This document shows, piece by piece, positions 1 through 64,000 of a stretch of DNA of 64,000 bases. The stretch comes from an uncultured Alphaproteobacteria bacterium (lineage in GTDB: Bacteria > Pseudomonadota > Alphaproteobacteria > SP197), in the NCBI GenBank assembly GCA_958295695.1, contig OY282363.1, positions 1,738,225 to 1,802,224 on the forward strand, read 5' to 3'. The translations under genes and the position numbers were made by a program. Position 1 is the first letter of the stretch. Every line of letters begins with the position of its first letter. The notes under the pieces were generated by a model, which was given only the letters and a program-made list of their open reading frames with translations, ran no database searches and was not told the origin of the DNA.

Positions 1-1
1 C

Positions 2-712
2 AACACCGAGACCAGCACCATGGCGCGGGAATCCGATGTCGTGCTTGCGACGCACGCCGGCCCCGAGATCGGCGTCGCGGCGACCAAGACCTTCACCTGC
101 CAACTCGCCGTCCTCCTGAGCCTCGCCATCGCCGCGGCCCGGGCGCGCGGCGCCCGGTCGGACGAAGAGCTCCGGCGCGCCGCCGCGGCGTTGGCCTCCC
201 TGCCGACCCAGGTGTCGCGCGCGCTGCGCACGGAAGACCGGGCGCGGGCCATCGCCCATGACATCGCCGAGGCGCGCGATGTGCTCTACCTGGGCCGCGG
301 CGCCTCCTATGTCATCGCCATGGAAGGAGCATTGAAACTCAAGGAAATCAGCTACATACACGCGGAAGGTTATGCATCGGGCGAGATGAAGCACGGTCCC
401 ATCGCGCTGATCGACGAGCATGTCCCGATCATCGTCGTCGCGCCCACGGACGCGCTCTTCGACAAGACCATGTCGAACGTCCAGGAAGCCGCCGCGCGCG
501 AGGGGCGCATCATGCTGATCACCGACGAGGAGGGGGCCCGCCGGGCCGGCGACGTGGCCGAGAGAACGCTGATCGCGCCCCGGGCCGATCCGCTGATCGC
601 GCCGGTCGTCTACGCCGTTCCGGTCCAGATGATCGCCTACCATGCCGCGGTCAGGAAAGGCACCGACGTCGACCAGCCCCGCAATCTCGCCAAGAGCGTG
701 ACGGTCGAGTAG
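2..712 (+). CDS. glmS: Glutamine--fructose-6-phosphate aminotransferase, C-terminal SIS domains (5' end outside window)
   Basis: ORF 20..712 reads in-frame from the window edge. Protein ends ...NLAKSVTVE, with SIS-domain motifs (GRGASYVIAMEGALKLKEISYIHAEGYASGEMKHGP) typical of the GlmS C-terminus. Confidence 0.9.
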   Translation, partial: NTETSTMARESDVVLATHAGPEIGVAATKTFTCQLAVLLSLAIAAARARGARSDEELRRAAAALASLPTQVSRALRTEDRARAIAHDIAEARDVLYLGRGASYVIAMEGALKLKEISYIHAEGYASGEMKHGPIALIDEHVPIIVVAPTDALFDKTMSNVQEAAAREGRIMLITDEEGARRAGDVAERTLIAPRADPLIAPVVYAVPVQMIAYHAAVRKGTDVDQPRNLAKSVTVE

Positions 713-715
713 AGC

Positions 716-900
716 GTTGTCGGCGCCGGCATGTCGGACCTGGTTGCGGGCCACCGGCTCAAGCAGGTGGGTCTTTCCTTCACCGTTGTCGAGCGCCGCG
801 CCGAGATCGGCGGAACCCGACTCGACAACGCCTCGCGATACAAGCGTCCGGCGTTTGGCGACCGCGTTCTCCGATCGTCCGCTCACTATCGCCCGCGGGT
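716..900 (+). pseudogene. Remnant N-terminus of an FAD-dependent (Baeyer-Villiger/flavin) monooxygenase, decayed
   Basis: Immediately after the glmS stop the frame reads SVVGAGMSDLVAGHRLKQVGLSFTVVERRAEIGGTRLDNASRYKRP. This is a GxGxxG FAD-binding fold followed by a GGTW-like motif. There is no start codon upstream of the motif, and the reading frame degenerates into low-complexity sequence after ~55 aa. Confidence 0.3.
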
Positions 901-1361
901 CCTTCATCAGCAGGAACAGGCGACAGGGATCCGTGGGGCGCGGCTCGAACTCCAGAGCCTCGTACCAAGCCCGCGCCTCGTCGTCCTTGGTGTGGACAGG
1001 AAGCGCCCGGATATCGGCGGCCGCGGCGGTCGAGGATATCCTGGAAGGCCCGCCACCGCCGGTCGTCGATCCGGAACATCCGCCGGGCGACCAAGGTGTC
1101 CTCGGCGGCGGCGACCCCGGCCTCGAGCAGAAACTCCGTGACGTTCTTGTGCGACAAGGCCGCGGCCCGCTGGAGCAACGCCTTCACGCTCGGGGTCGTC
1201 CGAAACTCGATGCGCTACGACTTGTTTTCGGCGATGGCCGTGAGCGTTCCTCCGAGAGGATCCGCCGGCGTCCTGTCATACGGATATTGTACGGACAAGG
1301 ACGCATCGACGCCGGATGTCAATGGCGCTCCAACATGCCTCGCACGAGCCCCAGGCGACGA

Positions 1362-1900
1362 CTACTCGGTCGCCGCGGCCTCATCCTCTTCCTTCATCTG
1401 CTTGAGCAGTTCGGCGTTGTCCATCATGGCCTGCTTGCGGGCGCTACAGGAGCAACCGCCGTACTGGGCCCAGGTCACGGGATCGACGAAGGGGCCCGAC
1501 CACATGCCGACGCCGTCCCGTTCGGCGGCCGCGGCGCGCTCGAGATACTCCGCGCCGCGGTCTTCGTCGGGCACGGCAAGCCCGGCGTCGATCATGGCGC
1601 CGGCGAGGTCGCGGCCCGCGGCGCTGCAACGGCCCACGAGGCCCGCGCCCGTTTCCGCGATGTCCGAGCAGACGACCTCGTCGGCGCCGATCGCTTCTTC
1701 GAGATAGAGCGCCGCGTCCCAGCCGCAGGACCAGACGTTGTCCCTGGAACCGCAATTCTGGGTGATGGTCGGCGCGTGTACGCCATGGAGGGTCACCTCC
1801 CGTTCGCCGAACCGCACGGTGTCGCCGTCCATCACCATGGGTTGGCCGGCGAACTCGGCGAACGCCAGAGCGGGCGCCAGAGCGAGGATTGCCGTCAGCA
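1362..1900 (-). CDS. Secreted thermonuclease (staphylococcal-nuclease-like) family protein
   Basis: C-terminal 182 aa of ORF 1362..2696, from a GTG at 1900. It has a signal-peptide-like N-terminus (VKRLLTAILALAPALAFA) followed by the SNase-like core (MVMDGDTVRF...EVTLHGVHAPT...). Confidence 0.7.
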
Positions 1901-1984
1901 GACGTTTCACGGTGTCCCTCCATCGTGTTTGCCGAGCGACCGGAGTATGGCCCAGGCGCGGGAACCGCGCCAAGAGGCCGGATT

Positions 1985-2788
1985 TCACGTTTCCGCGCGC
2001 CGCAGAACGGCGATGAGCTCGTCTTCGAACGGAACGAGCGCGAGGTCGCGGCCGATGCGGGCGGCCAGCGCTTCGACGTGGCTCCGGTAGGTCTCCCGCA
2101 TGCCCTTCTCCCGGCCGCCGAGCGACCGTGCGGGGTAGGTGACGACCACTTGGGGGACGTCGGCGAGGCGCCGGAGCAGCGCGAGGGACGCGCCGTCGTC
2201 CTGCCGGTCGAGGCAGGGCAGGGTTTTGAGCGCCAACGCCAAGTCCGCGCCGCCGCTCTCGATTCCGCCCAGAACGTCGGCCCACAGGCTTTCGCCCGGC
2301 CGGCCGAGGCGCTTGAGAAGCCGCCCCGTCGCCTCCGCGACGCGGCGGTTCGCCTCCACGGCGCGGTAGCGGGTCGAGGGCGGTAGACCCATGAACGGCA
2401 GCGCGAAACCGTTGAAACCCGCCGCGACATCCAGGATGTGCGCGGGGAACCCGGTCTGGGCCCAGATGGCGGCGTAGAAGGCGTCCAGACGGTCGAGCCG
2501 CTCCGCGCTGGAGCGGTGCAGGCGGAGGACCGCCCGGCATGTCTCGACGATGTCGGCGCCGGTGTCCAGCGCATCGAGCCGGCGTTCGAGCGCGCGCAGG
2601 CTCCCGGGATCGAGGTAGGCGCCGAAAGCCTGATGCAACTTGCGCTTGGCGGCCTTCAACGCCTCGGCGGGCCTCGAATGCCGCTCGATCGCCCATCGCG
2701 CCGTTCGCTCCAGGGCCTCGGGCGCCAGGTCGCGGTACTTCGACGATGACGAGAGGACCCCGACGACCGAAGCGAGGGGATCAGCCAT
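1985..2788 (-). CDS. FmrO/Rmt/ArmA-family 16S rRNA (guanine1405-N7)-methyltransferase homologue
   Basis: 267 aa. Block-wise similarity to RmtB/ArmA: SSKYRDLAPE vs SKKYRALCPD, KRKLHQAFGAY vs KKKLHQIWGSY, LDVAAGFNGFAL vs LDFGCGFNPLAL, ALKTLPCLDRQ vs LLKMLPVLKQQ, YPARSLGGREKGMRETY vs FPTRSLGGRGKGMEANY. It overlaps the upstream tgt-like stop by 8 bp. Confidence 0.8.
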   Translation of the reverse strand: MADPLASVVGVLSSSSKYRDLAPEALERTARWAIERHSRPAEALKAAKRKLHQAFGAYLDPGSLRALERRLDALDTGADIVETCRAVLRLHRSSAERLDRLDAFYAAIWAQTGFPAHILDVAAGFNGFALPFMGLPPSTRYRAVEANRRVAEATGRLLKRLGRPGESLWADVLGGIESGGADLALALKTLPCLDRQDDGASLALLRRLADVPQVVVTYPARSLGGREKGMRETYRSHVEALAARIGRDLALVPFEDELIAVLRRAET

Positions 2789-3866
2789 CGGCCTCGCTCC
2801 GGCGCATCCTGTCGATCAACCGGGCGTAGAATCCGAGGTTGTGGCGCGTGGCCAGCCGCTCCGCCGCCGCATCGCCGATCTTGAAGAGATGATGAAGGTA
2901 GGCGCGCGAGGGGCCTTCGGGATCGAGGGACGGGTCTAGGGCCGACCGGTCTCGCGAGTGCCGTTCATGCTCCATGTAGAGAACATCATAAGATTTATTA
3001 TTTTTCAATATATTATCACTATTATCTAATGTAATATATAAACGCTTGCGACGAGCGTTGCGAGTGGGCAGGGCGCAGTCGAACAGACGGTAGCCGGCCC
3101 GCCAGGCCGCGAGCATGTTTTCCGGCTTTCCGATGCCGAGCGCATGCTTGGGGGCGTCCGCGGGCAGCAGGTCCGCGGTCATGGCGACCATGTCCGTCAG
3201 CAGGCCGTCGTCGCCGATGGGCCAGCCGCCGAAGCCGAAACCGTCGAAACCCATGCCGGCGAGCTCGCCGGCGCAACGTCTGCGCAGGTCGGGATCGGCG
3301 CCGCCCTGGACGACCGCGAAGAGCAGGGGGCGCCCGGCGGCGGCGGCGCCCGGTTCGCAGCCGGCCCGGGCGACGAATTCGTCGCGGCAGCGCCGCGCCC
3401 AGTCGAGCGTCCGTTCGATCCCGGCCCGCTGCGCCTCGGCGGGATCGTTGGGGTGGGTGCACTGGTCGAGGCAGAACAGGATGTCGGCGTCGAGATCGAG
3501 CTGGCGCCGGATACACTTCTCGGGCGTGAGGAGGCGCTTCCTGGCGCCCTTTTCGTGCCGGTAGACGAAGCCCCTGTCGGTCACGCTGCCGAGGCCCGCG
3601 CCGGACGCGGCCATCGACCACGCCTGGAAGCCTCCGGAATCGGACGCGGCGATGCCGTTCCAGCCCATGAAGCGGTGGACGCCGCCCACGGCCTTCACGG
3701 TCGAGGCGCCCGGCCGCGTGGCGAGATGCAGGCTGTTCACCATCAGCGCCTCGACGCCGCATTCGGCGAGGTCGCGGGAATCGAGACCCTTCACGACCGC
3801 GCGCGTGCCGTCGGGCAGGAACGCCGGCAGGCGGAGCGGGCCGCGGCGGGTGCCGAGGACCTTCAC
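2781..3866 (-). CDS. tRNA-guanine transglycosylase (Tgt) paralogue lacking the zinc-site cysteines
   Basis: 361 aa. Tgt catalytic motifs are present (SDSGGFQ; LDQCT; GIGKPENM; FDCALPTRNARRKR; SRAYLHHL...RHNLGFY). The CxCxxC zinc site is replaced by LDPSLDPEGPS. The gene contains a 71-bp AT-rich in-frame segment (2974..3044). Its 4-bp start overlaps the rsmI stop. Confidence 0.8.
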   Translation of the reverse strand: MKVLGTRRGPLRLPAFLPDGTRAVVKGLDSRDLAECGVEALMVNSLHLATRPGASTVKAVGGVHRFMGWNGIAASDSGGFQAWSMAASGAGLGSVTDRGFVYRHEKGARKRLLTPEKCIRRQLDLDADILFCLDQCTHPNDPAEAQRAGIERTLDWARRCRDEFVARAGCEPGAAAAGRPLLFAVVQGGADPDLRRRCAGELAGMGFDGFGFGGWPIGDDGLLTDMVAMTADLLPADAPKHALGIGKPENMLAAWRAGYRLFDCALPTRNARRKRLYITLDNSDNILKNNKSYDVLYMEHERHSRDRSALDPSLDPEGPSRAYLHHLFKIGDAAAERLATRHNLGFYARLIDRMRRSEADG

Positions 3867-4573
3867 GCCCGGCCCTTCGTCCGCGGGAACTTCGGGTTGT
3901 CGCCGGCGATCACGACCGTGACCTCGCCCCTGGGCGTCTCCTCCGAGAACCGCGCCGCGAGGGTCGAGATCCAGCCCCGGGCGGTTTCCTCGAACATCTT
4001 GGTGAGCTCGATGCAGACCGCCGCCCTGCGGTCGCCATAGACCTCCAGCGCGTCGGCCAGCAAGGCGCCCAGCCGGTGGGGCGATTCGAACAGCACCTGG
4101 GTGTGGCCGCTGCCGGTTTCGGCGGCCAGGAAGGTCCGCCGCTTGCCGGCCTTGCGCGGCGGGAAGCCGCGGAACGTGTAGCTCGCCGTCGGCAGGCCCG
4201 AGAGCGCGAGCGCGGTGGCGACCGCCGTCGGTCCCGGAACCGCCTCGACCGCGAAACCCTCTTCGGTGGCCATACGGACCGCGCGAAAACCGGGATCGCT
4301 GAGCCCCGGCATGCCGGCGTCGGTGGCGAGCCCCACCTTGAGACCCCGGCGCAGCAGGCCCGCCATGCGTTCCGTGGCCCGGTCCTCGTTATGGTCGTGG
4401 CAGGAGAAGACCACGGGCGGGCTGCGCAGGCCGAAGCGCTCGTAGAGCTTGCGTGTGCGGCGCGTGTCCTCGCAGGCGAGAGCGTCGAGCGAACCCAGGG
4501 TATCGAGGACCCGCTTCGAAATGTCGTCCAGGTTGCCGATAGGCGTGCCGATCAGGATGAGCGTGCCCGTCAT
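3863..4573 (-). CDS. rsmI: 16S rRNA (cytidine1402-2'-O)-methyltransferase
   Basis: Start set at the internal ATG (MTGTLILIGTPIGNLDDIS...) of ORF 3863..4714. Tetrapyrrole-methylase fold motifs are typical of RsmI. Confidence 0.85.
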   Translation of the reverse strand: MTGTLILIGTPIGNLDDISKRVLDTLGSLDALACEDTRRTRKLYERFGLRSPPVVFSCHDHNEDRATERMAGLLRRGLKVGLATDAGMPGLSDPGFRAVRMATEEGFAVEAVPGPTAVATALALSGLPTASYTFRGFPPRKAGKRRTFLAAETGSGHTQVLFESPHRLGALLADALEVYGDRRAAVCIELTKMFEETARGWISTLAARFSEETPRGEVTVVIAGDNPKFPRTKGRA

Positions 4574-4632
4574 GCGCCTTCCGTTCTTGACCCCGCGTCC
4601 GCGCCCCGTTTCCATGCCCGCGTTCGGGCGGG

Positions 4633-6729
4633 TTGTCGAGCATGGCGGGTTCGAAGGAGACCCTCGCGGCCCTGGTGGCGCCGCGGCGCATCGCGGTGGT
4701 CGGCGCCACCCCACGCGAGGGCGCGGTGGGCAACCGGGTGATCCGGCATGTCGCCGGGCCGCGCTTCGCCGGCGGCGTCGTCGCGGTCAACCCGGGCTAC
4801 GGCGAGGTGCTCGGCCGCACTTGCCACCCTTCGCTGGAAGCGCTTCCCGACGCCGCCGATTGCGCGGTCATGTGCGTCGGCGACAACCGCGTCGAGGCGG
4901 CCGTCGAGGACGCCGCGCGCGCCGGCGTCAAGGCGGTCGTCCTGCTCGGCCGCCTCTACGATCCGGGCCACGGCGGCCCCACGCTCCCGGAGCGTGTCGC
5001 GGGCCTCTGCCGGGAGGCCGGCATGGCCGCCTGCGGGGCGAACTGCATGGGTGTGTTCAACACCATCGACGATGTGTGCCTGGCCATGAGCCACCTGCCC
5101 GGGCTGGACCGGCCCGGGCGCATCGGCCTGCTGTCCCACAGCGGCTCGACCTGGTCGGGGCTGGGCGGAAATCACCGGCCGTTGCGTTTCGGGATCGGCG
5201 TCTCGATGGGCAACGAGCTCGTGACGGGCCTGGCGGACTATCTCGAGTTCCTCGTCGAACGTCCCGAAACCTCCGCCATCGGTCTCGTGCTGGAGACGGT
5301 GCGCGACGGCGACCGTTTCGTCGCCGCCGCGGAGGCGGCGGACAGGGCCGGCGTCCCCCTCGTCGCCCTGAAACTCGGCAAGACCGAGAAGGCGCGCGGG
5401 TTCGCGCTCTCCCACAGCGGCGCCCTGGCGGGCGACGAGCGGGTCTACGACGCCGTGTTCCGCCGCCGCAACGTCATCGGCGTCGACACGCTCGACGAGA
5501 TGGCGGATACGCTGGAGGCGATGGCCTGCGGCCGCGCGCCCACGGCCGACACGGTTGGAATCCAGACAGATTCCGGCGGCGAGCGGCAGCTCATCGCCGA
5601 TCTCGCCGAGCGCAACAAGGTGCCGCTCGCTGTCTTCGGCGAGGCCACCCGGGCGGCGCTGGCCGGGGTGCTCGATCCGGGCCTGGAGCCCGACAACCCC
5701 GTGGATTACTGGGGCGAGGGAGGTCTTCCCGTCGCGCCCAGGGTCATGGACGCGATCGCGCGGGCGCCGGAGGTCGGGGTCGTGGTCTTCTCCACCAACA
5801 TGGTGTCGGGCCGTGCGCTGCTCAACGCCTCGACCGCCGCGCTCGAGGACGCCCACCGGGCGACGGACAAGCCCTGCATGATGCTGGCGAACATCTCCGA
5901 CGCCGTCGACGCCGGGGAGGCCGCGCGCCTCCGCGACGCGGGAATCCCCGTCCTTTCGGGCACCGAGACCGGTCTCAGGGCGATCGGCCATCTGATCGGA
6001 TGGCACGCGCGCCGGAGAGAGAGCGGAGAGCGCGGCGGCGCGGTCGAACCACCGGATTCCGGGATCGTGGCGTACTGGCGTCGGCGGCTCGAGGACCGCG
6101 CGCCGGCGCCGGAGGAGGCGATCGCCATGGTCGCCGATTTCGGCGTGCCGGCGCCCGAGACCGCGGTGTGCGCGGACGAGCGGGACGCGGTCGCCGCGGC
6201 GGAACGCATCGGATTCCCGGTCGTGCTGAAGACGGCGGACCCTTCGATCCCGCACAAGACCGACGTGGGCGGCGTTGTTCTGGATATCGGGACCGATGAC
6301 GAGCTTCGCGCGGCCTACCGGGCCATGGCCGGCGCGCTCGGATCCCGCGTCCTGATCCAGCCGATGGTCTCCCCAGGTGTCGAGATGCTCGTCGGGATGA
6401 CGTCGGATCCGACCTTCGGGCCGGTCATGACCCTGGCGACGGGCGGTGTCCTGACGGAGGTGCTGGACGACGCGGTGGCGGCGGCGCCGCCGGTGTCGCC
6501 CGGCGAGGCCGCCGATCTGGTCGCCGGCCTCAAGGGTTCGGTCCTGCTCGATGGCGTGCGCGGCGCGCGGCCGGCGGACCGCGACGCGCTGGCCCGGGCC
6601 GTGTCGCGCCTCTCGGCGATGGCGGTGGCGCTCGGCGACCTGATCGGCGCGTTCGACGTCAATCCCCTGATCGTCCACGAGCGGGGCGTGACCGCCGTCG
6701 ACGCGCTGGTGACGCCGCGGGGACCGTGA
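4633..6729 (+). CDS. Acyl-CoA synthetase (NDP-forming), CoA-binding + ATP-grasp domains (acetate--CoA ligase [ADP-forming]-like)
   Basis: 698 aa. N-terminal CoA-binding Rossmann fold (RRIAVVGATPREGAVG), a succinyl-CoA-synthetase-like middle, and a C-terminal ATP-grasp (FPVVLKTADPSIPHKTDVGGVVLDI). Confidence 0.85.
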   Translation: MSSMAGSKETLAALVAPRRIAVVGATPREGAVGNRVIRHVAGPRFAGGVVAVNPGYGEVLGRTCHPSLEALPDAADCAVMCVGDNRVEAAVEDAARAGVKAVVLLGRLYDPGHGGPTLPERVAGLCREAGMAACGANCMGVFNTIDDVCLAMSHLPGLDRPGRIGLLSHSGSTWSGLGGNHRPLRFGIGVSMGNELVTGLADYLEFLVERPETSAIGLVLETVRDGDRFVAAAEAADRAGVPLVALKLGKTEKARGFALSHSGALAGDERVYDAVFRRRNVIGVDTLDEMADTLEAMACGRAPTADTVGIQTDSGGERQLIADLAERNKVPLAVFGEATRAALAGVLDPGLEPDNPVDYWGEGGLPVAPRVMDAIARAPEVGVVVFSTNMVSGRALLNASTAALEDAHRATDKPCMMLANISDAVDAGEAARLRDAGIPVLSGTETGLRAIGHLIGWHARRRESGERGGAVEPPDSGIVAYWRRRLEDRAPAPEEAIAMVADFGVPAPETAVCADERDAVAAAERIGFPVVLKTADPSIPHKTDVGGVVLDIGTDDELRAAYRAMAGALGSRVLIQPMVSPGVEMLVGMTSDPTFGPVMTLATGGVLTEVLDDAVAAAPPVSPGEAADLVAGLKGSVLLDGVRGARPADRDALARAVSRLSAMAVALGDLIGAFDVNPLIVHERGVTAVDALVTPRGP

Positions 6730-6868
6730 GTGTCCGGTGGCGCGGCCCATGCAGATTTCGCATGGATGGGGCGACGAAATCCCGCTACCGCGCGGGCCGG
6801 CGGAAAACTATCTCGCCCCTCGACGGCCCCGGACGAAGGCGGGCCTTTTGCCGGCGAGGAACAAGGCC

Positions 6869-7039
6869 ATGTCCAACATTCTCCGCAAGCTGCGCGCCGA
6901 GTGGCGGGTGAAGAGCATGCGCCGGGAGCTCGCCGGCCTGACGGACGGGCAGCTCGACGATCTCGGCATCCATCGCGGTCAGATCGCCGATCTGGCGCGG
7001 TACTGCCACGGCCTCGGGCCGCGTCCAGACAGCATCTGA
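6869..7039 (+). CDS. DUF1127 domain small protein
   Basis: MSNILRKLRAEWRVKSMRRELAGLTDGQLDDLGIHRGQIADLARY. The LxDxxLxDIG-R-DI signature is typical of DUF1127. Start set at the internal ATG of ORF 6737..7039. Confidence 0.6.
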   Translation: MSNILRKLRAEWRVKSMRRELAGLTDGQLDDLGIHRGQIADLARYCHGLGPRPDSI

Positions 7040-7197
7040 CATCCGCCCGGCTTCCTCCGGCCCGGAGTATCGCGCGACAGGGTTCCCGAGGCTGGCGTAC
7101 TTCGGACGCCACGACAAACCCTGTCCGCGCCGTCCGAGGCCGATTGCCGCGCGACTCGCCAACCTGTATCGTCCGGCCGGTCAGCCGGAGGCGTCCG

Positions 7198-8358
7198 ATG
7201 AATCCGACCGAGATGTACGGCCCGCTCCCGGGCGGGTTGCACGACGATCCGCGCCGATCCTACACGATGGCCTCGCGCTACTACACCGACCCCGCGGTTC
7301 TCGACGCGGAGATGGACAGGATCTTCGCGCGTTCGTGGCTCTTCGTGGGTCACGAAAGCCGGATCGCCGAACCGGGAAGCTACAGGACGGTCACGGTCGC
7401 CGACGAGAGCCTGGCGCTGGTCCGCGGCCGCGACGGCGAGCTCCGCTGCTTCTACAACGTGTGCCAGCATCGCGCGCACCGCATCCTGACCGGCGAGGGC
7501 GCGCTCAAGCTCACCATGGTGTGCCCCTACCACGGCTGGGCCTACAACCTGGACGGCACACTGAGGACGGCGCGCGGGTGCGAGAACGTCGAGAACTTCG
7601 ACAAGAGCGAATTCGGCCTCGAGCAGGTGCGTGTGGAAACCATGCTGGGTCTGATCTTCGTCAACCTCGACCCCGGCGCGCGGCCGTTCCGCGAACAATA
7701 TGCCGGACTGGAGGAGGACATCCTGCGCTGGATGCCGCGCGCCGACGGGCTCGGCTTCGCCCGCGCGCGGGATTTCACGATCGAGGCCAACTGGAAGGTC
7801 GTGATCGACAACTTCCAGGAATGCTACCACTGCGAGCCGGCGCATCCGGCCTTCGTCGATATGGTGGCGATGCCGACCTACCGCAACAGGACGCACCGGT
7901 TCTGGTCGGCCCAGACCTCGGACAAGCCGAGTTCCAGGAACAGTTCCGCCTACGCCTTCGAGACCGGTGACGTGGATTTCGGCTATGCGGGCTACTTCGT
8001 CTGGCCGAACCTGACGATCTGGCTGATGCCGGGCGAGCCGAACCTCATGACCCTGCAGATGCTGCCGGACGGTCCGGAACGTTGCGTCGAACACCTGCAT
8101 TGGCATTCGCTGGGCGGCGAACTGACCGGGCAGGCCGTGTCCGCCATCGACTATGTCGTCGATGTTCTGCAACCCGAGGACATCTCGATTTGCGAAAGCG
8201 TCCACCTGGGCCTGAAGTCGCGCGGCTACGACCGGGGCCGCTTCATCGTCGACCGCGACCGGAGCCACATCAGCGAGCACGGCGTCCACCACTTCCACAT
8301 GCTGGTGATGCAGGCGCTGGAGGGCGGACCGTCCCCGGCGACACAGGCCGCGGAGTAG
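7198..8358 (+). CDS. Rieske (2Fe-2S) aromatic-ring-hydroxylating oxygenase, alpha subunit
   Basis: Rieske motif CQHRAH...CPYHGW. A non-haem Fe catalytic domain follows. Start at MNPTEMYG, downstream of the spurious N-terminal extension. Confidence 0.85.
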   Translation: MNPTEMYGPLPGGLHDDPRRSYTMASRYYTDPAVLDAEMDRIFARSWLFVGHESRIAEPGSYRTVTVADESLALVRGRDGELRCFYNVCQHRAHRILTGEGALKLTMVCPYHGWAYNLDGTLRTARGCENVENFDKSEFGLEQVRVETMLGLIFVNLDPGARPFREQYAGLEEDILRWMPRADGLGFARARDFTIEANWKVVIDNFQECYHCEPAHPAFVDMVAMPTYRNRTHRFWSAQTSDKPSSRNSSAYAFETGDVDFGYAGYFVWPNLTIWLMPGEPNLMTLQMLPDGPERCVEHLHWHSLGGELTGQAVSAIDYVVDVLQPEDISICESVHLGLKSRGYDRGRFIVDRDRSHISEHGVHHFHMLVMQALEGGPSPATQAAE

Positions 8359-8397
8359 GGGACGCGGGCGGTCCGTCCCGTCCCGGAGGATGGAGGC

Positions 8398-9006
8398 ATG
8401 ACCGCGACCGCCGACTTCTACTACTCCCCGGGAAGCCGCTACTCGTATCTGGCGGCGACCCGGATCGCCCGCATCGAGCGCGGCGCCGGCGCCGTCTTCA
8501 ACTGGTTGCCGCTCCAGAGCAGCCGGCTGATCGGACGCGGCGGCAAGGACCCGTTCGCCGGCGAACCCCTGTCGGGCCAGTACGACTGGGACTTCCGGCG
8601 CCGGGACGCGGAGGCTTGGGCGGCCTACTACGGGGTCCCGTTCCGCGAGAGCCACGGCCGGCTTTCCTTCGACGAGGAGCTGATCGCCCGCGCGGCGCTG
8701 GCGGCCAGGAAGCAGGACGCCGTGGTCGCCATGAGCCTCCGCCTCTTCGCGATGGTTTACGAGGACGACCGGACCGCGTTGGACGCCGACGACTACATCG
8801 CTGCGGCGGAGGCCCTCGGGCTGGATGGGGCGCGCTACGCCCGGGATCTCATGAGCCGGGAGCTCGGGGGCGAGAACACGGCGTCGATCGGGGAGGCCGC
8901 CCGCCGCGGCGCGTTCGGCGTGCCGACCTTCTTCGTGGGCGAACGCATGTTCTGGGGCAACGACCGGCTGCCGCTCGTCGAGGCGGCGTTGCGGGGAGAT
9001 ATTTGA
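8398..9006 (+). CDS. 2-hydroxychromene-2-carboxylate isomerase / DsbA-like thioredoxin-fold protein
   Basis: 202 aa. DsbA/HCCA-isomerase family pattern (DFYYSPGSRYSYLA...GVPTFFVGERMFWGNDRL). Confidence 0.75.
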   Translation: MTATADFYYSPGSRYSYLAATRIARIERGAGAVFNWLPLQSSRLIGRGGKDPFAGEPLSGQYDWDFRRRDAEAWAAYYGVPFRESHGRLSFDEELIARAALAARKQDAVVAMSLRLFAMVYEDDRTALDADDYIAAAEALGLDGARYARDLMSRELGGENTASIGEAARRGAFGVPTFFVGERMFWGNDRLPLVEAALRGDI

Positions 9007-9008
9007 AA

Positions 9009-9060
9009 GGGACCGCGCCCGCAGGGGGTGGGAGCCGCTCGGCGGGCGCGCGGTCCGCGG
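9009..9060. terminator. Imperfect GC-rich hairpin between convergent genes (putative bidirectional terminator)
   Basis: gggaccgcgcccgc ... gcgggcgcgcggtcc inverted repeat lying between the HCCA-isomerase stop (9006) and the dps stop (9065). Confidence 0.35.
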
Positions 9061-9064
9061 CCGG

Positions 9065-9535
9065 TCAGCCGATCGAGGCGTTCAGCATCCAGGCCGTCTT
9101 GTCGTGCTCGGTCATGCGGCCGATCATCATGTCGGCGGTGACCTCGTCACCGGCCTCTTGCGCGGCTTCCATCGCGGCCTTGGCCGAAAGGGCGAGCCGG
9201 GCGTGGTCGCGGGCGAGATTCCCGAGCATGACGTCGGCGTCCTCGGCGCCGTCGTCCTCGTCGAGGCTGGAGAGCTCCGCGAAGGCGGCATAGCTCCCGG
9301 GCGCCCGGCGACCGATGGCGCGGATGCGCTCCGCGACCTCGTCGGCGGCGAGGAACAGCGCGTTGTACTGCTCGCCGAACATGGCGTGGAGGCTGTGGAA
9401 GCGCGGCCCGGTGACGTTCCAGTGGTAACCCTGTGTCTTGAGCATCAGGAGGTAGGTTTCGGCGAGCACGGCGCCGAGCTTGGAGGCCACCGCGCCGCAG
9501 CTGTTGGCGGATGTCGTCCGGGTTCCCTGGGGCAA
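9065..9535 (-). CDS. dps: DNA starvation/stationary-phase protection protein (ferritin-like)
   Basis: 156 aa. Dps signature residues (HWNVTGPRFHSLHAMFGEQY...DEVAERI). Confidence 0.85.
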   Translation of the reverse strand: MPQGTRTTSANSCGAVASKLGAVLAETYLLMLKTQGYHWNVTGPRFHSLHAMFGEQYNALFLAADEVAERIRAIGRRAPGSYAAFAELSSLDEDDGAEDADVMLGNLARDHARLALSAKAAMEAAQEAGDEVTADMMIGRMTEHDKTAWMLNASIG

Positions 9536-9642
9536 GGCTCTTCTCCGTTTCCTAGATTAGAATAATTCCAAATATAAGAAACGGAGCCGGCGTTTTCAAG
9601 GATCGAGCGCCGGTTTCGCACATTGCCGCGGCGGCCGGGGAG

Positions 9643-10767
9643 CTACGAGGCGCTGTCGCGGGTCTCGCGGAGGCTCCTTCCCAGCCGCGCGCAGCCCTCC
9701 TCGATCTCGTCGAGGCCGGGAAAGCCGAAGGCCAGGCGGATGAAGGGTCCGGCGTCGCCCCGGACGTGAAAATCCGAGCCGTGGGCGACATCGACGCCGT
9801 TGCGGTTGCCTACGGCCCGGAACGCGCCGGGATCGACATCGTCCGGCAGCCGCACCCAGACGAAAAGGCCGCCGGGGGGATTCGTCACCGCGCACTCGTT
9901 TCCCAGGTGCCGGCGCAAGCCGTCGACCATGGCGTCCCGCTTGGCCCTGAGCGCGACATTCGCCATCTCGACGTGCTCCCAGAGGCGGTCGCGCAGGTAT
10001 TCGTGCGTGACGGCCGAGGCCAACGTGTTCGGGCCGGCGTCCATGCGCTTGGCGACGATCCGCTCCAGCATCGGCGGACGGGCGACCAGATAGCCCAGGC
10101 GGACGCCCGGAGCGAAAATCTTGGAGAGGGAGCACAGGTAGATCTGGCGCGGGTCGTCGTCGAGGGCATAGAGGGCCGGCGGCTTGTCGCCATCGTAATG
10201 CACGTCGCCGTAGCAGTTGTCCTCCACGATCGGGATGTCGTGCTCGCGCGCGAGCTCGATCATGCGCAGGCGGCGGTCGGTGGGCAGCACCGCGCCCGTC
10301 GGGTTCTGGTAGGTCGCCAGCGTGTAGATGAAGCGCGGTTTGCGTCCGTCGTCGGCGAGACGGTTCAGCGTGTCGGCCAGCGCGTCCATCCGCATGCCGC
10401 GTTCGTCGAGCGGCACGCCGACCATCTCGATCCCCGACTCCCGGTACGCCCGGATCGTGCCGACGTAGCAGTACTCCTCCATCACCACGATATCGTCGCG
10501 GCCGTCGCGGAGGGCGTCGGTGGCGAGCATGATGGCCTGCATCGATCCGTTGGTGACAAGCATGTGGCCGGGATCGACCGCGACGCCCTCCCGGTCGAAC
10601 TCGCGCCGGGCCATCAGCATGCGAAGGCCCTCGTGGCCCAGATCGCCCGGATAGGTGTTGAGCCCGACGGTCAGGTCCGAGACGGCGCGCCGGGCCGCTT
10701 CGGCGAAGGCTTCGGTGGGAAAGGTCCCGGGGTTCGTGTTGCCCGTGGCGAAACCGATCGCGTCCAT
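9643..10767 (-). CDS. PLP-dependent aminotransferase, class I/II fold
   Basis: Start at MDAIGFATGN within ORF 9643..11220. It has SLSKIFAPGVRLGY (the PLP-lysine region) and a typical AspC/MocR-type layout. Confidence 0.8.
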   Translation of the reverse strand: MDAIGFATGNTNPGTFPTEAFAEAARRAVSDLTVGLNTYPGDLGHEGLRMLMARREFDREGVAVDPGHMLVTNGSMQAIMLATDALRDGRDDIVVMEEYCYVGTIRAYRESGIEMVGVPLDERGMRMDALADTLNRLADDGRKPRFIYTLATYQNPTGAVLPTDRRLRMIELAREHDIPIVEDNCYGDVHYDGDKPPALYALDDDPRQIYLCSLSKIFAPGVRLGYLVARPPMLERIVAKRMDAGPNTLASAVTHEYLRDRLWEHVEMANVALRAKRDAMVDGLRRHLGNECAVTNPPGGLFVWVRLPDDVDPGAFRAVGNRNGVDVAHGSDFHVRGDAGPFIRLAFGFPGLDEIEEGCARLGRSLRETRDSAS

Positions 10768-10778
10768 GGGCCGAACCT

Positions 10779-11524
10779 CTATTCGGCGGCGCCACGGACC
10801 GCGTCCAGAGCCGGCGAGGGGCCGAGCCAGCGGTCGATGAAACGGGGCACCCAGACGTCGACCAGACGGTCGTATTTCTCGGCGTTCGCGAGCTGCTCGT
10901 CGGGCTGCTGGGCGCCGCGTTCCTCCAGCAGGTGGGACGCCTCGGTCGTCCAGAACCTGATGATGTCGAGCGTGCATTCGGGGTGGAACTGCACTCCGTA
11001 GACGCTGCCGTCGGTCCGGTACATCTGGTGCGGGAAGAGGCCTGAGACGCCGCGGGCCAGAAGCTCGCAGCCCGCGGGAAGGTCGAAGCCCTCGCTGTGC
11101 CACTGGTAGAAATGGCGCGTGTCGCCCAGGAGATCGTCGCCGGCGCCGGTCGGCGCGATCTCGGTGAACCCGATCTCGTGCCAGCCGTCGTCGTGGGGCT
11201 TCACGGCGGCGCCGAGGCAACGCGCCAGCATCTGCGCGCCGAGGCAGACGCCGAGGAACGGCGTGCCGGCCTCGAGCACCCGGTCGATCCAGGCCAGTTC
11301 CCCGGCGATGAAATCGAGCGTCGAATCGTCGTTGGCGCTCATCGGCCCGCCGAACACGACGGCGCCGGCGACCTCGTCGAAGCTCTCGGGCAGGACGTCG
11401 CCTTCCTTCGCGCAGCAGCGGATCTCCTCGAATCCGCTGTCGCGGATGCCGCGACCGATGCGGCCGGTGTTCGATTCCGCGCCGTGAACGACGCAGATGA
11501 CCTTGTTTTTCATGGCCGCGGAGT
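10779..11524 (-). CDS. Class I glutamine amidotransferase (GuaA-N-terminal-like)
   Basis: Start at MKNKVICVVHGAE. Catalytic GVCLGAQ...HPE motifs of a GATase1. Confidence 0.75.
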
Positions 11525-11566
11525 GTCGCGATCCGCGGCCCGCCGTCAACCGGCTGTCCCGTGGAT

Positions 11567-12796
11567 TCAGGCGGTCGCCGCGGGGCTCTCGGCTTCGAGC
11601 TGGCGGACCTCGAAGCCCGCGGCCGAAAGCTTGCCCATGATGTCGGCGATGTGGTCCCGGCCGAGCGTCTCCAGCACGACGTCGAGGTCGGCCTGCTTGA
11701 CGGGCAGGCTCGAGAAGGCGCGTTGGTGAAAGACGTCGATGATGTTCGCGTCGCAGCCTCCGATGATGCCGGCGATCCTGGCCAGCGTGCCCGGCGCGTC
11801 GGGAATCTCGATGCGGAGCCGAACCATGCGTCCGTCGCGCACCAGCCCGTGCTCGATCACCGCCGAGAGGATGCGGCTGTCGATGTTGCCGCCCGAAAGC
11901 ACCAGGCCGACCTTCTTGCCGGCGAACCGGTCGGAGTGGGCCAGCAGGGCCGCCAGGGAGGCCGCGCCGCCGCCTTCCGAGACGGTCTTCTCGATTTCCA
12001 GATAGGTCTGCACCGCACGTTCGAGCTGGTTCTCGGTCACGAGGACGATGTCGGAGACGAGTTCCCTGACGATCGGAATGGCGGCCTTGCCGGGCGTCTT
12101 CACGGCGATGCCGTCGGCGATGGTGCGCCCGCCCGCCTTCACGTCGAGCCCCTGGAGCGCCTGGCGCATCGACGGGAACATGGCGGCCTCCACGCCGACC
12201 ATTTCGATGTCGGGGCGCATCGCCTTGGCCGCGGTGGCGATGCCGCCGATCAGTCCGCCGCCCCCGATCGGCGCGACGATGACATCGAGGTCGGGCGCGC
12301 ATTCGAGCATCTCCAACCCGACCGTGCCCTGCCCGGCCATGACTTTCTCGTCGTCGTAGGGATGCACGAACGTCAGGTTCTCGTCGGCCGCGACCTTCCG
12401 GGCGGCGACGGCGGCCTCGTCGATCGTCTCGCCCGAAAGCACGACGCGGGCGCCGAAGCGCCGGGTGTTCTTGACCTTCACCGCCGGCGCGCCCTCGGGC
12501 ATCACGATGGTCGAGGGAATGCCGAGCCGCTGGGCGTGGTAGGCCACGGCCTGGGCGTGGTTGCCGGCCGACATGGCGATCACGCCGCGCGCCCGTTCCT
12601 CCTCGGAGAGCGACGACATCTTGACCAGGGAGCCCCGGTCCTTGAACGAGGCCGTGAACTGCTGGTTCTCGAACTTCACGTGGACCTGGGCGCCGCTGAT
12701 CTCCGAGAGCGTGCGCGACAGCGTGCAGGGCGTCCTGACGATCTGGCCCTCGAGAAGCCGGGCGGCGTCCCGGATGTCGGCGAGCGTCACGGCCAT
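11567..12796 (-). CDS. ilvA: Threonine ammonia-lyase (threonine dehydratase) with C-terminal ACT-like domain
   Basis: 409 aa. PLP fold-type II motifs (FENQQFTASFKDRG; SAGNHAQ; GGGGL). Confidence 0.85.
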   Translation of the reverse strand: MAVTLADIRDAARLLEGQIVRTPCTLSRTLSEISGAQVHVKFENQQFTASFKDRGSLVKMSSLSEEERARGVIAMSAGNHAQAVAYHAQRLGIPSTIVMPEGAPAVKVKNTRRFGARVVLSGETIDEAAVAARKVAADENLTFVHPYDDEKVMAGQGTVGLEMLECAPDLDVIVAPIGGGGLIGGIATAAKAMRPDIEMVGVEAAMFPSMRQALQGLDVKAGGRTIADGIAVKTPGKAAIPIVRELVSDIVLVTENQLERAVQTYLEIEKTVSEGGGAASLAALLAHSDRFAGKKVGLVLSGGNIDSRILSAVIEHGLVRDGRMVRLRIEIPDAPGTLARIAGIIGGCDANIIDVFHQRAFSSLPVKQADLDVVLETLGRDHIADIMGKLSAAGFEVRQLEAESPAATA

Positions 12797-12886
12797 GACC
12801 GGGCTCCTTGCGAATCGGGCGCGGAGCGTGCCGAAAGCGGGACGCCCATGCGTGCCCGGATGCGACCCGCCGGGGTCGCGGAGAAA

Positions 12887-14506
12887 TCAGGACCTCGCGC
12901 CGGCCAGGGCCTCGGGCGTGTCGATATCGACGAGAACGGAATCGTCCGCCATCTCGACTTCGGCGACGAGGTCCTCGTTCTCGCCGATGAGGTGGCGGGC
13001 GCCGGTGTCGCCCGTGACGGCGGCCATGGCCTCGAAGAACCGTCGGTCCCAGAGAACGGGATTGCCGCGCTTCCCGTCGTGGGTCGGGACCACGATGGCG
13101 CGGCCCTCGACGGGATCGTAGGCGGCGACGAGCCGGGCGATGGCGTCCGCCGCGACCCCGGGCATGTCGCCCAGCGCCACGATGACCGCGTCGATATCGG
13201 CCGGCAGGGCGGCCAGCCCCGTTCGCAAGGACGTGCCGAGGCCGGCGGCGAAGTCCTCGTTGCGGACGACCGTCAGGTCGCGGCCCTCCAGGGCCGCCTC
13301 GACGGCTTCGGCCTCGTGACCGGTCACCGCGGTCACCGTCGCGATCCCGGCCTCGATCAGGGCGTCGACGGTGTGGCGCACCATGGGTCTGCCGCCGATC
13401 TCGACGAGGAGCTTGTTGCGCGATCCCATGCGGCGGCTCTGTCCGGCCGCCAGGACGATCGCGGCGATGCGGGGAGGGCGGCGAGCCCGGTCCCCGGCGT
13501 CCTCGGGCGCGGCGCGCGGCCTCGGCCGCAGCGGGATTTCCTTGAGCAGGCCGCCGACCCCCATGGCCGCGATGTCGCGGCCGGTGACGCGCAGGCCCGC
13601 GGCGATACGCCGCAGGACCCAATCGAAACCGTTGAGCTTGGGCGAGCGGGCGCAGCCGGGAAGGCCGACGATCGTGGTCGTCCCCAGATGTCCCAGCAGC
13701 AGCAGGTTGCCGGGATCGACCGGCATCCCGAGGCGATCGACCGAACCGCCGGCCCGTTCGATGGCCGCCGGGATCACGTCGCGCCTGTCCGCGATGGCCG
13801 ATGCGCCGCAGATCAGGACCAGATCGTGGCGGGCGGTCTCCTCGGCGATCCGGTCGGCGAGGATGTCGGTCCTGTGGTCGATGCGGACCTGGCCGTCCAG
13901 CGCCAGCCCGAGGGCCGCCAGACGGTCGGCCACGACCCCGGCGGTCTTGTCCAGGACACGGTCCTTGACGGCGGCCGTCCGGGTCATGATGAGCGCCGCG
14001 CGGCGGAGCTTGAAGGGCGCGACGCCGATGACGCGGCCGGAGACGCGCGCCGCGACGAGGCAGCGGTCGAGGACGTCGCCCTGGACCGCGAAGGGGATGA
14101 TCTTGACGGTGGCGACCATCCGGCCGGCCGACACCGCCTCGAACGGGGGCAGCGTCGCCACGGTCACGGCTTCGTCCGTCCCGTTGACGGCGTCGATCGC
14201 GGCGGCGTCGATCGCCGCGATACCGGATTCGGTCGCAAGGAGGTTGGCGCGGCCCGTGAAGGGCCGCTGGACCCGGATGGACGGCCCCGCCAGCGCGTCG
14301 GCCAGCATCCGCGCGGCCTCGTCCTCGTGGATATCGCCCTCTTCCAGGCGCGCGACGGTGACCGACTCCACCCCGGCCCGCCGGAGGCCCTCGACATGCG
14401 CGGCGTCCAGACGCAGGCCCTTCTTCAGAGTTTCTCCGCCGTAGCGCGCGCCGTGGACCAGGATCGCCCCAGCGGCCTCGCCCACGGGAATGCCGCCGAA
14501 CTTCAC
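12887..14506 (-). CDS. Molybdopterin-binding (MoeA/CinA-like) domain fused to MobA/MocA-like nucleotidyltransferase (molybdenum cofactor cytidylyl/guanylyl-transferase family)
   Basis: GTG start at 14506, overlapping the xdhC stop. A MoCF-biosynthesis domain (GMPVDPGNLLLLGHLGTTTIVGLPGCARSP) is followed by an NTP-transferase domain (AAIVLAAGQSRRMGSRNKLL...ALGDMP). Confidence 0.6.
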   Translation of the reverse strand: MKFGGIPVGEAAGAILVHGARYGGETLKKGLRLDAAHVEGLRRAGVESVTVARLEEGDIHEDEAARMLADALAGPSIRVQRPFTGRANLLATESGIAAIDAAAIDAVNGTDEAVTVATLPPFEAVSAGRMVATVKIIPFAVQGDVLDRCLVAARVSGRVIGVAPFKLRRAALIMTRTAAVKDRVLDKTAGVVADRLAALGLALDGQVRIDHRTDILADRIAEETARHDLVLICGASAIADRRDVIPAAIERAGGSVDRLGMPVDPGNLLLLGHLGTTTIVGLPGCARSPKLNGFDWVLRRIAAGLRVTGRDIAAMGVGGLLKEIPLRPRPRAAPEDAGDRARRPPRIAAIVLAAGQSRRMGSRNKLLVEIGGRPMVRHTVDALIEAGIATVTAVTGHEAEAVEAALEGRDLTVVRNEDFAAGLGTSLRTGLAALPADIDAVIVALGDMPGVAADAIARLVAAYDPVEGRAIVVPTHDGKRGNPVLWDRRFFEAMAAVTGDTGARHLIGENEDLVAEVEMADDSVLVDIDTPEALAGARS

Positions 14507-15186
14507 GCGAGCTTTCCCCGCTGCGCGGCGACGACTTCGGCCATGATGGAAAGGGCGATCTCGGCCGCCGTCTTCGCGCCGATGTCGAGGCCGACCGGAC
14601 CCTTGACGCGCGCGACCGCGCCGTCCGGGAATCCGGCCTCCTTCAACCGTTCGATACGCCGAGCATGGGTCCGCTTGCTGCCCAGCGCTCCGATGTGGAA
14701 GACGGGCGCCGAGAGCGCGAAGCGAAGCGCGGGATCGTCGATCTTGGGGTCGTGGGTCAGCGTCACCACGGCGGTCCGGCGATCGGGCCGGAGCTCGGCG
14801 AGCGCGTCGTCGGGCCAGGCGTCGAGCAGGACCGCGCCGGGAAAGCGCTCCGTATCCGCGTAGGCGCGGCGGGGGTCGATCACGGTCACCGCGTATCCGA
14901 CGGCGCGGGCGAGGGCGGCGAGCGGTTCGGCGATATGAACCGCGCCGACGACGATCAGGCGCGGGGGCGGGTTGAAGACGTGGAGGAAGAGAGGCCGGCC
15001 TCCGATCTCGACGCTTGCCGAACGGTCGGACGCGAAGGCTTCGGCCACGGCTTCGGCGATCGCCGCGCCGGGCGCTTCTCCGGGCGCGATCAGCGTTTCG
15101 TCGCCGGTATCGAGCCAAGTGGCCAGCACGACCGGACGTTTGTCGCGCCGCGCGTCGTTGAGCGCCATGAGGGTCCGGGGGTTCAT
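14503..15186 (-). CDS. XdhC/CoxI-family accessory protein, Rossmann-like C-terminal domain
   Basis: Start at MNPRTLMALND. Motifs LIVVGAVHIAEPLAALARAVGYAVTVIDPR and HDPKID are typical of XdhC. Confidence 0.7.
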   Translation of the reverse strand: MNPRTLMALNDARRDKRPVVLATWLDTGDETLIAPGEAPGAAIAEAVAEAFASDRSASVEIGGRPLFLHVFNPPPRLIVVGAVHIAEPLAALARAVGYAVTVIDPRRAYADTERFPGAVLLDAWPDDALAELRPDRRTAVVTLTHDPKIDDPALRFALSAPVFHIGALGSKRTHARRIERLKEAGFPDGAVARVKGPVGLDIGAKTAAEIALSIMAEVVAAQRGKLA

Positions 15187-15512
15187 CCGACGCGGGACAC
15201 GAAAACCCTGACGGTTCCGCCGCAGGTCAACCCGACCTCCCAGGCCCGCTCGTTGCTGACCGAAAACTCGAGGGTCCGCGCCCTGCCGTCGCCGATGGCG
15301 GCCCGCGCTTCGCCGATGACCGCGCCCTCGATGCATCCGCCGGAGACGGAGCCCCGGAACGCGCCGTCCTCGCGCACGACGAGCTGGCTGCCCACCGGAC
15401 GCGGGCTGGACCCCCAAGTGTGCGTCACCGTCGCCAGGGCGACACGGCGGCCCTCGCCGATCCAGGCCTCCGCGGTTTCGAGCGCGTCGTCGTTCAGGCC
15501 GCTTTCAGCCAC
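15183..15512 (-). CDS. XdhC/CoxI-family N-terminal domain protein (split from the C-terminal domain gene)
   Basis: C-terminal 110 aa of ORF 15183..16541 from a GTG start: ALATVTHTWGSSPRPVGSQLVV...GSVSGGCIE. Its stop overlaps the start of the XdhC C-terminal-domain gene by 4 bp. Confidence 0.5.
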   Translation of the reverse strand: MAESGLNDDALETAEAWIGEGRRVALATVTHTWGSSPRPVGSQLVVREDGAFRGSVSGGCIEGAVIGEARAAIGDGRARTLEFSVSNERAWEVGLTCGGTVRVFVSRVG

Positions 15513-16699
15513 GCTTCCATCTCCCTGTCCGCGACGCGGTCCGGCCCGGCCAGGGCGTCGGCCAGCTCTTCCAGACTCTTGAGATTGTGGCACGTCCGGA
15601 AGGCGTCCACATGGGGCAACATCGTGCGGATACCCCAGGAACGGGGCTCGAAACCGCGCCAGCGCAGCAGCGGGTTGAGCCAGACGAGCTTGCGGCAGGA
15701 GCGATGCAACAGCGCCATCTCCCGGCCCAGACCGCCGTCGGCGTCGCGGTCGAGACCGTCGGTTACGAGGACCGCGACAGCGCCCTGGCCCAGGACCCTC
15801 CGGCTCCAGAACCGGTTGAACCGATGGAGGCACGCCCCGATGCGCGTGCCGCCGGACCAGTCGTCGACACGCCGGGCGACGAGCGCCAGCGCCTTGTCGA
15901 TATCGCGGTGCCTGAGGTCGCGCGTGATGTTGGTGAGGCGCGTCCCGAAGGCGAAAGTGTGGACGCGATGGCGGTCGTTCGTGAGCGCATGGGCGAAGTG
16001 CACCAGCATTCTGCTGTATCCCGTCATCGAGCCCGAGACGTCGCAGAGGAGAACCAGCACGGGCGGCCGGCTGTCCTGGCGCGCGCGACGGAGCGGGATG
16101 AGGCCGGCGGGGTGGCGTGTCGCGTCGCGCAGGGTCCGGCGCAGGTCGATGCGGTCGCCGGCCGGCGCGGACGCGAGGCGGCGCATCGGGACGCGGTCGA
16201 GATCGAGGCGCATGCGCGCGACGATCCGTTTCGCCCGCTCGATCTCGTCCGCCGACATGTCGTCGAAGTCCATGGCGCGCAGGGCGTCCCGTTCGGAGAA
16301 GGTCATGGTCATGTCGGACTCGACGTCGTCGCGTTCGGGCGGCCTGTCGTTGTCGCCCAGCCCCATCGCGTCCGCGGCGCGGCGGGCGACCGGGGCGCGT
16401 TCGTCCTCGCGCTCCGCGGCCGGCGGCGCCAGACCGAGCAGGCGTTCCAGAAGCTTCGGGTCGCGCCAGAACAGGTGAAAGATCTGGTCGAACAGCGCGC
16501 GCTGCTCGCGCCGGTGAACGAAGAGCGCATGGAGCGTCCAATAGAAATCGTCGCGCCGGTCGAGCCCCGTGAGGCGAACCGCGTCGAGGGCGTCGATCAC
16601 GCCGCCGGGCCCGACGGGCAGGCCCGCCGCCCTCAATGTCCGGGCGAAATGCAGGATGTTGTCGGCCAGACGGCCGCCCGCGTCCGGTTCCGCGCTCAT
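15494..16699 (-). CDS. coxE: VWA-domain protein, CoxE-like
   Basis: 401 aa. vWA MIDAS motif (VLVLLCDVSGSM) and CoxE-family architecture. Confidence 0.8.
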   Translation of the reverse strand: MSAEPDAGGRLADNILHFARTLRAAGLPVGPGGVIDALDAVRLTGLDRRDDFYWTLHALFVHRREQRALFDQIFHLFWRDPKLLERLLGLAPPAAEREDERAPVARRAADAMGLGDNDRPPERDDVESDMTMTFSERDALRAMDFDDMSADEIERAKRIVARMRLDLDRVPMRRLASAPAGDRIDLRRTLRDATRHPAGLIPLRRARQDSRPPVLVLLCDVSGSMTGYSRMLVHFAHALTNDRHRVHTFAFGTRLTNITRDLRHRDIDKALALVARRVDDWSGGTRIGACLHRFNRFWSRRVLGQGAVAVLVTDGLDRDADGGLGREMALLHRSCRKLVWLNPLLRWRGFEPRSWGIRTMLPHVDAFRTCHNLKSLEELADALAGPDRVADREMEAWLKAA

Positions 16700-17616
16700 T
16701 GCGCGGCGGCCCCGACCGTCATGTCGCGGCGAAGCCGGTCGAGCAGCAGGGCCGCCTCGGTCCCCTTCACGCGCTCGATGTCGTCCTGGTACTTCAGCAG
16801 CACGCCCAGCGTATCGTCGACGATCGCGGGATCGAGCGTCATCGCGTCGAGGTGGACCAGGGCCCGCGCCCAGTCGAGGGTTTCCGCGACGCCCGGCAGC
16901 TTGAAGAGGTCCTTCGCGCGCAGGGCCTGGACGAAGGCCACGACTTCCGATGAAAGCCGCTCGGCGCAGTCCGGCGCCTTGCGCCGCAAGATCTCGAGTT
17001 CCCGTTCGGCGGTGGGATAGTCGACCCAGTGGTAGAGGCAGCGGCGCTTGAGCGCGTCGTGGATTTCACGTGTCCGGTTCGACGTGATGACGACGACCGG
17101 CGGCTCGGCCGCCTCGATGGTGCCGAGTTCGGGAATCGTCACCTGAAAGTCGGACAGCACCTCGAGAAGGTAGGCCTCGAACGGCTCGTCGGTCCGGTCC
17201 AGTTCGTCGATGAGCAGGACCGGGGGGCCGGACTCGTGGGGCTGGAGCGCCTCGAGGATCGGCCGCTTGAGGAGAAAGTCGTTGCTGTAGATGTCGTCCG
17301 CGACGCCCTGGCGGTCGACCGCTCCGCCGGCCTCGGCGAGCCTTATCTCGATCATCTGGCGGGGGTAGTTCCACTCGTAGACGGCGTGCGCGATGTCGAG
17401 GCCTTCGTAGCATTGGAGCCGGATCAGATCGCGCCCGAGCGCCGTGGCCAGGACCTTGGCGGTCTCGGTCTTGCCGACGCCGGCCTCGCCTTCCAGGAAC
17501 AGGGGCCGGGTCATGGTCAGCGCCAGATAGATCGTGCTCGCCAGGCTGCGGTCCGCGATGTAGTCGGCGGATTCGAGCAGGGCCGCGGTGCGGTCGATGG
17601 AACGGGGGAGGGGCAT
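16696..17616 (-). CDS. coxD: MoxR-family AAA+ ATPase, CoxD-like
   Basis: 306 aa. Walker A (LEGEAGVGKT) and Walker B (VLLIDELDR). Its start overlaps the coxE start region by 4 bp. Confidence 0.85.
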   Translation of the reverse strand: MPLPRSIDRTAALLESADYIADRSLASTIYLALTMTRPLFLEGEAGVGKTETAKVLATALGRDLIRLQCYEGLDIAHAVYEWNYPRQMIEIRLAEAGGAVDRQGVADDIYSNDFLLKRPILEALQPHESGPPVLLIDELDRTDEPFEAYLLEVLSDFQVTIPELGTIEAAEPPVVVITSNRTREIHDALKRRCLYHWVDYPTAERELEILRRKAPDCAERLSSEVVAFVQALRAKDLFKLPGVAETLDWARALVHLDAMTLDPAIVDDTLGVLLKYQDDIERVKGTEAALLLDRLRRDMTVGAAAQ

Positions 17617-17649
17617 GAGCCGCCAAGGCCGGAAGCGCCGGGAAGACGG

Positions 17650-18000
17650 CTATTTTTGCACCCAGTCGCCGCTTGCGTCCATGTAGTAGCCGCCGGCGGG
17701 CAGGCTCTGGATGATTTTCTCGCCGGCCACGATCTCGACCGCCCGAAGCGACGCGCCGTTCTTGTCGGCCGGCTCTTCGTATCTGGCGCGGCGCCGCCCG
17801 TTGACGTCGGCCATCGGATCGAGCGCCCAGCCGGGCGCCGAGGGGTCGCGCGGGGCGAGGTAGCCGTCGGGGCGTTCGCCGAGATAACCCGAGGCGCGCG
17901 CCTCGCCGAGGCTCTGCGCCCGGGCCGCGCCGGCGGACGCCAGCATCGCGCCGGCCGCGATGGCGAGGAAGGAACGGCGCGGGAGATCAGAACGACTCAT
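17650..18000 (-). CDS. ydbL: YdbL-like periplasmic protein (DUF1318)
   Basis: Signal peptide, then a GYLGE...GYLA motif and a C-terminal GDWVQK, matching the E. coli YdbL pattern. Positioned after the ynbE-like gene. Confidence 0.6.
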   Translation of the reverse strand: MSRSDLPRRSFLAIAAGAMLASAGAARAQSLGEARASGYLGERPDGYLAPRDPSAPGWALDPMADVNGRRRARYEEPADKNGASLRAVEIVAGEKIIQSLPAGGYYMDASGDWVQK

Positions 18001-18190
18001 CGTCGTCCTCCAGGAGATCTTCGATGTCCTTCTCCAGCTTCACGCGAACCTCCCGCTCGATCTTGACGTTGAGATCGATCACGATCGGGTCCTTGGGCGC
18101 CTCGACGCGAACGGTCGGCTGGAAGGCCGCCATGAACAGCGCGACCAACGCCGCTTGATACGTGGGAAGGGTTCTTCGAGAGGACCGCAT
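17987..18190 (-). CDS. ynbE: YnbE-like small lipoprotein
   Basis: 67 aa. VRVEAPKDPIVIDLNVKIEREVRVKLEKDIEDLL closely resembles E. coli YnbE (EVAAPKEPITINMNVKIEHEIHIKVDKDVEALL). Confidence 0.7.
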   Translation of the reverse strand: MRSSRRTLPTYQAALVALFMAAFQPTVRVEAPKDPIVIDLNVKIEREVRVKLEKDIEDLLEDDDESF

Positions 18191-18230
18191 GACATCGTCC
18201 GTTCGCGGATGGCGACCCTGGAACGCGATC

Positions 18231-18251
18231 GGAATTTCCTAGTTTAGGGTC
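18231..18251. repeat. IS left terminal inverted repeat
   Basis: ggaatttcctagtttagggtc is the exact reverse complement of 19909..19929. Confidence 0.8.
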
Positions 18252-18448
18252 TTTATATCTGGGCGGTTGACTCTGCGCCGCCAAGGATTCCAAGCTCCCT
18301 CCATCGCCAAACCAACCATGGGACGCCCCTGCGTCGGGCTGCCCGTGAATACAAGACCGTGCGAGCGGGAATCAGCGGGGACCCTGAAACCCATGGTTGT
18401 TTGGCGACCGGCCCGGCACTCCCGCCGGCCGGAACGCTGGAGCGAGTC

Positions 18449-19075
18449 ATGAAGCGGATGATGATTGCGGCCCTCGCGGCACTGCTGAGCGGCGCGGCCT
18501 CGGCTGAGGACTACGAGGAGATGCGTCCCAAGGACAGCAAGCTGCGCCTCGGCGTCCTCGGGGAAGAAGCGGAGGGCTCGTGGTTTCTGGAGGAAAAGAA
18601 ATCGTTTGGGACGTTCCGCTGCGACTACGGTTATTGGGGCTTCGACGACGATCAGCGGAGCAGGGTCAAGGCCCAATACTGCTGGTCGGACAACGTCTCC
18701 TCTTGGGACGACAGTGGCGGCTACACTGGCGAGGAGGCCGACACGGACGAGTTCCTGGAATGGAACGATGAGACACGCCTTGCCGACAGCAGGGACAACG
18801 CCGAGGAAGGCCCTACCATCGAAACCGTCGTCGGAGATGTTGTCGTACACGCCTTCGACGTGGAGAAGGACACGTCTTGGAAGACCTACAGGGAGTGCAT
18901 GGGGTTTCACATGGTCTGGGGCAAGGGGTACGGCGTATCGCGCAAACTCTACGCCAAGTCGCTGACCTTCTACGCCTGCGACAACGCCACCAGCACCATG
19001 TCGGAGGCCAAGCTCCTCCGCATTCTGTCCAGCTTCAGCATCGAAGGTGAGTTCGACGCGCTGGTAGAGAACTAG
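18449..19075 (+). CDS. Secreted hypothetical protein (signal peptide; acidic, Trp/Cys-containing) carried as IS passenger
   Basis: Start at MKRMMIAALAALLSGAASA (signal peptide) inside ORF 18359..19075. Local GC (~60%) is lower than the window average. It lies inside the IS boundaries. Confidence 0.5.
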   Translation: MKRMMIAALAALLSGAASAEDYEEMRPKDSKLRLGVLGEEAEGSWFLEEKKSFGTFRCDYGYWGFDDDQRSRVKAQYCWSDNVSSWDDSGGYTGEEADTDEFLEWNDETRLADSRDNAEEGPTIETVVGDVVVHAFDVEKDTSWKTYRECMGFHMVWGKGYGVSRKLYAKSLTFYACDNATSTMSEAKLLRILSSFSIEGEFDALVEN

Positions 19076-19078
19076 CCG

Positions 19079-19833
19079 TCAGTCTTCCAGCGCGAGCGGA
19101 ATGGTCTTGTTCAGCTTGGGGAAGGCGCGGTTGAGGTCGCCCTTGAAGCGGTTCCAGTTGGGGGCCGCCCGCATGAGCGCCATGACAGCCGCCGAGTGCT
19201 GGTTGAGCTTGACGTGGCCGGGGTCCGGCGTGAACCATTGATGGTGCGTCGTGCGCCGCCGTCCTGTCGGCAGTGTCGGATTGATCCGCTTCAACTCATC
19301 CAGGACGCCGGGCGCCAAGCGTTCGTAGACGAGATCGTTGGTGTAGTGGCCGATGACGGCGGGGCGCTTGTGGCCGTCCGGGCCGGGCCGTCGCCCTTCG
19401 TGCCCTTGCGAGGCTTGCCACCGATAAAGGTCTCGTCCATCTCGACGATGCCGGCCAGAAGCAACCGGTGCTCGGCTTGGGTCATGGCCCGCTTGATCTG
19501 CATGGCGATCCGCCAGGCCGTGTTCTTGTTCACGTCGAGATCGCGGGAAAGCTGGAGCGCCGACAGGCCCTTCTTGGCGTTCAGCATAAGCATGATCGCC
19601 AGAAACCACTTCTGGAGCGGCAGGTGCGTGCGGTGGAAGATCGTCCCGACCGTCACGCTGAACGAGGTCTTGCAGTCGTAGCAGCGATGGCGGCGGCGTG
19701 CGTCGTTGCTGGGAGCGGTGTTGGCCGACCCGCAATAGGGGCACTTCGGCTCGCCCTTCCACCGTGCCGCCTCAAGATGAGCGACGCAGGATTCTTGGTC
19801 GGGAAACCACTCGAAAATCTGTATGATGTTCAT
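19079..19833 (-). pseudogene. IS1595-family transposase, interrupted by a frameshift near 19385
   Basis: The N-terminal part (ORF 19291..19908 from MNIIQIFEWFPDQESCVAHL...CPYCGS...CYDCKTSFSVTVGTIFHRTHLPLQKWFLAI) and the C-terminal DDE part (ORF 19079..19762) are in different frames. The switch is at a ggcccggcccgg repeat. Confidence 0.7.
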
Positions 19834-19908
19834 CGGCAATCCGTCCTTTCGTGGCGCGTTCGATCCGGTGACAGGATGAACATGACCCCCGATTGGGCGG
19901 ATTATCAA

Positions 19909-19929
19909 GACCCTAAACTAGGAAATTCC
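19909..19929. repeat. IS right terminal inverted repeat
   Basis: gaccctaaactaggaaattcc is the exact reverse complement of 18231..18251. It is flanked by the aacgcgat target duplication. Confidence 0.8.
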
Positions 19930-19942
19930 AAACGCGATTGTG

Positions 19943-22900
19943 TCAGAAAACGGACAGGCGTTCTCGGATTTCTTCCGGGAGGCGCCACGCGCCGAGGCCG
20001 TGGAGCAGGATCTCGTCGAGGTCGCCGGCGAGGTTGACGTTGAGTTCGATCGGATAGCCGTCATGAAAGCCCGGATTGGCCCCGGCGATATGGACGCCGA
20101 GTTCCGCCGCGCCGCCCGCCGCGCGGTCGATGTCGATCGCCAGGGCGCTGAACCGGAAGTCCGACAGGACATCGAGCACTTGTTCCATGTTCTCGTCCAT
20201 CGGGCCGAAGGGCGCTGGCCGTCCGTCCGGAATGTAGCGCAGCAGCCCGGCGGAATCGGCGTCGAGCCGGCCGTGCGCGATGACGATGTCGCCGCCCGTC
20301 ATTCGGACGGGAATGGAGCCCGTCAGTCTCGCGTCGGTCTCGATCCATGGAACGTCGAGGTCGTCCAGCAGCGTCGCGAGGTCGACGCCCTGGATGTCGA
20401 GCAGCGCCTCGTTGCCGTCCGGCGCGAGGCGGAGGACCGAGGGGCGGGCCGCGATGCGCCCGCCGGCGAGCCCGGCGGACGCGGCGTCGACGCGCAGGCT
20501 GCCGTCGCCGGGGAGCGCGAGGGTGACCGCGAGGTCGGTCAGGGGAAGGCCGGCATCGAGCCTTTCGGCCGCGAGCGTCTGTTTCGGCGGGGTCGAGAGC
20601 GGATCGACGTTGGAGAACGTCACCTCGCCTTCGAGGCCCTCGATGGCGACGCCGCCGTTCCGGCCTGACAGGCCGAGAAGGGAGAGCGTGAGGTCCGATG
20701 ACGCGACGCCGTCGTCGATCGCGATCTTCCCATGGAGCTCGACGGCGCCGGAGACCTCCTCCAGAAGGCCGCCATAGAGCGGAGACACCTCGTTCGGCTG
20801 GCTCCCGCCGGGCTCGAACCGGATCGGCGGGACGCGGATCAGCGCGCGAAACAGGTCGTCCGACGGCCGGTAGCTCGACTCCACGTTGGCGAGGAAGCGC
20901 CGGTCGCCCATGTGGAGAGTGCCGTTGAAGCGGACATCGTCGCCCAACGGCCAGACCGGCATGACCGCAACGTCGGCGGCCAGCGGCGCGAAACGGGCGG
21001 GTTCGCGGAGGTCTTCGATGACCCGGATGTCGGCGGTGGCCTGCGGCCAATCCGACAGGCCGTTGTTGTACGTGAAGAGGAGCCGGATATCGGCCAGACG
21101 GAGGTCGGGTCCCTCGACGAGGATGTCGCCGCCCTCGGTTTCGACCGTCCCCTGGAGGTGATGGCGGCCCAGGCTGCCGAACCGGACGCCCATCGACGGC
21201 AGAGTTCCGTCGACAGCCGCGATCGTCCCGCCGTCCTCGATCACGTCGAAACGCACTCCGGCCGGGCCGGTCAGCAGGCGCGCGTCCCAACTCCAGTCCT
21301 CGCCGAAGCGTTCCAGGACCAGCAACGGCAGCAGCTCGGCCTCGAGCTTCACGGAGGTCGCGCGATGCGAGCGGAGACGCGGATGCCGGAGGGTCCGGAT
21401 GTCGATCCAGGCGGTGTCGGCTAGGCGGACGTTGAGGCCGTTGTCCACCAGTTCGAAGTCGAGCGGCAGCTCGGCCAGGACCCCCGTGGCGGCCGTATCG
21501 AGGACGGTCACCGTGTCGGCTTGAAAGAGCGCGACGGGGTCGGCCTCCGCGCGCGTCGCCCCGTCCGCATGGCCGATTCTCAGCGGGAGGTCGAGGACGA
21601 TGGCGGTAGCGTCAGCGCCGGCGGCCGAGAGCGTGTCGAGCCTGGCCCGCAGGCTCGCCGCGCCGTCGAACGCGGCGGGCGCGCCCGCGATACCGCCGGC
21701 GACGCGGATGGCGCCCGTCGCGCTCCGGGGCGCGAGCGCGCCCGAGGCGGCGAACTCGAGCGCGGAAACATCGAAGGCGGCCAGCGCGCCATCGGGAGTC
21801 AGCTCCGCGTCGCCGCGGATGGAAAGCCGGCCGTCGAGGTCCCCGCCGCTCCTCAAGGAAGCGTCCAGGGCCGCCGCGATGGCGATCGACTCGCCCGAGA
21901 CGGTCGCGTCGGCGACGATCCCCTCCGGTGGAAGCGTCAGGTCGAACGGACGGTCGAGAGCCGCCGCGACGATCCCGCCCGCCGCCTCGGGCGGAGGCAG
22001 GCGCGCGCCCAGGATCGCCCCGCCCGGCCGCGCGGTCAGGCGCAGACGCCGCCCGTCCGCGGCGATGTCGAATGACAGCGCCGAGGCCTCGACGGAAAAC
22101 CGGTCGGACAGGGACATGGCCCCGGTCTCCAGGTCGATCCGGCCCGTCAGGGCGATGGCGTGGAGGTCGAGCGGCCGGTCGGGTGGAACGAAGGCCTCGA
22201 ACGAGACGTCCAGGCTCGCGGGGCCATGCAGATCGAGCGAATCGACCATGGGCGGGGTCATGGAGTCGCGAACGGCGAACGCGCCCGTCGCGGCGACGCG
22301 GAGCCGATCCCCGGCCATGCCGGAGACGATCGAGACGGCGGCCGAGAGCGGCGCCTCCTCGACGCCGAAACCGATGTCGGCGACGAACGAGCGGCCGTCC
22401 CACGACCCTTCGGCGGTCAGGCCGCCGAGGTCCGGGCCGCCCGCGGCGACCTCGGCCTCGGCGAGCGAAACGACGACCCTGTCGCGGCCCGAGACGGGGT
22501 CGGGTTCGAGGGACAGGACGCCGGACACGTGGCCGAACGCGCCGTCCACGCGCCATCGGCCGGAGCCCGAGACCGATGCGCCGGTCGATTCCAGGGCGGC
22601 GTCGAGCCGTGCGCGGATCGTGTCGAGCGGATGGACAAGGGCGATCTCGGCGTCCTCGATGACGAGGGCCGCGAAGGGGAGCGGTTCGCGGAGCCCGTTT
22701 CCGTCATCGCGCCGGTTCAGCAATCCGGCCAGAGGAGACGCCGGGACGCCGTCCCCGTCGAAACGGATCGCGAGATCGACGCCGGCGAGGCGCACCGATT
22801 CGACCCGCCCGTCGAGAAGCCGCCACGGACGAAAGGACAGTTCGACGCGGCCGACCGCGCCGGCCCCGGGAACGGAGACGCCGGTCAGCACCATGCGGCC

Positions 22901-23086
22901 GGTTTCGACCTCGGTCACGGTGTAGGCGGCGCCGGCCAGGGGCGTCCCGGAGATCCCGAGGCGCACCAGCCGGTCCGCGATCTCGTGGCGCGCGGCGAAC
23001 CAGACCGCCGCGACCGCGACCGCCGCGGCGACCGCCAGGATCGAAAGACGGCGGATCGGCCCCGGGAGAGGGCGGAGGAAGAACAC
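19943..23086 (-). CDS. ydbH: YdbH-like AsmA-family protein (DUF940, intermembrane transport-like)
   Basis: 1047 aa with a single N-terminal TM helix, a long repetitive Ala/Gly/Asp-rich body and a YdbH-type C-terminus. It lies upstream of the ynbE-ydbL pair, matching the ydbH-ynbE-ydbL operon organisation of E. coli. Confidence 0.6.
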   Translation of the reverse strand: MFFLRPLPGPIRRLSILAVAAAVAVAAVWFAARHEIADRLVRLGISGTPLAGAAYTVTEVETGRMVLTGVSVPGAGAVGRVELSFRPWRLLDGRVESVRLAGVDLAIRFDGDGVPASPLAGLLNRRDDGNGLREPLPFAALVIEDAEIALVHPLDTIRARLDAALESTGASVSGSGRWRVDGAFGHVSGVLSLEPDPVSGRDRVVVSLAEAEVAAGGPDLGGLTAEGSWDGRSFVADIGFGVEEAPLSAAVSIVSGMAGDRLRVAATGAFAVRDSMTPPMVDSLDLHGPASLDVSFEAFVPPDRPLDLHAIALTGRIDLETGAMSLSDRFSVEASALSFDIAADGRRLRLTARPGGAILGARLPPPEAAGGIVAAALDRPFDLTLPPEGIVADATVSGESIAIAAALDASLRSGGDLDGRLSIRGDAELTPDGALAAFDVSALEFAASGALAPRSATGAIRVAGGIAGAPAAFDGAASLRARLDTLSAAGADATAIVLDLPLRIGHADGATRAEADPVALFQADTVTVLDTAATGVLAELPLDFELVDNGLNVRLADTAWIDIRTLRHPRLRSHRATSVKLEAELLPLLVLERFGEDWSWDARLLTGPAGVRFDVIEDGGTIAAVDGTLPSMGVRFGSLGRHHLQGTVETEGGDILVEGPDLRLADIRLLFTYNNGLSDWPQATADIRVIEDLREPARFAPLAADVAVMPVWPLGDDVRFNGTLHMGDRRFLANVESSYRPSDDLFRALIRVPPIRFEPGGSQPNEVSPLYGGLLEEVSGAVELHGKIAIDDGVASSDLTLSLLGLSGRNGGVAIEGLEGEVTFSNVDPLSTPPKQTLAAERLDAGLPLTDLAVTLALPGDGSLRVDAASAGLAGGRIAARPSVLRLAPDGNEALLDIQGVDLATLLDDLDVPWIETDARLTGSIPVRMTGGDIVIAHGRLDADSAGLLRYIPDGRPAPFGPMDENMEQVLDVLSDFRFSALAIDIDRAAGGAAELGVHIAGANPGFHDGYPIELNVNLAGDLDEILLHGLGAWRLPEEIRERLSVF

Positions 23087-23190
23087 CCCGTTATTCTAGC
23101 CCGGATCGCGTCCGGTTCCGTCAACCGGAATTCGCGCCGCGAGGTGGACCGTGACGCATTGGCGGGTGGGAACGATCGCGGTCCGCCCTC

Positions 23191-23988
23191 TCAGCCCAGC
23201 GCCTTGGCGACGGCGCGCTTGGCCATCACGGTGACGAGATGGGCGCGGTAGTCGGCGGCGGCGTGGATGTCGCTGTTGAGGCCGTCTTCGGGGATCGCGA
23301 TGCCGGCCACGGCGTCGGGGGAGAAGTCGCGCGTCAGGGCCTCTTCCATTTCGCGCACGCGGAACACGCAAGGGCCGGCGCCCGTGACCGCGACCCTCAT
23401 GCCCGCTCCGGTGTCGGCCACGAACACGCCGACGATCGCGTAACGCGAGGCCGGGTTCGGGAACTTCATGTAGGCGGCGCGGCGGGGCTTCGGGAAGGCC
23501 ACGGCCGTCACGAGCTCGCCCTCCTCCAGCGCGGTCTCGAAGAGATCGGGGAAGAAGCCGTCGGCCGGGACCGCGCGCCTGTCGGTGGTGACTGTGGCCC
23601 CGAGTCCGACCAGGGCGGCCGGATAGTCGGCCGCCGGATCGGCGTTCGCGATCGACCCGCCGATCGTTCCGCGGTTGCGCACCTGGAAATCGCCGATCAT
23701 GCCCGCGAGCTCGGCGAGCGCCGGGATGGCCGCCCCGCACCCGGGCGAGCGCGCGACATCGGCGTGACGCGCGCCGGCGCCGACGACGACCGCGCCGTCC
23801 TCCACACGGACGCCCTTCAGCGCCTCGATGTGGGCGATGTCGATGAGGTCGGTGGGCGCGGCGAGGCGCAGCTTCATCGTGGGCAGGAGCGTGTGGCCGC
23901 CCGAGAGGTAGCGCGGATCCTCGCACTCGCCGAACAGGCGGGCGGCGGCGTCGAGCGTGTCGGGACGGTGGTACCGGAACGCGTACAT
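23191..23988 (-). CDS. coxM: Xanthine-dehydrogenase-family FAD-binding subunit (CoxM-like medium subunit)
   Basis: 265 aa. FAD-binding PCMH domain motifs (LSGGHTLLP; [19 protein letters not shown]). Confidence 0.85.
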
Positions 23989-23991
23989 CGT

Positions 23992-24471
<480 letters not shown>

Positions 24472-24540
24472 GGCAAGCTCCCCGATGGCCCCGAGGCCCG
24501 CAGTCTCGAAGCGCGCCGGCCCGCGGTCAAGCCCGCGCGG

Positions 24541-25155
24541 TCACTGCGCGACCGCGCCGGCGACCAGCAGGACGAGGAGCGCCAGGCCGATGAAGCCGAA
24601 CCACAGGTTCTCGAAACTGGCCTCGGCCGGCGCGCCGTAGACGGGCCGCGGAGGCGGACGCCCGTTCGCCGCCGGGGCCTCGGCCGTCGCGGCGGGCTCC
24701 TCCCCGGTCCGCGACGGTTGCGCCACCAGGTCGTCGAGGGCGCCGAAGAAGCGGTCCGCGATCTTGCGCGCGCTGCCTTCGACCAGACGGGCGCCGACCT
24801 GAGCCAGCTTGCCGCCGACCTGGCCTTCGGCTTCGTAGCGCAGGACGGTCGCCGCGCCGTCGGCCTCCAGCGTGACGCGCGCGCCGCCCTTGGCGAAACC
24901 CGCGACGCCGCCCTGGCCTTCGCCCGAGATGGTGTAGGCGTTGGGCGGATCGAGGTCCGACAGGGCGACCCGGCCCCTGAAGGTCGCCGAGACGGGACCG
25001 ATGCGCGCTGTCACCCTGGCGGCGAAGGCGGTGGCGGACTCCTTCTCGATCTCCCGGCAGCCGGGAATCGCCCGCTTGAGCACCTCGGGATCGTTGAGGG
25101 CGCGCCACACCGCCTCGCGAGGAGCCTCGATTCTGTGTTCGCCGGTCAGATTCAT
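24541..25155 (-). CDS. coxG: CoxG-like SRPBCC (carbon monoxide dehydrogenase subunit G) protein with C-terminal TM anchor
   Basis: Start at [20 protein letters not shown]. CoxG family, ending in a hydrophobic helix ([18 protein letters not shown]). Confidence 0.8.
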
Positions 25156-25178
25156 CGGCGTCTCCCTGGGCGGACGGC

Positions 25179-26876
25179 CTAGCCGCCGCGGATGAGGTGG
25201 ACGATCAGCACGATCGCGAGCACCAGCACGATGGCGAGCGACGCGGCGCTCATCGCGGGGTCGCGCGCAAACAGACCCCGTGGGCCGTTCCAGCGCAAGG
25301 CCAGACCGATCGCGCCTTGGACCAGGTCGTGCGCGGCGGCCCCGAGCGGCGCGCCGGCGTCCGCCAGGAGGCGCCGGCCCCGTCGCGCCAGGCGCGGCAG
25401 CAGCCAGCGGTAGGTCCACTCCGCGTCGATATTCACGCCGGGCAGCTCGGGAGGATAGAGCCGGTGGAGCTTCAGCAGCGTGAAGGCGAGCGCGGAGAAG
25501 AAGAGGAGCTGGCACTGGGTCACCACATGCGGCCACGTGTAGGGCGCGTAGTCCACCGCATGGGGCAGCAGACCGTAGAGGAGATCCGGATAGACGCCGT
25601 TGAAGACGCAGACGAAGGCGGCGACCGCCATGGCGATCAGCATGGCCGGGGGCGCTTCCTTCGGCCGCAGGCCGGAATCGTGGGCGAAGAAGGCGAAGAA
25701 CGGGATCTTGATCCCGGCGTGGTGGAAAACGCCCGCCGAGGCGAACAGCAGCGCCAGCCAGATCCAGTCGTGACCCTCCTCGAGGGCGGCCGCCATGATC
25801 ATGGACTTCGAGACGAAGCCGGAGAACAGCGGGAAGGCCGAGATCGAGGCCGCGCCGACGATACAGAAGCCGGTCGTCATCGGCATGGTCTTGTAGAGGC
25901 CGCCGAGTTCCGAGCCGCCCATCCTGCCGGTGCGGAACAGCACCGCGCCCATGGTCATGAACAGGAGGCCCTTGAAGATCACGTCGTTGAAGGCGTGGCC
26001 GACGGCGCCGTTGATCGCCATCTCCGTGCCGATGCCGATGCCGACCACCATGAAGCCCAGCTGGTTGATCATGCTGTAGGCCAGAACCCGGCGGAGGTCG
26101 TTCTCGATCACGGCGTAGAAGATCGGGAACAGGGCCATCGCCGCGCCGATCGCGATCAGCTCCTCGGTTCCGGGGAACAGGCGGGCGAGCGCGTAGATCG
26201 CGACCTTGGTCGTGAACGCGCTCATCAGCACGGCGCCGGTCGCCGTCGTCTCGGGATAGGCCTCCGTGATCCAGCCGTGAAGCAGCGGGAAGCCGCACTT
26301 GACGCCCAGCGCGAGGAACAGGAGCCAGGCGGCCATGCCGTCGAGCTCGAGCGGAGCGAGGGCGAGGTCGCCGCCCTGCGCCGAAAGCACGACGACGCCG
26401 GCCAGCATCAGCAGGCCCGACGCGACCTGGATGACGAGATAGCGGATCGCCGTGCGTTCCGCCGAACGGGTCCGGCGCGCCAGGATGAGGAAGGCCGAGG
26501 TGAGCGCGAGGCCCTCCCAGAACAGGAAAAGCGCGACGAGATCCCCGGCGAACACCGCGCCGAGGGCGCATCCGGCGTAGGCGAGCGCCGCGGTGTGCTG
26601 CATGCGGTCGCGGGTGTGCAGGCTGTAGAGGCCCGCGATCAGCGCCGCCAGATGGAACAGCCAGCCGAACAGGGACGAAAGACGGTCGACGCTGACGAGG
26701 GTCACGTCGTGCGCGAGGAGCCCGGCCGTCAGGACAACGCCGGGATCGAGGAACCAGAGGTTGACCACGCCCACGACCGGCGTCGCGACCATGACCGCGC
26801 CGCGGACGGAACCGCGGGTGACGGCGGCGAGCGCGGCGCCGGCGAAGAAGACGAGGAAGGGCGCGACGCTAGTCAT
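25179..26876 (-). CDS. MrpD/NuoN-like proton-conducting membrane transporter subunit (copy 1)
   Basis: 565 aa polytopic membrane protein of the complex-I antiporter-like (NuoL/M/N, MrpA/D) family. Confidence 0.8.
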   Translation of the reverse strand: MTSVAPFLVFFAGAALAAVTRGSVRGAVMVATPVVGVVNLWFLDPGVVLTAGLLAHDVTLVSVDRLSSLFGWLFHLAALIAGLYSLHTRDRMQHTAALAYAGCALGAVFAGDLVALFLFWEGLALTSAFLILARRTRSAERTAIRYLVIQVASGLLMLAGVVVLSAQGGDLALAPLELDGMAAWLLFLALGVKCGFPLLHGWITEAYPETTATGAVLMSAFTTKVAIYALARLFPGTEELIAIGAAMALFPIFYAVIENDLRRVLAYSMINQLGFMVVGIGIGTEMAINGAVGHAFNDVIFKGLLFMTMGAVLFRTGRMGGSELGGLYKTMPMTTGFCIVGAASISAFPLFSGFVSKSMIMAAALEEGHDWIWLALLFASAGVFHHAGIKIPFFAFFAHDSGLRPKEAPPAMLIAMAVAAFVCVFNGVYPDLLYGLLPHAVDYAPYTWPHVVTQCQLLFFSALAFTLLKLHRLYPPELPGVNIDAEWTYRWLLPRLARRGRRLLADAGAPLGAAAHDLVQGAIGLALRWNGPRGLFARDPAMSAASLAIVLVLAIVLIVHLIRGG

Positions 26877-27117
26877 CGTAATGGTCTTCCCCGCGCATGA
26901 CCGCCTTGCGCAGTTCCTTGGCGGCGAGGACGAGGATGACGCAGGCGACGAGGCCGTAGACCGCGTAGAACCCCGGCAGCGTTTCCCAGGGATGGTCGAT
27001 GTGCCGGTGGACGACGAAATCGGCCGCGAAAACGATGGCGCAGACGGCGTAGAGCGCCCGGATCGCTCGTTTCACGTTCTTCGGGTTGTCGAACAGGTGG
27101 GTTTTCTTGTCGTTCAT
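26869..27117 (-). CDS. Small hypothetical membrane protein within the Mrp-like operon
   Basis: 82 aa (MNDKKTHLFDNPKNVKRAIRALYAVCAIVFAADFVV...) with one or two TM segments. Its start and stop overlap the flanking antiporter genes. Confidence 0.35.
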   Translation of the reverse strand: MNDKKTHLFDNPKNVKRAIRALYAVCAIVFAADFVVHRHIDHPWETLPGFYAVYGLVACVILVLAAKELRKAVMRGEDHYDD

Positions 27118-28592
27118 GGGCTTGCTCCGGACGGGCCTTCCAGGAGGCCGATCAGCGGGTCGGAGAAGAGGAACAGGGCGAAGCAGCCGAGGGTCGTGAA
27201 CGCGATGGCGGCCAGGCAGGGAAGCGGCGCCTCCCTGACGCCCGGGGCCGCGCCCTCCGGCGGGGCGCGCAGGAAGGCGCGCACGGGGATCGGCAGCAGG
27301 TAGACGATATTGAGCAGGGTGCTCAGGCCGAGCACCGCGACCAGGACGGCCCGGTCGGCCTCGATCGCGCCCTCGACGATGAGCCACTTGCTCAAGATCC
27401 CGCCCAGGGGGGGCAGCCCGACGATGCTGAGCGCGCCGATCGCGAAGGCCGTCATCGTGACGGGCATCGCGCGGCCCAGCCCGTCGAGCTGCGAGACCTC
27501 GGTCTTGTGGGCCGCCACCAGGATGGCGCCGGCGCAGAAGAACAGCGTGATCTTTCCGAAGGCGTGGGTCGCGATATGGAGACCGCCGCCCAGGAACCCC
27601 GCCTGCCCGGCGAGCAGCGCGGCGAGCACGATGTAGGAAAGCTGGCTCACGGTGGAATACGCCAGCCGGGCCTTGAGGTTGTCCTTGGTCATCGCCACGA
27701 GCGAGGCCGCGACGATGGTGAAGGCCGCGCACCACAGCAGCGCGTCGGTCATCGCGAGGTCGCGCAGGAGGTCGAAGCCGAAGATGAACGCGGCCACCTT
27801 GAGAATGGCGAAGGCGCCGGCCTTCACCACCGCCACGGCGTGGAGCAGCGCGCTCACGGGCGTCGGCGCCACCATCGCGGCGGGCAGCCAGCGGTGGAAG
27901 GGCATGATGGCGGCCTTGCCGACCCCGAAGACATAGAGCGCGAGCAGCGCGCCCGCCGCGACGCCGCCGACCTCGCCGTCGATCACGCCGCCCGGCGTGA
28001 AATCGAGCGTGCCCGCGACGGCGTAGGTGCCCGCGATGGCGAGAAGCTGCAGGCCGATGGAAGTTCCCAGCAGGACGCCGAGGTAGGTCCTGGCGCCGCG
28101 CCGCGCCTCCGGCGTGCCGGCGTGGGCCACGAGCGGGAAGGTGGCGAGCGTCAGGGCCTCGTAGAAGACGAACAGCGTCAGCATGTTCCCGGCGAAGGCC
28201 ACGCCCATGGTCGAGGCGATGCTGATGGCGAAGAAGGCGTAGAAGCGCGTCTGGTCGCTCTCGCGGTGAGCGCGCATGTAACCGATGGAATAGACCGTGG
28301 TGACGACCCAGAGCCCGCTGGCGACCAGCGCGAACAGCATGCCGAGCGGCTCGACATCGAGGCTCAGCGGGAGCCCCGTCAGGGGTTCGGCCAGCGTCAG
28401 GCGGATCCGCTCGCCCGCCTCCAGGGCGGCGGCGGCCAGGGCGACGACGCAGAACAGGACGATCCCGCTGGCCAGGCTGACGCCTTCGCGCACGTTGGGC
28501 CGGCGCCGGGCCAGGAGAATCCCGACCGCGCCCGCCAGCGGCGTCGCGATGGCGGCGGCGGCGAGCCAGCCGGGATCGGGGAGGCCGTTCAC
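27114..28592 (-). CDS. MrpD/NuoN-like subunit (copy 2)
   Basis: GTG start at 28592 overlaps the upstream stop by 4 bp. NuoL/M/N-family membrane protein. Confidence 0.75.
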   Translation of the reverse strand: MNGLPDPGWLAAAAIATPLAGAVGILLARRRPNVREGVSLASGIVLFCVVALAAAALEAGERIRLTLAEPLTGLPLSLDVEPLGMLFALVASGLWVVTTVYSIGYMRAHRESDQTRFYAFFAISIASTMGVAFAGNMLTLFVFYEALTLATFPLVAHAGTPEARRGARTYLGVLLGTSIGLQLLAIAGTYAVAGTLDFTPGGVIDGEVGGVAAGALLALYVFGVGKAAIMPFHRWLPAAMVAPTPVSALLHAVAVVKAGAFAILKVAAFIFGFDLLRDLAMTDALLWCAAFTIVAASLVAMTKDNLKARLAYSTVSQLSYIVLAALLAGQAGFLGGGLHIATHAFGKITLFFCAGAILVAAHKTEVSQLDGLGRAMPVTMTAFAIGALSIVGLPPLGGILSKWLIVEGAIEADRAVLVAVLGLSTLLNIVYLLPIPVRAFLRAPPEGAAPGVREAPLPCLAAIAFTTLGCFALFLFSDPLIGLLEGPSGASP

Positions 28593-30064
28593 GGCAGGAC
28601 TCCCAGCATGTCGGCGGCGGAGCCCGCGACCCCGACGGTGAACTCGGTCGCGACGCCGAAGGCCACGCAGAGGACCGTCAACAGCAGGGTGGGCGCCAGC
28701 AGCATGGCGGGCGCTTCCCTGGTCCGCGGGCCGTCGGCCTCCCGGAAGTAGGCGGTCTCGACCACGCGCCAGATGTAGACGATGGCCAGGAGCGAGCTCA
28801 GGACGACGAGCGCGGCCACGGGCCAGAGTCCGGCGTCGAGGGCGCCGACGACGAGGTACCACTTGCTGATGAAGCCGACCGTGAACGGCACGCCGATCAT
28901 CGAAAGGCCGGCGACGACGAAACAGCCCATCGTGACCGGCATGCGCCGTCCCAGCCCGCGGAAGCTCCGCATGTCGGCCTTGCCCAGACGCAGGATGACG
29001 CAGGCCATGACCAGGAAGAGCGCCCCCTTCATCAGGCCGTGGTTGAAGACATGGACGATCGCGGCGATCAGGCCGTCGCGGTTCGCGTAGCCGATGGCCG
29101 CGGCGATGTAGCCGACCTGGGCGACGCTCGAATAGGCCAGCATGCGCTTGAGATCGTCCTGCCAGATCGCGACGAGCGAGCCGACGAAGGCGCCGGCCAG
29201 TCCGAGAGGGATGAGCGCCCAGCCGATCCGCATCTCGCCGAACGCGAAGTCGACGCCGAAGACGTTGAAAATGAACCGGATCAGGATGTAGGCGCCGACC
29301 TTGGTCGCCGTCGCGCCGAAGAACGCCGAGACGAGCGAGGGAGCGTAGGTGTAGGCGTTGGGCATCCAGACGTGCGCCGGGAACACGGCGAACTTGATCC
29401 CCGCGCCAACGACGATGAAGGCCAGCGCGGCCTGCACGGGCGCGGTGTCGCGCGCCTCCCGCAGCCTGACGGCCATGTCGGCCATGTTGAGCGTGCCCGT
29501 CATCATGTAAATCAGCCCGATGCCGATCAGGATGAACATGGCGCCGATGGTGCCCTGGACGAGGTAGTTGAAGGCGGCCGTCGTCGCGCGCCGGTCGGCG
29601 CCCGTGGCGACCAGGGCGTAGCTCGCCAGCGACGAGACCTCGAGAAAGACATAGAGATTGAAGGCGTCGCCGGTGATCGCGATGCCCAGCATTCCCGTCA
29701 ACGCGAGCAGGGCCAGGGTGAAGAACAGCCGCTGCGCGCGCGGCGCGACCTCCACGCCGACGCCGGGCCTTGCCGCTGGCATGACGATCGCGGCCATGCC
29801 CGAGACCAGCACGAGAAGGAGCGCGTTGAGGGGATCGACGGCGTGGCCGATTCCCAGAGGCGGCGCCCAGCCGCCCATCTCGTACAGGATCAGCCCGCGG
29901 TCGAGCACGCGGTGGAAGATCGCGAGCGAGACGGCGAAGGTGGCCCAAGCGGCCAGGGTCGCGAAGAGCCAGGCGATCCGGGGCCTGACCATCATCGCGC
30001 AGAGCGGCGCGGCGAGCAGGGGGACCGCCACCTGAAGCGCGGGCAGATGCTGGACGAGCGACAC
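28589..30064 (-). CDS. MrpD/NuoN-like subunit (copy 3)
   Basis: 491 aa NuoL/M/N-family protein (MSLVQHLPALQVAVPLL...). Confidence 0.8.
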   Translation of the reverse strand: MSLVQHLPALQVAVPLLAAPLCAMMVRPRIAWLFATLAAWATFAVSLAIFHRVLDRGLILYEMGGWAPPLGIGHAVDPLNALLLVLVSGMAAIVMPAARPGVGVEVAPRAQRLFFTLALLALTGMLGIAITGDAFNLYVFLEVSSLASYALVATGADRRATTAAFNYLVQGTIGAMFILIGIGLIYMMTGTLNMADMAVRLREARDTAPVQAALAFIVVGAGIKFAVFPAHVWMPNAYTYAPSLVSAFFGATATKVGAYILIRFIFNVFGVDFAFGEMRIGWALIPLGLAGAFVGSLVAIWQDDLKRMLAYSSVAQVGYIAAAIGYANRDGLIAAIVHVFNHGLMKGALFLVMACVILRLGKADMRSFRGLGRRMPVTMGCFVVAGLSMIGVPFTVGFISKWYLVVGALDAGLWPVAALVVLSSLLAIVYIWRVVETAYFREADGPRTREAPAMLLAPTLLLTVLCVAFGVATEFTVGVAGSAADMLGVLP

Positions 30065-30068
30065 GGCC

Positions 30069-30434
30069 TCAGTCGCTCTCGCGCTCGCGGATCTCGTCTT
30101 CCTCGATCGAGCCGTAGGCCTCCCGGATGCGGACGATCAGCGCGAGAGCCAGCGAGGTCGTCGCGACCGACACGACGATGGCGGTGAGGATCAGGACATG
30201 CGGCAGCGGGTTGGAGTAGCGCGCCGCCCCTTCCAACACGATCGGCGCCGTGCCGTCCTCGACGTAACCGATCGAGATGTAGAGAAGGAACACGGCGGTC
30301 TGGACGATGTTGAGGCCGACGACCTTCTTGATCAGGTTGCCGCGCGTCATGACGATGTAGAGGCCGGTCATCAGCAGGACGACCGCGCCCCACTGGACCG
30401 CGTGGCCGGACAGGAACGAGAGCGGGTCCGTCAT
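30069..30434 (-). CDS. mrpC: MrpC/NuoK-like subunit
   Basis: 121 aa. Three TM segments with a NuoK/MnhC-like pattern (VVGLNIVQTAVFLLYISIG). Confidence 0.8.
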   Translation of the reverse strand: MTDPLSFLSGHAVQWGAVVLLMTGLYIVMTRGNLIKKVVGLNIVQTAVFLLYISIGYVEDGTAPIVLEGAARYSNPLPHVLILTAIVVSVATTSLALALIVRIREAYGSIEEDEIRERESD

Positions 30435-30853
30435 CGCCGGCGGCGCTCGGCGAAGGTGTAGAAGACGGCGGTCAGCACCCCGGCGACCGTGACGCCGACG
30501 CCCAGTTCGATCAGGACGATGCCGACATGCTGGCCGTGCACGGGGTCGCGGCTGTCGAGCGCGCCGTAGTCGAGGAAGGCGCCGCCCAGGCCGAGCGCGA
30601 CGAACCCGACCGTCGCGTAGAGCGCGAGGCCCAGCGAGGCCATGGCGGTGACGGCCGCGAACGGCAGCGCCTGGATGGTGCGTCGGACTCCGAACACGAT
30701 GGCGTAGACGATGAAGCCGGTCGCGAAGATCACCCCCGCCTGGAAGCCGCCGCCCGGTCCGTAGTCGCCGTGCAACTGCACATAGAGGGCGAACAGAAGG
30801 ATGAAGGGCGCGAGCATCTTGACGACGACCCGGACGATGACGTTGTCGCTCAT
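30431..30853 (-). CDS. mrpB: MrpB-like subunit
   Basis: Start at MSDNVIVRVVVKMLAPFILLFALYV. MnhB family. Confidence 0.75.
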   Translation of the reverse strand: MSDNVIVRVVVKMLAPFILLFALYVQLHGDYGPGGGFQAGVIFATGFIVYAIVFGVRRTIQALPFAAVTAMASLGLALYATVGFVALGLGGAFLDYGALDSRDPVHGQHVGIVLIELGVGVTVAGVLTAVFYTFAERRRR

Positions 30854-31395
30854 GGCTCGTCCCTCCGCCAGCGCCAGAGCAGCGCGATCACGCCGATGCC
30901 GGCGGTGAAGATCACGGTGACCTCGCCCAGCGTGTCGTAGCCGCGATAGCTCGCCAGCACGGCCGTCACGATGTTGGGGACGCCGGTGTCGCGCGGTCCC
31001 TCGGCGATGTAGCGGTCGGCGACGTGGTTGTGGATCGGCGCGGCCGCGTCGCCCAGCGCCGGCATGTCGAACGAGGCGTAGACCAGGGCCGCGCCGGCCG
31101 CGAAGGCGACCGCCAGGCCGAGGACGCGCCGCGCCGCGCGCCCGCCAGGCCGGGTCTCGCGCCGGGTCGTCAGGGAGAGGGCGGCCAGCATCAGCGTCAG
31201 CGTGATCCCGGCGCCGACCGCGGCCTCCGTGAAGGCCACGTCGACCGCGTCGAGCAGGGTGTAGACCGCGGCGAGCAGCAGGCTGTAGACGCCCGAGAGG
31301 ATCGCGATCGCCAGCAGATTGCGCATCCTCACCAGCGCGAGCGCCAGCGCGATCATCAACGCGATCAGAAGGACGATGTGAAGTCGTTCCATCAA
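30850..31395 (-). CDS. DUF4040 / MrpA-C-terminal-domain (MbhD-like) membrane protein
   Basis: 181 aa hydrophobic protein, positioned as MbhD/MrpB' in the cluster. Confidence 0.65.
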   Translation of the reverse strand: MMERLHIVLLIALMIALALALVRMRNLLAIAILSGVYSLLLAAVYTLLDAVDVAFTEAAVGAGITLTLMLAALSLTTRRETRPGGRAARRVLGLAVAFAAGAALVYASFDMPALGDAAAPIHNHVADRYIAEGPRDTGVPNIVTAVLASYRGYDTLGEVTVIFTAGIGVIALLWRWRRDEP

Positions 31396-31736
31396 TCCGG
31401 CGCCTCGTCCCGCCCGTCGCCCGCCCGGTTGGCCGACGGGTCGTCGGGCGAAAGCCCGCCGAGAAGGGCCGAATGGGCGACCGCATGGCTGGCGGTCGGC
31501 GCCGTCAGCGCCAGGACGAGGCCGATGAGGACCAGCTTGACCGTCACGAGATCGAAACCGGTCTGAAGCGCCATGCCGAGCAGAAGAAGTCCGGCGCCTC
31601 CGGTGTCGACGACGCCGGCGGCATGGAGGCGCGTGAAGAAATCGGGCAGCCGGATGAGGCCGAGGGCGCCGATCGTCATCAGCAGGGCGCCGCCGACGAG
31701 CAGGACCCAGCTCGCGATATCCAGCGCGGCGCTCAC
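31392..31736 (-). CDS. mrpG: MrpG-like subunit
   Basis: 114 aa. MnhG family (ASWVLLVGGALLMTIGALGLIRLPDFFTRLHAAG). Confidence 0.75.
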   Translation of the reverse strand: MSAALDIASWVLLVGGALLMTIGALGLIRLPDFFTRLHAAGVVDTGGAGLLLLGMALQTGFDLVTVKLVLIGLVLALTAPTASHAVAHSALLGGLSPDDPSANRAGDGRDEAPD

Positions 31737-31996
31737 GGTTCCTCGCCCAGATGGCCGTGCCTGAAGAACCGGAGCGCGGCCAGCGTGCCGACGAAGTTCA
31801 GCAAGGCGTAGACCAGCGACAGATCGAGGAAGTCGGGGCGGTCCGTCAGGAATCCGCCGAGCGCGATGAGCAGCACCGTCATCGTGCCATGGACGTTGAC
31901 GGCGAGAATGCGGTCGTAAGGGGTGGGCCCGCGTACGGCCCGGACGAGGGTCGTGGCCATGGCGGCGACGACGAGCAGGGAGGCGACCGTGAACAC
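31733..31996 (-). CDS. mrpF: MrpF-like subunit
   Basis: ~87 aa, starting from a GTG that shares one base with the mrpE stop. MnhF family (LAVNVHGTMTVLLIALGGF). Confidence 0.6.
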   Translation of the reverse strand: MFTVASLLVVAAMATTLVRAVRGPTPYDRILAVNVHGTMTVLLIALGGFLTDRPDFLDLSLVYALLNFVGTLAALRFFRHGHLGEEP

Positions 31997-32478
31997 TAGC
32001 GTCGCCCCTCCATGGCGCAGACCCGCCCGTTCATTTCGCCCTCCTTCAACTCTTCCAGCTCGCCGCGCGCCAGGGCGTGAACGTGGATCCTGCCCGGAAG
32101 CGCGGTGAGCGAGACGGTTCCGGGCGTTAGCGTGATGGAGTTGGCGAACGCCACGAGGCCCGCCGTCGTTTTCTGGTTCGCGTCGACCCAGCCCGCGGCC
32201 GGGTCGAGCGCGGCGACGGGCGAGAGGATCGCCCGGACGACCGCGAGGTTGGCGAGGGCGATCCGCCAGACGAGCCACGGAAGATAGGCCGGGAAGCGCC
32301 ACGCGAGCTGGATCGGGTGGCCCTCGCCGTCGATCGCGCCCATGCGGCGCGCGAGCGCCGCGACGAGGGCGGCGGACACGGCGCCGCATCCGAGGAGGAA
32401 CGGATCCCAATGCCCGGACAGCAGCAGCCACGCACCGAACAGGACGACGAACAGACTGAAGGTCCGTGCTGGCGGCAT
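31996..32478 (-). CDS. mrpE: MrpE-like subunit
   Basis: Start at MPPARTFSLFVVLFGAWLLLSGHWD. MnhE family. First gene of the cluster. Confidence 0.7.
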   Translation of the reverse strand: MPPARTFSLFVVLFGAWLLLSGHWDPFLLGCGAVSAALVAALARRMGAIDGEGHPIQLAWRFPAYLPWLVWRIALANLAVVRAILSPVAALDPAAGWVDANQKTTAGLVAFANSITLTPGTVSLTALPGRIHVHALARGELEELKEGEMNGRVCAMEGRR

Positions 32479-32706
32479 GACATCTCCCTGACCGGGATTC
32501 GGACCGGAGCCCGCCCTCGCGCGGTTGCGCGCGGAGCTCCGGAACGCGGGCGCCGAGTATGCCCGCCGTTCCGGTTCGGGCAAGCCCGCAGGCGGGTCGT
32601 GCCCTGATTTGAAGCTCTCTCCACGCCGGCCGCGCGGGAGGTGGAGCGTATCGTCGAGCGACATTGGAGGGCGACGGCGCTCGTGCTCCTGTTGTAACCC
32701 GTCGTC

Positions 32707-33231
32707 ATGGACCGAGAGAAAGCTCTTCCCGTTTCCTCGGGGGTGTCCGCGTCGTTCCGCCGTCGCGCGGAGCGCGTCGCGGTCGTCGCGCTGGTCCTGC
32801 TCGCCAGCTTGGGGGCCGCCGGCTCGGGCGCCGACGACACGGTCGTTTTCGCCAGGGATCGTCTGACGATCGAAACGTCCGACGGCCGGAGCCATCGCTT
32901 CGAGGTCGAGTTGGCGGTGACGCCGCGGCAGCGGGCCCGGGGACTGATGTTCCGCCGGGAGATGGCTCCGCACGAAGGCATGCTGTTCGTTTTCGAGGTG
33001 GAAGACCACCGAAGCTTCTGGATGAAGAACACCCTGCTCGCCCTCGATCTGATCTTCATCGACCGCTGGGGCGCCATCGTCGGCGTCGCCCGCGATGCGG
33101 TTCCGCTCGATCCGACGCCCATTCCTTCCGGCGTTCCGGCGGCCGGCGTCCTGGAGGTTCTGGCCGGAACAGTCGACCGCCTGTCCCTCGCCGTCGGGGA
33201 CCGCGTCGTCCACGCCGCGTTCCGCGAATGA
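32707..33231 (+). CDS. DUF192 domain protein (secreted)
   Basis: 174 aa. DUF192 signature (GLMFRREMAPHEGMLFVF...FWMKNTLLALDLIFID). Confidence 0.7.
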   Translation: MDREKALPVSSGVSASFRRRAERVAVVALVLLASLGAAGSGADDTVVFARDRLTIETSDGRSHRFEVELAVTPRQRARGLMFRREMAPHEGMLFVFEVEDHRSFWMKNTLLALDLIFIDRWGAIVGVARDAVPLDPTPIPSGVPAAGVLEVLAGTVDRLSLAVGDRVVHAAFRE

Positions 33232-33337
33232 AACGGGAGACGGCGCGGTTCCGGGCCGTCGCGGGGGAGGGCGAGGCCCCAGACGCGATCGCCTGTTGAC
33301 GCGGTCGCGGCCGGACGCCACAAGGACCGTCGCCGGT

Positions 33338-33414
33338 CGGGGCGTGGCGCAGTCCGGTAGCGCACCTGCTTTGGGAGCAGGGGGGCGCTGGTTCGAATCC
33401 AGCCGCCCCGACCA
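33338..33414 (+). tRNA. tRNA-Pro (anticodon TGG)
   Basis: Cloverleaf. Acceptor stem cggggcg/cgccccg. Anticodon loop tttggga has TGG at positions 34-36. T-arm ggttcgaatcc. Encoded CCA 3' end. Confidence 0.85.
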
Positions 33415-33533
33415 TCCGTCCGGGGCGGATGCGGTCGAGGCCGACGGTTCGGAACGGAAGGGGTGCGCGCTTGCGTCCGTCGTCGCGCATGGCGTAATAG
33501 AACGCGCGAGGGCTCGTGCGCCGGAGAGCCGCC

Positions 33534-33830
33534 ATGACCGCACGCATCTACTGCCCGGCCAAGACCGCGATGCAGTCGGGTCGCGCCGGGACCCGTTTTT
33601 GGGTCCTGGACTATGCGTCGTCGTCGGCCAAGACCGCCGATCCCCTGATGGGTTGGACCGGCTCGTCGGACATGAAGGCCGACCAGCTCCATCTCACCTT
33701 CGGAAGCCGCGAGGAGGCGGTGGCCTATGCCGAGCGCAACGGCATCGACTACCGGGTGACGGAGCGCCAAGCCCGCAAGATCGCGCCGAAGTCCTACGCC
33801 GACAACTTCGGGTGGCGGAGACCGGACTGA
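33534..33830 (+). CDS. ETC complex I subunit conserved-region protein (NDUFS4-like, PF04800)
   Basis: MTARIYCPAKTAMQSGRAGTRFWVLDY...ADQLHLTFGSREEAVAYAERNGIDY matches the alphaproteobacterial NDUFS4-like family. Confidence 0.7.
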   Translation: MTARIYCPAKTAMQSGRAGTRFWVLDYASSSAKTADPLMGWTGSSDMKADQLHLTFGSREEAVAYAERNGIDYRVTERQARKIAPKSYADNFGWRRPD

Positions 33831-33842
33831 TCGTTTCCCCGG

Positions 33843-33919
33843 GCGCCCTTAGCTCAGCCGGATAGAGCAACGGCCTTCTAAGCCGTAGGTCCCAGGTTCG
33901 AATCCTGGAGGGCGCGCCA
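33843..33919 (+). tRNA. tRNA-Arg (anticodon TCT)
   Basis: Acceptor stem gcgccct/agggcgc. D-arm tagctcagccggatagagc. Anticodon loop cttctaa has TCT. T-arm ggttcgaatcc. Encoded CCA. Confidence 0.85.
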
Positions 33920-33973
33920 TGGCTTCCCCGCCGCTTACGGCCTGTCGCCGAGTCCCTCGGGGACGGGCACGCT

Positions 33974-34912
33974 CTAACCGAGACCGTCGCGTCCACCGCC
34001 GCAGACGATGGCGAGCGGGCGCTCGCCGCCGACCGCATGGGTCATGACCGCGGCGACGCTGGCGGCGCCGGCGAGTTCCGCGCCGAGGCCGTATTCGGAC
34101 CAGAGCCAGCGGGCCGCCTCGCGCATCCGGTCGTCGTCGACCAGCACGATATCGTCGACCAGCTCGTCGACGATCCGGAAGTTGAGAGGCTCGCTGCGGC
34201 GGGGGGCGAGGGTGCCCGCGGCGGTCTCGACGACCTCCAGCGTGACCGGTTCGCCCGCCCGCCGGCTGGCGTGGTGGGTCGGGGCGCCCACCGGCTCGAC
34301 GCCGACGACGCGGATGGCGGGATCGATCGCTTTCGCGGCCAGCGCCACGCCGGAGACGAGCCCTCCGCCGCCGATGGCGACGACCAGCGTGTCGGTCCCG
34401 GGCGCCTGTTCGAGGATCTCGAGGCCCAGGGTGCCCTGGCCCGCGATGACCGCGGGATCGGCGAAGGCGTGGACATAGGCGAGGTTCTCCGCGTCGGCGG
34501 CCTCGAGCGCGGCGGCGTTCGAGTCGTCCCAGACCGCACCCTCGATGCGCACGTCCGCGCCCCAGGCGCGAATCTTTCCGGCCTTGTCGGCCGGGGCGCT
34601 CTCCGGCAGGTAGACCACGCTCCCGAGACCCAGGCGGCGGGCGGCGTAGGCGACGCCCAGCCCGTGGTTGCCGCCCGAGGCGGTGATGAGGCCGCGGACG
34701 CCGGCGGGCGCCAGGGTCGTGGCTTTCGAGAGCGCGCCGCGCGGCTTGAAGGAGCCCGTGACCTGAAGCGACTCCAGCTTCAGCATGAGCCGTCCGCCGG
34801 AGACGGCCGTGCGGGCGGGTCGCGCCGCGATCACGGGCGTCGTCCTCAGGAAACCGGCGATGCGCTCGCGGGCCGAGCGGATGTCGTCGAGGCCGGGGCG
34901 AGGATCGGGCAT
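33974..34912 (-). CDS. Serine/threonine dehydratase family PLP enzyme (fold type II)
   Basis: 312 aa. PLP-lysine motif (SLQVTGSFKPRGA), a glycine-rich loop (GGGGL) and GNHG. Confidence 0.8.
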   Translation of the reverse strand: MPDPRPGLDDIRSARERIAGFLRTTPVIAARPARTAVSGGRLMLKLESLQVTGSFKPRGALSKATTLAPAGVRGLITASGGNHGLGVAYAARRLGLGSVVYLPESAPADKAGKIRAWGADVRIEGAVWDDSNAAALEAADAENLAYVHAFADPAVIAGQGTLGLEILEQAPGTDTLVVAIGGGGLVSGVALAAKAIDPAIRVVGVEPVGAPTHHASRRAGEPVTLEVVETAAGTLAPRRSEPLNFRIVDELVDDIVLVDDDRMREAARWLWSEYGLGAELAGAASVAAVMTHAVGGERPLAIVCGGGRDGLG

Positions 34913-34937
34913 GGGACCGGGCGTCGCTCGCGCCTTG

Positions 34938-36104
34938 TCACGCCGCGGCGTTCAGCCGGTCGAAGGCGGCCTCGAGTTCGCCGATCAGGTCGTCCGGGTC
35001 CTCCAGGCCCGCGTGGACGCGCAGGAGCTGGCCCTCTTCGGTCCACGGCGCCGCCGTGCGGGCCGGACCGGGGTCGACGGGCACCAGAAGGCTTTCGTAT
35101 CCGCCCCAGGACCAGCCCATGCCGAAGTGGCGGAGCCCGTCCAGCATGGCGGCGAGCCTGCTCTCGTCCACCGGCCGGAGCAGCACGCCGAAGAGGCCGC
35201 TGGAGCCCGTGAAGTCCCGCTTCCACAGGGCGTGGTCGGGGCTGCTCTCGAGGCCGGGATGCAGGACGCGCGCGACCTCCGGTCGTGTCTCCAGCCAGCG
35301 CGCCAGCCGCAGGCCCGTCTCGTGATGGCGGCGGAGCCGGACCGGGAGTGTCCGGACGCCGCGCTGGCCGAGATAGGCGTCGTCGGGCCCGAGGCAGGCG
35401 CCCATGGCGACGAACGCCTTCCACAGGGCCTCGCAGTGGGGTTCGCGCGCGGCGATGAGGCCGCACATGGCGTCCGAATGGCCCACGACGTATTTCGTGC
35501 CCGCCTGCAGCACGACATCGGCGCCGAGCCGGAACGGCTTGCAGAAGTAGCCTCCGGCCCAGGTGTTGTCGGCGACGACGAGCGCGCCCCGGGCGTGAGC
35601 CGCCTCGGCGATCGCCGGGATGTCCTGGACCTCGAAGGTGATGGAGCCGGGACTCTCGGTGTAGACGATCCGGGTGCCGGGCCGGATCAGGTCGGCGATC
35701 CCGCGGCCGATCCGGGGGTCGTAGAAGGTGGCCTCCACGCCGAAGCGCTTCAGCACGTCGCGGGCGAAGGCGCGGGTCGGCTGGTAGGACGAATCGGTGA
35801 TGAGGATATGGTCGCCGGCCTCCAGATAGGCCATGAGCGCGATCGCGATCGCGGCCTTTCCCGAGGCGCAGGCGACGGCCAGGTCGCCGCCTTCGAGCTC
35901 GCGAAAGGCGTCCTGCAGCGCATGGGTCGTGGGCGTCCCGTGGCGCCCGTAGACCACCTTTCTGGGATCGCGCCCGTCGACGGACTTGAGCGCGTCGTAG
36001 CTGGGAAACAGGACCGTCGAGGCATGGTAGACGGGCGGATTGACGATGCCGTGGTTGGCGTGCGGGTCGCGGCCCGCCGCCACGATCCTGGTGTCGTCCT
36101 TCAT
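34938..36104 (-). CDS. metC: Cystathionine beta-lyase / Cys-Met-metabolism PLP enzyme
   Basis: 388 aa. Motifs (YGRHGTPT; QAGTKYVVGHSD) of the cystathionine beta-lyase family. Confidence 0.8.
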   Translation of the reverse strand: MKDDTRIVAAGRDPHANHGIVNPPVYHASTVLFPSYDALKSVDGRDPRKVVYGRHGTPTTHALQDAFRELEGGDLAVACASGKAAIAIALMAYLEAGDHILITDSSYQPTRAFARDVLKRFGVEATFYDPRIGRGIADLIRPGTRIVYTESPGSITFEVQDIPAIAEAAHARGALVVADNTWAGGYFCKPFRLGADVVLQAGTKYVVGHSDAMCGLIAAREPHCEALWKAFVAMGACLGPDDAYLGQRGVRTLPVRLRRHHETGLRLARWLETRPEVARVLHPGLESSPDHALWKRDFTGSSGLFGVLLRPVDESRLAAMLDGLRHFGMGWSWGGYESLLVPVDPGPARTAAPWTEEGQLLRVHAGLEDPDDLIGELEAAFDRLNAAA

Positions 36105-36382
36105 GTTCGGAGGCCCCTTCGCCGGCCGGCGCGGAGCCTAGAGCGGTTCCGGCCTTGCTGGAACCGCTCGCTCCGGGACGCTCGCCGCGAGTGGCGGCCC
36201 TTCGATACGCCCGCCTCCGGCGGGCTACTCGGGATGAGGGGAATGTTGGGTAGGGGCGCGAACGAACATCCCCTCGTCCCGAGGCGGTCCGCAGGACCGT
36301 ATCGAGGGATGGCGCCGTGGCTTGCCTGTCGCTCGCGGCGAGCGACTCCGTGGGCCACGGGTGCGCCGGCAAGCCGGCGGGA

Positions 36383-36940
36383 TCAGACGCCGGCGAAGCG
36401 CTCGGCCGGGACCAGATAGGATTCCTCGCGCCGGACGACCCGGAAGCCGGCCTTCCGGTACATCGCCAGCGCGCGCGGATGATCGCGCGTGTTGGTGTCG
36501 ACCGCGATCTTCCCGATCCCCGGCCGCCACAACGCCTCGATCGCCCAGTCGAGGAAGTAGCCGCCGAGGCCCTGGCCGGTGAAGTCGGGGAGAAGGCCGA
36601 AGAGACCGAGTTCCGCGATGTCGCCGCGCCGGAAGTCGAGCTCCGCGAAGCCCGCCGGCGCGCCGCCGGCGTGGAGCACGTGGATCTCGACATCCGCGTC
36701 GTGAATGGTCTCGATGAGCCTCTCCTCGGTCCAGGACAGCCGGTCGGTCCAGTGGAAGCCGCCGCCGACGGCGCGGTAGAGCCGGAGATAGAAGCCGGGC
36801 GGCGGCCGTTCGGCGCGCTGAATGGCGAGACCGCGCCGGGGCGCGGCCCGCCGCGGCCGCGGCGGGCGCCGGGCCATCTCCAGGAAGGTGATGACGGTGC
36901 GGAGGGTCCGCGCGCCGTCTTTCCCGAAGACTTCGGCCAT
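36383..36940 (-). CDS. GNAT family N-acetyltransferase
   Basis: 185 aa. Acetyl-CoA-binding region (GLLPDFTGQGLGGYFLDWAIE). Confidence 0.7.
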   Translation of the reverse strand: MAEVFGKDGARTLRTVITFLEMARRPPRPRRAAPRRGLAIQRAERPPPGFYLRLYRAVGGGFHWTDRLSWTEERLIETIHDADVEIHVLHAGGAPAGFAELDFRRGDIAELGLFGLLPDFTGQGLGGYFLDWAIEALWRPGIGKIAVDTNTRDHPRALAMYRKAGFRVVRREESYLVPAERFAGV

Positions 36941-36947
36941 CGACGGA

Positions 36948-37799
36948 TCAGGCGGGGCCGGTTTCCACCGGGGTGTCGTCGCGGCCGCCCCACTCGGTCC
37001 AGGACCCGTCGTAGACCGCGACCTTGCGGACGCCGATCAGGTCCAGCGCCAGGGCCAGGAAGCAGGCGCTGACGCCCGAGCCGCAGGTGGCGGCGACCGG
37101 CTTCGACGGATCGACGCCGAGATCGGCGAAGGTCGCGCGGATGGCGTCGTCGGGCTTGACGGTGGCGTCGTCGTTCAGGAGAGACGAATAGGGAAGGTTG
37201 CGGCTTCCGGGAATGTGGCCGCCGCGCAGGCCGGGCCTGATCTCGGGTTCCTCCCCGGTGAAGCGCCCGGCGCCGCGGGCGTCGACGACCTGCTCGCGTC
37301 CGCCCGCGATGTTGGCGAGCATCTGCCGCCGGTCGCGCACCAGGAGCGAGTTCGTGCGCGCGGTCAGATGACGTTCGCGCGGGATGACCGGCTCGTCGTC
37401 GACGGGACGCTCCTCCGAGAGCCATTTCGCCAGCCCGCCGTCGAGCACGGCGATATCCTCGTGGCCGAACACCCGGAACATCCACCAGACCCGCGCGGCC
37501 GCCATCATGTTTCCGCCGTCATAGACGACGACGCGGACGCCGTCGCCCAGCCCCAGCTTGCGCGCGCGGCCGGAAAACGTCTCCGGCGACGGCAGCATGT
37601 GGGGCAGGTCGGTCCTGTCGTCGGAGATGCCGTCGATGTCGAAGAAGACGGCGCCGTGGATGTGGCGCTCGGCATACTCGGCCTCGGGATCGCGTCCCTC
37701 GGTCGGGAGGTACCAAGACCCGTCAACGATCCGGATGTCGGGCGCGGCCATGTTGTCGGCCAGCCACCGGGTGGAGACGAGGCTCTTGCCGCGGGTCAT
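36948..37799 (-). CDS. sseA: 3-mercaptopyruvate sulfurtransferase (tandem rhodanese)
   Basis: 283 aa. Active-site CGSGVSA in the second rhodanese domain. Confidence 0.85.
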   Translation of the reverse strand: MTRGKSLVSTRWLADNMAAPDIRIVDGSWYLPTEGRDPEAEYAERHIHGAVFFDIDGISDDRTDLPHMLPSPETFSGRARKLGLGDGVRVVVYDGGNMMAAARVWWMFRVFGHEDIAVLDGGLAKWLSEERPVDDEPVIPRERHLTARTNSLLVRDRRQMLANIAGGREQVVDARGAGRFTGEEPEIRPGLRGGHIPGSRNLPYSSLLNDDATVKPDDAIRATFADLGVDPSKPVAATCGSGVSACFLALALDLIGVRKVAVYDGSWTEWGGRDDTPVETGPA

Positions 37800-37810
37800 G
37801 GCGTACTCCG

Positions 37811-38518
37811 TCAGTCGAGCAGGACGACGTTGACGCGCCGGTTCCGCCTGCCCTTGTTCTCGATCTTGGAGACCGCGACCTTGCCGAGGTGGCCGGTGCG
37901 GGCCACGTGCGTTCCGCCGCAGGGCTGCAGGTCGACGCCTTCGATCTCCAGCAGCCGCACCCTGCCGAGACCGCGCGGCGGCGCGACGGACATGGTCCGG
38001 ACCAGTTCGGGCCGTGCGTCGAGCTCCTCGTCGGTGATCCAGACGGGTCTTACGGGGCGGTCGGCGGCGACGATCTCGGCGAGTTTCCCGGTCAGGTCGT
38101 CCCTGGTCATGTCGGGCTCGGGCCAGTCGAGGTCGATCCGGCTCTTCTCCGCGCCGACCGAGGCGCCCGTGATCTCCGCGTCGACGAGAGCGCAGATCGC
38201 GTGGAGCGCGGTGTGCATCCGCATGTGGCGGAATCGCCGGTCCCAGTCGATCTCGGCCGTCACCGCCGCGCCGGGGGCGGGCAGGCCGGCGCCGTCGGCG
38301 GCGACATGGACGACGTCCTCGGGACGGTCGCCCTTGACCGTGTCCACGATCGCGACCGTGTCGCCGTCGCCGAGCACGAGACGGCCCGTATCGCCCGGCT
38401 GTCCGCCGCCGGTGGGATAGAACACCGTGCGGTCGAGGCGGATACGCCCGTCTCCGGCCCGGATCACCGTGGCCTCGCAGGATCTGGCGTAGGCGTCGTC
38501 GCGGAACACGAGCTCCAT
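37811..38518 (-). CDS. alaX: Alanyl-tRNA editing protein AlaX-M-like
   Basis: 235 aa. Zn-binding editing-domain motifs (HTALH...CGGTH). Confidence 0.8.
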   Translation of the reverse strand: MELVFRDDAYARSCEATVIRAGDGRIRLDRTVFYPTGGGQPGDTGRLVLGDGDTVAIVDTVKGDRPEDVVHVAADGAGLPAPGAAVTAEIDWDRRFRHMRMHTALHAICALVDAEITGASVGAEKSRIDLDWPEPDMTRDDLTGKLAEIVAADRPVRPVWITDEELDARPELVRTMSVAPPRGLGRVRLLEIEGVDLQPCGGTHVARTGHLGKVAVSKIENKGRRNRRVNVVLLD

Positions 38519-38519
38519 G

Positions 38520-39521
38520 TCAGCTCATCCAGGGCGGCGTCGGTAGGTTGCGCTCCCGGAGGAACCCGGGATTGAAGATCTTGCTCTGGTAACGGGTGCC
38601 GACATCGCACAGGATCGTCACGATCGTGTGTCCCGGACCCATCTCCTCGGCCACCTTGACGGCGCCGGCGACGTTGATCCCGGTCGATCCGCCGACGCAA
38701 AGTCCCTCGCGCTCGAGCAGCTCGTAGATCGCCTCGAGCATCTCCACGTCGCTGATCCGCAGCGACATGTCTATGGGGCCGCCCTCGATGTTCTTCGTCA
38801 CCCGGCCCTGGCCGATGCCCTCCGAGATGGAGCTTCCGTCCGACTTGAGTTCGCCGGTCTGGAACCAAGTGTGCATGCACGAACCGAAGGGGTCGGCGAG
38901 CACGATCCTGACGTTCTCGTCGCGCTCCTTGAGCGCCATGCCGACGCCCGCGAGCGTCCCGCCCGTGCCGATGGCCGACACGAAGGCGTCGACCTTTCCA
39001 CCGGTCTGCTCCCAGATTTCGGGACCGGTGCTCTCGATGTGGGCCCGGCGGTTGGCGATATTGTCGAACTGGTTCGCCCAGATCGCGCCCTTGGGCTCCC
39101 TGGCGGCGATTTCGGCCGCCATGCGTTCGGATGTCCGGATGTAGTTCCGCGGATCCTTGTAGGGCTTGGCGGGCGTAAGGTGGAGATCGGCGCCGAGCGC
39201 GCGCAGGGTGTCCTTCTTCTCCTGGCTCTGGGTCTCGGGCATCGCGATGACGCAGCGGTAGCCCAGCGCGTTGCCGACGGTGCAAAGCCCGATCCCGGTG
39301 TTCCCGGCCGTGCCCTCGACGATGACGCCGCCGGGCTGGAGCTCGCCCCGCGCCTCGGCGTCCCGGATGATCCAGAGCGCCGCCCGGTCCTTGACCGACT
39401 GCCCCGGATTGAGGAATTCGCACTTGCCGAGGATCTCGCAGCCGGTCTTCTCCGACGGCCCGCGCAGCTTGAGCAGCGGCGTGTTCCCGACAAGCGAAAT
39501 CAGGCTGTCGTGAGTCGTCAT
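38520..39521 (-). CDS. cysK: Cysteine synthase (O-acetylserine sulfhydrylase) / CBS-like PLP enzyme
   Basis: Start at MTTHDSLISLVGNTPLL. PLP-lysine motif (NPGQSVKDRA) and GTAGNTG. Confidence 0.85.
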   Translation of the reverse strand: MTTHDSLISLVGNTPLLKLRGPSEKTGCEILGKCEFLNPGQSVKDRAALWIIRDAEARGELQPGGVIVEGTAGNTGIGLCTVGNALGYRCVIAMPETQSQEKKDTLRALGADLHLTPAKPYKDPRNYIRTSERMAAEIAAREPKGAIWANQFDNIANRRAHIESTGPEIWEQTGGKVDAFVSAIGTGGTLAGVGMALKERDENVRIVLADPFGSCMHTWFQTGELKSDGSSISEGIGQGRVTKNIEGGPIDMSLRISDVEMLEAIYELLEREGLCVGGSTGINVAGAVKVAEEMGPGHTIVTILCDVGTRYQSKIFNPGFLRERNLPTPPWMS

Positions 39522-40425
39522 GGCGGATGGGTCCCGATCGTACGGTCGCGGGCTGGGGCGCACCCTAGGCTTGCCGGATAGGGGGATCAAGGGAACGTCC
39601 CGGTTCGGGATACCGGCGACGGCGGGGGCTTCCGGGCAAGGCGACGGACCGAGGTTTGTCCGCCAGGGGCCCGGGCGCGGTCCGACGATATCGAACCCGT
39701 CGACAATGGAATTGCGACATCGGATCGTCGGGCGGCCTTGTTGCCGCCGCCGGCGCGTTTGCCGGGTGGCTCGGTCGGTGCGCGATCCGACGGCTTCTCA
39801 TGGGCATGAAGGGCGTCATCGACCCCCGGCCGGATACTTCCGGCGCATCCTGGAGATCTGCGAACGCCGCGGCGTTCCGGTCGTCGCCGGATTCCGTCGT
39901 CTGGGCGAGTTCCTCGCCTCCGATTCCCCGTTCGATATGGCCCCGGACCCGATCGCCCGCGCCAGGGGACCGACGTCGGGCTATCCGCCGATGGGCGCCA
40001 TGCCGATGTCGCGCGAGATTTTCGAGGTCGTCGGCAAGCCCATCCAAACCGGCGCCATGTTCGCCCACGCCCTCGCCCGTTCGGGCCATCCCGTATGCCG
40101 GTCGCCGGCGATGTCCGCGGCCGGAAGTTTGCGATCGGCATCGAGAGGGGAGATCGGGGAGCTACCGCCGTTGGACATCGCGCATCGAACCGTGCCAGAG
40201 AGCTCGGCCTTATCCCGAGGCTCCTGGGACATCTTGACGCCTTGCCCGCTCCTGGAGCGTGAACGGATCGACCGGACGGTCGACATTCCGCGCTGGAGCC
40301 CGCGGCGCACGCGGGACGATCTCGTGCGCGAGGACCCTTGGAAGGGTTGACGCCGGCGGCCGGTTCGCGCCGCCGTCGGGCAAGCGGGAGGTCAATAGGT
40401 CTCCGAACCTGGATGGGAGGATGAC

Positions 40426-41523
40426 ATGGAACGACTGGCGGAACGGCCCACCGAGAGCGTGGGGTTCCGACGGCGTGCGGTCGCGGCGTGGTTTGGCGCG
40501 CTTGCCGCTGCTCTGACGACCCTCGCCGTCTCTCCGGCGACAGCGATGGCCGAGGAAGCCATGCTCTACACACGGTCGGGCTACGACATGGACGGCATGC
40601 ACGGCGCTTATGTCGGAAAGCACGGCGTGAAGCCGGAGTTCACGTTCTTCCCCGACGAGGATGCGGCGTTCGCCAAGGTGCGAGCGGGTTTCACCCCCGA
40701 TGTTTCCACGATCTGCTCCTATGAGATCTCGCGGTGGCGCGACGCGGATCTGCTGCAACCCATCGACGAAAGTCGGCTCGGCAATTTCCCGGAGCTCATC
40801 GGTTCCCTGAAGAAGGTTCCCGATTCGGTCGTCGACGGCGAGCGTTGGTGGGTGCCGCTGGATTGGGGCAAAACGTCGGTCACCTATCGGACGGATATGG
40901 TCGACATGGAGGAGGAGAGTTGGGGTCTGCTCTGGGATCCGCGCTACGAGGGCCGCCTCGGCATGTGGGACGACGTGGTCGACGGCATGGCCATCGCGCC
41001 GATCTACATGGGGATCGATCCCTACCGCATGACGCCCGATCAGGTTGCCGAGGTGCGCGACCTTCTCATCGAGCAGCGACCGCTTCTGCGCTTCTACTCC
41101 AGCGACAGGCCCGGCATCGAGCGGGCCCTGGCGGCCGGCGAGCTGGTCGCCGCCGTCACGGCGACCGATTCCTACGTGAAGCTGAAGTCGGAAGGCGTGC
41201 CGGTCGCCTTCCTCAATCCGAAGGAAGGCGTCATGACGTGGTCCTGCGGGTTGGTCCTGATGAAGGACGCGCCGAATGTCGACAAGGCCTACGACCTGAT
41301 CGACGGCATGATCGGCGAGGAGGCCGGAGCGACCGAAATGCGCACCTTCGGGTTCGGCCACGCCAACGCCATGGCCTTCCAGATTCTCGAGGACGGGGAG
41401 CTGGAGGCGATCGGCCTGCCCCGCGATCCCGAAACCCTGCTGAACGGCGGCGTACTGCAGCGGGCTTTCGAGAACCGCGAGGAGCTGGTCGAGATGTACG
41501 AGGAAGTGAAGTCCGGCTTCTAG
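40426..41523 (+). CDS. ABC transporter substrate-binding protein, PotD/PotF (polyamine) family
   Basis: 365 aa with a signal peptide. Spermidine/putrescine-binding-protein-like. No adjacent permease or ATPase genes. Confidence 0.7.
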   Translation: MERLAERPTESVGFRRRAVAAWFGALAAALTTLAVSPATAMAEEAMLYTRSGYDMDGMHGAYVGKHGVKPEFTFFPDEDAAFAKVRAGFTPDVSTICSYEISRWRDADLLQPIDESRLGNFPELIGSLKKVPDSVVDGERWWVPLDWGKTSVTYRTDMVDMEEESWGLLWDPRYEGRLGMWDDVVDGMAIAPIYMGIDPYRMTPDQVAEVRDLLIEQRPLLRFYSSDRPGIERALAAGELVAAVTATDSYVKLKSEGVPVAFLNPKEGVMTWSCGLVLMKDAPNVDKAYDLIDGMIGEEAGATEMRTFGFGHANAMAFQILEDGELEAIGLPRDPETLLNGGVLQRAFENREELVEMYEEVKSGF

Positions 41524-41669
41524 CGGTCTCCGCGCGGGAATCCTTGTCGCCGGAGGCTTCCTCGGTCGCGAGGGGGCCTCCACGCGGTCCGGCCGCTTGG
41601 CGCGTCCGGCCATGTCCCGGCGGTCCCGGTCGCCACGGCCCGCTCGGCCTTTCCGCGCCGGCGCGGTCT

Positions 41670-41978
41670 TCAGTCCGTCCGAAGCGGGCGGTCCTTGAAC
41701 TCGACCTCGACGAAGCGGAACTCGCGGTCGTTGGCGTTGATGACGTTGTGCTCGACTCCGGCTTCGCGGGAGTAGGAGATCCCGCGGCGAAGCTCCGCGA
41801 CGGTCTCCCCGCCGTCCTTCGTCTCGATCCGCAGCGCGCCGTCGAGCATCGGGACGACCACATAGTTGTAGCGGTGGATGTGCCAGCCGGTTTCCGCGCT
41901 TGGCGCGAAGCGCCATTCGGTGACGCGCGTGAAGTCGTTGTCGTCCTGGACGGTGGGAACGGCTTGGGGTCGGCTCAC
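41670..41978 (-). CDS. Cupin domain protein
   Basis: GTG start preceded by a ggagagagatc Shine-Dalgarno-like sequence. Cupin motif GWHIHRYNYVVVPMLDG...GVEHNVIN. Confidence 0.5.
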   Translation of the reverse strand: MSRPQAVPTVQDDNDFTRVTEWRFAPSAETGWHIHRYNYVVVPMLDGALRIETKDGGETVAELRRGISYSREAGVEHNVINANDREFRFVEVEFKDRPLRTD

Positions 41979-42770
41979 GATCTCTCTCCCGTTCGGACGC
42001 CGCGGCCGAATCCGCCCTCGGCCGGAATGTTCCGGCCGGCAATGTAGACGGCTTCGTGGAACAACGGGAAGGCCCCCATGCGCGCCGGTTCGTCCGAATC
42101 GGCCGGCCGGGCGCATGGGGGAGGGCGTCGAGTTGCTCCCGGCTCCAAGTGAAGTTGCCGACCGGCCCGGGAGACACCGTGTTCATGTGGATGCCGTCGC
42201 GGGCGTGGCGGTCGGCGTACAGCTTCACGTAGCCGTCGAGCGCGCGCCGGATCGTGGAGCTGCTCGGGTAGGCGGCGTGCGGTTCCTTCGAGGCCATGGC
42301 CGAGATGTTGACGATGGCTCCCTTGCCTTGGGCCCACATGACCGGCGTCAGCTGTCTCGCCAGACGGACGACGTACGTGAACTACAGGTCGAACATGTCG
42401 CGCCGGTAGATGTCGTCGTGGTCGACGATGCTTCCCGTTCCCCGATGTCGAAGAATTTGCCGTCGCAATCGCCCCGGTCGCGCGACAACCCGGTGTTCGC
42501 GACCACGGCGTCGACCCGGTCGTGGGACGTCATGGCGCGATCGACGAGGCGAACCGGATCTTCGACCTTGGTTGACGTCCCTTGGACCGCGTCGGCCCCG
42601 ACCCCGGCGGCGACATCCTGAATGGAGTCCGAGCGGGCCATGATCGTCAGCCTGTAGCCGCGCCGCGCGAGTTTGCGCGCGCGGGCCGCTCCGATGCCCT
42701 TACCGGCGGCGGTCACCGCGGCCGCCGGCCCATCGCCTCCATCGCTGGATGCCCCTTGCTCGCTCAAGGC
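41975..42770 (-). pseudogene. Short-chain dehydrogenase/reductase (SDR) pseudogene (frameshifts + in-frame TAG)
   Basis: The SDR N-terminus (TAAGKGIGAARARKLARRGY...VVANTGLS) is in one frame, the central DMFDL*FTYVVRLARQLTPVMWAQGKGAIVNISAMA is in another with an in-frame TAG, and the C-terminus (PLFHEAVYIAGRNIPAEGGF) is in a third. Confidence 0.55.
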
Positions 42771-42973
42771 GGGCCGAATATCCTGACGACGTTCGCACCT
42801 CCCGTGGTCCCCCCGCAAGGGACGCGCGACGGGCCGGGGTGGGAGACCGGGCCCGGGGACCGCCGCGGCGCCGGTCTCCGGAAAAGTGTCGGTCGGCCGC
42901 CGGTCGGCCGGCGCCGGCGCGGGGGCCATGGCGCCTCGCGCGCCGTCAACCGCAAACGACACACAGGTGCAAC

Positions 42974-44368
42974 ATGCGACACAACTTCCGTTACGACGTG
43001 GATGACCTGCTGGCCAAGGACAAGGCCCACGCCATGCATCCCTGGCACGAGTTCGGCCGCTCCGACCACACACTGCTCGCCGATTCGGAAGGCATCTACG
43101 TCTACGACGGCGCCGGCAACAAGTACATCGACGGCATCGGCGGCATGTGGGCCGTCCAGCTCGGCTACGGCAACGAGGAGATGGCGCGGGCCATCTCCGA
43201 CCAGGTCCGGAGCATGGTGTACTACTCGCCCTGGTCGATGGCGACGCCGCCGCACGCGGAGGTCTCGGCCAAGCTGGCCACGCTGACGCCTGGCGACCTC
43301 AACCGCTTCTTCTATTCCACCGGCGGCTCGACCGCGAACGACGCCGCGGTCCGGTTCGTCCACTATTACTGGAACGTGATGGAGCGCTCCACGAAGAAGC
43401 ACATCATCACCCGCGCCGACGCCTATCACGGCAGCACGTACCTGGCGGATTCGTTGTGCGGCAAGCCGGGCAACGACACGCGCATGGAGCGCGTGACCGA
43501 GTGGATTTCGCACGTCTCGTCGCCCAATCCGTACCGCAAGCCCGACGGCATGACCGACGGGCAGTTCCTCGACCATCTGATCGACGAGCTCGAGGGCAGG
43601 ATCGAAGAGCTCGGCGCGGAGAACGTCGCGGCCTTCATCGCCGAACCCGTGCTCGCCTCGGGTGGCGTGATCGTGCCGCCGGACGGCTACCAGAAGCGCT
43701 GCCTCGAGGTCTGCCGCAAGCACGATGTGCTCTACATCTCCGACGAAGTGGTGACGGGCTTCGGCCGCATGGGCCACTTCTTCGCCTCCGAACCGGTGTT
43801 CGGCATCGTTCCGGACATCATCACCGCGGCGAAGGGCTTCACGTCCGGCTACATCCCGGCGGGGCTGACGGCGATCTCCGAGAAGCTCCACCGGGACATC
43901 GTCGACAAATCCGGCGATTCCGCGACATTCTCGATGGGCTTCACCTATTCCGGCCATCCGGTGGCGATGGCGGCGGCGCTCAAGAACATCGAGCTCATGG
44001 AGCGCGACCGCATCATGGAGCACGCCCGCGCCACCGGCGACTACTTCCAGGATCGCCTGCGTTCGCTGGCGGACCTGCCGATGGTCGGGGACGTGCGCGG
44101 CGTGGGCCTGATGGGCTGCGTCGAATGCGTGAAGAGCAAGACCGGCAAGGAGCCGTTCGAGGAGAGCCTTTCGGTCGGCAAGAGGATCGACAGGAAGTGT
44201 CAGGAGTATGGGCTCATCCTGCGCCCGATGTGGCACCTCTGCGTGTTCTCGCCGCCGATCATCATCTCGGAGGGGCAGGTCGACGACATGGTCGGGATCA
44301 TGGAGAAGGCGATCCGGGAGGTCGCTGACGACATGATCCGCGAAGGCTCGTGGGACGGCAAGGAGTGA
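42974..44368 (+). CDS. Aspartate aminotransferase family (class III, omega-aminotransferase-like) PLP enzyme
   Basis: Start at MRHNFRYDVDDLLAKDKAHAMHPW. Class III aminotransferase motifs (DEVVTGFGRMG; AAKGFTSGY). Confidence 0.85.
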   Translation: MRHNFRYDVDDLLAKDKAHAMHPWHEFGRSDHTLLADSEGIYVYDGAGNKYIDGIGGMWAVQLGYGNEEMARAISDQVRSMVYYSPWSMATPPHAEVSAKLATLTPGDLNRFFYSTGGSTANDAAVRFVHYYWNVMERSTKKHIITRADAYHGSTYLADSLCGKPGNDTRMERVTEWISHVSSPNPYRKPDGMTDGQFLDHLIDELEGRIEELGAENVAAFIAEPVLASGGVIVPPDGYQKRCLEVCRKHDVLYISDEVVTGFGRMGHFFASEPVFGIVPDIITAAKGFTSGYIPAGLTAISEKLHRDIVDKSGDSATFSMGFTYSGHPVAMAAALKNIELMERDRIMEHARATGDYFQDRLRSLADLPMVGDVRGVGLMGCVECVKSKTGKEPFEESLSVGKRIDRKCQEYGLILRPMWHLCVFSPPIIISEGQVDDMVGIMEKAIREVADDMIREGSWDGKE

Positions 44369-44373
44369 GCGGC

Positions 44374-45444
44374 ATGGGCGAGGAACGCTCTCCGGGGCCG
44401 GCTGCTGCTGCGGCGCGGCTCCGCCGCGCCGCTCTCGCGGCGCTGGTCTGCTGGGCGTGCGCGGGCCTGTCCGCTCCGGCCTCGGCCGGACAGGCCTGCG
44501 CGGAGGACGGCCGGACGCTCCGGGTCGGTTTCTACGCCTTCTTCGCGCCGGTCAGCTACAGCGCCGATCCGGATCCGGAGGCCGCCGGGTTCCATGCCCA
44601 TCGTGGCTATGAGGCGGATCTTCTGACCGCGCTGGAGGCGATGGACGGCGCCGGCCTGTCGTTCTCGCGCGCGGCGATCGCCGCCTGGGACGACATCTGG
44701 TTGCTCTCGGCGGGCCCGGACTACGATATCGTCGGCGGCGGCATCACCATTCTGGACTCCAGGACCGGCGACGCCGCGGGCGAGCGCCGGGTCGCGTTCA
44801 CCGCCGGCCATATCGCGTTCCGCCAGTCGCTGCTGGTCCGCGCCGCCGATGCGCAAAGGCTCGCGAGCTACGATGCGTTGACCGGCGACGTGCGCGTCGG
44901 CGTGCTCGCCGGCACGACGGGCGAGGCCCGCCTTCTGCAACTGACCGGGCTCGCCGACGGCGACGGCGTGCTCGCCGCCGGCGCGCGGATCGTCACGCCG
45001 GAAGGCGAGGCGGTGGCCGACGGCGGCGCGGATTTCGTCATCGCGGCCGCCGGCGCGTCGCCCGGCCTGGAGAAGCGGCTCGCCATGCGCCCGCCGGCTG
45101 ACACCATGCCGCAAGTGATCTATCTGGGCGGCGAGATGGGCGAGGCCGAACTGCTCGATGCGCTGCGCGACGGCGATATCGACGCGGTCGCCCGGGGCGA
45201 GCTCGGCAACCGCGAGGCGGCTCACCGGGCCGGCGGCGCCTTCGCGGTCGCCGCGCTCGACGCGCGGGTCGAGCACGGCGGTTTCACCGTCGCGGAAGGG
45301 CGGGACGACCTCGTCGCCTGCCTGGATGAAAAGATCGACTGGCTGACCGACGGGCGGCGGATCGGCTACGCCGCGTGGCTGGACAATCCCTCTGTGTTCC
45401 TCGACCGCGCCAGGCTCTGGAACGAGGAGGACAACCGCTCCTGA
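44374..45444 (+). CDS. Periplasmic substrate-binding protein, family 3 (amino-acid-binding type)
   Basis: Signal peptide, then SBP_bac_3-like bilobed domain patterns. Start follows the aminotransferase stop. Confidence 0.6.
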   Translation: MGEERSPGPAAAAARLRRAALAALVCWACAGLSAPASAGQACAEDGRTLRVGFYAFFAPVSYSADPDPEAAGFHAHRGYEADLLTALEAMDGAGLSFSRAAIAAWDDIWLLSAGPDYDIVGGGITILDSRTGDAAGERRVAFTAGHIAFRQSLLVRAADAQRLASYDALTGDVRVGVLAGTTGEARLLQLTGLADGDGVLAAGARIVTPEGEAVADGGADFVIAAAGASPGLEKRLAMRPPADTMPQVIYLGGEMGEAELLDALRDGDIDAVARGELGNREAAHRAGGAFAVAALDARVEHGGFTVAEGRDDLVACLDEKIDWLTDGRRIGYAAWLDNPSVFLDRARLWNEEDNRS

Positions 45445-45517
45445 CCAGCGCGACCGGGACCGGCGCCGTTTCCCGTTGTCCGAAGAGCCGGGCCGGATTC
45501 ATCCGTCCGGGCCGGAT

Positions 45518-47056
45518 CTAACCGGTGGCCTTCCGGTCCGCGGTCGTCAGGCCGCCTGTCGTCGCGATCTCGACCGGCGCGTTCAGAGCGCGCGCGAGGG
45601 AGGCGGCGTAGCGCTCCACCTTGTCGAGCGTGGCGACCGCCGCGTCCGGGCCGATGGCGAGCCGCAGGCCGTCGCCGGACCGCTCGACCGGCGTCTTTTC
45701 GAGCGCGAGTTCCCGGCCCGCGCAGAGCTCGAACGCAAGGCGAAGCGCCTTGCCGAGCGTCTTGGCCTCGGCGGCGGCGTCCTCGTTCAGGAGGCGGCGG
45801 CAGACCGACGCCGCGTCCGAACTCGAGGAGCCGCCGTAGCGCGCGAACACGGCGAGAGCGAGAAAGGCGCGCTGGGCGTGGTCGAGGACGGACCACGGCA
45901 TACGAAGGACCCGGTCGAGCGACTGTTCCGCGCGGTATTCGGGGTGCTCGCCCCAGCCCGTGTCGGCCAGGATGCAGGCGGCCCGGACCATGCGCGCGTC
46001 CGCTTCGACGAAGCGCTCGGCGACGGGCCGGAGCCACGCCTCGAGCGTCCCCGACATATCCGGGAACCGGCGGCGCCGGCCGGCGAGTTCGCTGCACGCC
46101 GAGAGCAGGGGATCGTCGGACCGGGCCGGCCGGTCGAGCATGCGGAAATGATGGCCTTCGCGAAGCCCGTGGGCCGAGAAGATCAGCTCGCCGGGCCCGA
46201 GCGCCGCCATGATCCGGTCCAGGGCGACGGCGCCCCAGGGCAGGGTTTCCGCGCGCTTGGGCGACACGGCGCGGATCCGCGCGATCGTCTCCCGGCCCAG
46301 ATGCTCCAGCATGCCGGTGAAGTCGCGCGCCTCGCGGCGGGCCATGCGATAACCGTGGACGACCCGCAGAGGGTAATCGTGCTGCGCCATGTGCAACCGC
46401 GCGATCGCGCGCCAGACGCCGCCGACGGCGTAGAACGACAGGCCGCGCCAGTCGCGGAGCCACGTCACGTCCCCGAGCGCCCTGTCGATGACTCGTGCGG
46501 CGTCCTTCAGGACCCCACCGGTGCGGCCGATCAGGCGCAACGGCCCGATGTCGAGCGAGGTCCGTTCGGCGATCGCGCCATCGCGCAGGGCGACGAGTTC
46601 CAGGCTGCCGCCGCCGAGGTCGCCCACCACGCCCGTGAGATCCGGCACGGCCGAGACGACCCCCATCGCCGACAGGCGCGCTTCCTCGTCTCCGCTCAGG
46701 ACCGTAACGCCGCGGCCGGTCTTGGCCTCGACCGTACGGCAGAAATCGACGCCGTTCTCCGCGCCGCGCACGCCCGCCGTCGCCAGAAGCGCCAGATCGT
46801 CGACCGGGACGTCGCGGGCGATGCGCACGAGGGCTTCCACGGCGTCGACCGCCCGCCAGAACGATGAATCGCCGAAGCGGCCGAGCCGCTCGACATCGGT
46901 TCCCAGGCCGACCACCGCCTTGCGGTTGACGATGGGGAGCGGCGCGCGGCTCAGCCGGTCGTAGACGACGAGGCGGATGGAGTTCGAGCCGATGTCGACC
47001 ACGCCGAGGCGATGGCTCGCGCCACCGACCAGCTCGGGCGTGAACCGCGAACTCAC
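45518..47056 (-). CDS. ppx: Exopolyphosphatase / guanosine pentaphosphate phosphohydrolase (Ppx/GppA)
   Basis: GTG start overlaps the ppk1 stop (GTGA). Ppx/GppA N-terminal ASKHA fold motif ([17 protein letters not shown]). Confidence 0.8.
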
Positions 47057-49248
47057 GCCCGGCCGCCGGCCGTCACGTTGCCCTTGCGGATCTGTTTCTC
47101 CAGCGCGCTTCCGCGGCCCGAAAGGCTGGGATTGGTCATGAAGAACCGGTGTGCGCTGAAGGCGTTTTCGGAACTGGCCGGCCGCCGGTAGACGCCGTCC
47201 TCGTCGAGCGTCCAGGACTGCTCGACATCGCGCAGGTTGGCGACCATGATCTGGTCGAGCACCTGACGATGCACCGTGGCGTTGCCGATCGGCGCCATGG
47301 TCTCGACGCGCCGGTCGATGTTGCGCGGCATCCAGTCGGCCGAGGAGACATAGACCTTGGCGCGCGGCGAGGGCAGGGCCTGTCCGTCGGCGAAACAGAA
47401 GATGCGCGAGTGCTCGAGAAAGCGGCCCACGATGCTCTTGACGCGGATGTTCTCCGACATCCCCGAGACGCCGGGCCGCAGGCAGCAGATGCCGCGCACG
47501 ACGAGATCGATCCGCACGCCGGTCCGGGACGCCTCGTAGAGCAGGTCGATGAGCTCGGGATCGACGATGGAGTTCATCTTGGCCCAGATGGCCGCGGGCT
47601 TGCCGCCGCGCGCGTTCTCGGTCTCCTTGCGGATGAGGCGCGCGAGCGTGTCGCGCATCGTGAGCGGCGCCATGGCGACCGCCTCGAGGTTGCGGGGCCG
47701 GATGTAGCCCGTGAGGTAGTTGAAGAGCCGGTTGGCGTCCCGGCACAGCGCGGGATCGGCGGTGAAGAGCGAGAGGTCGGTATAGATCTTCGCGGTGATC
47801 GGATGATAGTTGCCGGTGCCGTAGTGCACGTAGCTGGCGAGACGCCCGCCTTCGCGGCGCACCACGAGCGACGCCTTCGCGTGGGTCTTCAAATCGACGA
47901 AGCCGTAGACCACCTGGGCTCCGGCGCGTTCCAGGTCCCTGGCCCACCGGATGTTGGCTTCCTCGTCGAAGCGGGCCTTGAGCTCGACCACGGCGGTGAC
48001 CGACTTGCCGGCTTCGGCCGCCTCGATCAGAGCCTTCACGATGGGCGAGCCCTCGCTCGTCCGGTAGAGCGTCTGCTTGATGGCGACGACGGCCGGGTCC
48101 AGCGCCGCCTGCTCGAGGAACTGCACCACCACGTCGAAGCTCTCGTAGGGGTGGTGGACGATGATGTCCTTGGCGCGGATGGCGTCGAAGCAGTTGCCGC
48201 CGAAATCCCGGATGCGCTCCGGAAAGCGGACCGCGTAGGGAGGGAACAGCAGGTCCGGCCGGCCGCCCACGATGAGCTGGTCGAGATCGGCCAGGCCCAG
48301 CTCGCCGTTCACCTCGGTCACGTCGCCGGGGTCGATCCGCAGCCGGTCCATGAGAAGGCCCCGGAGCTCGGCGGGCATGCCGGCGTCGACGACGAGATCG
48401 ATCACGCTGCCGCGGCGACGCCGCTTCAGGGCCGATTCGAAGTGGCGGACAAGGTCCTCGGATTCCTCGTCGATCTCGATCTCGCTGTCCCGCACGACCC
48501 GGAAACAGCCCAGTCCGAGCAGGCGGAAGCCCGGGAACAGCCGCTTGAGATGCACCCGCACGGCTTGCTCGAGCGGAAGGAAGCGATGCGCGTCTCCGGG
48601 CAGGCGGATGAAGCGGTCGGTCTGCTGCGGCAGGCGGATGATCGCGTGGACCGGCTCGTCCTGTCCGGCGCGGCGCAGCTTCAGGACGAGGCCGAACCCG
48701 AAGTTCGGAATGAAGGGGAAGGGGTGGGCCGGGTCGATCGCCACCGGCGTCAGGAGCGGAAGGATCTCCATGTCGAACCAGCCGGCGAGCCAGACCTGCT
48801 CCTCGTCGGTCAGCTCCCGCTCTCCGACGAGGACGACGCCCTCGTTGTCGAGCTGTTCGCGCAGATCGCGCCAGGTTTCGTACTGTCGGGCGATCAGCCG
48901 GTTGGAGCGATCCTTGATCTCCCGGAGCTGTTGAACGGGCGTCAGTCCGTCGATGCTGGGCGTGGTCACGTTCGCGTCGACCTGCGCCTTGAGGCCCGCG
49001 ACGCGCACCATCTGGAACTCGTCGTGGTTGTTGGCCGAAATCGACAGGAAGCGCAGGCGCTCCAGAAGTGGGTGGCGCCGGTTCCGCGCCTCCTCGAGGA
49101 CCCGCATGTTGAAGGCCAGCCAGCTCAGTTCCCGGTTGATGTAGCGGCCGCGCGCCGGCGCTTCGGCCGCCGCCGGAGGCGCGGAACCGCCCGCCGCCTC
49201 GCTCGCGGGCCAGGCGTCGGACTCGGCGCGCAGGTCTTCCTCGACCAT
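47053..49248 (-). CDS. ppk1: Polyphosphate kinase 1
   Basis: Start at MVEEDLRA within ORF 47053..49395. PPK1 N-terminal, head and tandem PLD-like C1/C2 domains ([20 protein letters not shown]...). Confidence 0.9.
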
Positions 49249-49384
49249 GGGAACTCCCGGTTGTCGCGCGGTTGTGCTAGAGCTACGGCGCTGAACGGCG
49301 GAACCATTATAGCAGCGATCGGTCCGGATTTGGACGGTCGCGGCTCCGGCCGGCGAACTCACCCGATCCGAAGGAAGCGCAGAG

Positions 49385-49897
49385 GTGCCGAACACGCTTT
49401 ACCTGCTTCGCCACGCCAAGTCGAGTTGGGCCGACGCCACGCTCGACGACCACGACCGTCCGCTCCAGGCCAGGGGGCGCCGGCGCGCAGGCGAGCTCAG
49501 GGTCTGGATGGAGGACCGCGACATCGGCTGCGACCTCGTGTTGTGCTCGACCGCGCTGCGGGCGCGCCAGACGCTCGATGTCGTACTCCCGGCGCTCGGC
49601 GGTCCCGATGTGCGCCACGTCCCGCGGATCTATGGGGCCGGGGCGGACGGCATCATCGAGATGCTGAAAGACGCCGACGAGGGGATCGAGCGGATCATGG
49701 TCGTGGGGCACGATCCCGTGCTGCGGCAGACCGCCATCGCGCTCGCCATGACGGCCAATGGCGACGCCATGGACCGCCTCAAGCGGAAGTATCCGACGGC
49801 GGCTCTTGCGGCGCTGACGTTCGGTTCGGCCGGCTGGCGAGCGCTGGCGCCGGGCGTGGCCCATCTGGAACTATTTTTTGCGCCGTCCGACCCCTGA
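49385..49897 (+). CDS. Histidine phosphatase family protein (SixA-like)
   Basis: GTG start. RHAKS catalytic motif ([11 protein letters not shown]) and the SixA-like size (170 aa). Confidence 0.7.
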
Positions 49898-49949
49898 GCG
49901 GGGTTAGCATGGCCGGGGATGCGACGGCCGGAACGCGGGAGGTCGTGCG

Positions 49950-50474
49950 ATGCGCTGGTTCGCGGGCTGGCTTTGCTTCCTCGGGGGAGTCGCGGCGGTC
50001 CTCGGCGTCGTTCTCTACGCGACCAACACGCCCGATGTTCCGGACGAAGACGAGCTCGTCTGGTTCGAGGGGTTCCTGATCGCGATCCGGCTCGAGTACG
50101 ACCTCGACGCGACCCACATCGTCTACCTGAAGTTCCGCGATCACGACAGGCTCTACCGCTATCTTTCCCGGCTCCCGAAGTATGTCGAGGTGCGCGACCG
50201 CCTCGGAATCTATCGACAGGTCGACGTCCTGATCGACCCGGACGCGGAGCCCGGTCTGGACGGCGCCTACGACATATGGGGCTTGGTGGAGCATCATCCG
50301 TATCGCGCGGGCGCGGTGGTGACCTACGGGGAAGTCTACGACGAGGTCACCGAAGCAGGCCGGTCGTGGCAGAACGTCGGCCTCTACACCCTCGCGGGCG
50401 GCGCGCTCGCCCTCGCGACCGGCTTCGGCATCCGCCGGACCGTGCCCTACGCGCCGAGGGAGCCCACCGCCTGA
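49950..50474 (+). CDS. Hypothetical membrane protein
   Basis: 174 aa. N-terminal TM helix (WFAGWLCFLGGVAAVLGVVLYA) and a C-terminal TM helix. No recognisable family. Confidence 0.4.
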   Translation: MRWFAGWLCFLGGVAAVLGVVLYATNTPDVPDEDELVWFEGFLIAIRLEYDLDATHIVYLKFRDHDRLYRYLSRLPKYVEVRDRLGIYRQVDVLIDPDAEPGLDGAYDIWGLVEHHPYRAGAVVTYGEVYDEVTEAGRSWQNVGLYTLAGGALALATGFGIRRTVPYAPREPTA

Positions 50475-50478
50475 CCTC

Positions 50479-51123
50479 TCAGGTCAGCAGGGCGTCGCCG
50501 GTGGAGACGATCACGCCGGCGTCCCGCATCGCCGTCATGGCCCGGTCGAGCGACCCGGCGAGGTCGATCGCGCGGCAGCCGTCCTCGACCACGACCGCGC
50601 CGAAACCCTCGCGCCGCGCATCCATCGCCGTGAAGTGGACGCAGAAATCTGTCGCCAGGCCGACCAGCACCACGCGGCCGAAGCCGCGGGTCCCGAGATA
50701 GCCCGCAAGCCCGGTCGGGGTCGTCCGGTCGTTTTCGTAGAAGGCGGAATAGGAATCGACCGCAGGGTCGGACCCCTTGCGGATGATGAGGTCCGCGGAC
50801 CCGGTTTCGAGTCCGGCGTGAAACGCGGCGCCGGAACTGTCCCGCACGCAATGGTCCGGCCTGAGAGTCTGCGGACCGTAGCTCATCTCCATCGTCGAGA
50901 ACGGCTCGGTGCCCTCGTGGCTTGACGCGAAGGAGCTGTGGCCCTCGGGATGCGAGTCCTGCGTGAGAACGACGTTGGCGAAGCGTCCGATCAGGTCGTT
51001 GGCGACCGGAACGACGGCGTCGCCATCGGCGACGGCGAGAGCGCCGCCGGGGCAGAAGTCGTTCTGGATGTCGATGACCAGCAGGACGTCCGTCCCCCGG
51101 TCGATCCGAACTACTTCGGTCAT
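50479..51123 (-). CDS. Isochorismatase-family hydrolase (nicotinamidase/pyrazinamidase-like)
   Basis: 214 aa. Catalytic D-K-C triad context (LLVIDIQNDFCPGGALAV...GLATDFCVHFTAMDA). Confidence 0.8.
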   Translation of the reverse strand: MTEVVRIDRGTDVLLVIDIQNDFCPGGALAVADGDAVVPVANDLIGRFANVVLTQDSHPEGHSSFASSHEGTEPFSTMEMSYGPQTLRPDHCVRDSSGAAFHAGLETGSADLIIRKGSDPAVDSYSAFYENDRTTPTGLAGYLGTRGFGRVVLVGLATDFCVHFTAMDARREGFGAVVVEDGCRAIDLAGSLDRAMTAMRDAGVIVSTGDALLT

Positions 51124-51136
51124 GGCGTCCGCCCCG

Positions 51137-52279
51137 TCAGCGAAGCGTATAGATGCGGTTGCTGTTCCCCGTCGCGATCATGGCGACAATCCGGTCGGCC
51201 TCGGCGAGGTTGCAGTCGCCGTCGGCGATCCAGCGGTCGAGATGCCGCTTGAGCGTCCGGCGGAACTGCAGTTGGCCGAGATAATGGAGCTCCGAGAGGC
51301 CGAAGGCGTCCGAGCTGTAGAGCTGCTTGAAGAACGGCCCCATCTCGAGCGCCTCGCCCATGATGCTGGCGGCCTGCGGCCCGGCGAAGTTCAGGATGAC
51401 GCCGACATCGTAGTAGACGTTCTGGAAAACCTCGGCGAGCCAGGCCGCCTCGCGCTGGAAGGGGTAGTTGTGGAGCAGCGTGCAGGGTACCCGCCACTCC
51501 TCCATCGCGCGAAGGTAGTCGGTGAAATGGGTCGGATCGCAGGCGTGCATGTAGATGTCGGGATCGCCGAAGCCGACATGGATCTGCAGTGGCAGCCCGA
51601 GATCGCGGCAAAGCTCGGCGCCGGCCCAGAGGCCGTGGCGCACGACGTCGACATCGTCCAGCCGGACCCTGCCGGCCGCCATGTTCGCGCCGTACCAGCG
51701 GTCCGCGCCTCTCGCGACCTCGCGCCGGTCCGGGGGCGTCTGATCGATCGCGAAGGTCGCGCGGTAGGCCACGATGGTCTTGAGCGCCACGGCGGTCCGG
51801 GCGCGTCTGGCGAGCTCGTCGGCGAAGGCTTGGGGAAACTCCGCGGCGCTCGCGCCGCCGCGCGCGACCTGCTCGGCCACGGCTTCGATGCGGACGACCT
51901 CGTGCGCGGGCCGTCCGCCGAGCGCGGCCATCTCGGGCACGTTCGCGATCGAGTCGCCGCGGTGGCCCGTGTCGATCAAGAGGCTGTCGAGGCCGCAGGC
52001 GCCCAGAAAGCGCCGGTTGACCTCCTCGGCGCCCAGGTCGCCGCGCCGCTCGACATAGGCCGCGCCGGACGGGAACGGCGCGAGGTCGAGCAGCGGCGCG
52101 CAATGGCGGCGCACCAGGAGGCCGAGGGGCTTGTCGAACTGCGACGCGCCTTCGGGCGCAGGCCGGTAGCTTTCGCTCATCAGGGCCTCGAAGGCGCGCC
52201 GGTCGAGATTCCGGGGAACGACGCCGTGACAGTGGTGGTCGATGAGCGGAACGCCGACGGAGGGTCCGTCAGTAGGCAC
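51137..52279 (-). CDS. Amidohydrolase-2 family (TIM-barrel metal-dependent hydrolase, PF04909)
   Basis: 380 aa. HxH metal motif at the N-terminus (IDHHCHGV). The conserved Asp/His pattern is typical of amidohydrolase 2. Confidence 0.7.
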   Translation of the reverse strand: MPTDGPSVGVPLIDHHCHGVVPRNLDRRAFEALMSESYRPAPEGASQFDKPLGLLVRRHCAPLLDLAPFPSGAAYVERRGDLGAEEVNRRFLGACGLDSLLIDTGHRGDSIANVPEMAALGGRPAHEVVRIEAVAEQVARGGASAAEFPQAFADELARRARTAVALKTIVAYRATFAIDQTPPDRREVARGADRWYGANMAAGRVRLDDVDVVRHGLWAGAELCRDLGLPLQIHVGFGDPDIYMHACDPTHFTDYLRAMEEWRVPCTLLHNYPFQREAAWLAEVFQNVYYDVGVILNFAGPQAASIMGEALEMGPFFKQLYSSDAFGLSELHYLGQLQFRRTLKRHLDRWIADGDCNLAEADRIVAMIATGNSNRIYTLR

Positions 52280-53582
52280 GGGCGTACCTTTCGCACATGC
52301 GCCCGGGCGTCGACGCGGCGTAGGTCTCGGCTTCGAGACGCTTGAGCGAGGTGTAAGCCTCGAGCATCGTCGGCGTGAACCAGCCGCGGGCGGTCTCGTC
52401 GGCCGTCAGCGCGTCGAGAGCCGCGGCGAGCGACGAAGGCAATTCCTTGACGCCGAGTTCGGCGCGTTTGCCGGCGCCCATTTCGTCGGGATCCTCGTCG
52501 ATCATCGTCGGCGCCGGGAGGCTCGCGCGAATGCCTTCGAGCCCCGCCCTTGCGACGGCGCCGACCGCGAGGTAGGGGCTGGCCGTCGCGTCGGTCGCGC
52601 GGATTTCGATGTTGAAGGCGTCGGCCCGCGTGGCGGGCGCGGGGTCGGGCGAGGGACAGATGCGGATCGCGGCCTCGCGGTTCTGCACGCCGACCGCGTC
52701 GTAGCCGCAAGCCCAGTGGTGCGGACCGAGGCGCAGGTAAGACACCGGACTCGGCGCGGTCAGCGCGGCGAGCGCCGGAAGGTGGCGCTGAACGCCGGCC
52801 ACGAATTGCGCCGCCACCGGACTGAGCTGGCCGGGGCCGTCGGGATCGAAGGCGGCCGCTTGGCCTTTCCCGTCCCACAGGCTGAGGTGGAGGTGGCAGC
52901 CGTTGCCCACGGCGTCGGGCGCCGGCTTCGGCGTGAAGCTCGCGCGCAGCCCGCACTGTCGCGCCGCCTCGCGCACGGTCTCGCGCGTGATCACGACCCG
53001 GTCCGCGCCGGACACGCCGGTCGCCGGCCCGCAACTCACTTCGTACTGCCCGACGCCGTATTCCGGCTCGAACGTCTCGAGGCCCACGTCGGCGTCGAGC
53101 AGCGCGGCGGTGCAGAGATCGGCGAAGGGCGCCACCCGTCGAATCGAGTCGACGGAAAACGGCGCGGCCCATTCCATTCCCTCGCCGGTGAGGAGGAACT
53201 CGTTTTCGTAGGCGATGTGGAGCCGAAGACCGGTCTCGGCCTCGAGATCGGCCAGCGCCCGCCGCATGAAGCCGCGGGTGCAGCATTCCCAGGGCGCGCC
53301 GTCGGCGTTGAGACTGTCGCACAGGACAAGGTGAAGCGGCGGCAGGTTCTCGGTGAACCCGATCCTGCGGCGGGTGCTGTCGTCGGGCGTCTGGCGCACC
53401 TCGTCCATGGGACCCCAGGGATTGGGCGCGATGTCCTCGAAGGGCGTCAGCGACTGGCCCGCGAGCGCCCAGCCCAGGCCGTGGGAGCGGCGGCGGTCGT
53501 ATTCCGAGACAGGCACGCCGCGGGTGCGGGAGAGCCCGACCAGGTCGTTCCAGACGAGCAGGATCAGTTCGCCGCCGGTCAT
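52269..53582 (-). CDS. Glutamine-synthetase-family enzyme (gamma-glutamyl-amine ligase-like)
   Basis: Start at MTGGELILLVWNDL. GS catalytic-domain motifs (HIAYENEFLL; FTPKPAPDAVGNGCHLHLSLWD). Confidence 0.8.
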   Translation of the reverse strand: MTGGELILLVWNDLVGLSRTRGVPVSEYDRRRSHGLGWALAGQSLTPFEDIAPNPWGPMDEVRQTPDDSTRRRIGFTENLPPLHLVLCDSLNADGAPWECCTRGFMRRALADLEAETGLRLHIAYENEFLLTGEGMEWAAPFSVDSIRRVAPFADLCTAALLDADVGLETFEPEYGVGQYEVSCGPATGVSGADRVVITRETVREAARQCGLRASFTPKPAPDAVGNGCHLHLSLWDGKGQAAAFDPDGPGQLSPVAAQFVAGVQRHLPALAALTAPSPVSYLRLGPHHWACGYDAVGVQNREAAIRICPSPDPAPATRADAFNIEIRATDATASPYLAVGAVARAGLEGIRASLPAPTMIDEDPDEMGAGKRAELGVKELPSSLAAALDALTADETARGWFTPTMLEAYTSLKRLEAETYAASTPGRMCERYARAY

Positions 53583-53970
53583 GGTTCGATCGCTCCCTCT
53601 GCGAACGGAAAGGCCCGGCCGTCCCAGGCGCGCCCCTCGCGCGGACATTCGAGGCTGTGTCGCGCCGCCAGCGTGTCGCGCATCGGCCGTCTCCGTCAAC
53701 GCCGGCCTCGCGCGCCCGTCGCCGGCCCAGCGGACCTTCCCGGCATCGTTCGCGTCGCCATGCCGGTGCTTTTCGCACCTGCCCGGACCCGGGGGCGGAA
53801 GCGCGTCGCCGAATCGATCGTCTCCGGATCGTCCGGGCCGCCCGCGTTTCTGGAGAAGAACCCTCCCGGATTGAATCGCCCGCGATCCGCTCTAAGCTCC
53901 CGCACCGATGCGTTCCCGGGATACGGGATCGTCCTGAAGGCGGGAAAGACATGCCGGAGACGCGCCCGAC

Positions 53971-55821
53971 ATGGCGGGGCCGGTCGTGATCGGCCGGATC
54001 CTGACGCCGGACACCCTGGCCGGAAGCGCGCTGCTGTTCGTCCCGATCGCGGCCGTTTCGCTGGTCGCCTGGCAGACGGTCGGGCCGGCGCCCCAGGGCA
54101 CCGTCACCCACTACCTGATCCTCACCGTCGCCGTGCTGGCGTTCAGCACCTTCACCGGCAATTCCGGCATCCTGAGCTTCGGCCATGTGGCGTTCATGGG
54201 ACTCGCGGCGCACATCAGCGGCCTTCTCACTATTCCGCCGGCCCAGAAGGGGGTCTTCCTGCCCGATGTTCCGTCCTGGCTCGCCGGGACCGACATGCAC
54301 GTCCTCGTCGCGGGCCTGATCGCCGTGGCTCTGGTGACGTCGATCGGCTTCCTGGTCGGGATTCCGATTTCGCGTCTCGGCGGCGCGTCGGCCGCCATCG
54401 CGACCCTGGGGCTGCTCATCATCGTCTATGGCGTCATCGTCGGCGCGCGGGATTTCACGCGCGGCAGCCAGGCGCTCATCGGGGTGCCGAAGACCGTCGA
54501 CATCCCCACCGCGCTCGTCTTCGTCGCGGTCGCGATCCTGCTCGCGCGCCTGTTCCGGGACTCGCTCTCCGGACTCGAGCTGCGCGCCGCGCGGGAGGAC
54601 GAACCGGCCGCCAGCGCCATCGGCGTCAACGCGCCGGGGCGCCGGTTGTTCGCTTGGACGGTCAGCGCGGCCATCGCGGCCGTCGCCGGCGTCCTGCTGG
54701 CCCACTACCTCGGGGTCTACTCGCCCCGGGAATTCTATTTCCAGATCACGTTCGCCATTCTCGCCATGCTGATCGTGGGCGGCATGACGAGCGTGTCGGG
54801 GGCCGTCGTCGGCGCGGTCCTCGTCACGGTGCTGATCGAGGTTCTGCGCGGCGCGGAGGAACGCGTCAACGCCGCTTTCTTCGACGAACCCACGGTTTTC
54901 GGCCTGACCGACATCGGTCTGAGCCTCGCGATCCTCGGCGTGCTGTTCTGGCGCCGCAACGGCCTGTTCGGCTACTGGGAGATCGAGGAGCTCGCCGGAG
55001 GATGGCGCCGGTGGACCGGGTTCGAACGGGGGCCGCCCGCGGCCGATGCGGTCGTGGAACGCGTCTCGGGAGAGGGAGCGCTCGAAATCGACGGCGTCGT
55101 CAAGTCCTTCGGCGGCCTGCGCGCCGTCGACGGCGCGAGCCTCGCGCTCCGGCCGGGCGAGATCCTCGGTCTGATCGGTCCGAACGGGTCGGGCAAGACC
55201 ACGCTCTTGGGCTGCGTTTCGGGCGCTCTCGACGTCACGGCGGGACGGGTCGGCCTCGACGGCGCCGATATCACGGCCATGCCGGCCCACATGATCGCTC
55301 GCAGCCGGGTCGGACGGACCTTCCAGAACATCCGTCTGTTCGCCAACCTGACCTGTCTCGACAACGTCAAGGCCGCCTTGGCCGCAAGCGGCGCGCGGCG
55401 GCCGGCGAACGGCATGGAGGCCCGCGCCTTGATGGCCGAGCTGGGCGTCGAGGACTACGCGGAGCGGCGCGCCGGCGCCTTGGCCTACGGCCTGCAGCGC
55501 CGGCTCGAGATCGCCCGCGCGCTGGCGCTGGAGCCGCGCTACCTCCTGCTCGACGAGCCGGCCGCGGGCATGAACGAAACCGAATCCGACGAACTGCTGG
55601 GCATTCTGGCCGGGCTCCGCGAGAGCCGCGGCCTGGGCCTGCTGATCGTGGATCACGACCTGCGCCTGATCATGCGTCTGTGCGACCGCGTGGTCGTGCT
55701 GAACAAGGGGCGGGTCATCGCCGAGGGAACGCCGGGGGAGGTGCAGTCCGATCCCGACGTGATCGAGGCTTATCTGGGCCAACGTCGCGCGGCCAGGAAG
55801 GCCGCCGCCCATCAACCCTAG
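53971..55821 (+). CDS. Branched-chain amino-acid-type ABC transporter, fused permease (LivM-like) + ATP-binding (LivG-like) protein
   Basis: Single 616-aa frame. N-terminal polytopic permease, C-terminal ABC ATPase (GLIGPNGSGKTTL; LLLDEPAAGMN). Confidence 0.75.
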   Translation: MAGPVVIGRILTPDTLAGSALLFVPIAAVSLVAWQTVGPAPQGTVTHYLILTVAVLAFSTFTGNSGILSFGHVAFMGLAAHISGLLTIPPAQKGVFLPDVPSWLAGTDMHVLVAGLIAVALVTSIGFLVGIPISRLGGASAAIATLGLLIIVYGVIVGARDFTRGSQALIGVPKTVDIPTALVFVAVAILLARLFRDSLSGLELRAAREDEPAASAIGVNAPGRRLFAWTVSAAIAAVAGVLLAHYLGVYSPREFYFQITFAILAMLIVGGMTSVSGAVVGAVLVTVLIEVLRGAEERVNAAFFDEPTVFGLTDIGLSLAILGVLFWRRNGLFGYWEIEELAGGWRRWTGFERGPPAADAVVERVSGEGALEIDGVVKSFGGLRAVDGASLALRPGEILGLIGPNGSGKTTLLGCVSGALDVTAGRVGLDGADITAMPAHMIARSRVGRTFQNIRLFANLTCLDNVKAALAASGARRPANGMEARALMAELGVEDYAERRAGALAYGLQRRLEIARALALEPRYLLLDEPAAGMNETESDELLGILAGLRESRGLGLLIVDHDLRLIMRLCDRVVVLNKGRVIAEGTPGEVQSDPDVIEAYLGQRRAARKAAAHQP

Positions 55822-55834
55822 GGAGGGACGAACC

Positions 55835-57007
55835 GTGAGGTATCCGAAACTGTTGACCGTTTCCGCCACGGCCGCGCTGATGGCGGGCGCGGTGGCCGTC
55901 TCCGGCCCCGGCGAGGCGGAGCATCACGAACTGAAGATCGGCTATGCCGGCGGCTTCACCGGCTATCTGGCGCCCTATGACCAGCCGTCGCTGAAGGGCG
56001 TGCAGCTCGCCATCGACCAGCTCAACGCGGCCGGTGGCGTGATGGGCATGGAGGTGCGGCTCGTCGTGAAGGACACGCGCTCGGACACGGCCCAGGCCGC
56101 CACCGTGGCGCAGGAGCTGGTGGACGAGGGCGTGGCCGCCATGATCGTCTCGTGCGACGTGGACCCGGCCGTGGCCTCGGGCGTGATCGCCCAGGCGGCC
56201 GAGATCCCGGCGGCGAGTTCCTGCGCCTCGACGCCGACTCTTCCGGCGGCCGTGGGCCCCTACATGTTCTCGAACTACACGGCCGACAACCTTCAGGGCG
56301 CCGTGCTCGCGCAGTACGCCCGGGAGCAGGGCCACGAGAACGCCTACATCCTGCTGTCGCGCGACACGCCCTACACCGAGAAGCTGCCGGAGTACTTCGG
56401 CGAAGCCTTCGAGGGAATGGGCGGCAATGTCGTCGCGGTCGGCGAATACACCATGGGCCAGCAGGATTTCTCGGCCGAGGTGACCAACATCAAGGGTCTC
56501 GATCCGCGGCCCGACATCATCCAGACCTCGGCCTACGAGCCCGACTTTCCGGCCTTCATCAAGCAGCTTCGCGCCGCCGGCATCGACACGCCGGTGCTGG
56601 GCAGCGACGGCATCGACAGCCCGACCACCTTCGGTCTGGGCGACGTGGCCGAGGGCGTGGTGTTCTCGAACGCCGGCTTCGCCTCGCCGGGGAGCGCGCT
56701 CGCGGCCTATGAAATGGCCTACGAGGAGAAGTACGGCGAGCCGAACGACACCATCTTCACCGCCACGGGCTACGACCTGATGATGGTGATCGCCGCGGCG
56801 GTCGAGGCGGCCGGCTCGACGGACGGCTCCGCCATTCGCGACGCCTGGGACGGTCTCGAGAGCGTCCAGGTCGCCACGGGCGTCATCACCTACAAGGGCC
56901 AGGGCCGCGTTCCGGTCCGTGTCGTGGCGCTCAACATGGTGTCGGGCGGCGAGCGGGTCCATGTCGGCGATTTCTCGCCCGATCCCTCGGCGATCCCGGC
57001 TCCGTGA
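55835..57007 (+). CDS. ABC transporter substrate-binding protein, LivJ/LivK (branched-chain amino acid/amide) family
   Basis: 390 aa with a signal peptide and Peripla_BP_6-like architecture. Confidence 0.8.
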   Translation: MRYPKLLTVSATAALMAGAVAVSGPGEAEHHELKIGYAGGFTGYLAPYDQPSLKGVQLAIDQLNAAGGVMGMEVRLVVKDTRSDTAQAATVAQELVDEGVAAMIVSCDVDPAVASGVIAQAAEIPAASSCASTPTLPAAVGPYMFSNYTADNLQGAVLAQYAREQGHENAYILLSRDTPYTEKLPEYFGEAFEGMGGNVVAVGEYTMGQQDFSAEVTNIKGLDPRPDIIQTSAYEPDFPAFIKQLRAAGIDTPVLGSDGIDSPTTFGLGDVAEGVVFSNAGFASPGSALAAYEMAYEEKYGEPNDTIFTATGYDLMMVIAAAVEAAGSTDGSAIRDAWDGLESVQVATGVITYKGQGRVPVRVVALNMVSGGERVHVGDFSPDPSAIPAP

Positions 57008-57729
57008 CGGACGGAACGGCCCTTCTGGCGATCGAGGGGCTCGCGGTCCGCTATGGTGCCATCGACGCCGTGCGGGGCGCGAGCCTCGAGGTCCGCAAGG
57101 GCGAGATCGTGACTCTTCTCGGTGCCAACGGCGCCGGGAAGAGCTCGATCCTCAACGCGGCCATGGGGCTCGTTCCGGTGGCCGCGGGGCGCGTCGTCCT
57201 GGAAGGCGAGGATGTCGCGGGCCGCGCGCCGGAACGCATTGTCCGGCGCGGCATGACGCTTTGTCCCGAAGGTCGGCGCGTCTTCGCCAACCTCACCGTG
57301 GCGGAGAACCTGACGCTCGGCGCCGCCGCGCGTCGCGCCGCCGGCGGCGCGGAGGCCGCGCGGGCGGACATGTTCCGGCTGTTTCCGATCCTTGCCGAGC
57401 GCGGCGGGCAGATGGCGGGCACGCTGTCGGGCGGCGAGCAGCAGATGCTCGCGATCGCGCGCGCCATGATGTCGTCCCCCAGGATCGTGCTGCTGGACGA
57501 GCCGTCGCTCGGTCTGGCGCCGCGGATCGTCGACACGATCTTCGAACTCGTCGTGCGCCTGCGCGACCGCGGCGCGACCGTTCTTCTCGTCGAGCAGAAT
57601 GTCGATCTCGCATTGGAGATCGCCGATCGCGGCTATGTCCTGGCGACGGGCGCCATCGCGCTCTCCGGCCCGGCCGCGGACCTGCGCGCCTCGGGCAATG
57701 TCGAGCGCGCCTACCTGGGCGCGCACTGA
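57004..57729 (+). CDS. livF: ABC transporter ATP-binding protein (LivF-like)
   Basis: 241 aa. Walker A (GANGAGKSS), signature (LSGGEQQML) and Walker B (VLLDEPS). Confidence 0.85.
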   Translation: MTDGTALLAIEGLAVRYGAIDAVRGASLEVRKGEIVTLLGANGAGKSSILNAAMGLVPVAAGRVVLEGEDVAGRAPERIVRRGMTLCPEGRRVFANLTVAENLTLGAAARRAAGGAEAARADMFRLFPILAERGGQMAGTLSGGEQQMLAIARAMMSSPRIVLLDEPSLGLAPRIVDTIFELVVRLRDRGATVLLVEQNVDLALEIADRGYVLATGAIALSGPAADLRASGNVERAYLGAH

Positions 57730-57738
57730 GACCGCGGC

Positions 57739-58623
57739 GTGGAGGTTCTCTTTCAGCAGTTCGTCAACGCGCTGGCGCTGGGCGGCACCTATGCCCTCCT
57801 GGCCCTCGGTCTCGCCATGGTGTTCAGCGTTCTGGGTCTCATCAACTTCGCCCATGGCGAGCTGATGACGATCACGGGCTACGCCATGTTCTTCGCCATG
57901 GCCGGGGGCATTCCGTTCCCCGTCGCCGTCGTCCTCGGCGTCGCCGCGGCGACGCTCGCCGCGCTCCTGATGGAGCGTGTCGCGTTCCGGCCCGTGCGCG
58001 ACGCCAACACGGCGACCATGCTGCTCACCAGCTTCGCCGTCAGTACGATCCTTCACATGCTTTTCCAGAACCTGATCTCGGCGCGGCCCAAGGCGATTCC
58101 CGTACCCGGCTGGATGGCCGGCGCGCTCGACCTGGGTGGATTGAGCATCGGCGTGATCCAGGCGCTTTCGATCGCCGCGACGGCGCTCCTGCTCTTCGGT
58201 CTCACGGTCTTTCTCAAGCGTTCGATCCTGGGAATCGCCATGCGCGCCGCGGCGTTGGACTTTCCCGTCACGCGCCTGATGGGCGTCAACGCCAACGCCG
58301 TGATCGCGACGGCGTTCGGCCTCTCGGGCCTGCTCGCCGGCGTGGCGGGCGTCCTGTGGCTCGCCCAACGCGGCTCGGTCGATCCCCTGATGGGCTTTCT
58401 GCCGGTGCTGAAGGCCTTCATCGCCGTCGTCCTGGGCGGATTGGGCAGCCTTTCGGGCGCGGTGGCCGGCGGTTTCGCGCTGGCCTTCATCGAGGTCGGA
58501 CTGCGCGCCTTCCTGCCGGAGACCTTTCTTCCCTTCCGTGAATCGATCACGCTGACGCTCGTGATCGTCCTGTTGTTGGTTCGCCCCGAAGGTCTCCTGG
58601 GGCGCGGGGAAGCGGCTCGATAG
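57739..58623 (+). CDS. livH: ABC transporter permease (LivH-like)
   Basis: GTG start. 294 aa polytopic permease of the LivH family. Confidence 0.8.
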   Translation: MEVLFQQFVNALALGGTYALLALGLAMVFSVLGLINFAHGELMTITGYAMFFAMAGGIPFPVAVVLGVAAATLAALLMERVAFRPVRDANTATMLLTSFAVSTILHMLFQNLISARPKAIPVPGWMAGALDLGGLSIGVIQALSIAATALLLFGLTVFLKRSILGIAMRAAALDFPVTRLMGVNANAVIATAFGLSGLLAGVAGVLWLAQRGSVDPLMGFLPVLKAFIAVVLGGLGSLSGAVAGGFALAFIEVGLRAFLPETFLPFRESITLTLVIVLLLVRPEGLLGRGEAAR

Positions 58624-58631
58624 GAGGAGGC

Positions 58632-59951
58632 ATGGCGAACTCGTTGCTGGAACGCGATGCGCGGGTCCTGGCCGGGATCGGCAAGTTACGCACCTATCCG
58701 CTCACCATCCGGAACGCCCGGGGCAACCGCCTGATCGAGGAGGACGGCCGCGAGGTGCTCGACATGTCCGGCGCGGCCGGCGCCGCCTTGCTCGGCTACG
58801 GCCATCCCGCCGTCATCGAGGCGGCCCGCCGCGGACTGACCGAGTGCGCCGGCGCGTCGGACATGTTCGGCGCTTCGGAATCGGCCGTGGCGCTCGCCGA
58901 ACGGCTGCTCTCGATCGTGCCGGAGGCGACGGACCACAAGGTCTGGCTCGGCCACAGCGGATCCGACGCCAACGACACGGCCATGCGCGCGATCGCCGCG
59001 GCGACGGGCCGGCGCCGCTTCCTCAGCTTCTACGGCGCCTACCACGGCGGCGTGTCCGGCTCGATGTCGGTCTCGAGCCACCCCTCGCAGCGGCACACGC
59101 TGCCGCGCGCCGGACTGGCGCAGATCCCCTACGCCAACCCCTACAGGCCGGTGTCGGGAGGCGACGCCGCCCAGGCCGTGTTCGACTATCTCGAGTTTCT
59201 CTTCGCCTGCGGCTGTCCGCCCGACGACATCGGCGCGGTCTTCATCGAGCCCCTGCAGTCCGACGGCGGCATGTTGGTGCCGCCGCAGGGATTCCTGAAG
59301 GAACTGGCGGAACGTTGCCGCAAACACGGCATCCTCGTCGTCAGCGACGAGGTGAAGGTGGGCCTCGGCCGGCCGGGACAGTGGCACTGCTACCAGGCGG
59401 AAGGTTTCACGCCGGATGTCGTGACCTTCGGCAAGGGCCTGGGCGGCGGCGTGCCGGTCTCCGCCATCGTGGCGCCGCGCGGCGTCATGGATTTCCAGGA
59501 GGCCTTCGCGCTCATCACGACGACCGGCAACGCGGTCTGCGCCTCGGTCGCGCTGGCGGTTCTGGACACCGTGGAGCGCGACGGCCTGATCGCCAACGCG
59601 GCGGCGCGGGGCCGGCAGATCGTGGAAGGGCTCCGCGCCCTTCAGGACAGGCACGGTCTGATCGGCGACGTCAGGGGCAGGGGGCTCGCGGTCGGTTTCG
59701 AGCTGGTGCGCGACCGCGAGACCAAGGAGCCGGCGACGGTCGAGGCGGCCAAGGTGGTCCTGCGCGGCTATCAGCTCGGCGTCGCGTTCACCTATGTCGG
59801 CATGTTCTCCAACGTGCCGGAGCTGACTCCGCCGCTGACCCTTTCGGAGTCCGAGGCGGACGAGGCCCTGGCGGCGATAGGGCAGGCGCTCTCCGACGTG
59901 GAGAACGGACTCGTGAGCGACGACGATGTCGCCCGCTTCGCGGGATGGTAG
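58632..59951 (+). CDS. Class III (omega) aminotransferase
   Basis: 439 aa. Motifs (HSGSDANDTA; SDEVKVGLGRPG; TFGKGLGGGV). Confidence 0.85.
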   Translation: MANSLLERDARVLAGIGKLRTYPLTIRNARGNRLIEEDGREVLDMSGAAGAALLGYGHPAVIEAARRGLTECAGASDMFGASESAVALAERLLSIVPEATDHKVWLGHSGSDANDTAMRAIAAATGRRRFLSFYGAYHGGVSGSMSVSSHPSQRHTLPRAGLAQIPYANPYRPVSGGDAAQAVFDYLEFLFACGCPPDDIGAVFIEPLQSDGGMLVPPQGFLKELAERCRKHGILVVSDEVKVGLGRPGQWHCYQAEGFTPDVVTFGKGLGGGVPVSAIVAPRGVMDFQEAFALITTTGNAVCASVALAVLDTVERDGLIANAAARGRQIVEGLRALQDRHGLIGDVRGRGLAVGFELVRDRETKEPATVEAAKVVLRGYQLGVAFTYVGMFSNVPELTPPLTLSESEADEALAAIGQALSDVENGLVSDDDVARFAGW

Positions 59952-60741
59952 GCGCGTGCTGGGGCCCAGGGATCCGCCGCCGTTCGAGTTGGCGAACCCC
60001 GAAGGCCGGGGACCCTGCCTGATCGTCTGCGACCACGCCTCGCACATCATCCCGGAATCGCTCAGCGACCTCGGCGTCGCGCCCGGTCACCGCCGCGAGC
60101 ACATCGCCTGGGACATCGGCGCTTCCGTCATGGCGCGCCGGCTCGCCGAACGTTTCGACGCGCCGGCGGTTCTGGCGGGCTATTCGCGCCTTGTGGTGGA
60201 CTGCAACCGCTATCTCGACGACCCCGCGGCCTTCGCGCATGTCAGCGACGCCGTCGCCGTTCCCGGAAACGCGACGATGACCGACACGGAACGGGCGCGG
60301 CGGGTCTCGAGCATCTATCGGCCGTATCACAACGCCATCCACGACCGGCTGGAGGACTTCGAGGACAGAGGGATCGCGCCTGTCGTGATCGCCTGCCACA
60401 CCATGACCCGTCGCCCGCGCGGAAAGGACCCCCGGCCCCAGGAGTTCGTCGTGTGCTGGGACCGGGACGACCGTCTCGCCGGGCCGGTCCTGGACCGGCT
60501 CGGCGCCCGGGACGACATCGTCGTCGGCGACAACGACCCCTATGCCCTCAACCTCGGCGAGGACTACACCATTCCGGAGCACGCCATGCGCCGGGGCCTG
60601 CCGCACCTTCAGTTCGAGGTCCGCCAGGATCTGGTCGCCGCCCCCGGCGACGCGGTGCGCTGGGCCGATTTCGTCCACGACCTCACGGCCGATCTTGTCG
60701 CCGATGCGGAACTGCGTACCGTGAAGCTCTACTGGCCCTGA
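59926..60741 (+). CDS. N-formylglutamate amidohydrolase family (HutG-like, PF05013)
   Basis: FGase-like motifs (CDHASHIIP; VDCNR). The start is ambiguous: ATG 59926 overlaps the upstream gene by 26 bp, and GTG 59956 is an alternative. Confidence 0.65.
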   Translation: MSPASRDGRRVLGPRDPPPFELANPEGRGPCLIVCDHASHIIPESLSDLGVAPGHRREHIAWDIGASVMARRLAERFDAPAVLAGYSRLVVDCNRYLDDPAAFAHVSDAVAVPGNATMTDTERARRVSSIYRPYHNAIHDRLEDFEDRGIAPVVIACHTMTRRPRGKDPRPQEFVVCWDRDDRLAGPVLDRLGARDDIVVGDNDPYALNLGEDYTIPEHAMRRGLPHLQFEVRQDLVAAPGDAVRWADFVHDLTADLVADAELRTVKLYWP

Positions 60742-60751
60742 GGAGTCCGCG

Positions 60752-61900
60752 ATGGCGCCGCCGCTCGACCGCCGCCCGAACCATGCGCTCATCGGCGCGC
60801 CCGGCTCGCGCGAACGGCTGGCCACGCCGGCGCTCGTGCTCGATCTCGACGCCTTCGAGGCCAACGTGGGCGCCATGGCCGGCTGGGCCGGGGAGCACGG
60901 CCTCGGCCTTCGCCCCCACGCCAAGACCCACAAGAGCTCGATCATCGCCCGGAAGCAGGTCGAGGCCGGCGCCTTGGGAAACTGCGCCGCCACGCTGGCC
61001 GAGGCCGAGGTGCTCGTCGATGCGGGCATCCCCGGCGTCCTGATCACGTCCACCGTGGTGACCGGTGCCAGCATCCGGCGTCTGGTCGAACTCAACGACA
61101 GGGCGGAAGGTCTGATGGCGGTCGTGGACGATCCGTCGAACGTCGACGCCCTCGACGCGGCGGCGGGCGACGGCGGGAACCTCCTGCGCATCCTGGTCGA
61201 TGTCGAAGTGGGCGGCGGGCGGACGGGAGCGGCGACGCCGGCGGCGGCGGTCGACCTGATTGACCGGATTACCGCAAGCCCCAACCTGCGCTTTGGCGGC
61301 GTCCAGGCCTACGACGGCGGCGTGCAGGCGATCGCGGACTTCGGCGCGCGCCGCCGGGCCGCCGCGACCGATATGGAACCGTTGCGCCAGACGATGGCGG
61401 AGACGCGGCGGCGCGGCGTCGTCGTGCCGCTGGTCACGGGCGGCGGCACCGGCACCCACGACATCGACCGGATCGACGGCCTCTTCACGGAGATCCAAGC
61501 GGGCTCCTACATCGTCATGGATGCGATCTACAACGCCTGCGACCTTCGCGGCGCCGGCGCGGTCGTGTTCCGGACGGCGCTGTTCGTCAGGACGACGGTG
61601 GTCAGCACGGCCAAGGAGGGGTATGTCACGACCGACGCCGGCCTCAAGGCCTTCAGCGTGGGCGCGGGCGATCCGGTCATCGCCGGCGGCGCGCCCCGGG
61701 GCGCGGTCTATACCTTCATGGGCGACGAGCACGGCCGGATCGCCTTCGCCGAAGAGGGACACGGCATGGCGCTGGGCGATCAGGTGGAGTGCGTGACGCC
61801 CCACTGCGACCCCACCATCGCGCTCTACGATTGCTACCATGCGGTGCGCGGCGATACGCTGGTCGACATCTGGCCGATCGACGCGCGCGGCCATTGGTGA
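60752..61900 (+). CDS. DSD1 / alanine-racemase-N-domain-like PLP enzyme (D-serine deaminase or D-threonine aldolase-like)
   Basis: 382 aa. PLP-lysine context (RPHAKTHKS) and fold-type III architecture with a C-terminal beta-domain. Confidence 0.7.
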   Translation: MAPPLDRRPNHALIGAPGSRERLATPALVLDLDAFEANVGAMAGWAGEHGLGLRPHAKTHKSSIIARKQVEAGALGNCAATLAEAEVLVDAGIPGVLITSTVVTGASIRRLVELNDRAEGLMAVVDDPSNVDALDAAAGDGGNLLRILVDVEVGGGRTGAATPAAAVDLIDRITASPNLRFGGVQAYDGGVQAIADFGARRRAAATDMEPLRQTMAETRRRGVVVPLVTGGGTGTHDIDRIDGLFTEIQAGSYIVMDAIYNACDLRGAGAVVFRTALFVRTTVVSTAKEGYVTTDAGLKAFSVGAGDPVIAGGAPRGAVYTFMGDEHGRIAFAEEGHGMALGDQVECVTPHCDPTIALYDCYHAVRGDTLVDIWPIDARGHW

Positions 61901-61921
61901 CCGGTACTGGGGGAGAACGGG

Positions 61922-62500
61922 ATGTCCGTCGCGGTGGAACGCAACAAGGCGATCGGGGAGGCGCTCGACAAGGTCCGCGCCATCGAGGCCGAGCAGGGCG
62001 TCACCCGGGCGGCGCTCGACGACATCCGCGAGGTCATGATCGGCTTGGCCAGCCGCACGGAGCTCTTTCCCGAAGAGGACTTCCCGGTTCCCGAAGACGC
62101 CGGCGGCGAGGGGTTCGACGTGTTGTCGGTCGACGACGACGGCCGCTTCGAGCTCTACATGGAGGTCGCGAACAAGCATGTGACCACGCCGCCCCACAAC
62201 CACACGACCTGGGCCGTGGTGGCCGGGATCCGCGGACTCGAGCTCAACCGGATCTACGAGGGCGTCGGCGGTCCGATGGGCGAGGCCCCGCCGAGGGTCG
62301 CGCGCGAGGTCGAGGTGAAGAAAGGCGCGGGCGTCTGCCTGATGCCCGACGACTACCACTCGATCCACATGGAGCCCGGCGAACTCAACATGCACCTCCA
62401 TCTCTACGGTCTGGGTTTCGCGCATCTCAAGGGCCGGAAGATGTACGACGAGGATAGCGGCGCGTACCGCGGCTTCGACTCCGCGCTGCCGGATGAATGA
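61922..62500 (+). CDS. Cupin-fold protein, cysteine-dioxygenase type I-like
   Basis: 192 aa. PHNHTTWAVVAGIRGLE resembles the CDO 3-His metal motif region. Weak assignment. Confidence 0.45.
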   Translation: MSVAVERNKAIGEALDKVRAIEAEQGVTRAALDDIREVMIGLASRTELFPEEDFPVPEDAGGEGFDVLSVDDDGRFELYMEVANKHVTTPPHNHTTWAVVAGIRGLELNRIYEGVGGPMGEAPPRVAREVEVKKGAGVCLMPDDYHSIHMEPGELNMHLHLYGLGFAHLKGRKMYDEDSGAYRGFDSALPDE

Positions 62501-64000
62501 GCGCCCCGCGTCTCGGGTCGGCGGCGCTGAGGGAGCGCCTTCTCGAAGGCGGCGAATTCGCTCTCCTCGATGTTCGTGAATCCCGGCCGTTCGCGGCCGG
62601 GCACATCCTGACGGCCAACAACGTCCCCCTGTCCCGGCTGGAACTGCGCATCGGCCCTCTCGTTCCGCGCAAGGCGACCGCGATCTGCCTCACCGACGGC
62701 GGCGATGGCCATGCCGACCGGGCGGCGCCGGCGCTGACGGGTCTGGGCTACACGGATCTGGCCGTCCACGACGGCGGCGCGCCGGCGTGGACGGCGGCGG
62801 GATTCGAGCTCTTCGAAGGCGTCAACGCGCCTTCCAAGGCGTTCGGCGAGGCGGTCGAGGCGGTCTGCCGCACGCCCGCGCTCGACGCCGCGGAGGTCAA
62901 GGCGCGGATCGACTCGGGCGAGGACCTCGTCGTTCTCGACGGCCGGCCATGGGACGAATACCGCGAGTTCAATATTCCCGGCGGAATCGACTGTCCCAAC
63001 TCGGAGCTGGCCTATCGCGTGCGCGACCTCGCGCCCGATCCGGAGACGACCATCGTGGTCAACTGCGCCGGCCGCACCCGTTCGATCGTCGGGGCCCAGA
63101 CCCTGCGCAACGCGGGCGTGGCCAATCCGGTCTTCGCGCTGCGCAACGGCACGATCGGTTGGGAGTGGGCGGGGTTCGATCTGGAGCGCGGTGCTACGCG
63201 GCGCTACGGCGCCGTATCGGACGCCGCGCGCGCGTGGTCATGGAAACGGTGCGACGCGCTGGCGCGGCGGGCCGGTGTCGAAACGATCGGGCTCGACACC
63301 CTGGCCCGGTGGCGCCGCGAGGCCCACGCCGCGACGCTCTACATCTTCGACGTCCGAGACCCCGAGGAACATGCGTCCGGAACCCTGCGCGGCGCGTCGT
63401 CGGCGCAGGGCACGCAACTCGTGCAGGCGACGGACGACTGGGTCGCGGTGCGCGACGCTCGCATCGTCCTGGTCGATGACACGGGCGTCAGGGCGCGCGT
63501 GACCGCCCACTGGCTCAAGCAGTTGCTCTATCCGAACGTGGCCGTGCTGGACGCCGATGTGCGCGACCGCGCCGAGGCCGTTCCGGAACGGCGGCGGCCG
63601 GATGCGCCCGCCATCGCGCCGTCCGAGGCCGCCGGTCGCCCGATCCTCGATCTGTCCTCGTCGCTCTCCTTTCTCGCGGCGCACCCGGCGGGCGCTTTCT
63701 GGGGCCTGCGTTCGCGGCTGGACGACGTCGCGGCGGGTCTTCCGCCCGGCCGCCCCGTCGCGCTGCTGGACGACGAGGGCGGCCATCTGTCCTCGCTCGC
63801 GCTGCCCGAGCTCGGGGCGCGCGGGATCGAGGCGGCGCTCCTCGACGGCGGGCTTGCCGCATGGAAGGCGGCTGGGCTGGCCCTGGCGCCGGGACGGGAC
63901 GGTATGCTGTGCGCCATGGACGATGTGGCCGACGTCCCGTTCGAGCTGGCGGACGATCCCGAGGCGGCCAAGCGCCGCTATATCGAGTGGGAGCTGCAAC
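62497..64000 (+). CDS. Multi-domain rhodanese-like sulfurtransferase (3' end outside window)
   Basis: ATG at 62497 (MSAPRLGSAALRERL...) opens a frame with no stop to the window end, so it is absent from the ORF track. Repeated rhodanese modules are present (NCAGRTRSIVGAQTLRNAG; LVDDTGVRARVTAHWL). Confidence 0.65.
   Translation, partial: MSAPRLGSAALRERLLEGGEFALLDVRESRPFAAGHILTANNVPLSRLELRIGPLVPRKATAICLTDGGDGHADRAAPALTGLGYTDLAVHDGGAPAWTAAGFELFEGVNAPSKAFGEAVEAVCRTPALDAAEVKARIDSGEDLVVLDGRPWDEYREFNIPGGIDCPNSELAYRVRDLAPDPETTIVVNCAGRTRSIVGAQTLRNAGVANPVFALRNGTIGWEWAGFDLERGATRRYGAVSDAARAWSWKRCDALARRAGVETIGLDTLARWRREAHAATLYIFDVRDPEEHASGTLRGASSAQGTQLVQATDDWVAVRDARIVLVDDTGVRARVTAHWLKQLLYPNVAVLDADVRDRAEAVPERRRPDAPAIAPSEAAGRPILDLSSSLSFLAAHPAGAFWGLRSRLDDVAAGLPPGRPVALLDDEGGHLSSLALPELGARGIEAALLDGGLAAWKAAGLALAPGRDGMLCAMDDVADVPFELADDPEAAKRRYIEWELQ

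Follow-up and report, generated by a model that had tools for sequence, protein, structure and literature searches.

A WP-type Tgt paralogue paired with an FmrO/Rmt-family methyltransferase behind rsmI: a candidate mobile cassette for helix 44 of 16S rRNA

The window, i.e. the whole 64,000-nucleotide stretch analysed here, contains a minus-strand unit in which rsmI, a Tgt-family gene and an FmrO/Rmt-family gene follow one another and a weakly SNase-like gene comes last. The features are:

4574–4632, no strand assigned: presumed promoter region of the unit, proposed from reading the sequence; the divergent intergenic space between rsmI and an acyl-CoA synthetase gene
3863–4573, minus strand: rsmI, opening the unit and coding for a short, 236-aa form of the 16S rRNA C1402 2'-O-methyltransferase (TIGR00096, alignment with 5HW4, synteny)
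2781–3866, minus strand: WP-type Tgt paralogue, 361 aa, homologue of guanine base-exchange enzymes (PF01702, TIGR00430, AF2 model, residues)
2961–3080, no strand assigned: AT-rich island within the tgt-like gene (GC dip relative to the gene)
1985–2788, minus strand: homologue of FmrO/Rmt-family 16S rRNA (guanine1405-N7)-methyltransferases, 267 aa (PF07091, alignment with Sgm, RmtB and RmtC)
1362–1910, minus strand, start approximate: putative secreted protein, weakly SNase-like, fourth cassette gene (PF00565, below cut-off)

All gene coordinates of the initial annotation were confirmed, and the translational coupling that it proposed for the first three genes is borne out by overlaps of 4 and 8 bp. 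rsmI begins with ATG at 4573 after GGAAGG and stops at 3863, the tgt-like gene extends from GTG at 3866 to 2781, and the fmrO-like gene from ATG at 2788 to 1985. Read directly from the sequence, the rsmI/tgt junction ...GCGTGAAGG shares GTGA, and the tgt/fmrO junction ...GATGGCTGATCC shares ATGGCTGA. A simple scan of 4574–4632 found no consensus promoter.

The rsmI product scored 98.6 bits with PF00590 and 181.3 bits with the RsmI equivalog model TIGR00096, exceeding its cut-off of 167.9. RsmI and RsmH together carry out the housekeeping modification of C1402 (m4Cm1402). Its alignment with E. coli RsmI (5HW4, E=3e-43) covered the entire catalytic domain, while the C-terminal extension of ~50 residues present in the E. 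coli enzyme is missing. The gene evolves with dN/dS of 0.14–0.17 and here anchors an operon containing accessory genes. It diverges from a gene for ADP-forming acyl-CoA synthetase, and relatives with 65–71% identical RsmI and the same synthetase neighbour have no tgt, fmrO or SNase. Since the cassette is absent from close relatives with unchanged rsmI synteny, it is accessory. Thus, of the coupled three-gene operon described initially the coupling stands, but rsmI is a resident housekeeping gene, and the tgt–fmrO–SNase cassette sits behind it. The last gene had been called a secreted SNase-like gene lying 84 bp downstream. Its N-terminus is indeed signal-peptide-like, but the nuclease assignment is weak (PF00565 spans its whole domain with E=0.022 and 15.7 bits against a cut-off of 21), and the distance from fmrO is 74 bp if GTG 1910 is the start. 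A comparison with PDB sequences gave no match. As a fourth cassette gene it is confined to the window's alphaproteobacterial clade: such a gene follows fmrO in loci L001, L002 and L086 and is absent from all other loci compared.

The FmrO-like protein (PF07091, 145.7 bits) aligns over its full length with Sgm (E=4.5e-37), RmtB and RmtC, and is 29–35% identical to RmtG, RmtD and RmtB. It shares the N1/N2 30S-binding and class I methyltransferase domains with the Rmt/ArmA/Sgm family (PF07091; 3LCU, 3FRH, 6PQB, 8GHU), yet it scores 178 bits with NF000466 Rmt_gen, below the NCBI cut-off of 250, and its gene is outside an antibiotic biosynthetic cluster. It keeps every residue shown to be critical for RmtC/RmtB (bioRxiv 10.1101/712810), namely K20, K/R50, H54, R111, D/E160, D188, R211, R/K236, R241 and M245, and these positions are retained in 59–71 of 71 adjacent FmrO homologues. 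Purifying selection was registered for rsmI, tgt and fmrO (dN/dS 0.12–0.23 over the three genes). Judging by the residues preserved, the FmrO homologue is probably an active methyltransferase of the m7G1405 type.

The tgt-like product was compared with 80 species-level genome loci found through peptides of its subfamily. It scored 266 bits with PF01702 and 255.8 bits with TIGR00430, where the cut-off is 306.75; the module family as a whole reaches 255–332 bits versus 639 for one canonical Tgt. Identity is 42–77% inside the family and 32–40% to canonical Tgt, and the canonical queA–tgt–yajC–secDF context was never found (queA adjoins the module gene in 0/80 loci, yajC or secD in 1/80). The split in identity, the lower scores and the missing canonical synteny therefore argue that the module Tgt is not the housekeeping one. 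The fold is nevertheless that of a Tgt: the AF2 model (pLDDT 89.6) superimposes on Z. mobilis TGT with TM 0.86–0.89, and the TIM-barrel, the Asp102/Asp280 catalytic pair and the guanine recognition by Asp156/Gln203/Gly230 are common to the Z. mobilis and E. coli enzymes and the window protein. The catalytic motifs SDSGGFQ and FDCALPTRNARRKR, pointed out at the outset, are present; D102, D156, Q203, G229/230 and D280 are all retained in the window and conserved in 80/80 loci (Q203 in 79). In contrast to the canonical enzymes, ~25 N-terminal residues are absent, the corresponding strand being missing across the whole family, and a basic RxKR follows Arg289. The main difference concerns the pocket. 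Canonical Tgt presents the NH of Ala232 to guanine N7, with the peptide flip driven by Glu235 (PMC3660597). According to the alignment, this N7-reading Leu231/Ala232/Glu235 switch is replaced by an invariant Trp-Pro (L231 to W in 79/80 loci, A232 to P in 80/80), and E235 is not conserved. A distinct paralogue family with catalytic residues kept is thus supported by the sequence comparison.

The loss of the CxCxxC zinc ligands noted initially holds for the window, where Cys318, Cys320 and Cys323 of Z. mobilis TGT are substituted or deleted and His349 is retained, but it is no family trait: only 3 of 81 proteins lack the site (the window, L001 and L002, one alphaproteobacterial clade), and 76–77 of 80 relatives keep it. 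The AT-rich island (GC 0.28–0.48 versus ~0.70 for the gene) encodes a variable hairpin right before the lost knuckle, with a local pLDDT of 61, and a matching dip occurs only in the tgt genes of L001 and L002. A promoter-like pair of sigma70-type hexamers lies inside the island on the minus strand (3035–3007).

Conservation of the gene linkage in relatives, on which the initial proposal hinged, was profiled across genomes in both directions. An FmrO-like gene occurs in 76/80 Tgt-subfamily loci, is adjacent in 71 (66 downstream, 5 upstream), and rsmI is directly upstream in 42. These loci span ~20 phyla, and WP-type Tgt was found in at least 538 species. In the reverse test, 80 metagenome loci seeded solely on an FmrO motif, a Tgt-like gene adjoins FmrO in 65, is lacking in 7, and 8 were undecidable (65/72 decidable). 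Adjacency of Tgt and FmrO is therefore near-obligate, reciprocal and tighter than that with rsmI. At least eight proteins (P0121–P0126, P0131, P0149) carry PF01702 and PF07091 on one chain, with 40–62% mutual identity and differing linkers, and Tgt and FmrO distances co-vary (Mantel r=0.79). Linkage statistics and fusions together exclude chance adjacency. Hitch-hiking without shared function is hardly credible, and neither is a 7-deazaguanine or defence system of DpdA type acting on DNA, a role that the initial annotation had allowed. The Tgt scaffold has been re-targeted elsewhere with its catalytic Asp kept, to DNA in DpdA and to protein modification by Cap10 of type IV CBASS (bioRxiv 10.1101/2025.04.06.647259; PMC10516641). 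The partners there are DpdB/C or Cap9, whereas here it is an rRNA methyltransferase in 76/80 loci. PADLOC gave zero matches for the four proteins. Beyond the module itself no gene family recurred as a conserved neighbour, hence no dpdB/dpdC-like partner accompanies it.

Tight pairing, fusion and the zinc site lost in the window's clade might also be expected if the Tgt were a non-catalytic partner that serves the methyltransferase in docking or assembly, by analogy with QTRT2 in eukaryotic TGT. This is very improbable, given catalytic aspartates and guanine-binding residues all invariant in 79–80 of 80 loci, a tgt dN/dS of 0.12–0.23, and Rmt enzymes that bind and methylate 30S alone (bioRxiv 10.1101/712810).

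The main rival is an operon for aminoglycoside tolerance and decoding fidelity with an ordinary tRNA Tgt, which would insert preQ1 or a related base at G34 of tRNA Asp/Asn/His/Tyr. It would merely be co-selected with Rmt, RsmI and RsmH because Q34, m4Cm1402 and m7G1405 all tune decoding under aminoglycosides or, alternatively, compensate an error-prone phenotype caused by m7G1405. In favour of this rival, the module proteins keep the fold, the two catalytic Asp and the guanine-face ligands, and in most cases the zinc site as well; R286 and R289 are retained in all members, and some pass the TIGR00430 equivalog cut-off. These arginines are, as we assume, contacts of the tRNA anticodon arm and would fit tRNA binding. 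In V. cholerae, Tn-seq under sub-MIC tobramycin registered losses of 15.8x for tgt and 8.4x each for rsmH and rsmI (PMC10117853), so that an operon of genes serving the same process is plausible with a tRNA Tgt; besides, the majority of Arm/Rmt enzymes render translation error-prone (PMC12406665). The Trp-Pro in place of Leu231/Ala232 and the loss of Glu235 (PMC3660597) speak against this rival, as do the family-wide loss of the N-terminal strand, the zinc site lost in the window's clade, the missing canonical context, and the presence/absence polymorphism of the cassette among close relatives. Near-obligate reciprocal adjacency with FmrO and recurrent fusion to a 30S-specific methyltransferase are also difficult to reconcile with it. 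We know of no precedent for such fusion between enzymes acting on different RNAs. All this makes a tRNA substrate rather unlikely, if still worth serious consideration.

Because its partner is a near-obligate and sometimes fused N7-methyltransferase, the module Tgt would most likely act at the same site of the 30S subunit and not at G34 of tRNA; we give action on 16S rRNA or 30S nearly an even chance. The zinc subdomain present in most members, R286/R289 in all, the members that pass the TIGR00430 cut-off and the lack of linked queuosine-precursor genes are observations against this reading. In the mechanism proposed, an accessory, horizontally mobile cassette, inserted directly 3' of resident rsmI and translationally coupled to it, would modify 16S rRNA in its decoding centre, at the top of helix 44. 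The FmrO/Rmt-type enzyme would dock on the assembled 30S and methylate G1405 at N7, as shown for its relatives, and m7G1405 would block 4,6-disubstituted deoxystreptamine aminoglycosides. G1405 methyltransferases interfere with neighbouring housekeeping methylations. Co-translation with RsmI (elsewhere with RsmH and/or RsmI) may keep formation of m4Cm1402 in step; according to the summary of Lioy 2014 in PMC12406665, ArmA blocks C1402 methylation by RsmI. The WP-type Tgt would then be a catalytically competent guanine-type base-exchange enzyme devoid of the N7-reading element, and in the favoured model it would exchange N7-methylated G1405, or a neighbouring G, for another guanine-type base. 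m7G would be the better leaving group and require no N7 hydrogen bond, though that m7G is the actual substrate seems doubtful.

The same lost N7-reading NH would suit an eraser swapping m7G1405 back to guanine, which would render the mark reversible or remove off-target m7G. Guanine is the default base in Tgt-family exchange (PMC3660597), and among neighbouring gene families no queuosine-precursor genes are linked to the module. Co-translation or fusion of writer and eraser would, however, mean a futile cycle, and the module has no regulator. To our knowledge, m7G1405 shows no sign of reversibility in any organism. We consider an eraser improbable.

The helix-44 theme of the initial annotation is reinforced by other lineages, where genes for RsmH (m4C1402) or RsmI (Cm1402) flank the tgt–fmrO pair, and by the proven G1405 methyltransferases RmtG, RmtD2 and RmtB2, which occur in the same tgt-then-rmt order. 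Among clinical plasmids, pKP13f (NZ_CP004000.1) carries rsmH–tgt–rmtG–(truncated rsmI), again with overlaps of 4 and 8 bp and an attached C1402 methyltransferase gene; plasmid 2964TF has tgt–rmtD2, and p12100-NDM has tgt–metallophosphoesterase–rmtB2. Their Tgt proteins share the GFGGWP signature with the module, also belong to the WP-type subfamily and are 40–44% identical to the window protein. The window copy differs in being chromosomal, in a GC-rich alphaproteobacterium, without ISCR/IS91/IS26 flanks, in having rsmI upstream instead of the rsmH of pKP13f, in lacking the zinc knuckle and in adding the SNase-like gene. The commonest rmtB plasmid context has no tgt annotated nearby, and RmtB by itself confers resistance; the methyltransferase therefore needs no Tgt partner, and segments mobilised by ISCR/IS91 could simply have carried tgt along. 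To call the module undescribed, as was done initially, goes too far: directly upstream of rmtG a 'putative tRNA ribosyltransferase' has been reported (PMC3904158), and a review assigns rmtG to one operon together with rsmH, tgt and rsmL, the last of which we read as rsmI (PMC9311965, citing Passarelli-Araujo 2019). Taken as a whole, the locus may represent a mobile cassette for helix-44 modification and aminoglycoside resistance whose Tgt partner acts on the same 30S site, an interpretation we hold tentatively, at a little short of even chances; that a conserved mobile Rmt–Tgt module exists and that the clinical rmt genes came from it is highly probable.

The locus consists of four co-directional minus-strand genes, confirmed by six-frame ORF listing and family scans:

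3863-4573, minus strand: rsmI, 236 aa (TIGR00096, 181.3 bits, above the cut-off of 167.9)
2781-3866, minus strand: Tgt-family gene, 361 aa (PF01702, 266 bits; TIGR00430, 255.8 bits, below the cut-off of 306.75)
1985-2788, minus strand: FmrO/Rmt-family gene, 267 aa (PF07091, 145.7 bits; NF000466, 178 bits, below the threshold of 250)
1362 to about 1910, minus strand: ORF with a signal-peptide-like N-terminus, 182 aa from GTG 1910 (PF00565 SNase, E=0.022, sub-cut-off)

Translation of rsmI starts at ATG 4573 with the ribosome-binding site GGAAGG ahead of it; its end overlaps tgt by 4 bp (GTGA), and tgt in turn shares 8 bp (ATGGCTGA) with fmrO. The initial annotation had described the locus accurately with respect to the four genes, both overlaps, the two catalytic aspartates of the Tgt paralogue and the lost zinc-binding cysteines. 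The window RsmI aligned to the solved 5HW4 over residues 3-225 (E=3.3e-43) and lacks the C-terminal extension of approximately 50 aa present in E. coli RsmI. The fourth ORF covers positions 2-106 of the 107 positions in the PF00565 profile with 15.7 bits against a gathering score of 21, and a PDB sequence search returned no match for it; an SNase-like gene downstream of fmrO was registered only in loci of the window clade (L001, L002, L086). Values of dN/dS between 0.12 and 0.23 indicate purifying selection on all three enzymes. Rfam and tRNA scans gave no hits within the operon or close to it, a promoter and terminator scan revealed no convincing operon promoter or terminator, and no protein identical to the window Tgt was present in the contig index. 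The sole Rfam/ARAGORN hits in the 64 kb are tRNA-Pro(TGG) at 33338-33414 and tRNA-Arg(TCT) at 33843-33919, which lie 430 bp apart. As to the surroundings, the minus-strand ORF 780-1187 matches a TacA-type antitoxin (PF08681, E=8e-16) with its 54 N-terminal residues and continues as an unrelated Arg/Gly-rich tail; no GNAT toxin gene is evident downstream of it. Situated between glmS and the cassette, this ORF probably represents what is left of a decayed toxin-antitoxin system. At 7150-9006 there is a gene for the alpha subunit of a Rieske-type ring-hydroxylating oxygenase (PF00355 and PF00848) followed by a DsbA-like (PF01323) gene, which is ordinary catabolic context with no relation to the cassette.

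The window Tgt has thousands of relatives and falls into a distinct subfamily at 42-77% identity, found in many phyla. Its linkage to FmrO was estimated in a forward scan of one genome per GTDB species with the subfamily peptides DG[FY]G[FY]GGW and FCLD[HQE]CTH, which gave at least 538 encoding stretches, the best 80 of which were analysed. They came from Alphaproteobacteria, Latescibacterota, Coatesbacteria, Gemmatimonadota, Hydrogenedentota, Nitrospirota, Armatimonadota, Bacteroidota, Actinomycetota, Ignavibacteriota, Bacillota, Spirochaetota, Acidobacteriota, Chloroflexota, Planctomycetota, Myxococcota, Patescibacteria, Poribacteria and others. According to tblastn with the window proteins, 76 of these best 80 of at least 538 loci carry an FmrO-like gene, which adjoins tgt in 71 of them, 66 times downstream and five times upstream; rsmI lies directly upstream of tgt in 42 of the 80, frequently with a small overlap, and where it is absent the upstream genes are heterogeneous. 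In the reverse direction, metagenome contigs were seeded on an FmrO motif only, and an adjacent Tgt-like gene was found in 65 of 80 loci, with eight contigs too short to decide and seven loci without it. The linkage pointed out by the initial annotation is conserved well outside this organism. Pairwise distances also co-vary in 37 complete modules, with a Mantel r of 0.79 for Tgt and FmrO and 0.67 for Tgt and RsmI. All-against-all ORF clustering of the 80 loci revealed no non-module gene family in more than ten of them, so that no queuosine-precursor genes are linked to the module. A DNA substrate of the DpdA type, earlier considered for the Tgt paralogue, was rejected together with a defence function, since PADLOC gave no hit for any of the four window proteins and no other conserved gene family, including neighbours of the dpdB/dpdC type, surrounds the module in the 80 loci; a role in DNA modification or defence is left as a minor alternative.

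In two Aminicenantes/Acidobacteriota loci (L019, 6288-9972, and L020, 2561-6266) the order is rsmH-rsmI-tgt-fmrO, so that the pair is linked with the genes for both C1402 methyltransferases. In Chloroflexota of the Brevefilum type (L046, L056, L059, L061, L068, L072) the TP_methylase upstream of tgt is about 30% identical to the window RsmI, and a second rsmI, 47-51% identical, is located approximately 7 kb away on the opposite strand; judging from these identities, the module there apparently possesses a diverged RsmI-like paralogue of its own.

The two partners are also met within one polypeptide. A planctomycetal locus (L038, 7989-9980) encodes a single chain of 663 aa with an N-terminal Tgt domain and a full C-terminal FmrO domain, and a search with this protein returned seven further fusions (P0122-P0126, P0131 and P0149), each with PF01702 and PF07091. 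Since the members of the fusion set (P0121-P0126, P0131, P0149) are 40-62% identical, originate from independent samples and have linkers of two types, either short or long and Asp/Ala/Pro-rich, they represent a Rosetta-stone fusion that has been maintained, and an assembly artefact can be discarded. The module is therefore real and conserved, and in some cases its partners are fused.

Its relation to rsmI is clarified by three relatives (L166-L168), which have RsmI 65-71% identical to that of the window and retain the divergent neighbour gene for ADP-forming acyl-CoA synthetase (window 4633-6729), and in which rsmI is followed by neither tgt nor fmrO nor SNase genes. The same rsmI-synthetase synteny in cassette-free relatives means that rsmI is a resident housekeeping gene, and that tgt-fmrO-SNase is a cassette which some genomes carry immediately 3' of it and others lack; rsmI as a part of the transferred unit was rejected for the window clade on the same ground. 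Absence of the cassette from close relatives is also an indirect argument against the Tgt paralogue being the housekeeping queuosine enzyme of the organism. In L001, a locus of the window clade, the synthetase gene gives only fragmentary matches and is perhaps a pseudogene.

RmtB, RmtD and RmtG, whose genes stand in the same arrangement, are established enzymes that form m7G1405 on the 30S subunit and provide high-level resistance to 4,6-DOS aminoglycosides. The window FmrO matches PF07091 over residues 15-259 with the N-terminal 30S-binding domain included, and aligns full-length, N1/N2 30S-binding domain included, with Sgm (residues 20-279, E=4.5e-37) and likewise with RmtB and RmtC. Having missed the threshold of the NCBI Rmt family model NF000466, it is by its profile scores a distant member of the family outside the named acquired Rmt types. 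Residues critical in RmtC/RmtB are K20, R50 and H54 of the N1 domain, R111, D160 and D188 of SAM binding, and R211, K236, R241 and M245 (bioRxiv 10.1101/712810). Mapped via motifs of RmtB2, RmtD2 and RmtG, these positions are occupied in the window protein by K, K, H, R, E, D, R, R, R and M, respectively, i.e. all are kept, and they are conserved in 59-71 of the 71 Tgt-adjacent homologues. Based on these residues, the window methyltransferase looks active and of the G1405 type. A second FmrO paralogue was registered in 18 of the best 80 of at least 538 matches to the Tgt subfamily, and deviates at several critical RmtC/RmtB positions. Such paralogues occur in modules of Chloroflexota, Bacteroidota, Ignavibacteriota and Spirochaetota, either in tandem or across rsmI-tgt (L012, L014, L018, L024, L026, L029, L046, L051, L056, L059, L061, L064, L065, L068, L070, L072, L075). 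Their LPxLE proline is changed, often to His, and the KGM methionine is replaced by Leu or Ile, which suggests a different target or specificity.

Alignment with Z. mobilis TGT, the numbering of which is used below, revealed in the window Tgt both catalytic aspartates (Asp102 and Asp280) and the ligands of the guanine face Asp156, Gln203 and Gly229/230. D102, D156, G229, G230, D280, R286 and R289 are invariant across the best 80 of at least 538 loci and Q203 is kept in 79 of them. This catalytic conservation, as well as the PADLOC result and the identity of the partner, disfavours not only a DNA or defence function but also two other minor rivals, in which the paralogue would serve as an m7G eraser or as a non-catalytic partner. 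The switch residues Leu231 and Ala232 are absent from the window protein, which has Trp-Pro instead; in the same best 80 of at least 538 loci L231 is replaced by Trp in 79 and A232 by Pro in all 80 (WP-type Tgt), and E235 and E157 are not conserved. In canonical Tgt the peptide between residues 231 and 232 flips, so that one pocket takes guanine and then preQ1: its NH points through a water molecule at N7 of guanine-34, its C=O is turned to the aminomethyl group of preQ1, and Glu235 stabilises both states (PMC3660597). Since proline at position 232 has no NH, this switch cannot operate in the WP-type. With the guanine-face ligands kept and the switch lost, the enzyme should still read the Watson-Crick face and read position 7 differently, and one can assume that this is precisely the atom methylated by the partner enzyme. 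Thus, as far as can be judged from the alignment, WP-type Tgt is catalytically intact and has a changed pocket.

Relationship to the canonical enzyme is distant, with 32-40% identity between the WP-type family and a canonical gammaproteobacterial Tgt. TIGR00430 gives 639 bits for canonical Tgt, 255.8 for the window protein and 294-332 for other module members, so that with a cut-off of 306.75 the label given is 'tRNA guanosine(34) transglycosylase' for some members and 'family protein' for the rest; the former label on WP-type proteins is a threshold artefact. The context also differs from canonical: queA is beside the module Tgt in none, and yajC/secD are nearby in only one, of the best 80 of at least 538 loci, and none of queA, yajC and secDF was found in the 64-kb window. 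Within the U-G-U target of bacterial Tgt it is chiefly the G-U step on which the enzyme relies, and in 16S rRNA G1405 is followed by U1406; this coincidence is a lead for action at the 30S site. A homologue from Nocardia farcinica NCTC11134 'plasmid 2' (L085, 2.66 Mb) has no Leu-Ala-Val segment (GIGGALEKH) and a long insertion after the SGGFQ motif, and appears from these features to be yet another subfamily with an altered specificity loop.

The AF2 model of the window Tgt (pLDDT 89.6, pTM 0.90) superposes on Z. mobilis TGT at TM 0.86-0.89, and the segment replacing the zinc subdomain is predicted to be ordered (pLDDT > 90), so that the structural check proposed for this region returned a folded element. 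The initial annotation had put emphasis on the absent zinc site, and in the window Tgt Cys318, Cys320 and Cys323 are indeed gone, with His349 present. As a family trait the loss does not hold and was rejected as the key feature: in the comparison with the best 80 of at least 538 loci, only the window, L001 and L002 show it, one or two further loci have partial changes, and 76-77 of the 80 keep the site. It coincides with an AT-rich island of approximately 100 bp (window 2961-3080, GC 0.23-0.48 versus about 0.70 in the gene), which encodes a low-confidence hairpin before the lost zinc knuckle and has an equivalent only in L001 and L002 (about 8840-8900). The promoter scan placed a sigma70-like pair of hexamers within it (3035..3007, minus strand), and either promoter activity inside the gene or patchwise recombination could account for the island.

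That most members keep the zinc subdomain as well as R286/R289 speaks for the main rival reading, according to which the paralogue is still a tRNA-G34 enzyme, placed in an operon for decoding fidelity and aminoglycoside tolerance. It is also in line with Tn-seq data for V. cholerae, where tgt, rsmH and rsmI ranked with the genes that matter most for growth in sub-MIC tobramycin (PMC10117853). We consider such a tRNA function rather unlikely. Our preferred reading is that the Tgt partner works at the 30S site used by the methyltransferase; it is favoured by the near-obligate reciprocal pairing, the fusions, the lost N7-reading switch and the non-canonical context, and we tentatively give it slightly less than an even chance.

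Comparison of the window Tgt with PLSDB plasmids (tblastn) revealed 40-44% identical 'Tgt' genes that sit directly ahead of genes for acquired aminoglycoside resistance:

pKP13f: rsmH-tgt-rmtG, then a truncated rsmI-like gene, with the same 4-bp and 8-bp overlaps, beside IS91/ISCR and IS26
2964TF: tgt-rmtD2-IS91
p12100-NDM: tgt-metallophosphoesterase-rmtB2

The plasmid proteins carry the signature of the subfamily (PAFFPDAT, ALDxCTHP, GFGGWPL, LPTREARHQRLY), keep the zinc site and form their own clade, being 65-77% identical mutually and about 50-55% identical to environmental members. In p12100-NDM, a Providencia plasmid (L082), the metallophosphoesterase gene occupies 7131-7940, and one further locus (L054) has a tgt-fmrO gap of similar size. 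The window locus is the same kind of unit as the contexts of rmtG, rmtD2 and rmtB2, of which it is a chromosomal, divergent member. The arrangement, which the initial annotation took for undescribed, is therefore already on record. Such surroundings were reportedly also remarked on for rmtD by Doi et al. in 2008. A 'putative tRNA ribosyltransferase CDS' was noted immediately upstream of rmtG (PMC3904158), and PMC9311965, citing Passarelli-Araujo 2019, places rmtG in an operon together with rsmH, tgt and rsmL, the last of which we read as rsmI. In the literature searched we found no functional study of the pair, and none treating the pairing as general, noting the fusions or asking for the role of Tgt. 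Within this searchable literature, the breadth and reciprocity of the pairing, the fusions, the WP-type subfamily with its abolished peptide switch, the presence/absence polymorphism behind rsmI and the zinc-less AT-island variant appear to be new.

Based on these data the following mechanism can be proposed. The window FmrO would methylate G1405 on the 30S subunit and thereby make the cell intrinsically resistant to 4,6-DOS aminoglycosides. Coupling with RsmI/RsmH in one operon would coordinate modification of C1402, because Arm/Rmt enzymes disturb neighbouring housekeeping methylations, with ArmA blocking RsmI (PMC12406665). In the most specific model of same-site action, which we regard as unlikely, m7G1405 would be the leaving base in a methylation-activated exchange carried out by the Tgt partner. 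One further reading, to which we give a low probability, is that WP-type Tgt performs base exchange in rRNA: the native task of Rmt-type enzymes would be to 'activate' G1405 by N7-methylation, whereupon the obligate or fused Tgt partner could swap m7G for another guanine-type base, e.g. 7-deazaguanine. The chance that a categorically new chemistry of rRNA modification is hidden in the module is equally low. We know of no report of transglycosylation in rRNA.

Acquired ArmA/Rmt methyltransferases provide pan-aminoglycoside resistance in clinical Gram-negatives, and to our knowledge neither an environmental origin nor a native function has been established for them. The Rmt-type enzyme and a distinct Tgt subfamily form a near-constant pair, often operonic with C1402 methyltransferases, and the window holds a chromosomal example of what is apparently the natural genetic unit of ArmA/Rmt genes. 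The combination of a GFGGWP Tgt with FmrO is a signature for tracing rmt reservoirs. If the Tgt partner acts on the ribosome, it would represent a new class of rRNA modification and might alter resistance or fitness of rmtD/rmtG carriers; alternatively, it is a dedicated tRNA enzyme buffering decoding under helix 44 methylation. If the base-exchange reading is true, clinical m7G1405 resistance would represent step one of a hypermodification pathway with two steps, taken up without the second enzyme in the case of rmtB1 and together with it in the cases of rmtD, rmtG and rmtB2. The module is thus relevant to where clinically important resistance genes come from and what they natively do.

What the first reader, a model, noticed from the sequence alone, without database searches (positions are those of the whole stretch)
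1985..2788. Rmt/ArmA-family 16S rRNA methyltransferase homologue in a GC-rich proteobacterial chromosome
The protein shares the diagnostic blocks of acquired 16S-RMTases (RmtB/ArmA) that confer pan-aminoglycoside resistance through m7G1405. Such genes are best known from aminoglycoside-producing actinomycetes and from plasmids in pathogens. Here the gene is embedded in a housekeeping rRNA/tRNA-modification operon in a non-producer-type genome, suggesting an intrinsic housekeeping homologue. That is relevant as an evolutionary source or reservoir for this resistance class, and as a predictor of intrinsic high-level aminoglycoside resistance.
Basis: partly seen in the sequence, partly recalled or inferred. 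Interest (0 to 1): 0.7.

Follow-up and report, generated by a model that had tools for sequence, protein, structure and literature searches.

The report
Rmt methylase in conserved tgt operon
The gene is real and looks like a working ribosome methylase of the type that makes pathogens resistant to most aminoglycosides; it sits in a three-gene RNA-modification operon that is conserved across many bacterial phyla and matches the gene neighbourhood still attached to the clinical resistance genes rmtB, rmtD, rmtE and rmtG.

Summary
The ORF at 1985-2788 (-) is a genuine FmrO/Rmt-family protein: Pfam E 2e-42, an AF2 model with TM 0.85-0.88 to Sgm, and every residue shown to be essential in RmtC kept or conservatively replaced. 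The most likely function is m7G1405 methylation of 16S rRNA, giving intrinsic resistance to 4,6-DOS aminoglycosides. No aminoglycoside gene cluster lies in the window.

The "housekeeping operon" reading needs correcting. The gene is the last cistron of a translationally coupled operon, RsmI-like, then TGT-like, then Rmt-like. The TGT-like protein scores below the Tgt equivalog cut-off, has an altered base pocket (GGWPIGD instead of GGLAVGE) and lacks the zinc cysteines.

- **Linkage:** TGT-like and Rmt-like genes are adjacent in 66 of 80 metagenome loci and 17 of 21 genome loci, across several phyla and in shuffled gene orders.
- **Fusions:** natural TGT::FmrO and FmrO::RsmI fusion proteins exist.
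- **Actinomycetes:** there the module sits inside a queC-queD-queE-queF (preQ1) cluster.
- **Plasmids:** remnants of the same module flank plasmid-borne rmtG, rmtD1, rmtE2 and rmtB2.

The window therefore carries a chromosomal, vertically inherited member of that module family. It is not a direct progenitor, at 25-35% identity to the acquired enzymes. What the TGT-like partner modifies is unknown.

The parts
1985..2788 (-). Rmt/FmrO-family SAM-dependent methyltransferase (267 aa), predicted 16S rRNA m7G1405 methyltransferase; last cistron of the operon
   Evidence: Pfam FmrO E 2e-42. NCBIfam Rmt_gen 178 bits, below the 250 cut-off. PDB relatives Sgm, RmtB, RmtF and RmtC. AF2 pLDDT 95; Foldseek top 16 hits are all m7G1405 methyltransferases. 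RmtC functional residues conserved.
2781..3866 (-). Divergent tRNA-guanine-transglycosylase-like protein (361 aa, GTG start). Catalytic Asp residues kept, base pocket GGWPIGD, CxCxxC zinc motif lost. Its stop overlaps the Rmt start by 8 nt (ATGGCTGA).
   Evidence: Pfam TGT E 6e-79. TIGR00430 255.8 bits, below the 306.75 cut-off. 34% identity to Z. mobilis Tgt but 52-57% to TGT-likes of other phyla. Alignment A2. Motif census. AF2 pLDDT 93, TM 0.86-0.88 to Z. mobilis TGT. Junction sequence.
3863..4573 (-). RsmI-like (TP_methylase fold) methyltransferase, 236 aa. ATG at 4573 preceded by GGAAGG. Its stop overlaps the TGT-like GTG start by 4 nt (GTGA).
   Evidence: TIGR00096 180.4 bits, above the 167.9 cut-off. 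38% identity to E. coli RsmI, lacking its C-terminal ~45 aa. The 236-aa product is an exact match to a protein called on a 3.4-Mb contig. Junctions.
4574..4632 (.). Short divergent intergenic region between the operon and the ADP-forming acyl-CoA synthetase gene (4633..6729 +); presumed promoter region of the operon
   Evidence: Inferred from gene positions. No sigma-70 consensus was found there. The same divergent arrangement occurs in relatives L002, L007, L010, L012, L013 and L038.
1911..1984 (-). 74-nt spacer after the Rmt stop codon, with a GC-rich hairpin (GGCGCGG-UUC-CCGCGCC, about 1955-1971); weak candidate terminator
   Evidence: Sequence. The fold is not exceptional (z -1.6) and the terminator scan did not call it.
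1362..1910 (-). Downstream secreted protein resembling staphylococcal nuclease (GTG start, SD GGAGGG). Syntenic only within the alphaproteobacterial relatives and probably not part of the module.
   Evidence: tblastn 54-65% identity at the same position in L001, L002 and L008-L013 only. No Pfam hit. The nuclease resemblance is my reading of the sequence, not a test.

Best explanation
The ORF encodes a functional SAM-dependent methyltransferase of the Rmt/FmrO family. Like Sgm, RmtB and RmtC, it would dock on the assembled 30S subunit through its N-terminal helical domain, flip G1405 out of helix 44 and methylate N7. m7G1405 blocks binding of 4,6-disubstituted deoxystreptamine aminoglycosides (kanamycin, gentamicin, tobramycin, amikacin), so the organism is predicted to be intrinsically resistant when the operon is expressed.

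The gene is not free-standing. It is the third, translationally coupled cistron of an RsmI-like, TGT-like, Rmt-like operon. This operon is an ancient module inherited vertically in this Rhodospirillales-type lineage and found sporadically in many phyla.

Inferred roles of the partners:
- The RsmI-like enzyme 2'-O-methylates C1402, three nucleotides from G1405.
- The TGT-like enzyme inserts a 7-deazaguanine (preQ1) into RNA, most likely at tRNA position 34.
- Together they would keep decoding accurate when aminoglycosides are present or when h44 carries m7G.

Shown here: family membership, fold, residue conservation, operon anatomy, cross-phylum linkage, gene fusions, linkage to que genes, and identity of this context with that of the plasmid-borne rmt genes. 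Inferred: the G1405 target in this organism, the resistance phenotype, and the substrates of the two partners.
For: Family and fold.
- Pfam E 2e-42; phmmer to Sgm 4.5e-37.
- AF2 pLDDT 95 and pTM 0.91. Foldseek TM 0.85-0.88 to Sgm, 0.81-0.90 to RmtB and 0.84-0.86 to RmtF; the top 16 hits are all m7G1405 enzymes.

Functional residues. Those defined by the RmtC-30S structure and MIC mutagenesis (PMC10054953) map as K20>K17, Y21>Y18, R50>K48, H54>H52, Y60>Y58, S107>S93, D160>E145, K204>K188, R211>R195, K236>R221, R241>R226 and M245>M230. Across 112 environmental homologues, Y18 is kept in 111, H52, S93, K188 and aromatic-58 in all 112, R226 in 103 and M230 in 97.

Operon anatomy. The junctions overlap as GTGA and ATGGCTGA. 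The same 8-nt overlap is seen in L001, L002 and on the rmtG plasmid.

Linkage.
- A TGT-like gene is adjacent in 66 of 80 metagenome loci (24 of the 28 with at least 1.3 kb on both sides) and in 17 of 21 genome loci.
- An RsmI-like gene is adjacent in 28 and 13 loci respectively.
- With T, F and R standing for the TGT-like, FmrO-like and RsmI-like genes, the orders TF, RTF, RFT, FT, TFR and FTR all occur.
- Starting instead from the TGT-like side, two of two lineages (Armatimonadota CP070816.1 and the P0174 lineage) have an FmrO gene next door.

Fusions. TGT::FmrO occurs as P0322. FmrO::RsmI occurs in Actinoallomurus and Streptomyces.

Link to que genes. QueF-II, QueD, QueE and QueC flank the module in actinomycetes, each above its NCBIfam cut-off. 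QueE-like genes flank it in two other lineages.

Plasmid contexts. rsmH-tgt-rmtG-rsmI', rsmH'-tgt-rmtD1, tgt'-rmtE2, and tgt-MPE-rmtB2, where MPE is a metallophosphoesterase gene. These acquired enzymes confer high-level aminoglycoside resistance (MIC >=256 ug/mL in review PMC9311965). Module-type Rmt proteins therefore act on the ribosome without help from the partners.

Physiological rationale. In V. cholerae Tn-seq under sub-MIC tobramycin, loss of tgt (-15.8x), queADEF, rsmH (-8.4x) or rsmI (-8.4x) is detrimental (PMC10117853).

Native gene. GC and GC3 are typical of the window. Synteny with the flanking acyl-CoA synthetase (ACS) gene and nuclease-like (SNase-like) gene (ACS / module / SNase-like) is kept in relatives at 54-64% Rmt identity.
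Against: - The NCBIfam Rmt equivalog score is 178, below the curated cut-off of 250.
- The SAM-binding motif I deviates from the family consensus DxACGLNP. It reads D120-V-A-A-G-F-N-G127: C>A is shared by only 10 of 112 homologues, and P>G is unique to this protein. The ribose-binding Asp is Glu, as in 15 of 112.
- No rRNA gene lies in the window, so G1405 and the h44 sequence of this organism were not checked.
- There is no expression or biochemical evidence.
- The tight coupling to a TGT-like enzyme is unexplained. If the native substrate is a nucleotide first altered by the TGT-like enzyme, m7G1405 could be only part of the story.
- The TGT-like protein of this subclade has lost the zinc site, which from memory is needed for activity in canonical Tgt. 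Its activity is therefore uncertain.
- I could not determine whether canonical tgt and rsmI copies exist elsewhere in the genome.
Confidence: 0.62

Rival explanations
1. The three enzymes form a new RNA hypermodification pathway aimed at one site. The TGT-like enzyme would exchange a guanine in 16S rRNA helix 44 (G1405 or G1401), or in another RNA, for preQ1 or another 7-deazaguanine. The FmrO-like and RsmI-like enzymes would then methylate that nucleotide or its neighbours. On this view, m7G1405 formation by captured rmt genes is the activity left when the partners are lost.
For: - Two of the module's enzyme families, three when RsmH is present, act on C1402 and G1405 of h44.
- TGT::FmrO and FmrO::RsmI fusions exist.
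- The TGT-like clade has a conserved non-canonical base pocket, GG-W-P-[IV] in 116 of 120 members, plus PDGT and LD[QH]C signatures and two insertions.
- All tested members score below the Tgt equivalog cut-off.
- A complete preQ1 pathway is co-located in actinomycetes, a group that from memory generally lacks queuosine.
- Both TGT and Rmt chemistry concern position 7 of a guanine.
Against: - RmtG, RmtD, RmtE and RmtB confer resistance in hosts where the TGT-like gene is truncated (rmtE2) or absent (rmtB1).
- The Rmt residues that position N7 of G1405 are invariant.
- Residues aligned with Z. mobilis K52, K264, R286 and R289 are kept in the TGT-like protein. From memory these contact the anticodon loop, which suits a tRNA substrate.
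- G1405 lies in a CGU context in a helix, not in a UGU loop.
- No 7-deazaguanine has been reported in rRNA in the papers I could search.
Confidence: 0.15
2. Plain housekeeping co-location. The neighbours would be the organism's ordinary RsmI and Tgt, and the Rmt-like gene merely shares their operon with no specific functional tie.
For: - The RsmI-like protein passes the TIGR00096 cut-off.
- The TGT-like protein keeps the catalytic Asp residues and the TGT fold.
- In one lineage the pair sits beside thrS-infC-rpmI-rplT.
- I could not show that second copies of tgt or rsmI exist.
Against: - The TGT-like protein is only 34% identical to the canonical alphaproteobacterial Tgt of Z. mobilis, yet 52-57% identical to TGT-likes from other phyla.
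- It lacks queA linkage and the zinc motif.
- Adjacency survives repeated gene-order shuffling and fusion across phyla.
- The FmrO family is rare, at 1152 clusters among 1.84 billion, so it cannot be a general housekeeping partner.
Confidence: 0.12
3. Self-resistance gene of an aminoglycoside producer, as with sgm, kgmB, grmA and fmrO.
For: The closest solved relative is the producer enzyme Sgm.
Against: - No aminoglycoside biosynthesis genes occur in 64 kb; the genes surveyed are primary metabolism and transport.
- The same ACS / module / SNase-like synteny holds in several related marine or uncultured Rhodospirillales-type genomes.
- Sgm's nearest environmental relatives are the loci without a TGT-like gene (L006, L109), not this clade.
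Confidence: 0.03

Closest known systems
Sgm, GrmA, KgmB and FmrO (producer-type m7G1405 16S rRNA methyltransferases; Sgm PDB 3LCU/3LCV)
   Same: Same Pfam family and the same two-domain fold (TM 0.85-0.88, rmsd 2.5 A). This is the best sequence match (E 4.5e-37, about 32% identity). Gly stands at the RmtC-S239 position, as in producer enzymes.
   Different: Not located in an antibiotic gene cluster. Motif I is altered (AAGFNG in place of ACGLNP). It is embedded in a TGT-like/RsmI-like operon, whereas Sgm's nearest environmental relatives lack the TGT-like neighbour.
Acquired 16S-RMTases RmtB, RmtD, RmtE and RmtG with their captured flanks (for example rsmH-tgt-rmtG-rsmI' on pKP13f and pEc13)
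   Same: The same gene neighbourhood: a TGT-like gene of the same clade (41-45% identical to the window's) immediately upstream. For rmtG the 8-nt overlap is identical and an RsmI-like gene follows. The association was noted for rmtG in the literature: 'putative tRNA ribosyltransferase' upstream (PMC3904158), and 'operon with rsmH, tgt, rsmI', cited in PMC9311965.
   Different: Only 25-35% identical to the window protein, and in a separate branch of the NJ tree. The plasmid copies are IS91/ISCR- or IS26-bounded fragments. The window copy is intact, chromosomal, and has the order RsmI-TGT-Rmt with no RsmH.
Bacterial tRNA-guanine(34) transglycosylase Tgt (Z. mobilis, E. coli)
   Same: Same fold (TM 0.86-0.88). 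The DSGGFQ (Asp102) and FDC..PTR (Asp280) catalytic motifs are kept, as are Asp156 and Cys158.
   Different: 34-35% identity. Scores below the equivalog cut-off. The pocket reads GGWPIGD against GGLAVGE, so Pro replaces Ala232. From memory, the backbone NH of Ala232 contacts N7 of guanine. Other differences are PDGT for PVGT, LDQC for FDEC, two insertions, and in this alphaproteobacterial subclade loss of the CxCxxC zinc ligands. There is no queA neighbour.
RsmI (16S rRNA C1402 2'-O-methyltransferase)
   Same: TP_methylase fold, passes TIGR00096, 38% identical to E. coli RsmI over about 230 aa.
   Different: Lacks the N-terminal 9 and C-terminal ~45 residues of E. coli RsmI. It is fused to an FmrO domain in some actinomycetes.
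DpdA / Dpd 7-deazaguanine DNA-modification systems
   Same: A TGT paralogue clustered with preQ0-pathway genes, in the actinomycete versions of the module.
   Different: No PADLOC hit. No DpdA model hit for the window protein, and only about 25 bits against a cut-off of 200 for relatives. The partners are rRNA methyltransferase homologues, not DNA-metabolism proteins.

Membership tests
Rmt/FmrO m7G1405 16S rRNA methyltransferases | Full-length match to Pfam PF07091 above the gathering score | tested here: met
   145.7 bits against 27; residues 15-259 cover profile positions 2-253 of 255.
Rmt/FmrO m7G1405 16S rRNA methyltransferases | Score above the NCBIfam equivalog cut-off (NF000466 Rmt_gen) | tested here: not met
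   178 bits against a cut-off of 250. By this curated rule it is a family homologue but not an automatically named Rmt equivalog.
Rmt/FmrO m7G1405 16S rRNA methyltransferases | Two-domain architecture: N-terminal helical 30S-docking domain (N1/N2) plus a class I Rossmann methyltransferase domain | tested here: met
   AF2 pLDDT 95. Helices span residues 4-112, followed by an alternating beta/alpha fold. Foldseek TM 0.75-0.90 to Sgm, RmtB, RmtF and RmtC over the whole length.
Rmt/FmrO m7G1405 16S rRNA methyltransferases | Residues essential for 30S docking, h44 distortion and G1405 positioning (RmtC Y21, H54, Y60, K204, R241, M245 and others) | tested here: met
   Y18, H52, Y58, K188, R226 and M230 are identical. 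K17, K48, R195 and R221 are identical or conservative.
Rmt/FmrO m7G1405 16S rRNA methyltransferases | SAM-binding motif I (DxACGLNP) and the acidic residue binding the SAM ribose | tested here: inconclusive
   D120 and G124 are kept and S93 is kept. However C>A123, L>F125, P>G127 and D>E145 are changed. The effect on SAM binding is unknown.
Rmt/FmrO m7G1405 16S rRNA methyltransferases | Produces m7G1405 and confers high-level resistance to 4,6-DOS aminoglycosides | not testable with these tools
   Needs heterologous expression, MIC measurements and primer extension or mass spectrometry.
Bacterial Tgt (tRNA guanosine(34) transglycosylase) | Score above the TIGR00430 equivalog cut-off | tested here: not met
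   255.8 bits against 306.75 for the window protein. Four other module TGT-likes score 271.5-306.5, all below the cut-off.
Bacterial Tgt (tRNA guanosine(34) transglycosylase) | Catalytic Asp102 and Asp280 (Z. mobilis numbering) and the TIM-barrel fold | tested here: met
   DSGGFQ and FDCALPTR are present. TM 0.86-0.88 to Z. mobilis TGT.
Bacterial Tgt (tRNA guanosine(34) transglycosylase) | Structural zinc site CxCxxC...H | tested here: not met
   The window has DPSLDPEGPSRAYLHHL. All members of the alphaproteobacterial subclade (P0102-P0124) lack the three cysteines, whereas the other clade members keep them.
Bacterial Tgt (tRNA guanosine(34) transglycosylase) | preQ1/guanine pocket Leu231-Ala232-Val233...Glu235 | tested here: not met
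   Trp-Pro-Ile...Asp in the window protein. GG-W-P-[IV] occurs in 116 of 120 clade members.
RsmI (16S rRNA C1402 2'-O-methyltransferase) | Score above the TIGR00096 cut-off | tested here: met
   180.4 bits against 167.9, although only profile positions 2-225 of 275 are matched.
RsmI (16S rRNA C1402 2'-O-methyltransferase) | C-terminal extension present in E. coli RsmI | tested here: not met
   The alignment ends about 45 residues before the E. coli C-terminus.
DpdA / 7-deazaguanine DNA modification | Match to DpdA models, or Dpd partner genes nearby | tested here: not met
   No PADLOC hit. No NF041059 hit for the window protein.
Aminoglycoside-producer self-resistance gene | Location within or beside an aminoglycoside biosynthetic gene cluster | tested here: not met
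   26 window ORFs scanned against Pfam (25 with hits: primary metabolism, transport, Mrp antiporter, Ppk and similar); none is an aminoglycoside biosynthesis family. Only 64 kb could be examined.

The most novel reading that the evidence does not exclude
On this reading, the natural role of the Rmt/FmrO family is not stand-alone antibiotic resistance. It would be one step of a previously undescribed multi-enzyme modification of the decoding centre. A dedicated TGT paralogue (GGWP pocket) would place a 7-deazaguanine, preQ1 or a derivative, into ribosomal RNA helix 44 or another non-tRNA target. The Rmt-like and RsmI-like enzymes would methylate the same few nucleotides. That would be the first 7-deazaguanine in rRNA. 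It would also mean that the clinical rmt genes are broken-off pieces of this pathway.
Probability: 0.12. Interest if true: 0.9.

Novelty: new variant of a known kind. Interest (0 to 1): 0.58.

Why it matters
Taken alone, the methyltransferase is a new and rather divergent member of a well-known resistance family. The context is the more useful result.

- **Natural habitat of the family.** In the environmental loci sampled here, the usual setting of Rmt-type enzymes is a compact TGT-like / RsmI-like (± RsmH, ± preQ1 biosynthesis) module, not an aminoglycoside gene cluster. The module is spread over Alphaproteobacteria, Actinomycetota, Myxococcota, Armatimonadota, Coatesbacteria, Dormibacterota and others.
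- **An old observation explained.** The 'tRNA ribosyltransferase' fragments long noted beside rmt genes on plasmids are remnants of this module. The module gives a signature for tracing the still-unknown donors of rmtB, rmtD, rmtE and rmtG. It also marks organisms that are likely to be intrinsically pan-aminoglycoside resistant.
- **A testable question.** Why is a guanine-exchanging enzyme with a re-modelled base pocket genetically welded, even fused, to a G1405 N7-methyltransferase? The answer is either a coordinated defence of decoding fidelity against aminoglycosides or a new RNA modification.

Tried and rejected
- **preQ1 riboswitch.** I looked for a preQ1 or other riboswitch upstream of the operon and in eight related loci. 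None was found; only tRNAs appeared.
- **Defence-system and DpdA models.** No hits.
- **Promoter and terminator scans of 1200-5000.** Nothing convincing. The post-gene hairpin is not better than shuffled sequence (z -1.6).
- **Locating the window's own genome.** Exact look-ups of the TGT-like and Rmt-like products failed. The RsmI-like product led only to an 87-kb contig of a near-identical strain.
- **Second tgt or rsmI copy.** I could not test this.
- **Aminoglycoside gene cluster in the window.** Rejected.
- **Recent horizontal transfer into this genome.** Rejected, because composition is typical and synteny is shared with relatives at 54-64% Rmt identity.
- **Literature.** Ten full-text searches found no description of a general TGT-Rmt module or of deazaguanine in rRNA. 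They found only the rmtG-specific remarks. The 2024 MMBR deazaguanine review was not available.
- **Tree quality.** The NJ tree has no bootstrap support and midpoint rooting. The grouping of all acquired enzymes on one branch may be a long-branch or composition effect.
Full report
**1.

The minus-strand ORF 1985..2788 (267 aa) has the codon-position GC pattern of real genes in this 70% GC window. It matches Pfam FmrO (PF07091) over its whole length (E 2e-42). Its best NCBIfam hit is the generic Rmt-family m7G1405 methyltransferase model, at 178 bits against a curated cut-off of 250.

All its solved-structure relatives are aminoglycoside-resistance m7G1405 methyltransferases: Sgm at 4.5e-37, then RmtB, RmtF, RmtC and ArmA. 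An AlphaFold model built on 66 homologues is confident (pLDDT 95, pTM 0.91). Its 16 best PDB matches are again only these enzymes, with TM 0.85-0.88 to Sgm.

**2. It looks catalytically and functionally intact**

The cryo-EM and mutagenesis study of RmtC on the 30S subunit (PMC10054953) defines three groups of residues. One group docks the enzyme on h24/h27/h44/h45. A second distorts h44. A third positions G1405 and SAM.

In the phmmer alignment to RmtC every one of these residues is kept or conservatively replaced in the window protein:

| RmtC | Window |
|---|---|
| K20 | K17 |
| Y21 | Y18 |
| R50 | K48 |
| H54 | H52 |
| Y60 | Y58 |
| S107 | S93 |
| D160 | E145 |
| K204 | K188 |
| R211 | R195 |
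| K236 | R221 |
| R241 | R226 |
| M245 | M230 |

In 112 environmental homologues the same positions are almost invariant. The one oddity is the SAM-binding loop, D-V-A-A-G-F-N-G instead of D-x-A-C-G-L-N-P, together with Glu for the ribose-binding Asp.

I therefore regard m7G1405 methylation, and resistance to 4,6-DOS aminoglycosides, as the most likely function. It remains untested.

**3. The surroundings**

The gene is the third cistron of a tightly packed operon on the minus strand.
- RsmI-like: 3863..4573, 236 aa, ATG preceded by GGAAGG.
- TGT-like: 2781..3866, 361 aa.
- Rmt-like: 1985..2788.

The stop and start codons overlap as GTGA and ATGGCTGA, which indicates translational coupling. 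The operon diverges from an ADP-forming acyl-CoA synthetase gene and is followed by a secreted nuclease-like gene.

The rest of the 64 kb is ordinary chromosome. It holds a GlmS fragment, a Rieske oxygenase, a DsbA-like protein, ferritin, PLP enzymes, CoxD/E-like proteins, a YdbH-like protein, an Mrp antiporter, polyphosphate kinase and ABC transporters. There are no aminoglycoside biosynthesis genes.

The same arrangement of synthetase, operon and nuclease-like gene recurs in uncultured Rhodospirillales-type genomes. Against L002, identities are 84% for RsmI-like, 76% for TGT-like and 63% for Rmt-like. The operon is therefore native and vertically inherited in this lineage.

**4. The neighbours are not ordinary housekeeping genes**

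The TGT-like protein keeps the TGT fold (TM 0.86-0.88 to Z. mobilis TGT) and the catalytic aspartates. Several features set it apart:
- It scores below the Tgt equivalog cut-off (255.8 against 306.75).
- It is only 34% identical to the canonical Tgt of Z. mobilis, itself an alphaproteobacterium. It is 52-57% identical to TGT-likes from Latescibacterota, Hydrogenedentes, Coatesbacteria and Armatimonadota.
- The clade has its own signatures: PDGT for PVGT, LD[QH]C for FDEC, HALGIG for YLMGVG, two insertions, and above all GG-W-P-[IV] in place of GG-L-[AS]-V-G-E in the base pocket (116 of 120 members).
- The alphaproteobacterial subclade, including the window, has also lost the three zinc-binding cysteines. 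It nonetheless remains highly conserved and is confidently modelled.

The RsmI-like protein passes the RsmI model but lacks the C-terminal ~45 residues of E. coli RsmI.

**5. The trio is a conserved module**

I sampled loci using the Rmt-like protein as the starting point.

| Sample | Loci | TGT-like adjacent | RsmI-like adjacent |
|---|---|---|---|
| Species-representative genomes | 21 | 17 | 13 |
| Metagenome loci | 80 | 66 | 28 |
| Metagenome loci with ≥1.3 kb on both sides | 28 | 24 | not counted |

The carriers include Alphaproteobacteria, Coatesbacteria, Dormibacterota (RsmI-like neighbour only in the locus sampled), Actinomycetota (Actinoallomurus, Dactylosporangium, Streptomyces, Streptosporangiaceae), Myxococcota and a deltaproteobacterium.

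Starting instead from the TGT-like protein, both lineages examined have an FmrO gene next door. In Armatimonadota CP070816.1 the order is RsmI-like, TGT-like, FmrO. In the second lineage it is QueE-like, TGT-like, FmrO.

Writing T, F and R for the TGT-like, FmrO-like and RsmI-like genes, gene order varies (TF, RTF, RFT, FT, TFR, FTR) while adjacency persists. Natural fusions exist: a 628-aa TGT::FmrO protein and FmrO::RsmI proteins in Actinoallomurus and Streptomyces. Persistent adjacency through rearrangement, together with fusion, is classical evidence of functional coupling.

An all-against-all comparison of neighbours found only one other recurrent cross-lineage partner, namely 7-deazaguanine biosynthesis. 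QueD occurs in 9 loci, QueE in 8 (including two non-actinobacterial lineages) and QueC in 6. In Actinoallomurus soli, QueF-II, QueD, QueE and QueC all pass their NCBIfam cut-offs. The TGT-like enzyme thus very probably uses preQ1.

**6. Link to clinical resistance genes**

Searching plasmids showed four contexts:
- rmtG lies in rsmH-tgt-rmtG-rsmI', cut by ISVsa3. Its tgt/rmt overlap is the same 8 nt as in the window.
- rmtD1 lies in rsmH'-tgt-rmtD1.
- rmtE2 lies behind a truncated tgt next to an IS91-family element.
- rmtB2 on a Providencia plasmid lies in IS91-corA-tgt-metallophosphoesterase-rmtB2.

These plasmid TGT-likes are 41-45% identical to the window's, against the 31-41% identity of canonical Z. 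mobilis Tgt to the TGT-likes. The literature has noticed the neighbour for rmtG, as a 'putative tRNA ribosyltransferase' (PMC3904158) and as an 'operon with rsmH, tgt, rsmI' (cited in PMC9311965). From memory, similar remarks exist for rmtA and rmtD.

In ten full-text searches I found no statement that this is a general, phylum-spanning module, nor any link to que genes or fusions.

In a neighbour-joining tree the TGT-linked loci are spread over the whole family. Sgm nests next to the few loci without a TGT-like gene. The window protein sits in an alphaproteobacterial clade, sister to a Coatesbacteria-type clade, and far from the acquired enzymes. The tree has no support values.

The family is small: 1152 clusters at 50% identity among 1.84 billion representative proteins.

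**7. How it most likely works**

Shown:
- an intact Rmt-type enzyme;
- translational coupling to RsmI-like and TGT-like genes;
- evolutionary coupling of the three;
- preQ1 supply genes where the host presumably lacks them;
- module-type Rmt enzymes that confer resistance by themselves after capture. Examples are rmtE with a truncated tgt and rmtB1 with none. MICs come from PMC9311965.

Inferred:
- Rmt methylates N7 of G1405 in the 30S subunit and blocks 4,6-DOS aminoglycosides.
- RsmI-like methylates the 2'-O of C1402, three nucleotides away.
- TGT-like inserts preQ1 into RNA, most simply at tRNA G34. Residues aligned with Z. mobilis K52, K264, R286 and R289 are kept. From memory these are anticodon-loop contacts.

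A rationale for the partnership comes from V. cholerae. Under sub-MIC tobramycin, the RNA-modification genes whose loss is most harmful include tgt, queADEF, rsmH and rsmI (PMC10117853). These are exactly the partners found in the module. The operon would thus combine a drug-exclusion methylation with modifications that protect decoding fidelity.

The re-modelled TGT pocket and the fusions leave room for a more radical reading, in which the TGT-like enzyme acts on rRNA or the three enzymes build one hypermodified site. I rate that at about 0.12-0.15.

**8. Verdict**

The enzyme alone is a new, fairly divergent member of a known family. The system it belongs to is a variant that has been glimpsed only as debris around rmtG.

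The finding is of moderate to good interest. It redefines the natural context of Rmt enzymes and gives a marker for tracing their donors. It also poses a directly testable question about why a guanine transglycosylase is welded to a G1405 methyltransferase.

The main weaknesses are four:
- There is no biochemical evidence.
- The gene scores below the NCBIfam cut-off and has an unusual motif I.
- I could not check for second copies of tgt and rsmI.
- The tree lacks support values.

Noticed in passing
window 2781-3866 (-); relatives P0102-P0124: The alphaproteobacterial subclade of the TGT-like protein has replaced the CxCxxC zinc-binding motif with a cysteine-free stretch (DPSLDPEGPSRAYLHHL). 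It nonetheless stays 68-86% conserved within the subclade and is modelled with pLDDT 93. All other members of the clade keep the cysteines. A zinc-free TGT fold would be unusual.
   Followed up: partly
L019 6517-6638 and 13315-13436 (Dactylosporangium sp. NPDC051541): The whole cassette is bracketed by a 122-nt direct repeat (93% identical), each copy containing a tRNA-Met gene. The cassette holds TGT-like, two FmrO-likes, RsmI-like, QueD, QueE and QueC. This looks like an island inserted at, or duplicated with, a tRNA gene.
   Followed up: partly
P0322 (628 aa); L016 9980-11824; L022 9932-11587; P0333 (907 aa): Natural fusion proteins exist: TGT::FmrO (P0322) and FmrO::RsmI-like in Actinoallomurus soli and Streptomyces sp. 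4N509B. P0333 joins an SMC_N/AAA domain to a complete FmrO domain; this may be a real fusion or a merged gene call.
   Followed up: partly
L016, L018, L019, L061: Actinobacterial and some other loci carry two tandem FmrO-like paralogues. The second copies form their own branch of the tree but keep all the invariant functional residues. Their division of labour is unknown.
   Followed up: no
L122 (Providencia rettgeri plasmid p12100-PER) 4007-6748: rmtB2 still has a longer ancestral flank: IS91, corA, TGT-like, metallophosphoesterase, rmtB2, then a cation:proton antiporter fragment. This flank may help trace the donor of rmtB.
   Followed up: no
L123 (ERZ19488992 contig_3), 3708-5587: In a near-identical strain or assembly the TGT-like and FmrO-like genes are called as truncated products (309 and 184 aa). 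These are either frameshift errors of a long-read assembly or real inactivation.
   Followed up: no
window 18001-20000: GC drops locally to 0.62, against about 0.70 elsewhere. Two ORFs lie there: 18359-19075 (+), which has no Pfam hit, and 19291-19908 (-), which was not scanned. Possibly foreign DNA.
   Followed up: no
window 26000-32000: Strong positive AT skew (0.21-0.24) over minus-strand Mrp/NADH-antiporter-type membrane protein genes (25179-26876, 28589-30064). The likely cause is the amino-acid composition of membrane proteins, but I did not examine it.
   Followed up: no
window 33338-33414 and 33843-33919 (+): Two tRNA genes, tRNA-Pro(TGG) and tRNA-Arg(TCT), separated by a small ORF. 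They are unrelated to the finding.
   Followed up: no

Follow-up and report, generated by a model that had tools for sequence, protein, structure and literature searches.

An AT-rich patch within a Tgt-like gene of GC-rich alphaproteobacteria is conserved in position and selected for base composition

A stretch of ~70–100 bases with ~18% GC lies inside a Tgt-like gene of an alphaproteobacterium whose DNA is 70% GC, and our analysis shows that this patch is real, conserved in position and selected for AT content at all three codon positions. The patch was found in the 64-kb stretch of DNA analyzed here (hereafter the window), in a gene followed by an Rmt/FmrO-like gene. Our best guess, to which we give a probability of about 0.35, is that it regulates the Rmt/FmrO-like gene at the DNA level, as an island that serves as an internal promoter, as a site bound by a nucleoid protein or as both; here we infer both that the selected property acts on DNA and that its target is the downstream gene. 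In our ranking this reading is followed by a rare-codon pause or gate, an AU-rich mRNA element, neutral decay and, last, import or artifact, with some residual probability assigned to something outside these explanations.

The 71 nt at window positions 2974–3044 contain 18.3% GC as compared with a 64-kb mean of 69.8%, and represent the most extreme 71-bp stretch of the window, ~8.8 standard deviations below the mean of 71-nt windows (standard deviation 5.9%). With p = 0.6975, the binomial probability of at most 13 G/C among 71 bases is 4.5e-19. The runner-up 71-nt window has 40.8% GC and is apparently intergenic. In a 21-nt running window, GC stays below 40% throughout 2980–3044. The initial annotation had described a 71-bp in-frame segment of ~17% GC, which stands with small corrections to its value (18.3%) and to its limits, as the string quoted there starts one base later and its peptide runs to 2964. 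The minus-strand frame of the host ORF is open across the patch, the ~18%-GC core of which occupies 2964–3044 on the minus strand, corresponding to codons 275–301 (a lysine followed by RLYITLDNSDNILKNNKSYDVLYMEH at codons 276–301). Its codons include TTA twice, ATA once and AAT five times, and 14 TpA steps occur in 69 nt. Synonymous codons ending in A/T extend further, over 2949–3047 of the minus strand (codons 274–306), a zone whose limits were set from nine related lineages.

A separate sample, represented by a ‘ptg’ contig of an independent long-read metagenome (L172; ENA ERZ19489113), carries the same patch with 1 nt different (ACA>ACG). Over the gene, 4 of 1086 nt differ from the window, one of them within the patch, and the protein differs by one substitution. 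Because this independent assembly carries the patch, an assembly error or chimera is ruled out as its origin, which answers the caveat about an artifact raised in the initial annotation. No insertion or indel was found at the patch in comparison with homologs, the length in the alignment being unchanged. A variable region of the DGR type was also rejected, since a second AT-rich copy is absent from the window and the variability is between species.

The host gene (2781–3866, minus strand) encodes a 361-residue protein from a GTG start, which matches the Pfam TGT family (PF01702, E=5.6e-79, residues 4–357) and the Tgt structures in the PDB, with Z. mobilis Tgt as the best match (E=3e-61). Its DSGGFQ, LDQCT and FDC motifs align to those of the Z. 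mobilis enzyme, preserve the equivalents of its catalytic and substrate aspartates D102, D156 and D280, and are invariant in the clade. The CxCxxC…H zinc site is gone, with its three cysteines replaced (MEHERHSRD…), and the segment that takes the place of this zinc-binding part of canonical Tgt lies at 2889–2969 on the minus strand (codons 300–326). The NCBIfam Tgt equivalog TIGR00430 scores 255.8 bits, under its cut-off of 306.75, and only the superfamily model TIGR00449 was passed. Failing both the zinc-site and the equivalog tests, the gene is assigned as a Tgt-superfamily paralog, not a canonical Tgt. In the HMMER alignment, the patch falls opposite GQAFTWDGPINIRNARFSEDLKPLDSECHC of Z. mobilis Tgt, which is the hairpin directly preceding the CxCxxC zinc ligands; the patch is thus a homologous segment and no insertion. 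Two earlier statements, that the patch is a homologous coding segment using AT-rich codons and that it sits next to a lost zinc site, are thus borne out by the alignment and by the replaced ligands, respectively.

In the AlphaFold (AF2) model of the protein (mean pLDDT 88), the patch forms a β-hairpin with strands at residues 275–279 and 293–297, located at the boundary of the barrel and the C-terminal subdomain, and the hairpin tip (residues 281–290) has a mean pLDDT of 54. Together with the Gly/Ala/Pro-rich, 71%-GC loop that the related lineage L164 has at the same place, the model indicates that the loop carrying the patch is a structurally tolerant β-hairpin, in which the protein tolerates AT-driven residues.

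We recovered DNA of the clade from Rhodospirillales-like MAGs and metagenome contigs, the close relatives having 68–86% amino acid identity. Nine related lineages (68–77% amino acid identity, gene GC 61–69%) carry the AT-rich patch at the same codons, with a patch GC of 0.23–0.33, and almost all clade loci have no 71-nt stretch lower in GC than the patch. Taking the 26 codons after FDCxxPTRxAR as the patch, its GC and that of the rest of the gene are 0.23 and 0.72 in the window, 0.24 and 0.65 in L001, 0.23 and 0.61 in L002, 0.27 and 0.62 in L081, 0.29 and 0.62 in L082, 0.27 and 0.63 in L142, 0.31 and 0.65 in L162, 0.32 and 0.69 in L084/L168, and 0.33 and 0.63 in L166. The contrast is smaller in the L161 group (0.38 and 0.73), in L085 and L167 (0.46 and 0.67–0.71) and in L165 (0.53 and 0.73), and L164, a zinc-less member, has no patch (0.71 and 0.73). 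The relatives thus show the same local patch and not a gene-wide AT-richness, the alternative that the initial annotation had proposed to check in orthologs. The L161 group, the closest sister lineage of the window (86% amino acid identity), has kept the AT-type residues and encodes them with C-ending codons (patch GC3 0.62), a pattern that would be expected if the constraint had relaxed and GC pressure had taken over.

Among distant relatives (44–57% identity, many phyla), which keep the zinc site CDCxxC, the patch is absent; as compared with these, it is confined to the clade that lost the zinc site. It is likewise absent from the Tgt-like genes beside rmtG, rmtD2 and rmtB2 on plasmids, which have 59–63% GC at those codons. 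In a neighbor-joining tree built without the patch, L164 is basal, followed by the weak-patch group and then by the strong-patch lineages, and patch GC falls along this backbone from 0.71 through about 0.5 and 0.32 to 0.25. From this order, the patch would either have arisen and intensified within the clade or else have been lost repeatedly.

A codon alignment of the nine strong lineages separates composition from sequence. GC3 is 0.1–0.4 in codons 274–306 as compared with 0.7–0.85 elsewhere, and at invariant residues it drops from about 0.75 to about 0.19 within this zone. At these residues, 51 of 63 third positions (81%) in codons 274–306 are A/T, as compared with 233 of 945 (25%) outside (Fisher p=2.6e-19, with shared ancestry ignored). 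The effect extends beyond synonymous sites: the AT share is 61–91% at each of the three codon positions of the patch, and Ala, Gly, Pro and Arg together make up 2.4% of its residues versus 36% in the remaining protein. The amino acids of the patch are hypervariable and those of its flanks almost invariant. Lineages share 47–71% of their nucleotides in the patch and 69–81% in the flanks, many of the differences in the patch being A-to-T or T-to-A; an AT-rich patch that is less identical than its flanks therefore turns over in sequence while its composition is held. The position is conserved, the third sites of invariant residues are A/T and the sequence has turned over, and these observations together indicate that AT-richness itself is selected, within the tolerant β-hairpin loop. 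The 81% versus 25% difference supports, in its general form, the idea of the initial annotation that a function at the DNA or RNA level overlies the coding sequence.

Two explanations would require no function for the patch. In the first, the hairpin tip lost its protein constraint together with the zinc site and decayed under AT-biased mutation, which fits the hypervariable amino acid sequence and the stepwise strengthening of the patch along the tree backbone. However, the synonymous sites of invariant residues in the zone are also A/T, although the same GC-favoring force is expected there, and no other stretch of the window falls below 41% GC, the lowest probable intergenic ones included. 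Furthermore, the unconstrained loop of L164 is GC-rich and the L161 lineage shows a rapid return to C-ending codons. As these two show genomic GC pressure without the constraint, neutral decay is disfavored, and we consider it quite unlikely.

The second is that recombination or gene conversion recently brought the patch in from a low-GC donor, one of the origins suggested in the initial annotation, or that it is an assembly chimera. The sharp compositional contrast and the in-frame boundaries would agree with it. By comparison, the independent assembly has the same patch, the length is unchanged relative to homologs, the same codons are affected in nine diverged lineages whose patches differ more than their flanks, and low-GC members of the family are unlike the patch. 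BLASTN of the patch against plasmid and phage collections returned only chance matches (E of at least 0.06), and the fetched loci were also compared. Positional conservation in nine lineages, sequence turnover and the lack of a donor match in these collections speak against a low-GC donor, and import or chimerism of any kind appears highly improbable.

The genetic context points to a possible target. The Tgt-like gene lies between rsmI, encoding the 16S rRNA C1402 2'-O-methyltransferase (3863–4573, minus strand; TIGR00096 180.4, above the cut-off of 167.9), which is upstream and overlaps the Tgt-like start by 4 nt, and a gene like those of the FmrO/Rmt-family 16S rRNA (G1405-N7) methyltransferases (1985–2788, minus strand; PF07091 E=2e-42; NF000466 178, below the cut-off of 250), which is downstream and shares 8 nt with the end of the Tgt-like gene. 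The listed rsmI ORF extends to 4714, and its true start is probably near 4573 because the relatives have 236–250 residues. The order rsmI, Tgt-like gene, Rmt-like gene is kept in every clade locus recovered, and in relatives an SNase-like ORF comes after the Rmt-like gene. The only tRNA genes of the window are those for tRNA-Pro and tRNA-Arg. As the operon is unchanged in the patch-less or weak-patch lineages L164, L165, L167 and L085, the element is dispensable.

We propose that selection maintains the patch as an AT-rich element at the nucleotide level, embedded in a tolerant hairpin loop of the Tgt-like protein. It probably originated after the zinc-less alphaproteobacterial (Rhodospirillales-like) clade had begun to diversify, and most lineages would have retained it while its sequence turned over. 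Most likely it would work as duplex DNA, an easily melting island of ~70–100 bp rich in TpA steps through which expression is regulated from inside the gene: it could act as an internal promoter, as the point at which an AT-binding nucleoid protein such as MucR nucleates, or as both. Such an island could set how strongly the Rmt/FmrO-like gene, which is downstream and translationally coupled, is expressed as compared with rsmI and the Tgt-like gene. Patch sequences are symmetric between strands (A 217, T 255, G 70, C 79), and the absent strand asymmetry and the many TpA steps are compatible with a property of duplex DNA.

One σ70-like hexamer pair, ATTACA-17-TATATT with 9 of 12 matches, lies within the patch in the sense direction (3007–3035, minus strand); it is the only one found in 1900–4900, where 0.2 are expected in shuffles, and a start there would give a transcript reading into the Rmt-like gene. 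Among relatives, no –35/–10 pair (spacer 16–18 nt) is conserved in position or sequence on either strand; –10-like hexamers do occur, none of them conserved in position or strand, and by promoter score the antisense strand equals the sense strand. At the 71-nt scale, the other low-GC stretches of the window, probably intergenic, never fall below 41% GC, and therefore an ordinary promoter here does not need 18% GC. By eye, the relatives' patch sequences contain no conserved match to CcrM (GANTC), CtrA (TTAA-N7-TTAA), DnaA-box, Fur-box or IHF sites. In the homologous plasmid module, Doi et al. in 2008 reportedly found rmtD transcription to be driven in part from inside the tRNA-ribosyltransferase gene that precedes it.

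As a separate observation, positions 1060–1190 of the L001 contig comprise ~130 bp at 8% GC, apparently between genes according to the sequence and a mechanical ORF list. This stretch may hold a promoter, and if so, regulatory DNA of the clade can be this AT-rich.

As for a nucleoid protein, MucR is described as a silencer of AT-rich DNA in alphaproteobacteria, and silencers of its type as binding AT-rich, TpA-rich DNA (PMC9410896, PMC10746212). The composition of the patch, with 18% versus 70% GC and its 14 TpA steps, is that of a candidate MucR/H-NS-like site. Counting against the DNA-level reading, a rare-codon explanation predicts much of the same pattern.

That explanation, which we regard as tentative and rather doubtful, holds that a position-conserved cluster of rare codons (TTA, ATA, AGT, TCT, AAT, AAA) slows ribosomes when ~60–85 codons of the Tgt-like ORF remain to be translated. 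Such a pause could aid folding of the barrel before the zinc-less C-terminal subdomain emerges, or could throttle or gate ribosome flow into the Rmt-like ORF that overlaps by 8 nt, comparable to bldA/TTA control. The patch has a mean ln synonymous-codon fraction of –2.48, whereas the 11,811 other 27-codon windows average –0.78 (standard deviation 0.21, minimum –2.22). TTA occurs once in the 12,009 other codons of the window and twice in the patch, and L277 is TTA in seven of the nine strong lineages; the frequency of ATA is 0.5 per thousand codons. Both a local excess of rare codons and a position conserved independently of the amino acids are thus present, and a conserved position with varying amino acids is the signature described for conserved rare-codon clusters (PMC5438181). 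The location of the patch at the boundary of the barrel and the C-terminal subdomain, and its occurrence only in the clade without the zinc site, would also agree with a pause.

However, a pause requires only synonymous changes, yet the first and second codon positions are also 61–91% AT, and Ala, Gly, Pro and Arg hardly occur although the rare codons GCA, CCA, CCT, CGA and AGA would serve equally. All-A/T codons account for 9 of the 12 rare codons in the patch as compared with 6 of the 20 rare codon types, which argues for AT content rather than codon rarity alone. In addition, the zone of ~33 codons is long for a pause site, and the zinc-less L164 has no patch.

A more speculative translational reading, which we consider very unlikely, takes the island as a decoding sensor in an operon of decoding-center modifiers (RsmI at Cm1402, the Tgt-like protein and the Rmt-like protein at m7G1405). 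Ribosome transit would depend on the modification state of tRNA or rRNA and would set the number of ribosomes reaching the overlapping Rmt-like ORF; if true, the enzymes that tune translation would themselves be controlled, in a feedback loop, by its quality. NAY codons (Asn, Asp, His, Tyr) are those read by queuosine-modifiable tRNAs. These four residues make up 36% of the patch versus 15% of the rest, and in the window's own patch 9 of 10 of their codons end in U. A specific enrichment of queuosine-decoded NAY codons was nevertheless not supported, since without four conserved Tyr/Asp columns the share is roughly 26% as compared with ~21% expected from base composition (both rough estimates). 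An internal translation start at the Met after the patch was likewise rejected, this residue being M, L, I or V in relatives.

At the RNA level, the patch might be an AU-rich unstructured mRNA element, namely an RNase E entry or cleavage site or a binding site for Hfq or S1, which would let the rsmI and tgt part of the operon transcript differ in stability from its Rmt-like part; we consider this unlikely. The run AAA-AAU-AAU-AAA is an (ARN)n motif of the Hfq/S1 type, and 3–4 in-frame ARN triplets, read from the sequences, recur at codons 289–292 in several lineages. Patch RNA folds weakly in the strong lineages (–7 to –18 kcal/mol per 93 nt, versus –37 in L164), and an AU-richness independent of sequence fits the turnover. 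By comparison, the asymmetry of A versus U and of purines between strands that such an element would lead one to look for is absent. No stable or conserved fold of the patch was found (z=–0.9, with no shared fold across lineages), and an Rfam covariance-model search returned only a chance match outside the patch (E=0.29), leaving no Rfam family or riboswitch matched at the patch. A 7-bp long-range helix closing the patch, CGUUUAU/AUGAACG, is 86% paired and was rejected, as it shows no covariation or compensatory changes and is no better than shuffles; the conserved residues R-L-Y and D-E-R explain the pairing. A scan also flagged an intrinsic terminator (AACGCT…AGCGTT followed by TATATATT) at 3059–3041, which was rejected because its stem has only 6 bp and is not retained in relatives and its tail is not a U-tract.

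Whichever level it acts on, the patch provides a clean natural case in which selection on raw base composition overrides both codon usage and amino acid choice in a conserved enzyme, and this has lasted through the speciation of GC-rich bacteria. The element is short, some lineages dispense with it, and natural ‘recoded’ controls are available in the L161 and L164 lineages, which makes the DNA, RNA and translation readings directly testable. Linkage of Tgt-like and rmt genes is already known from clinical plasmids as rsmH-tgt-rmtG, tgt-rmtD2 and tgt-rmtB2 (PMC9311965, PMC3904158). The rsmI/Tgt-like/Rmt-like operon is a chromosomal counterpart of these plasmid modules with the pan-aminoglycoside-resistance genes rmtG, rmtD and rmtB2, and native control of a G1405 methyltransferase could explain how such genes were regulated before mobilization. 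The two share the order of an rRNA h44 methyltransferase gene, a Tgt-like gene and a G1405 methyltransferase gene, the ORFs being adjacent or overlapping. With 40–44% identity to the protein studied here, the Tgt-like proteins of the plasmids differ in keeping the CxCxxC zinc site and in lacking the AT-rich patch.

We found no literature description of such a patch; its closest analogs are conserved rare-codon clusters and intragenic AT islands. Like the position-conserved rare-codon clusters of Chaney et al. 2017 (PMC5438181), it combines the rarest codons, the same alignment position and a place near a domain boundary, and differs from them in its A/T-driven non-synonymous positions and in the exclusion of residues with GC-rich codons. 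As compared with ordinary rare-codon clusters, the zone is ~33 codons long and its drop in GC from 70% to 18% is far greater. With the TTA/bldA tRNA control of high-GC Streptomyces it shares a TTA codon that is nearly absent elsewhere, present twice in the patch and conserved at L277, but the patch is a general AT-rich run and not a single TTA. We know of no regulated tRNA-Leu(UAA) in this alphaproteobacterial group. Xenogeneic-silencer targets and intragenic AT-rich promoter sites (those of H-NS, Lsr2 and MvaT, and of MucR in alphaproteobacteria; PMC9410896, PMC10746212) resemble the patch as short, TpA-rich AT islands in GC-rich genomes with both strands promoter-like. Such targets are mostly horizontally acquired genes or promoter regions, whereas the patch belongs to a gene passed on vertically and has survived speciation. 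From both rare-codon clusters and AT islands, it is thus distinguished by its extremity, its non-synonymous involvement and its vertical persistence.

The three cysteines of the Tgt zinc site are gone in the entire alphaproteobacterial clade, where the catalytic motifs are invariant; relatives at 44–57% identity to the Tgt-like protein retain CDCxxC. The AT-rich patch in the Tgt-like gene, which adjoins the former zinc-site region (window positions 2889–2969, codons 300–326), is confined to this zinc-less clade. One clade member, L164, has lost the zinc site, yet carries no AT patch.

Synonymous codon choices at the flanks of the patch (window positions 3023–3047 and 2949–2978, codons 274–282 and 297–306, respectively) are still shared in part by the weak-patch lineages, namely CGT for R276, CTT for L297, GAT for D301, GAA for E302 and CAT for H304. 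The flank sequences CGTTTAT and ATGAACG are complementary over 7 bp and 86% of cells are paired; no compensatory changes were found in this flank pairing. Among the close relatives of P0002, the loci L161, L173 and L174 form a cluster of near-identical sister-species contigs, and three of the seven differences between L161 and L173 fall inside the 78-nt patch, indicating that the patch acts as a hot spot for substitutions over short time scales as well.

Other low-GC stretches were also observed. The second-lowest GC stretch of the window (41%, positions 9533–9603) lies in an apparent intergenic region and holds a 9-bp inverted repeat, CTCCGTTTC...GAAACGGAG, whose arms are separated by roughly 26 nt of AT-rich sequence; it may represent an operator or, alternatively, a hairpin resembling a terminator. 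A perfect 19-bp inverted repeat, GGAATTTCCTAGTTTAGGG (positions 18231–18249 and 19911–19929), bounds a segment whose ends rank third and fifth lowest in GC across the 64 kb. The two copies enclose about 1.7 kb of lower-GC DNA with a putative zinc-ribbon/DDE, IS1595-like transposase ORF, read by eye on the minus strand (19291–19908), and a 238-aa passenger ORF (18359–19075), and the segment is probably an IS element. In a relative at 61% GC, a stretch of about 130 bp (locus L001, positions 1060–1190) falls to 8% GC over 71 nt and, judging from the sequence and a mechanical ORF list, appears to sit between genes. If this stretch is regulatory, the regulatory DNA of the clade can exceed the patch in AT-richness.

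The Tgt-like gene belongs to an operon on the minus strand (window positions 1985–4714) comprising rsmI, the Tgt-like gene and an Rmt/FmrO-like gene, so that a Tgt paralogue sits with modifiers of 16S h44. This order, followed by an SNase-like ORF, is kept throughout the clade (loci L161–L168 and L172–L174). Plasmids from clinical Klebsiella and Providencia carry modules that parallel this chromosomal operon, namely rsmH-tgt-rmtG, tgt-rmtD2 and tgt-(metallophosphoesterase)-rmtB2, with 40–44% amino acid identity for the Tgt-like protein (loci L169–L171). The chromosomal version of the operon may offer a view of the native context of the acquired G1405 methyltransferases.
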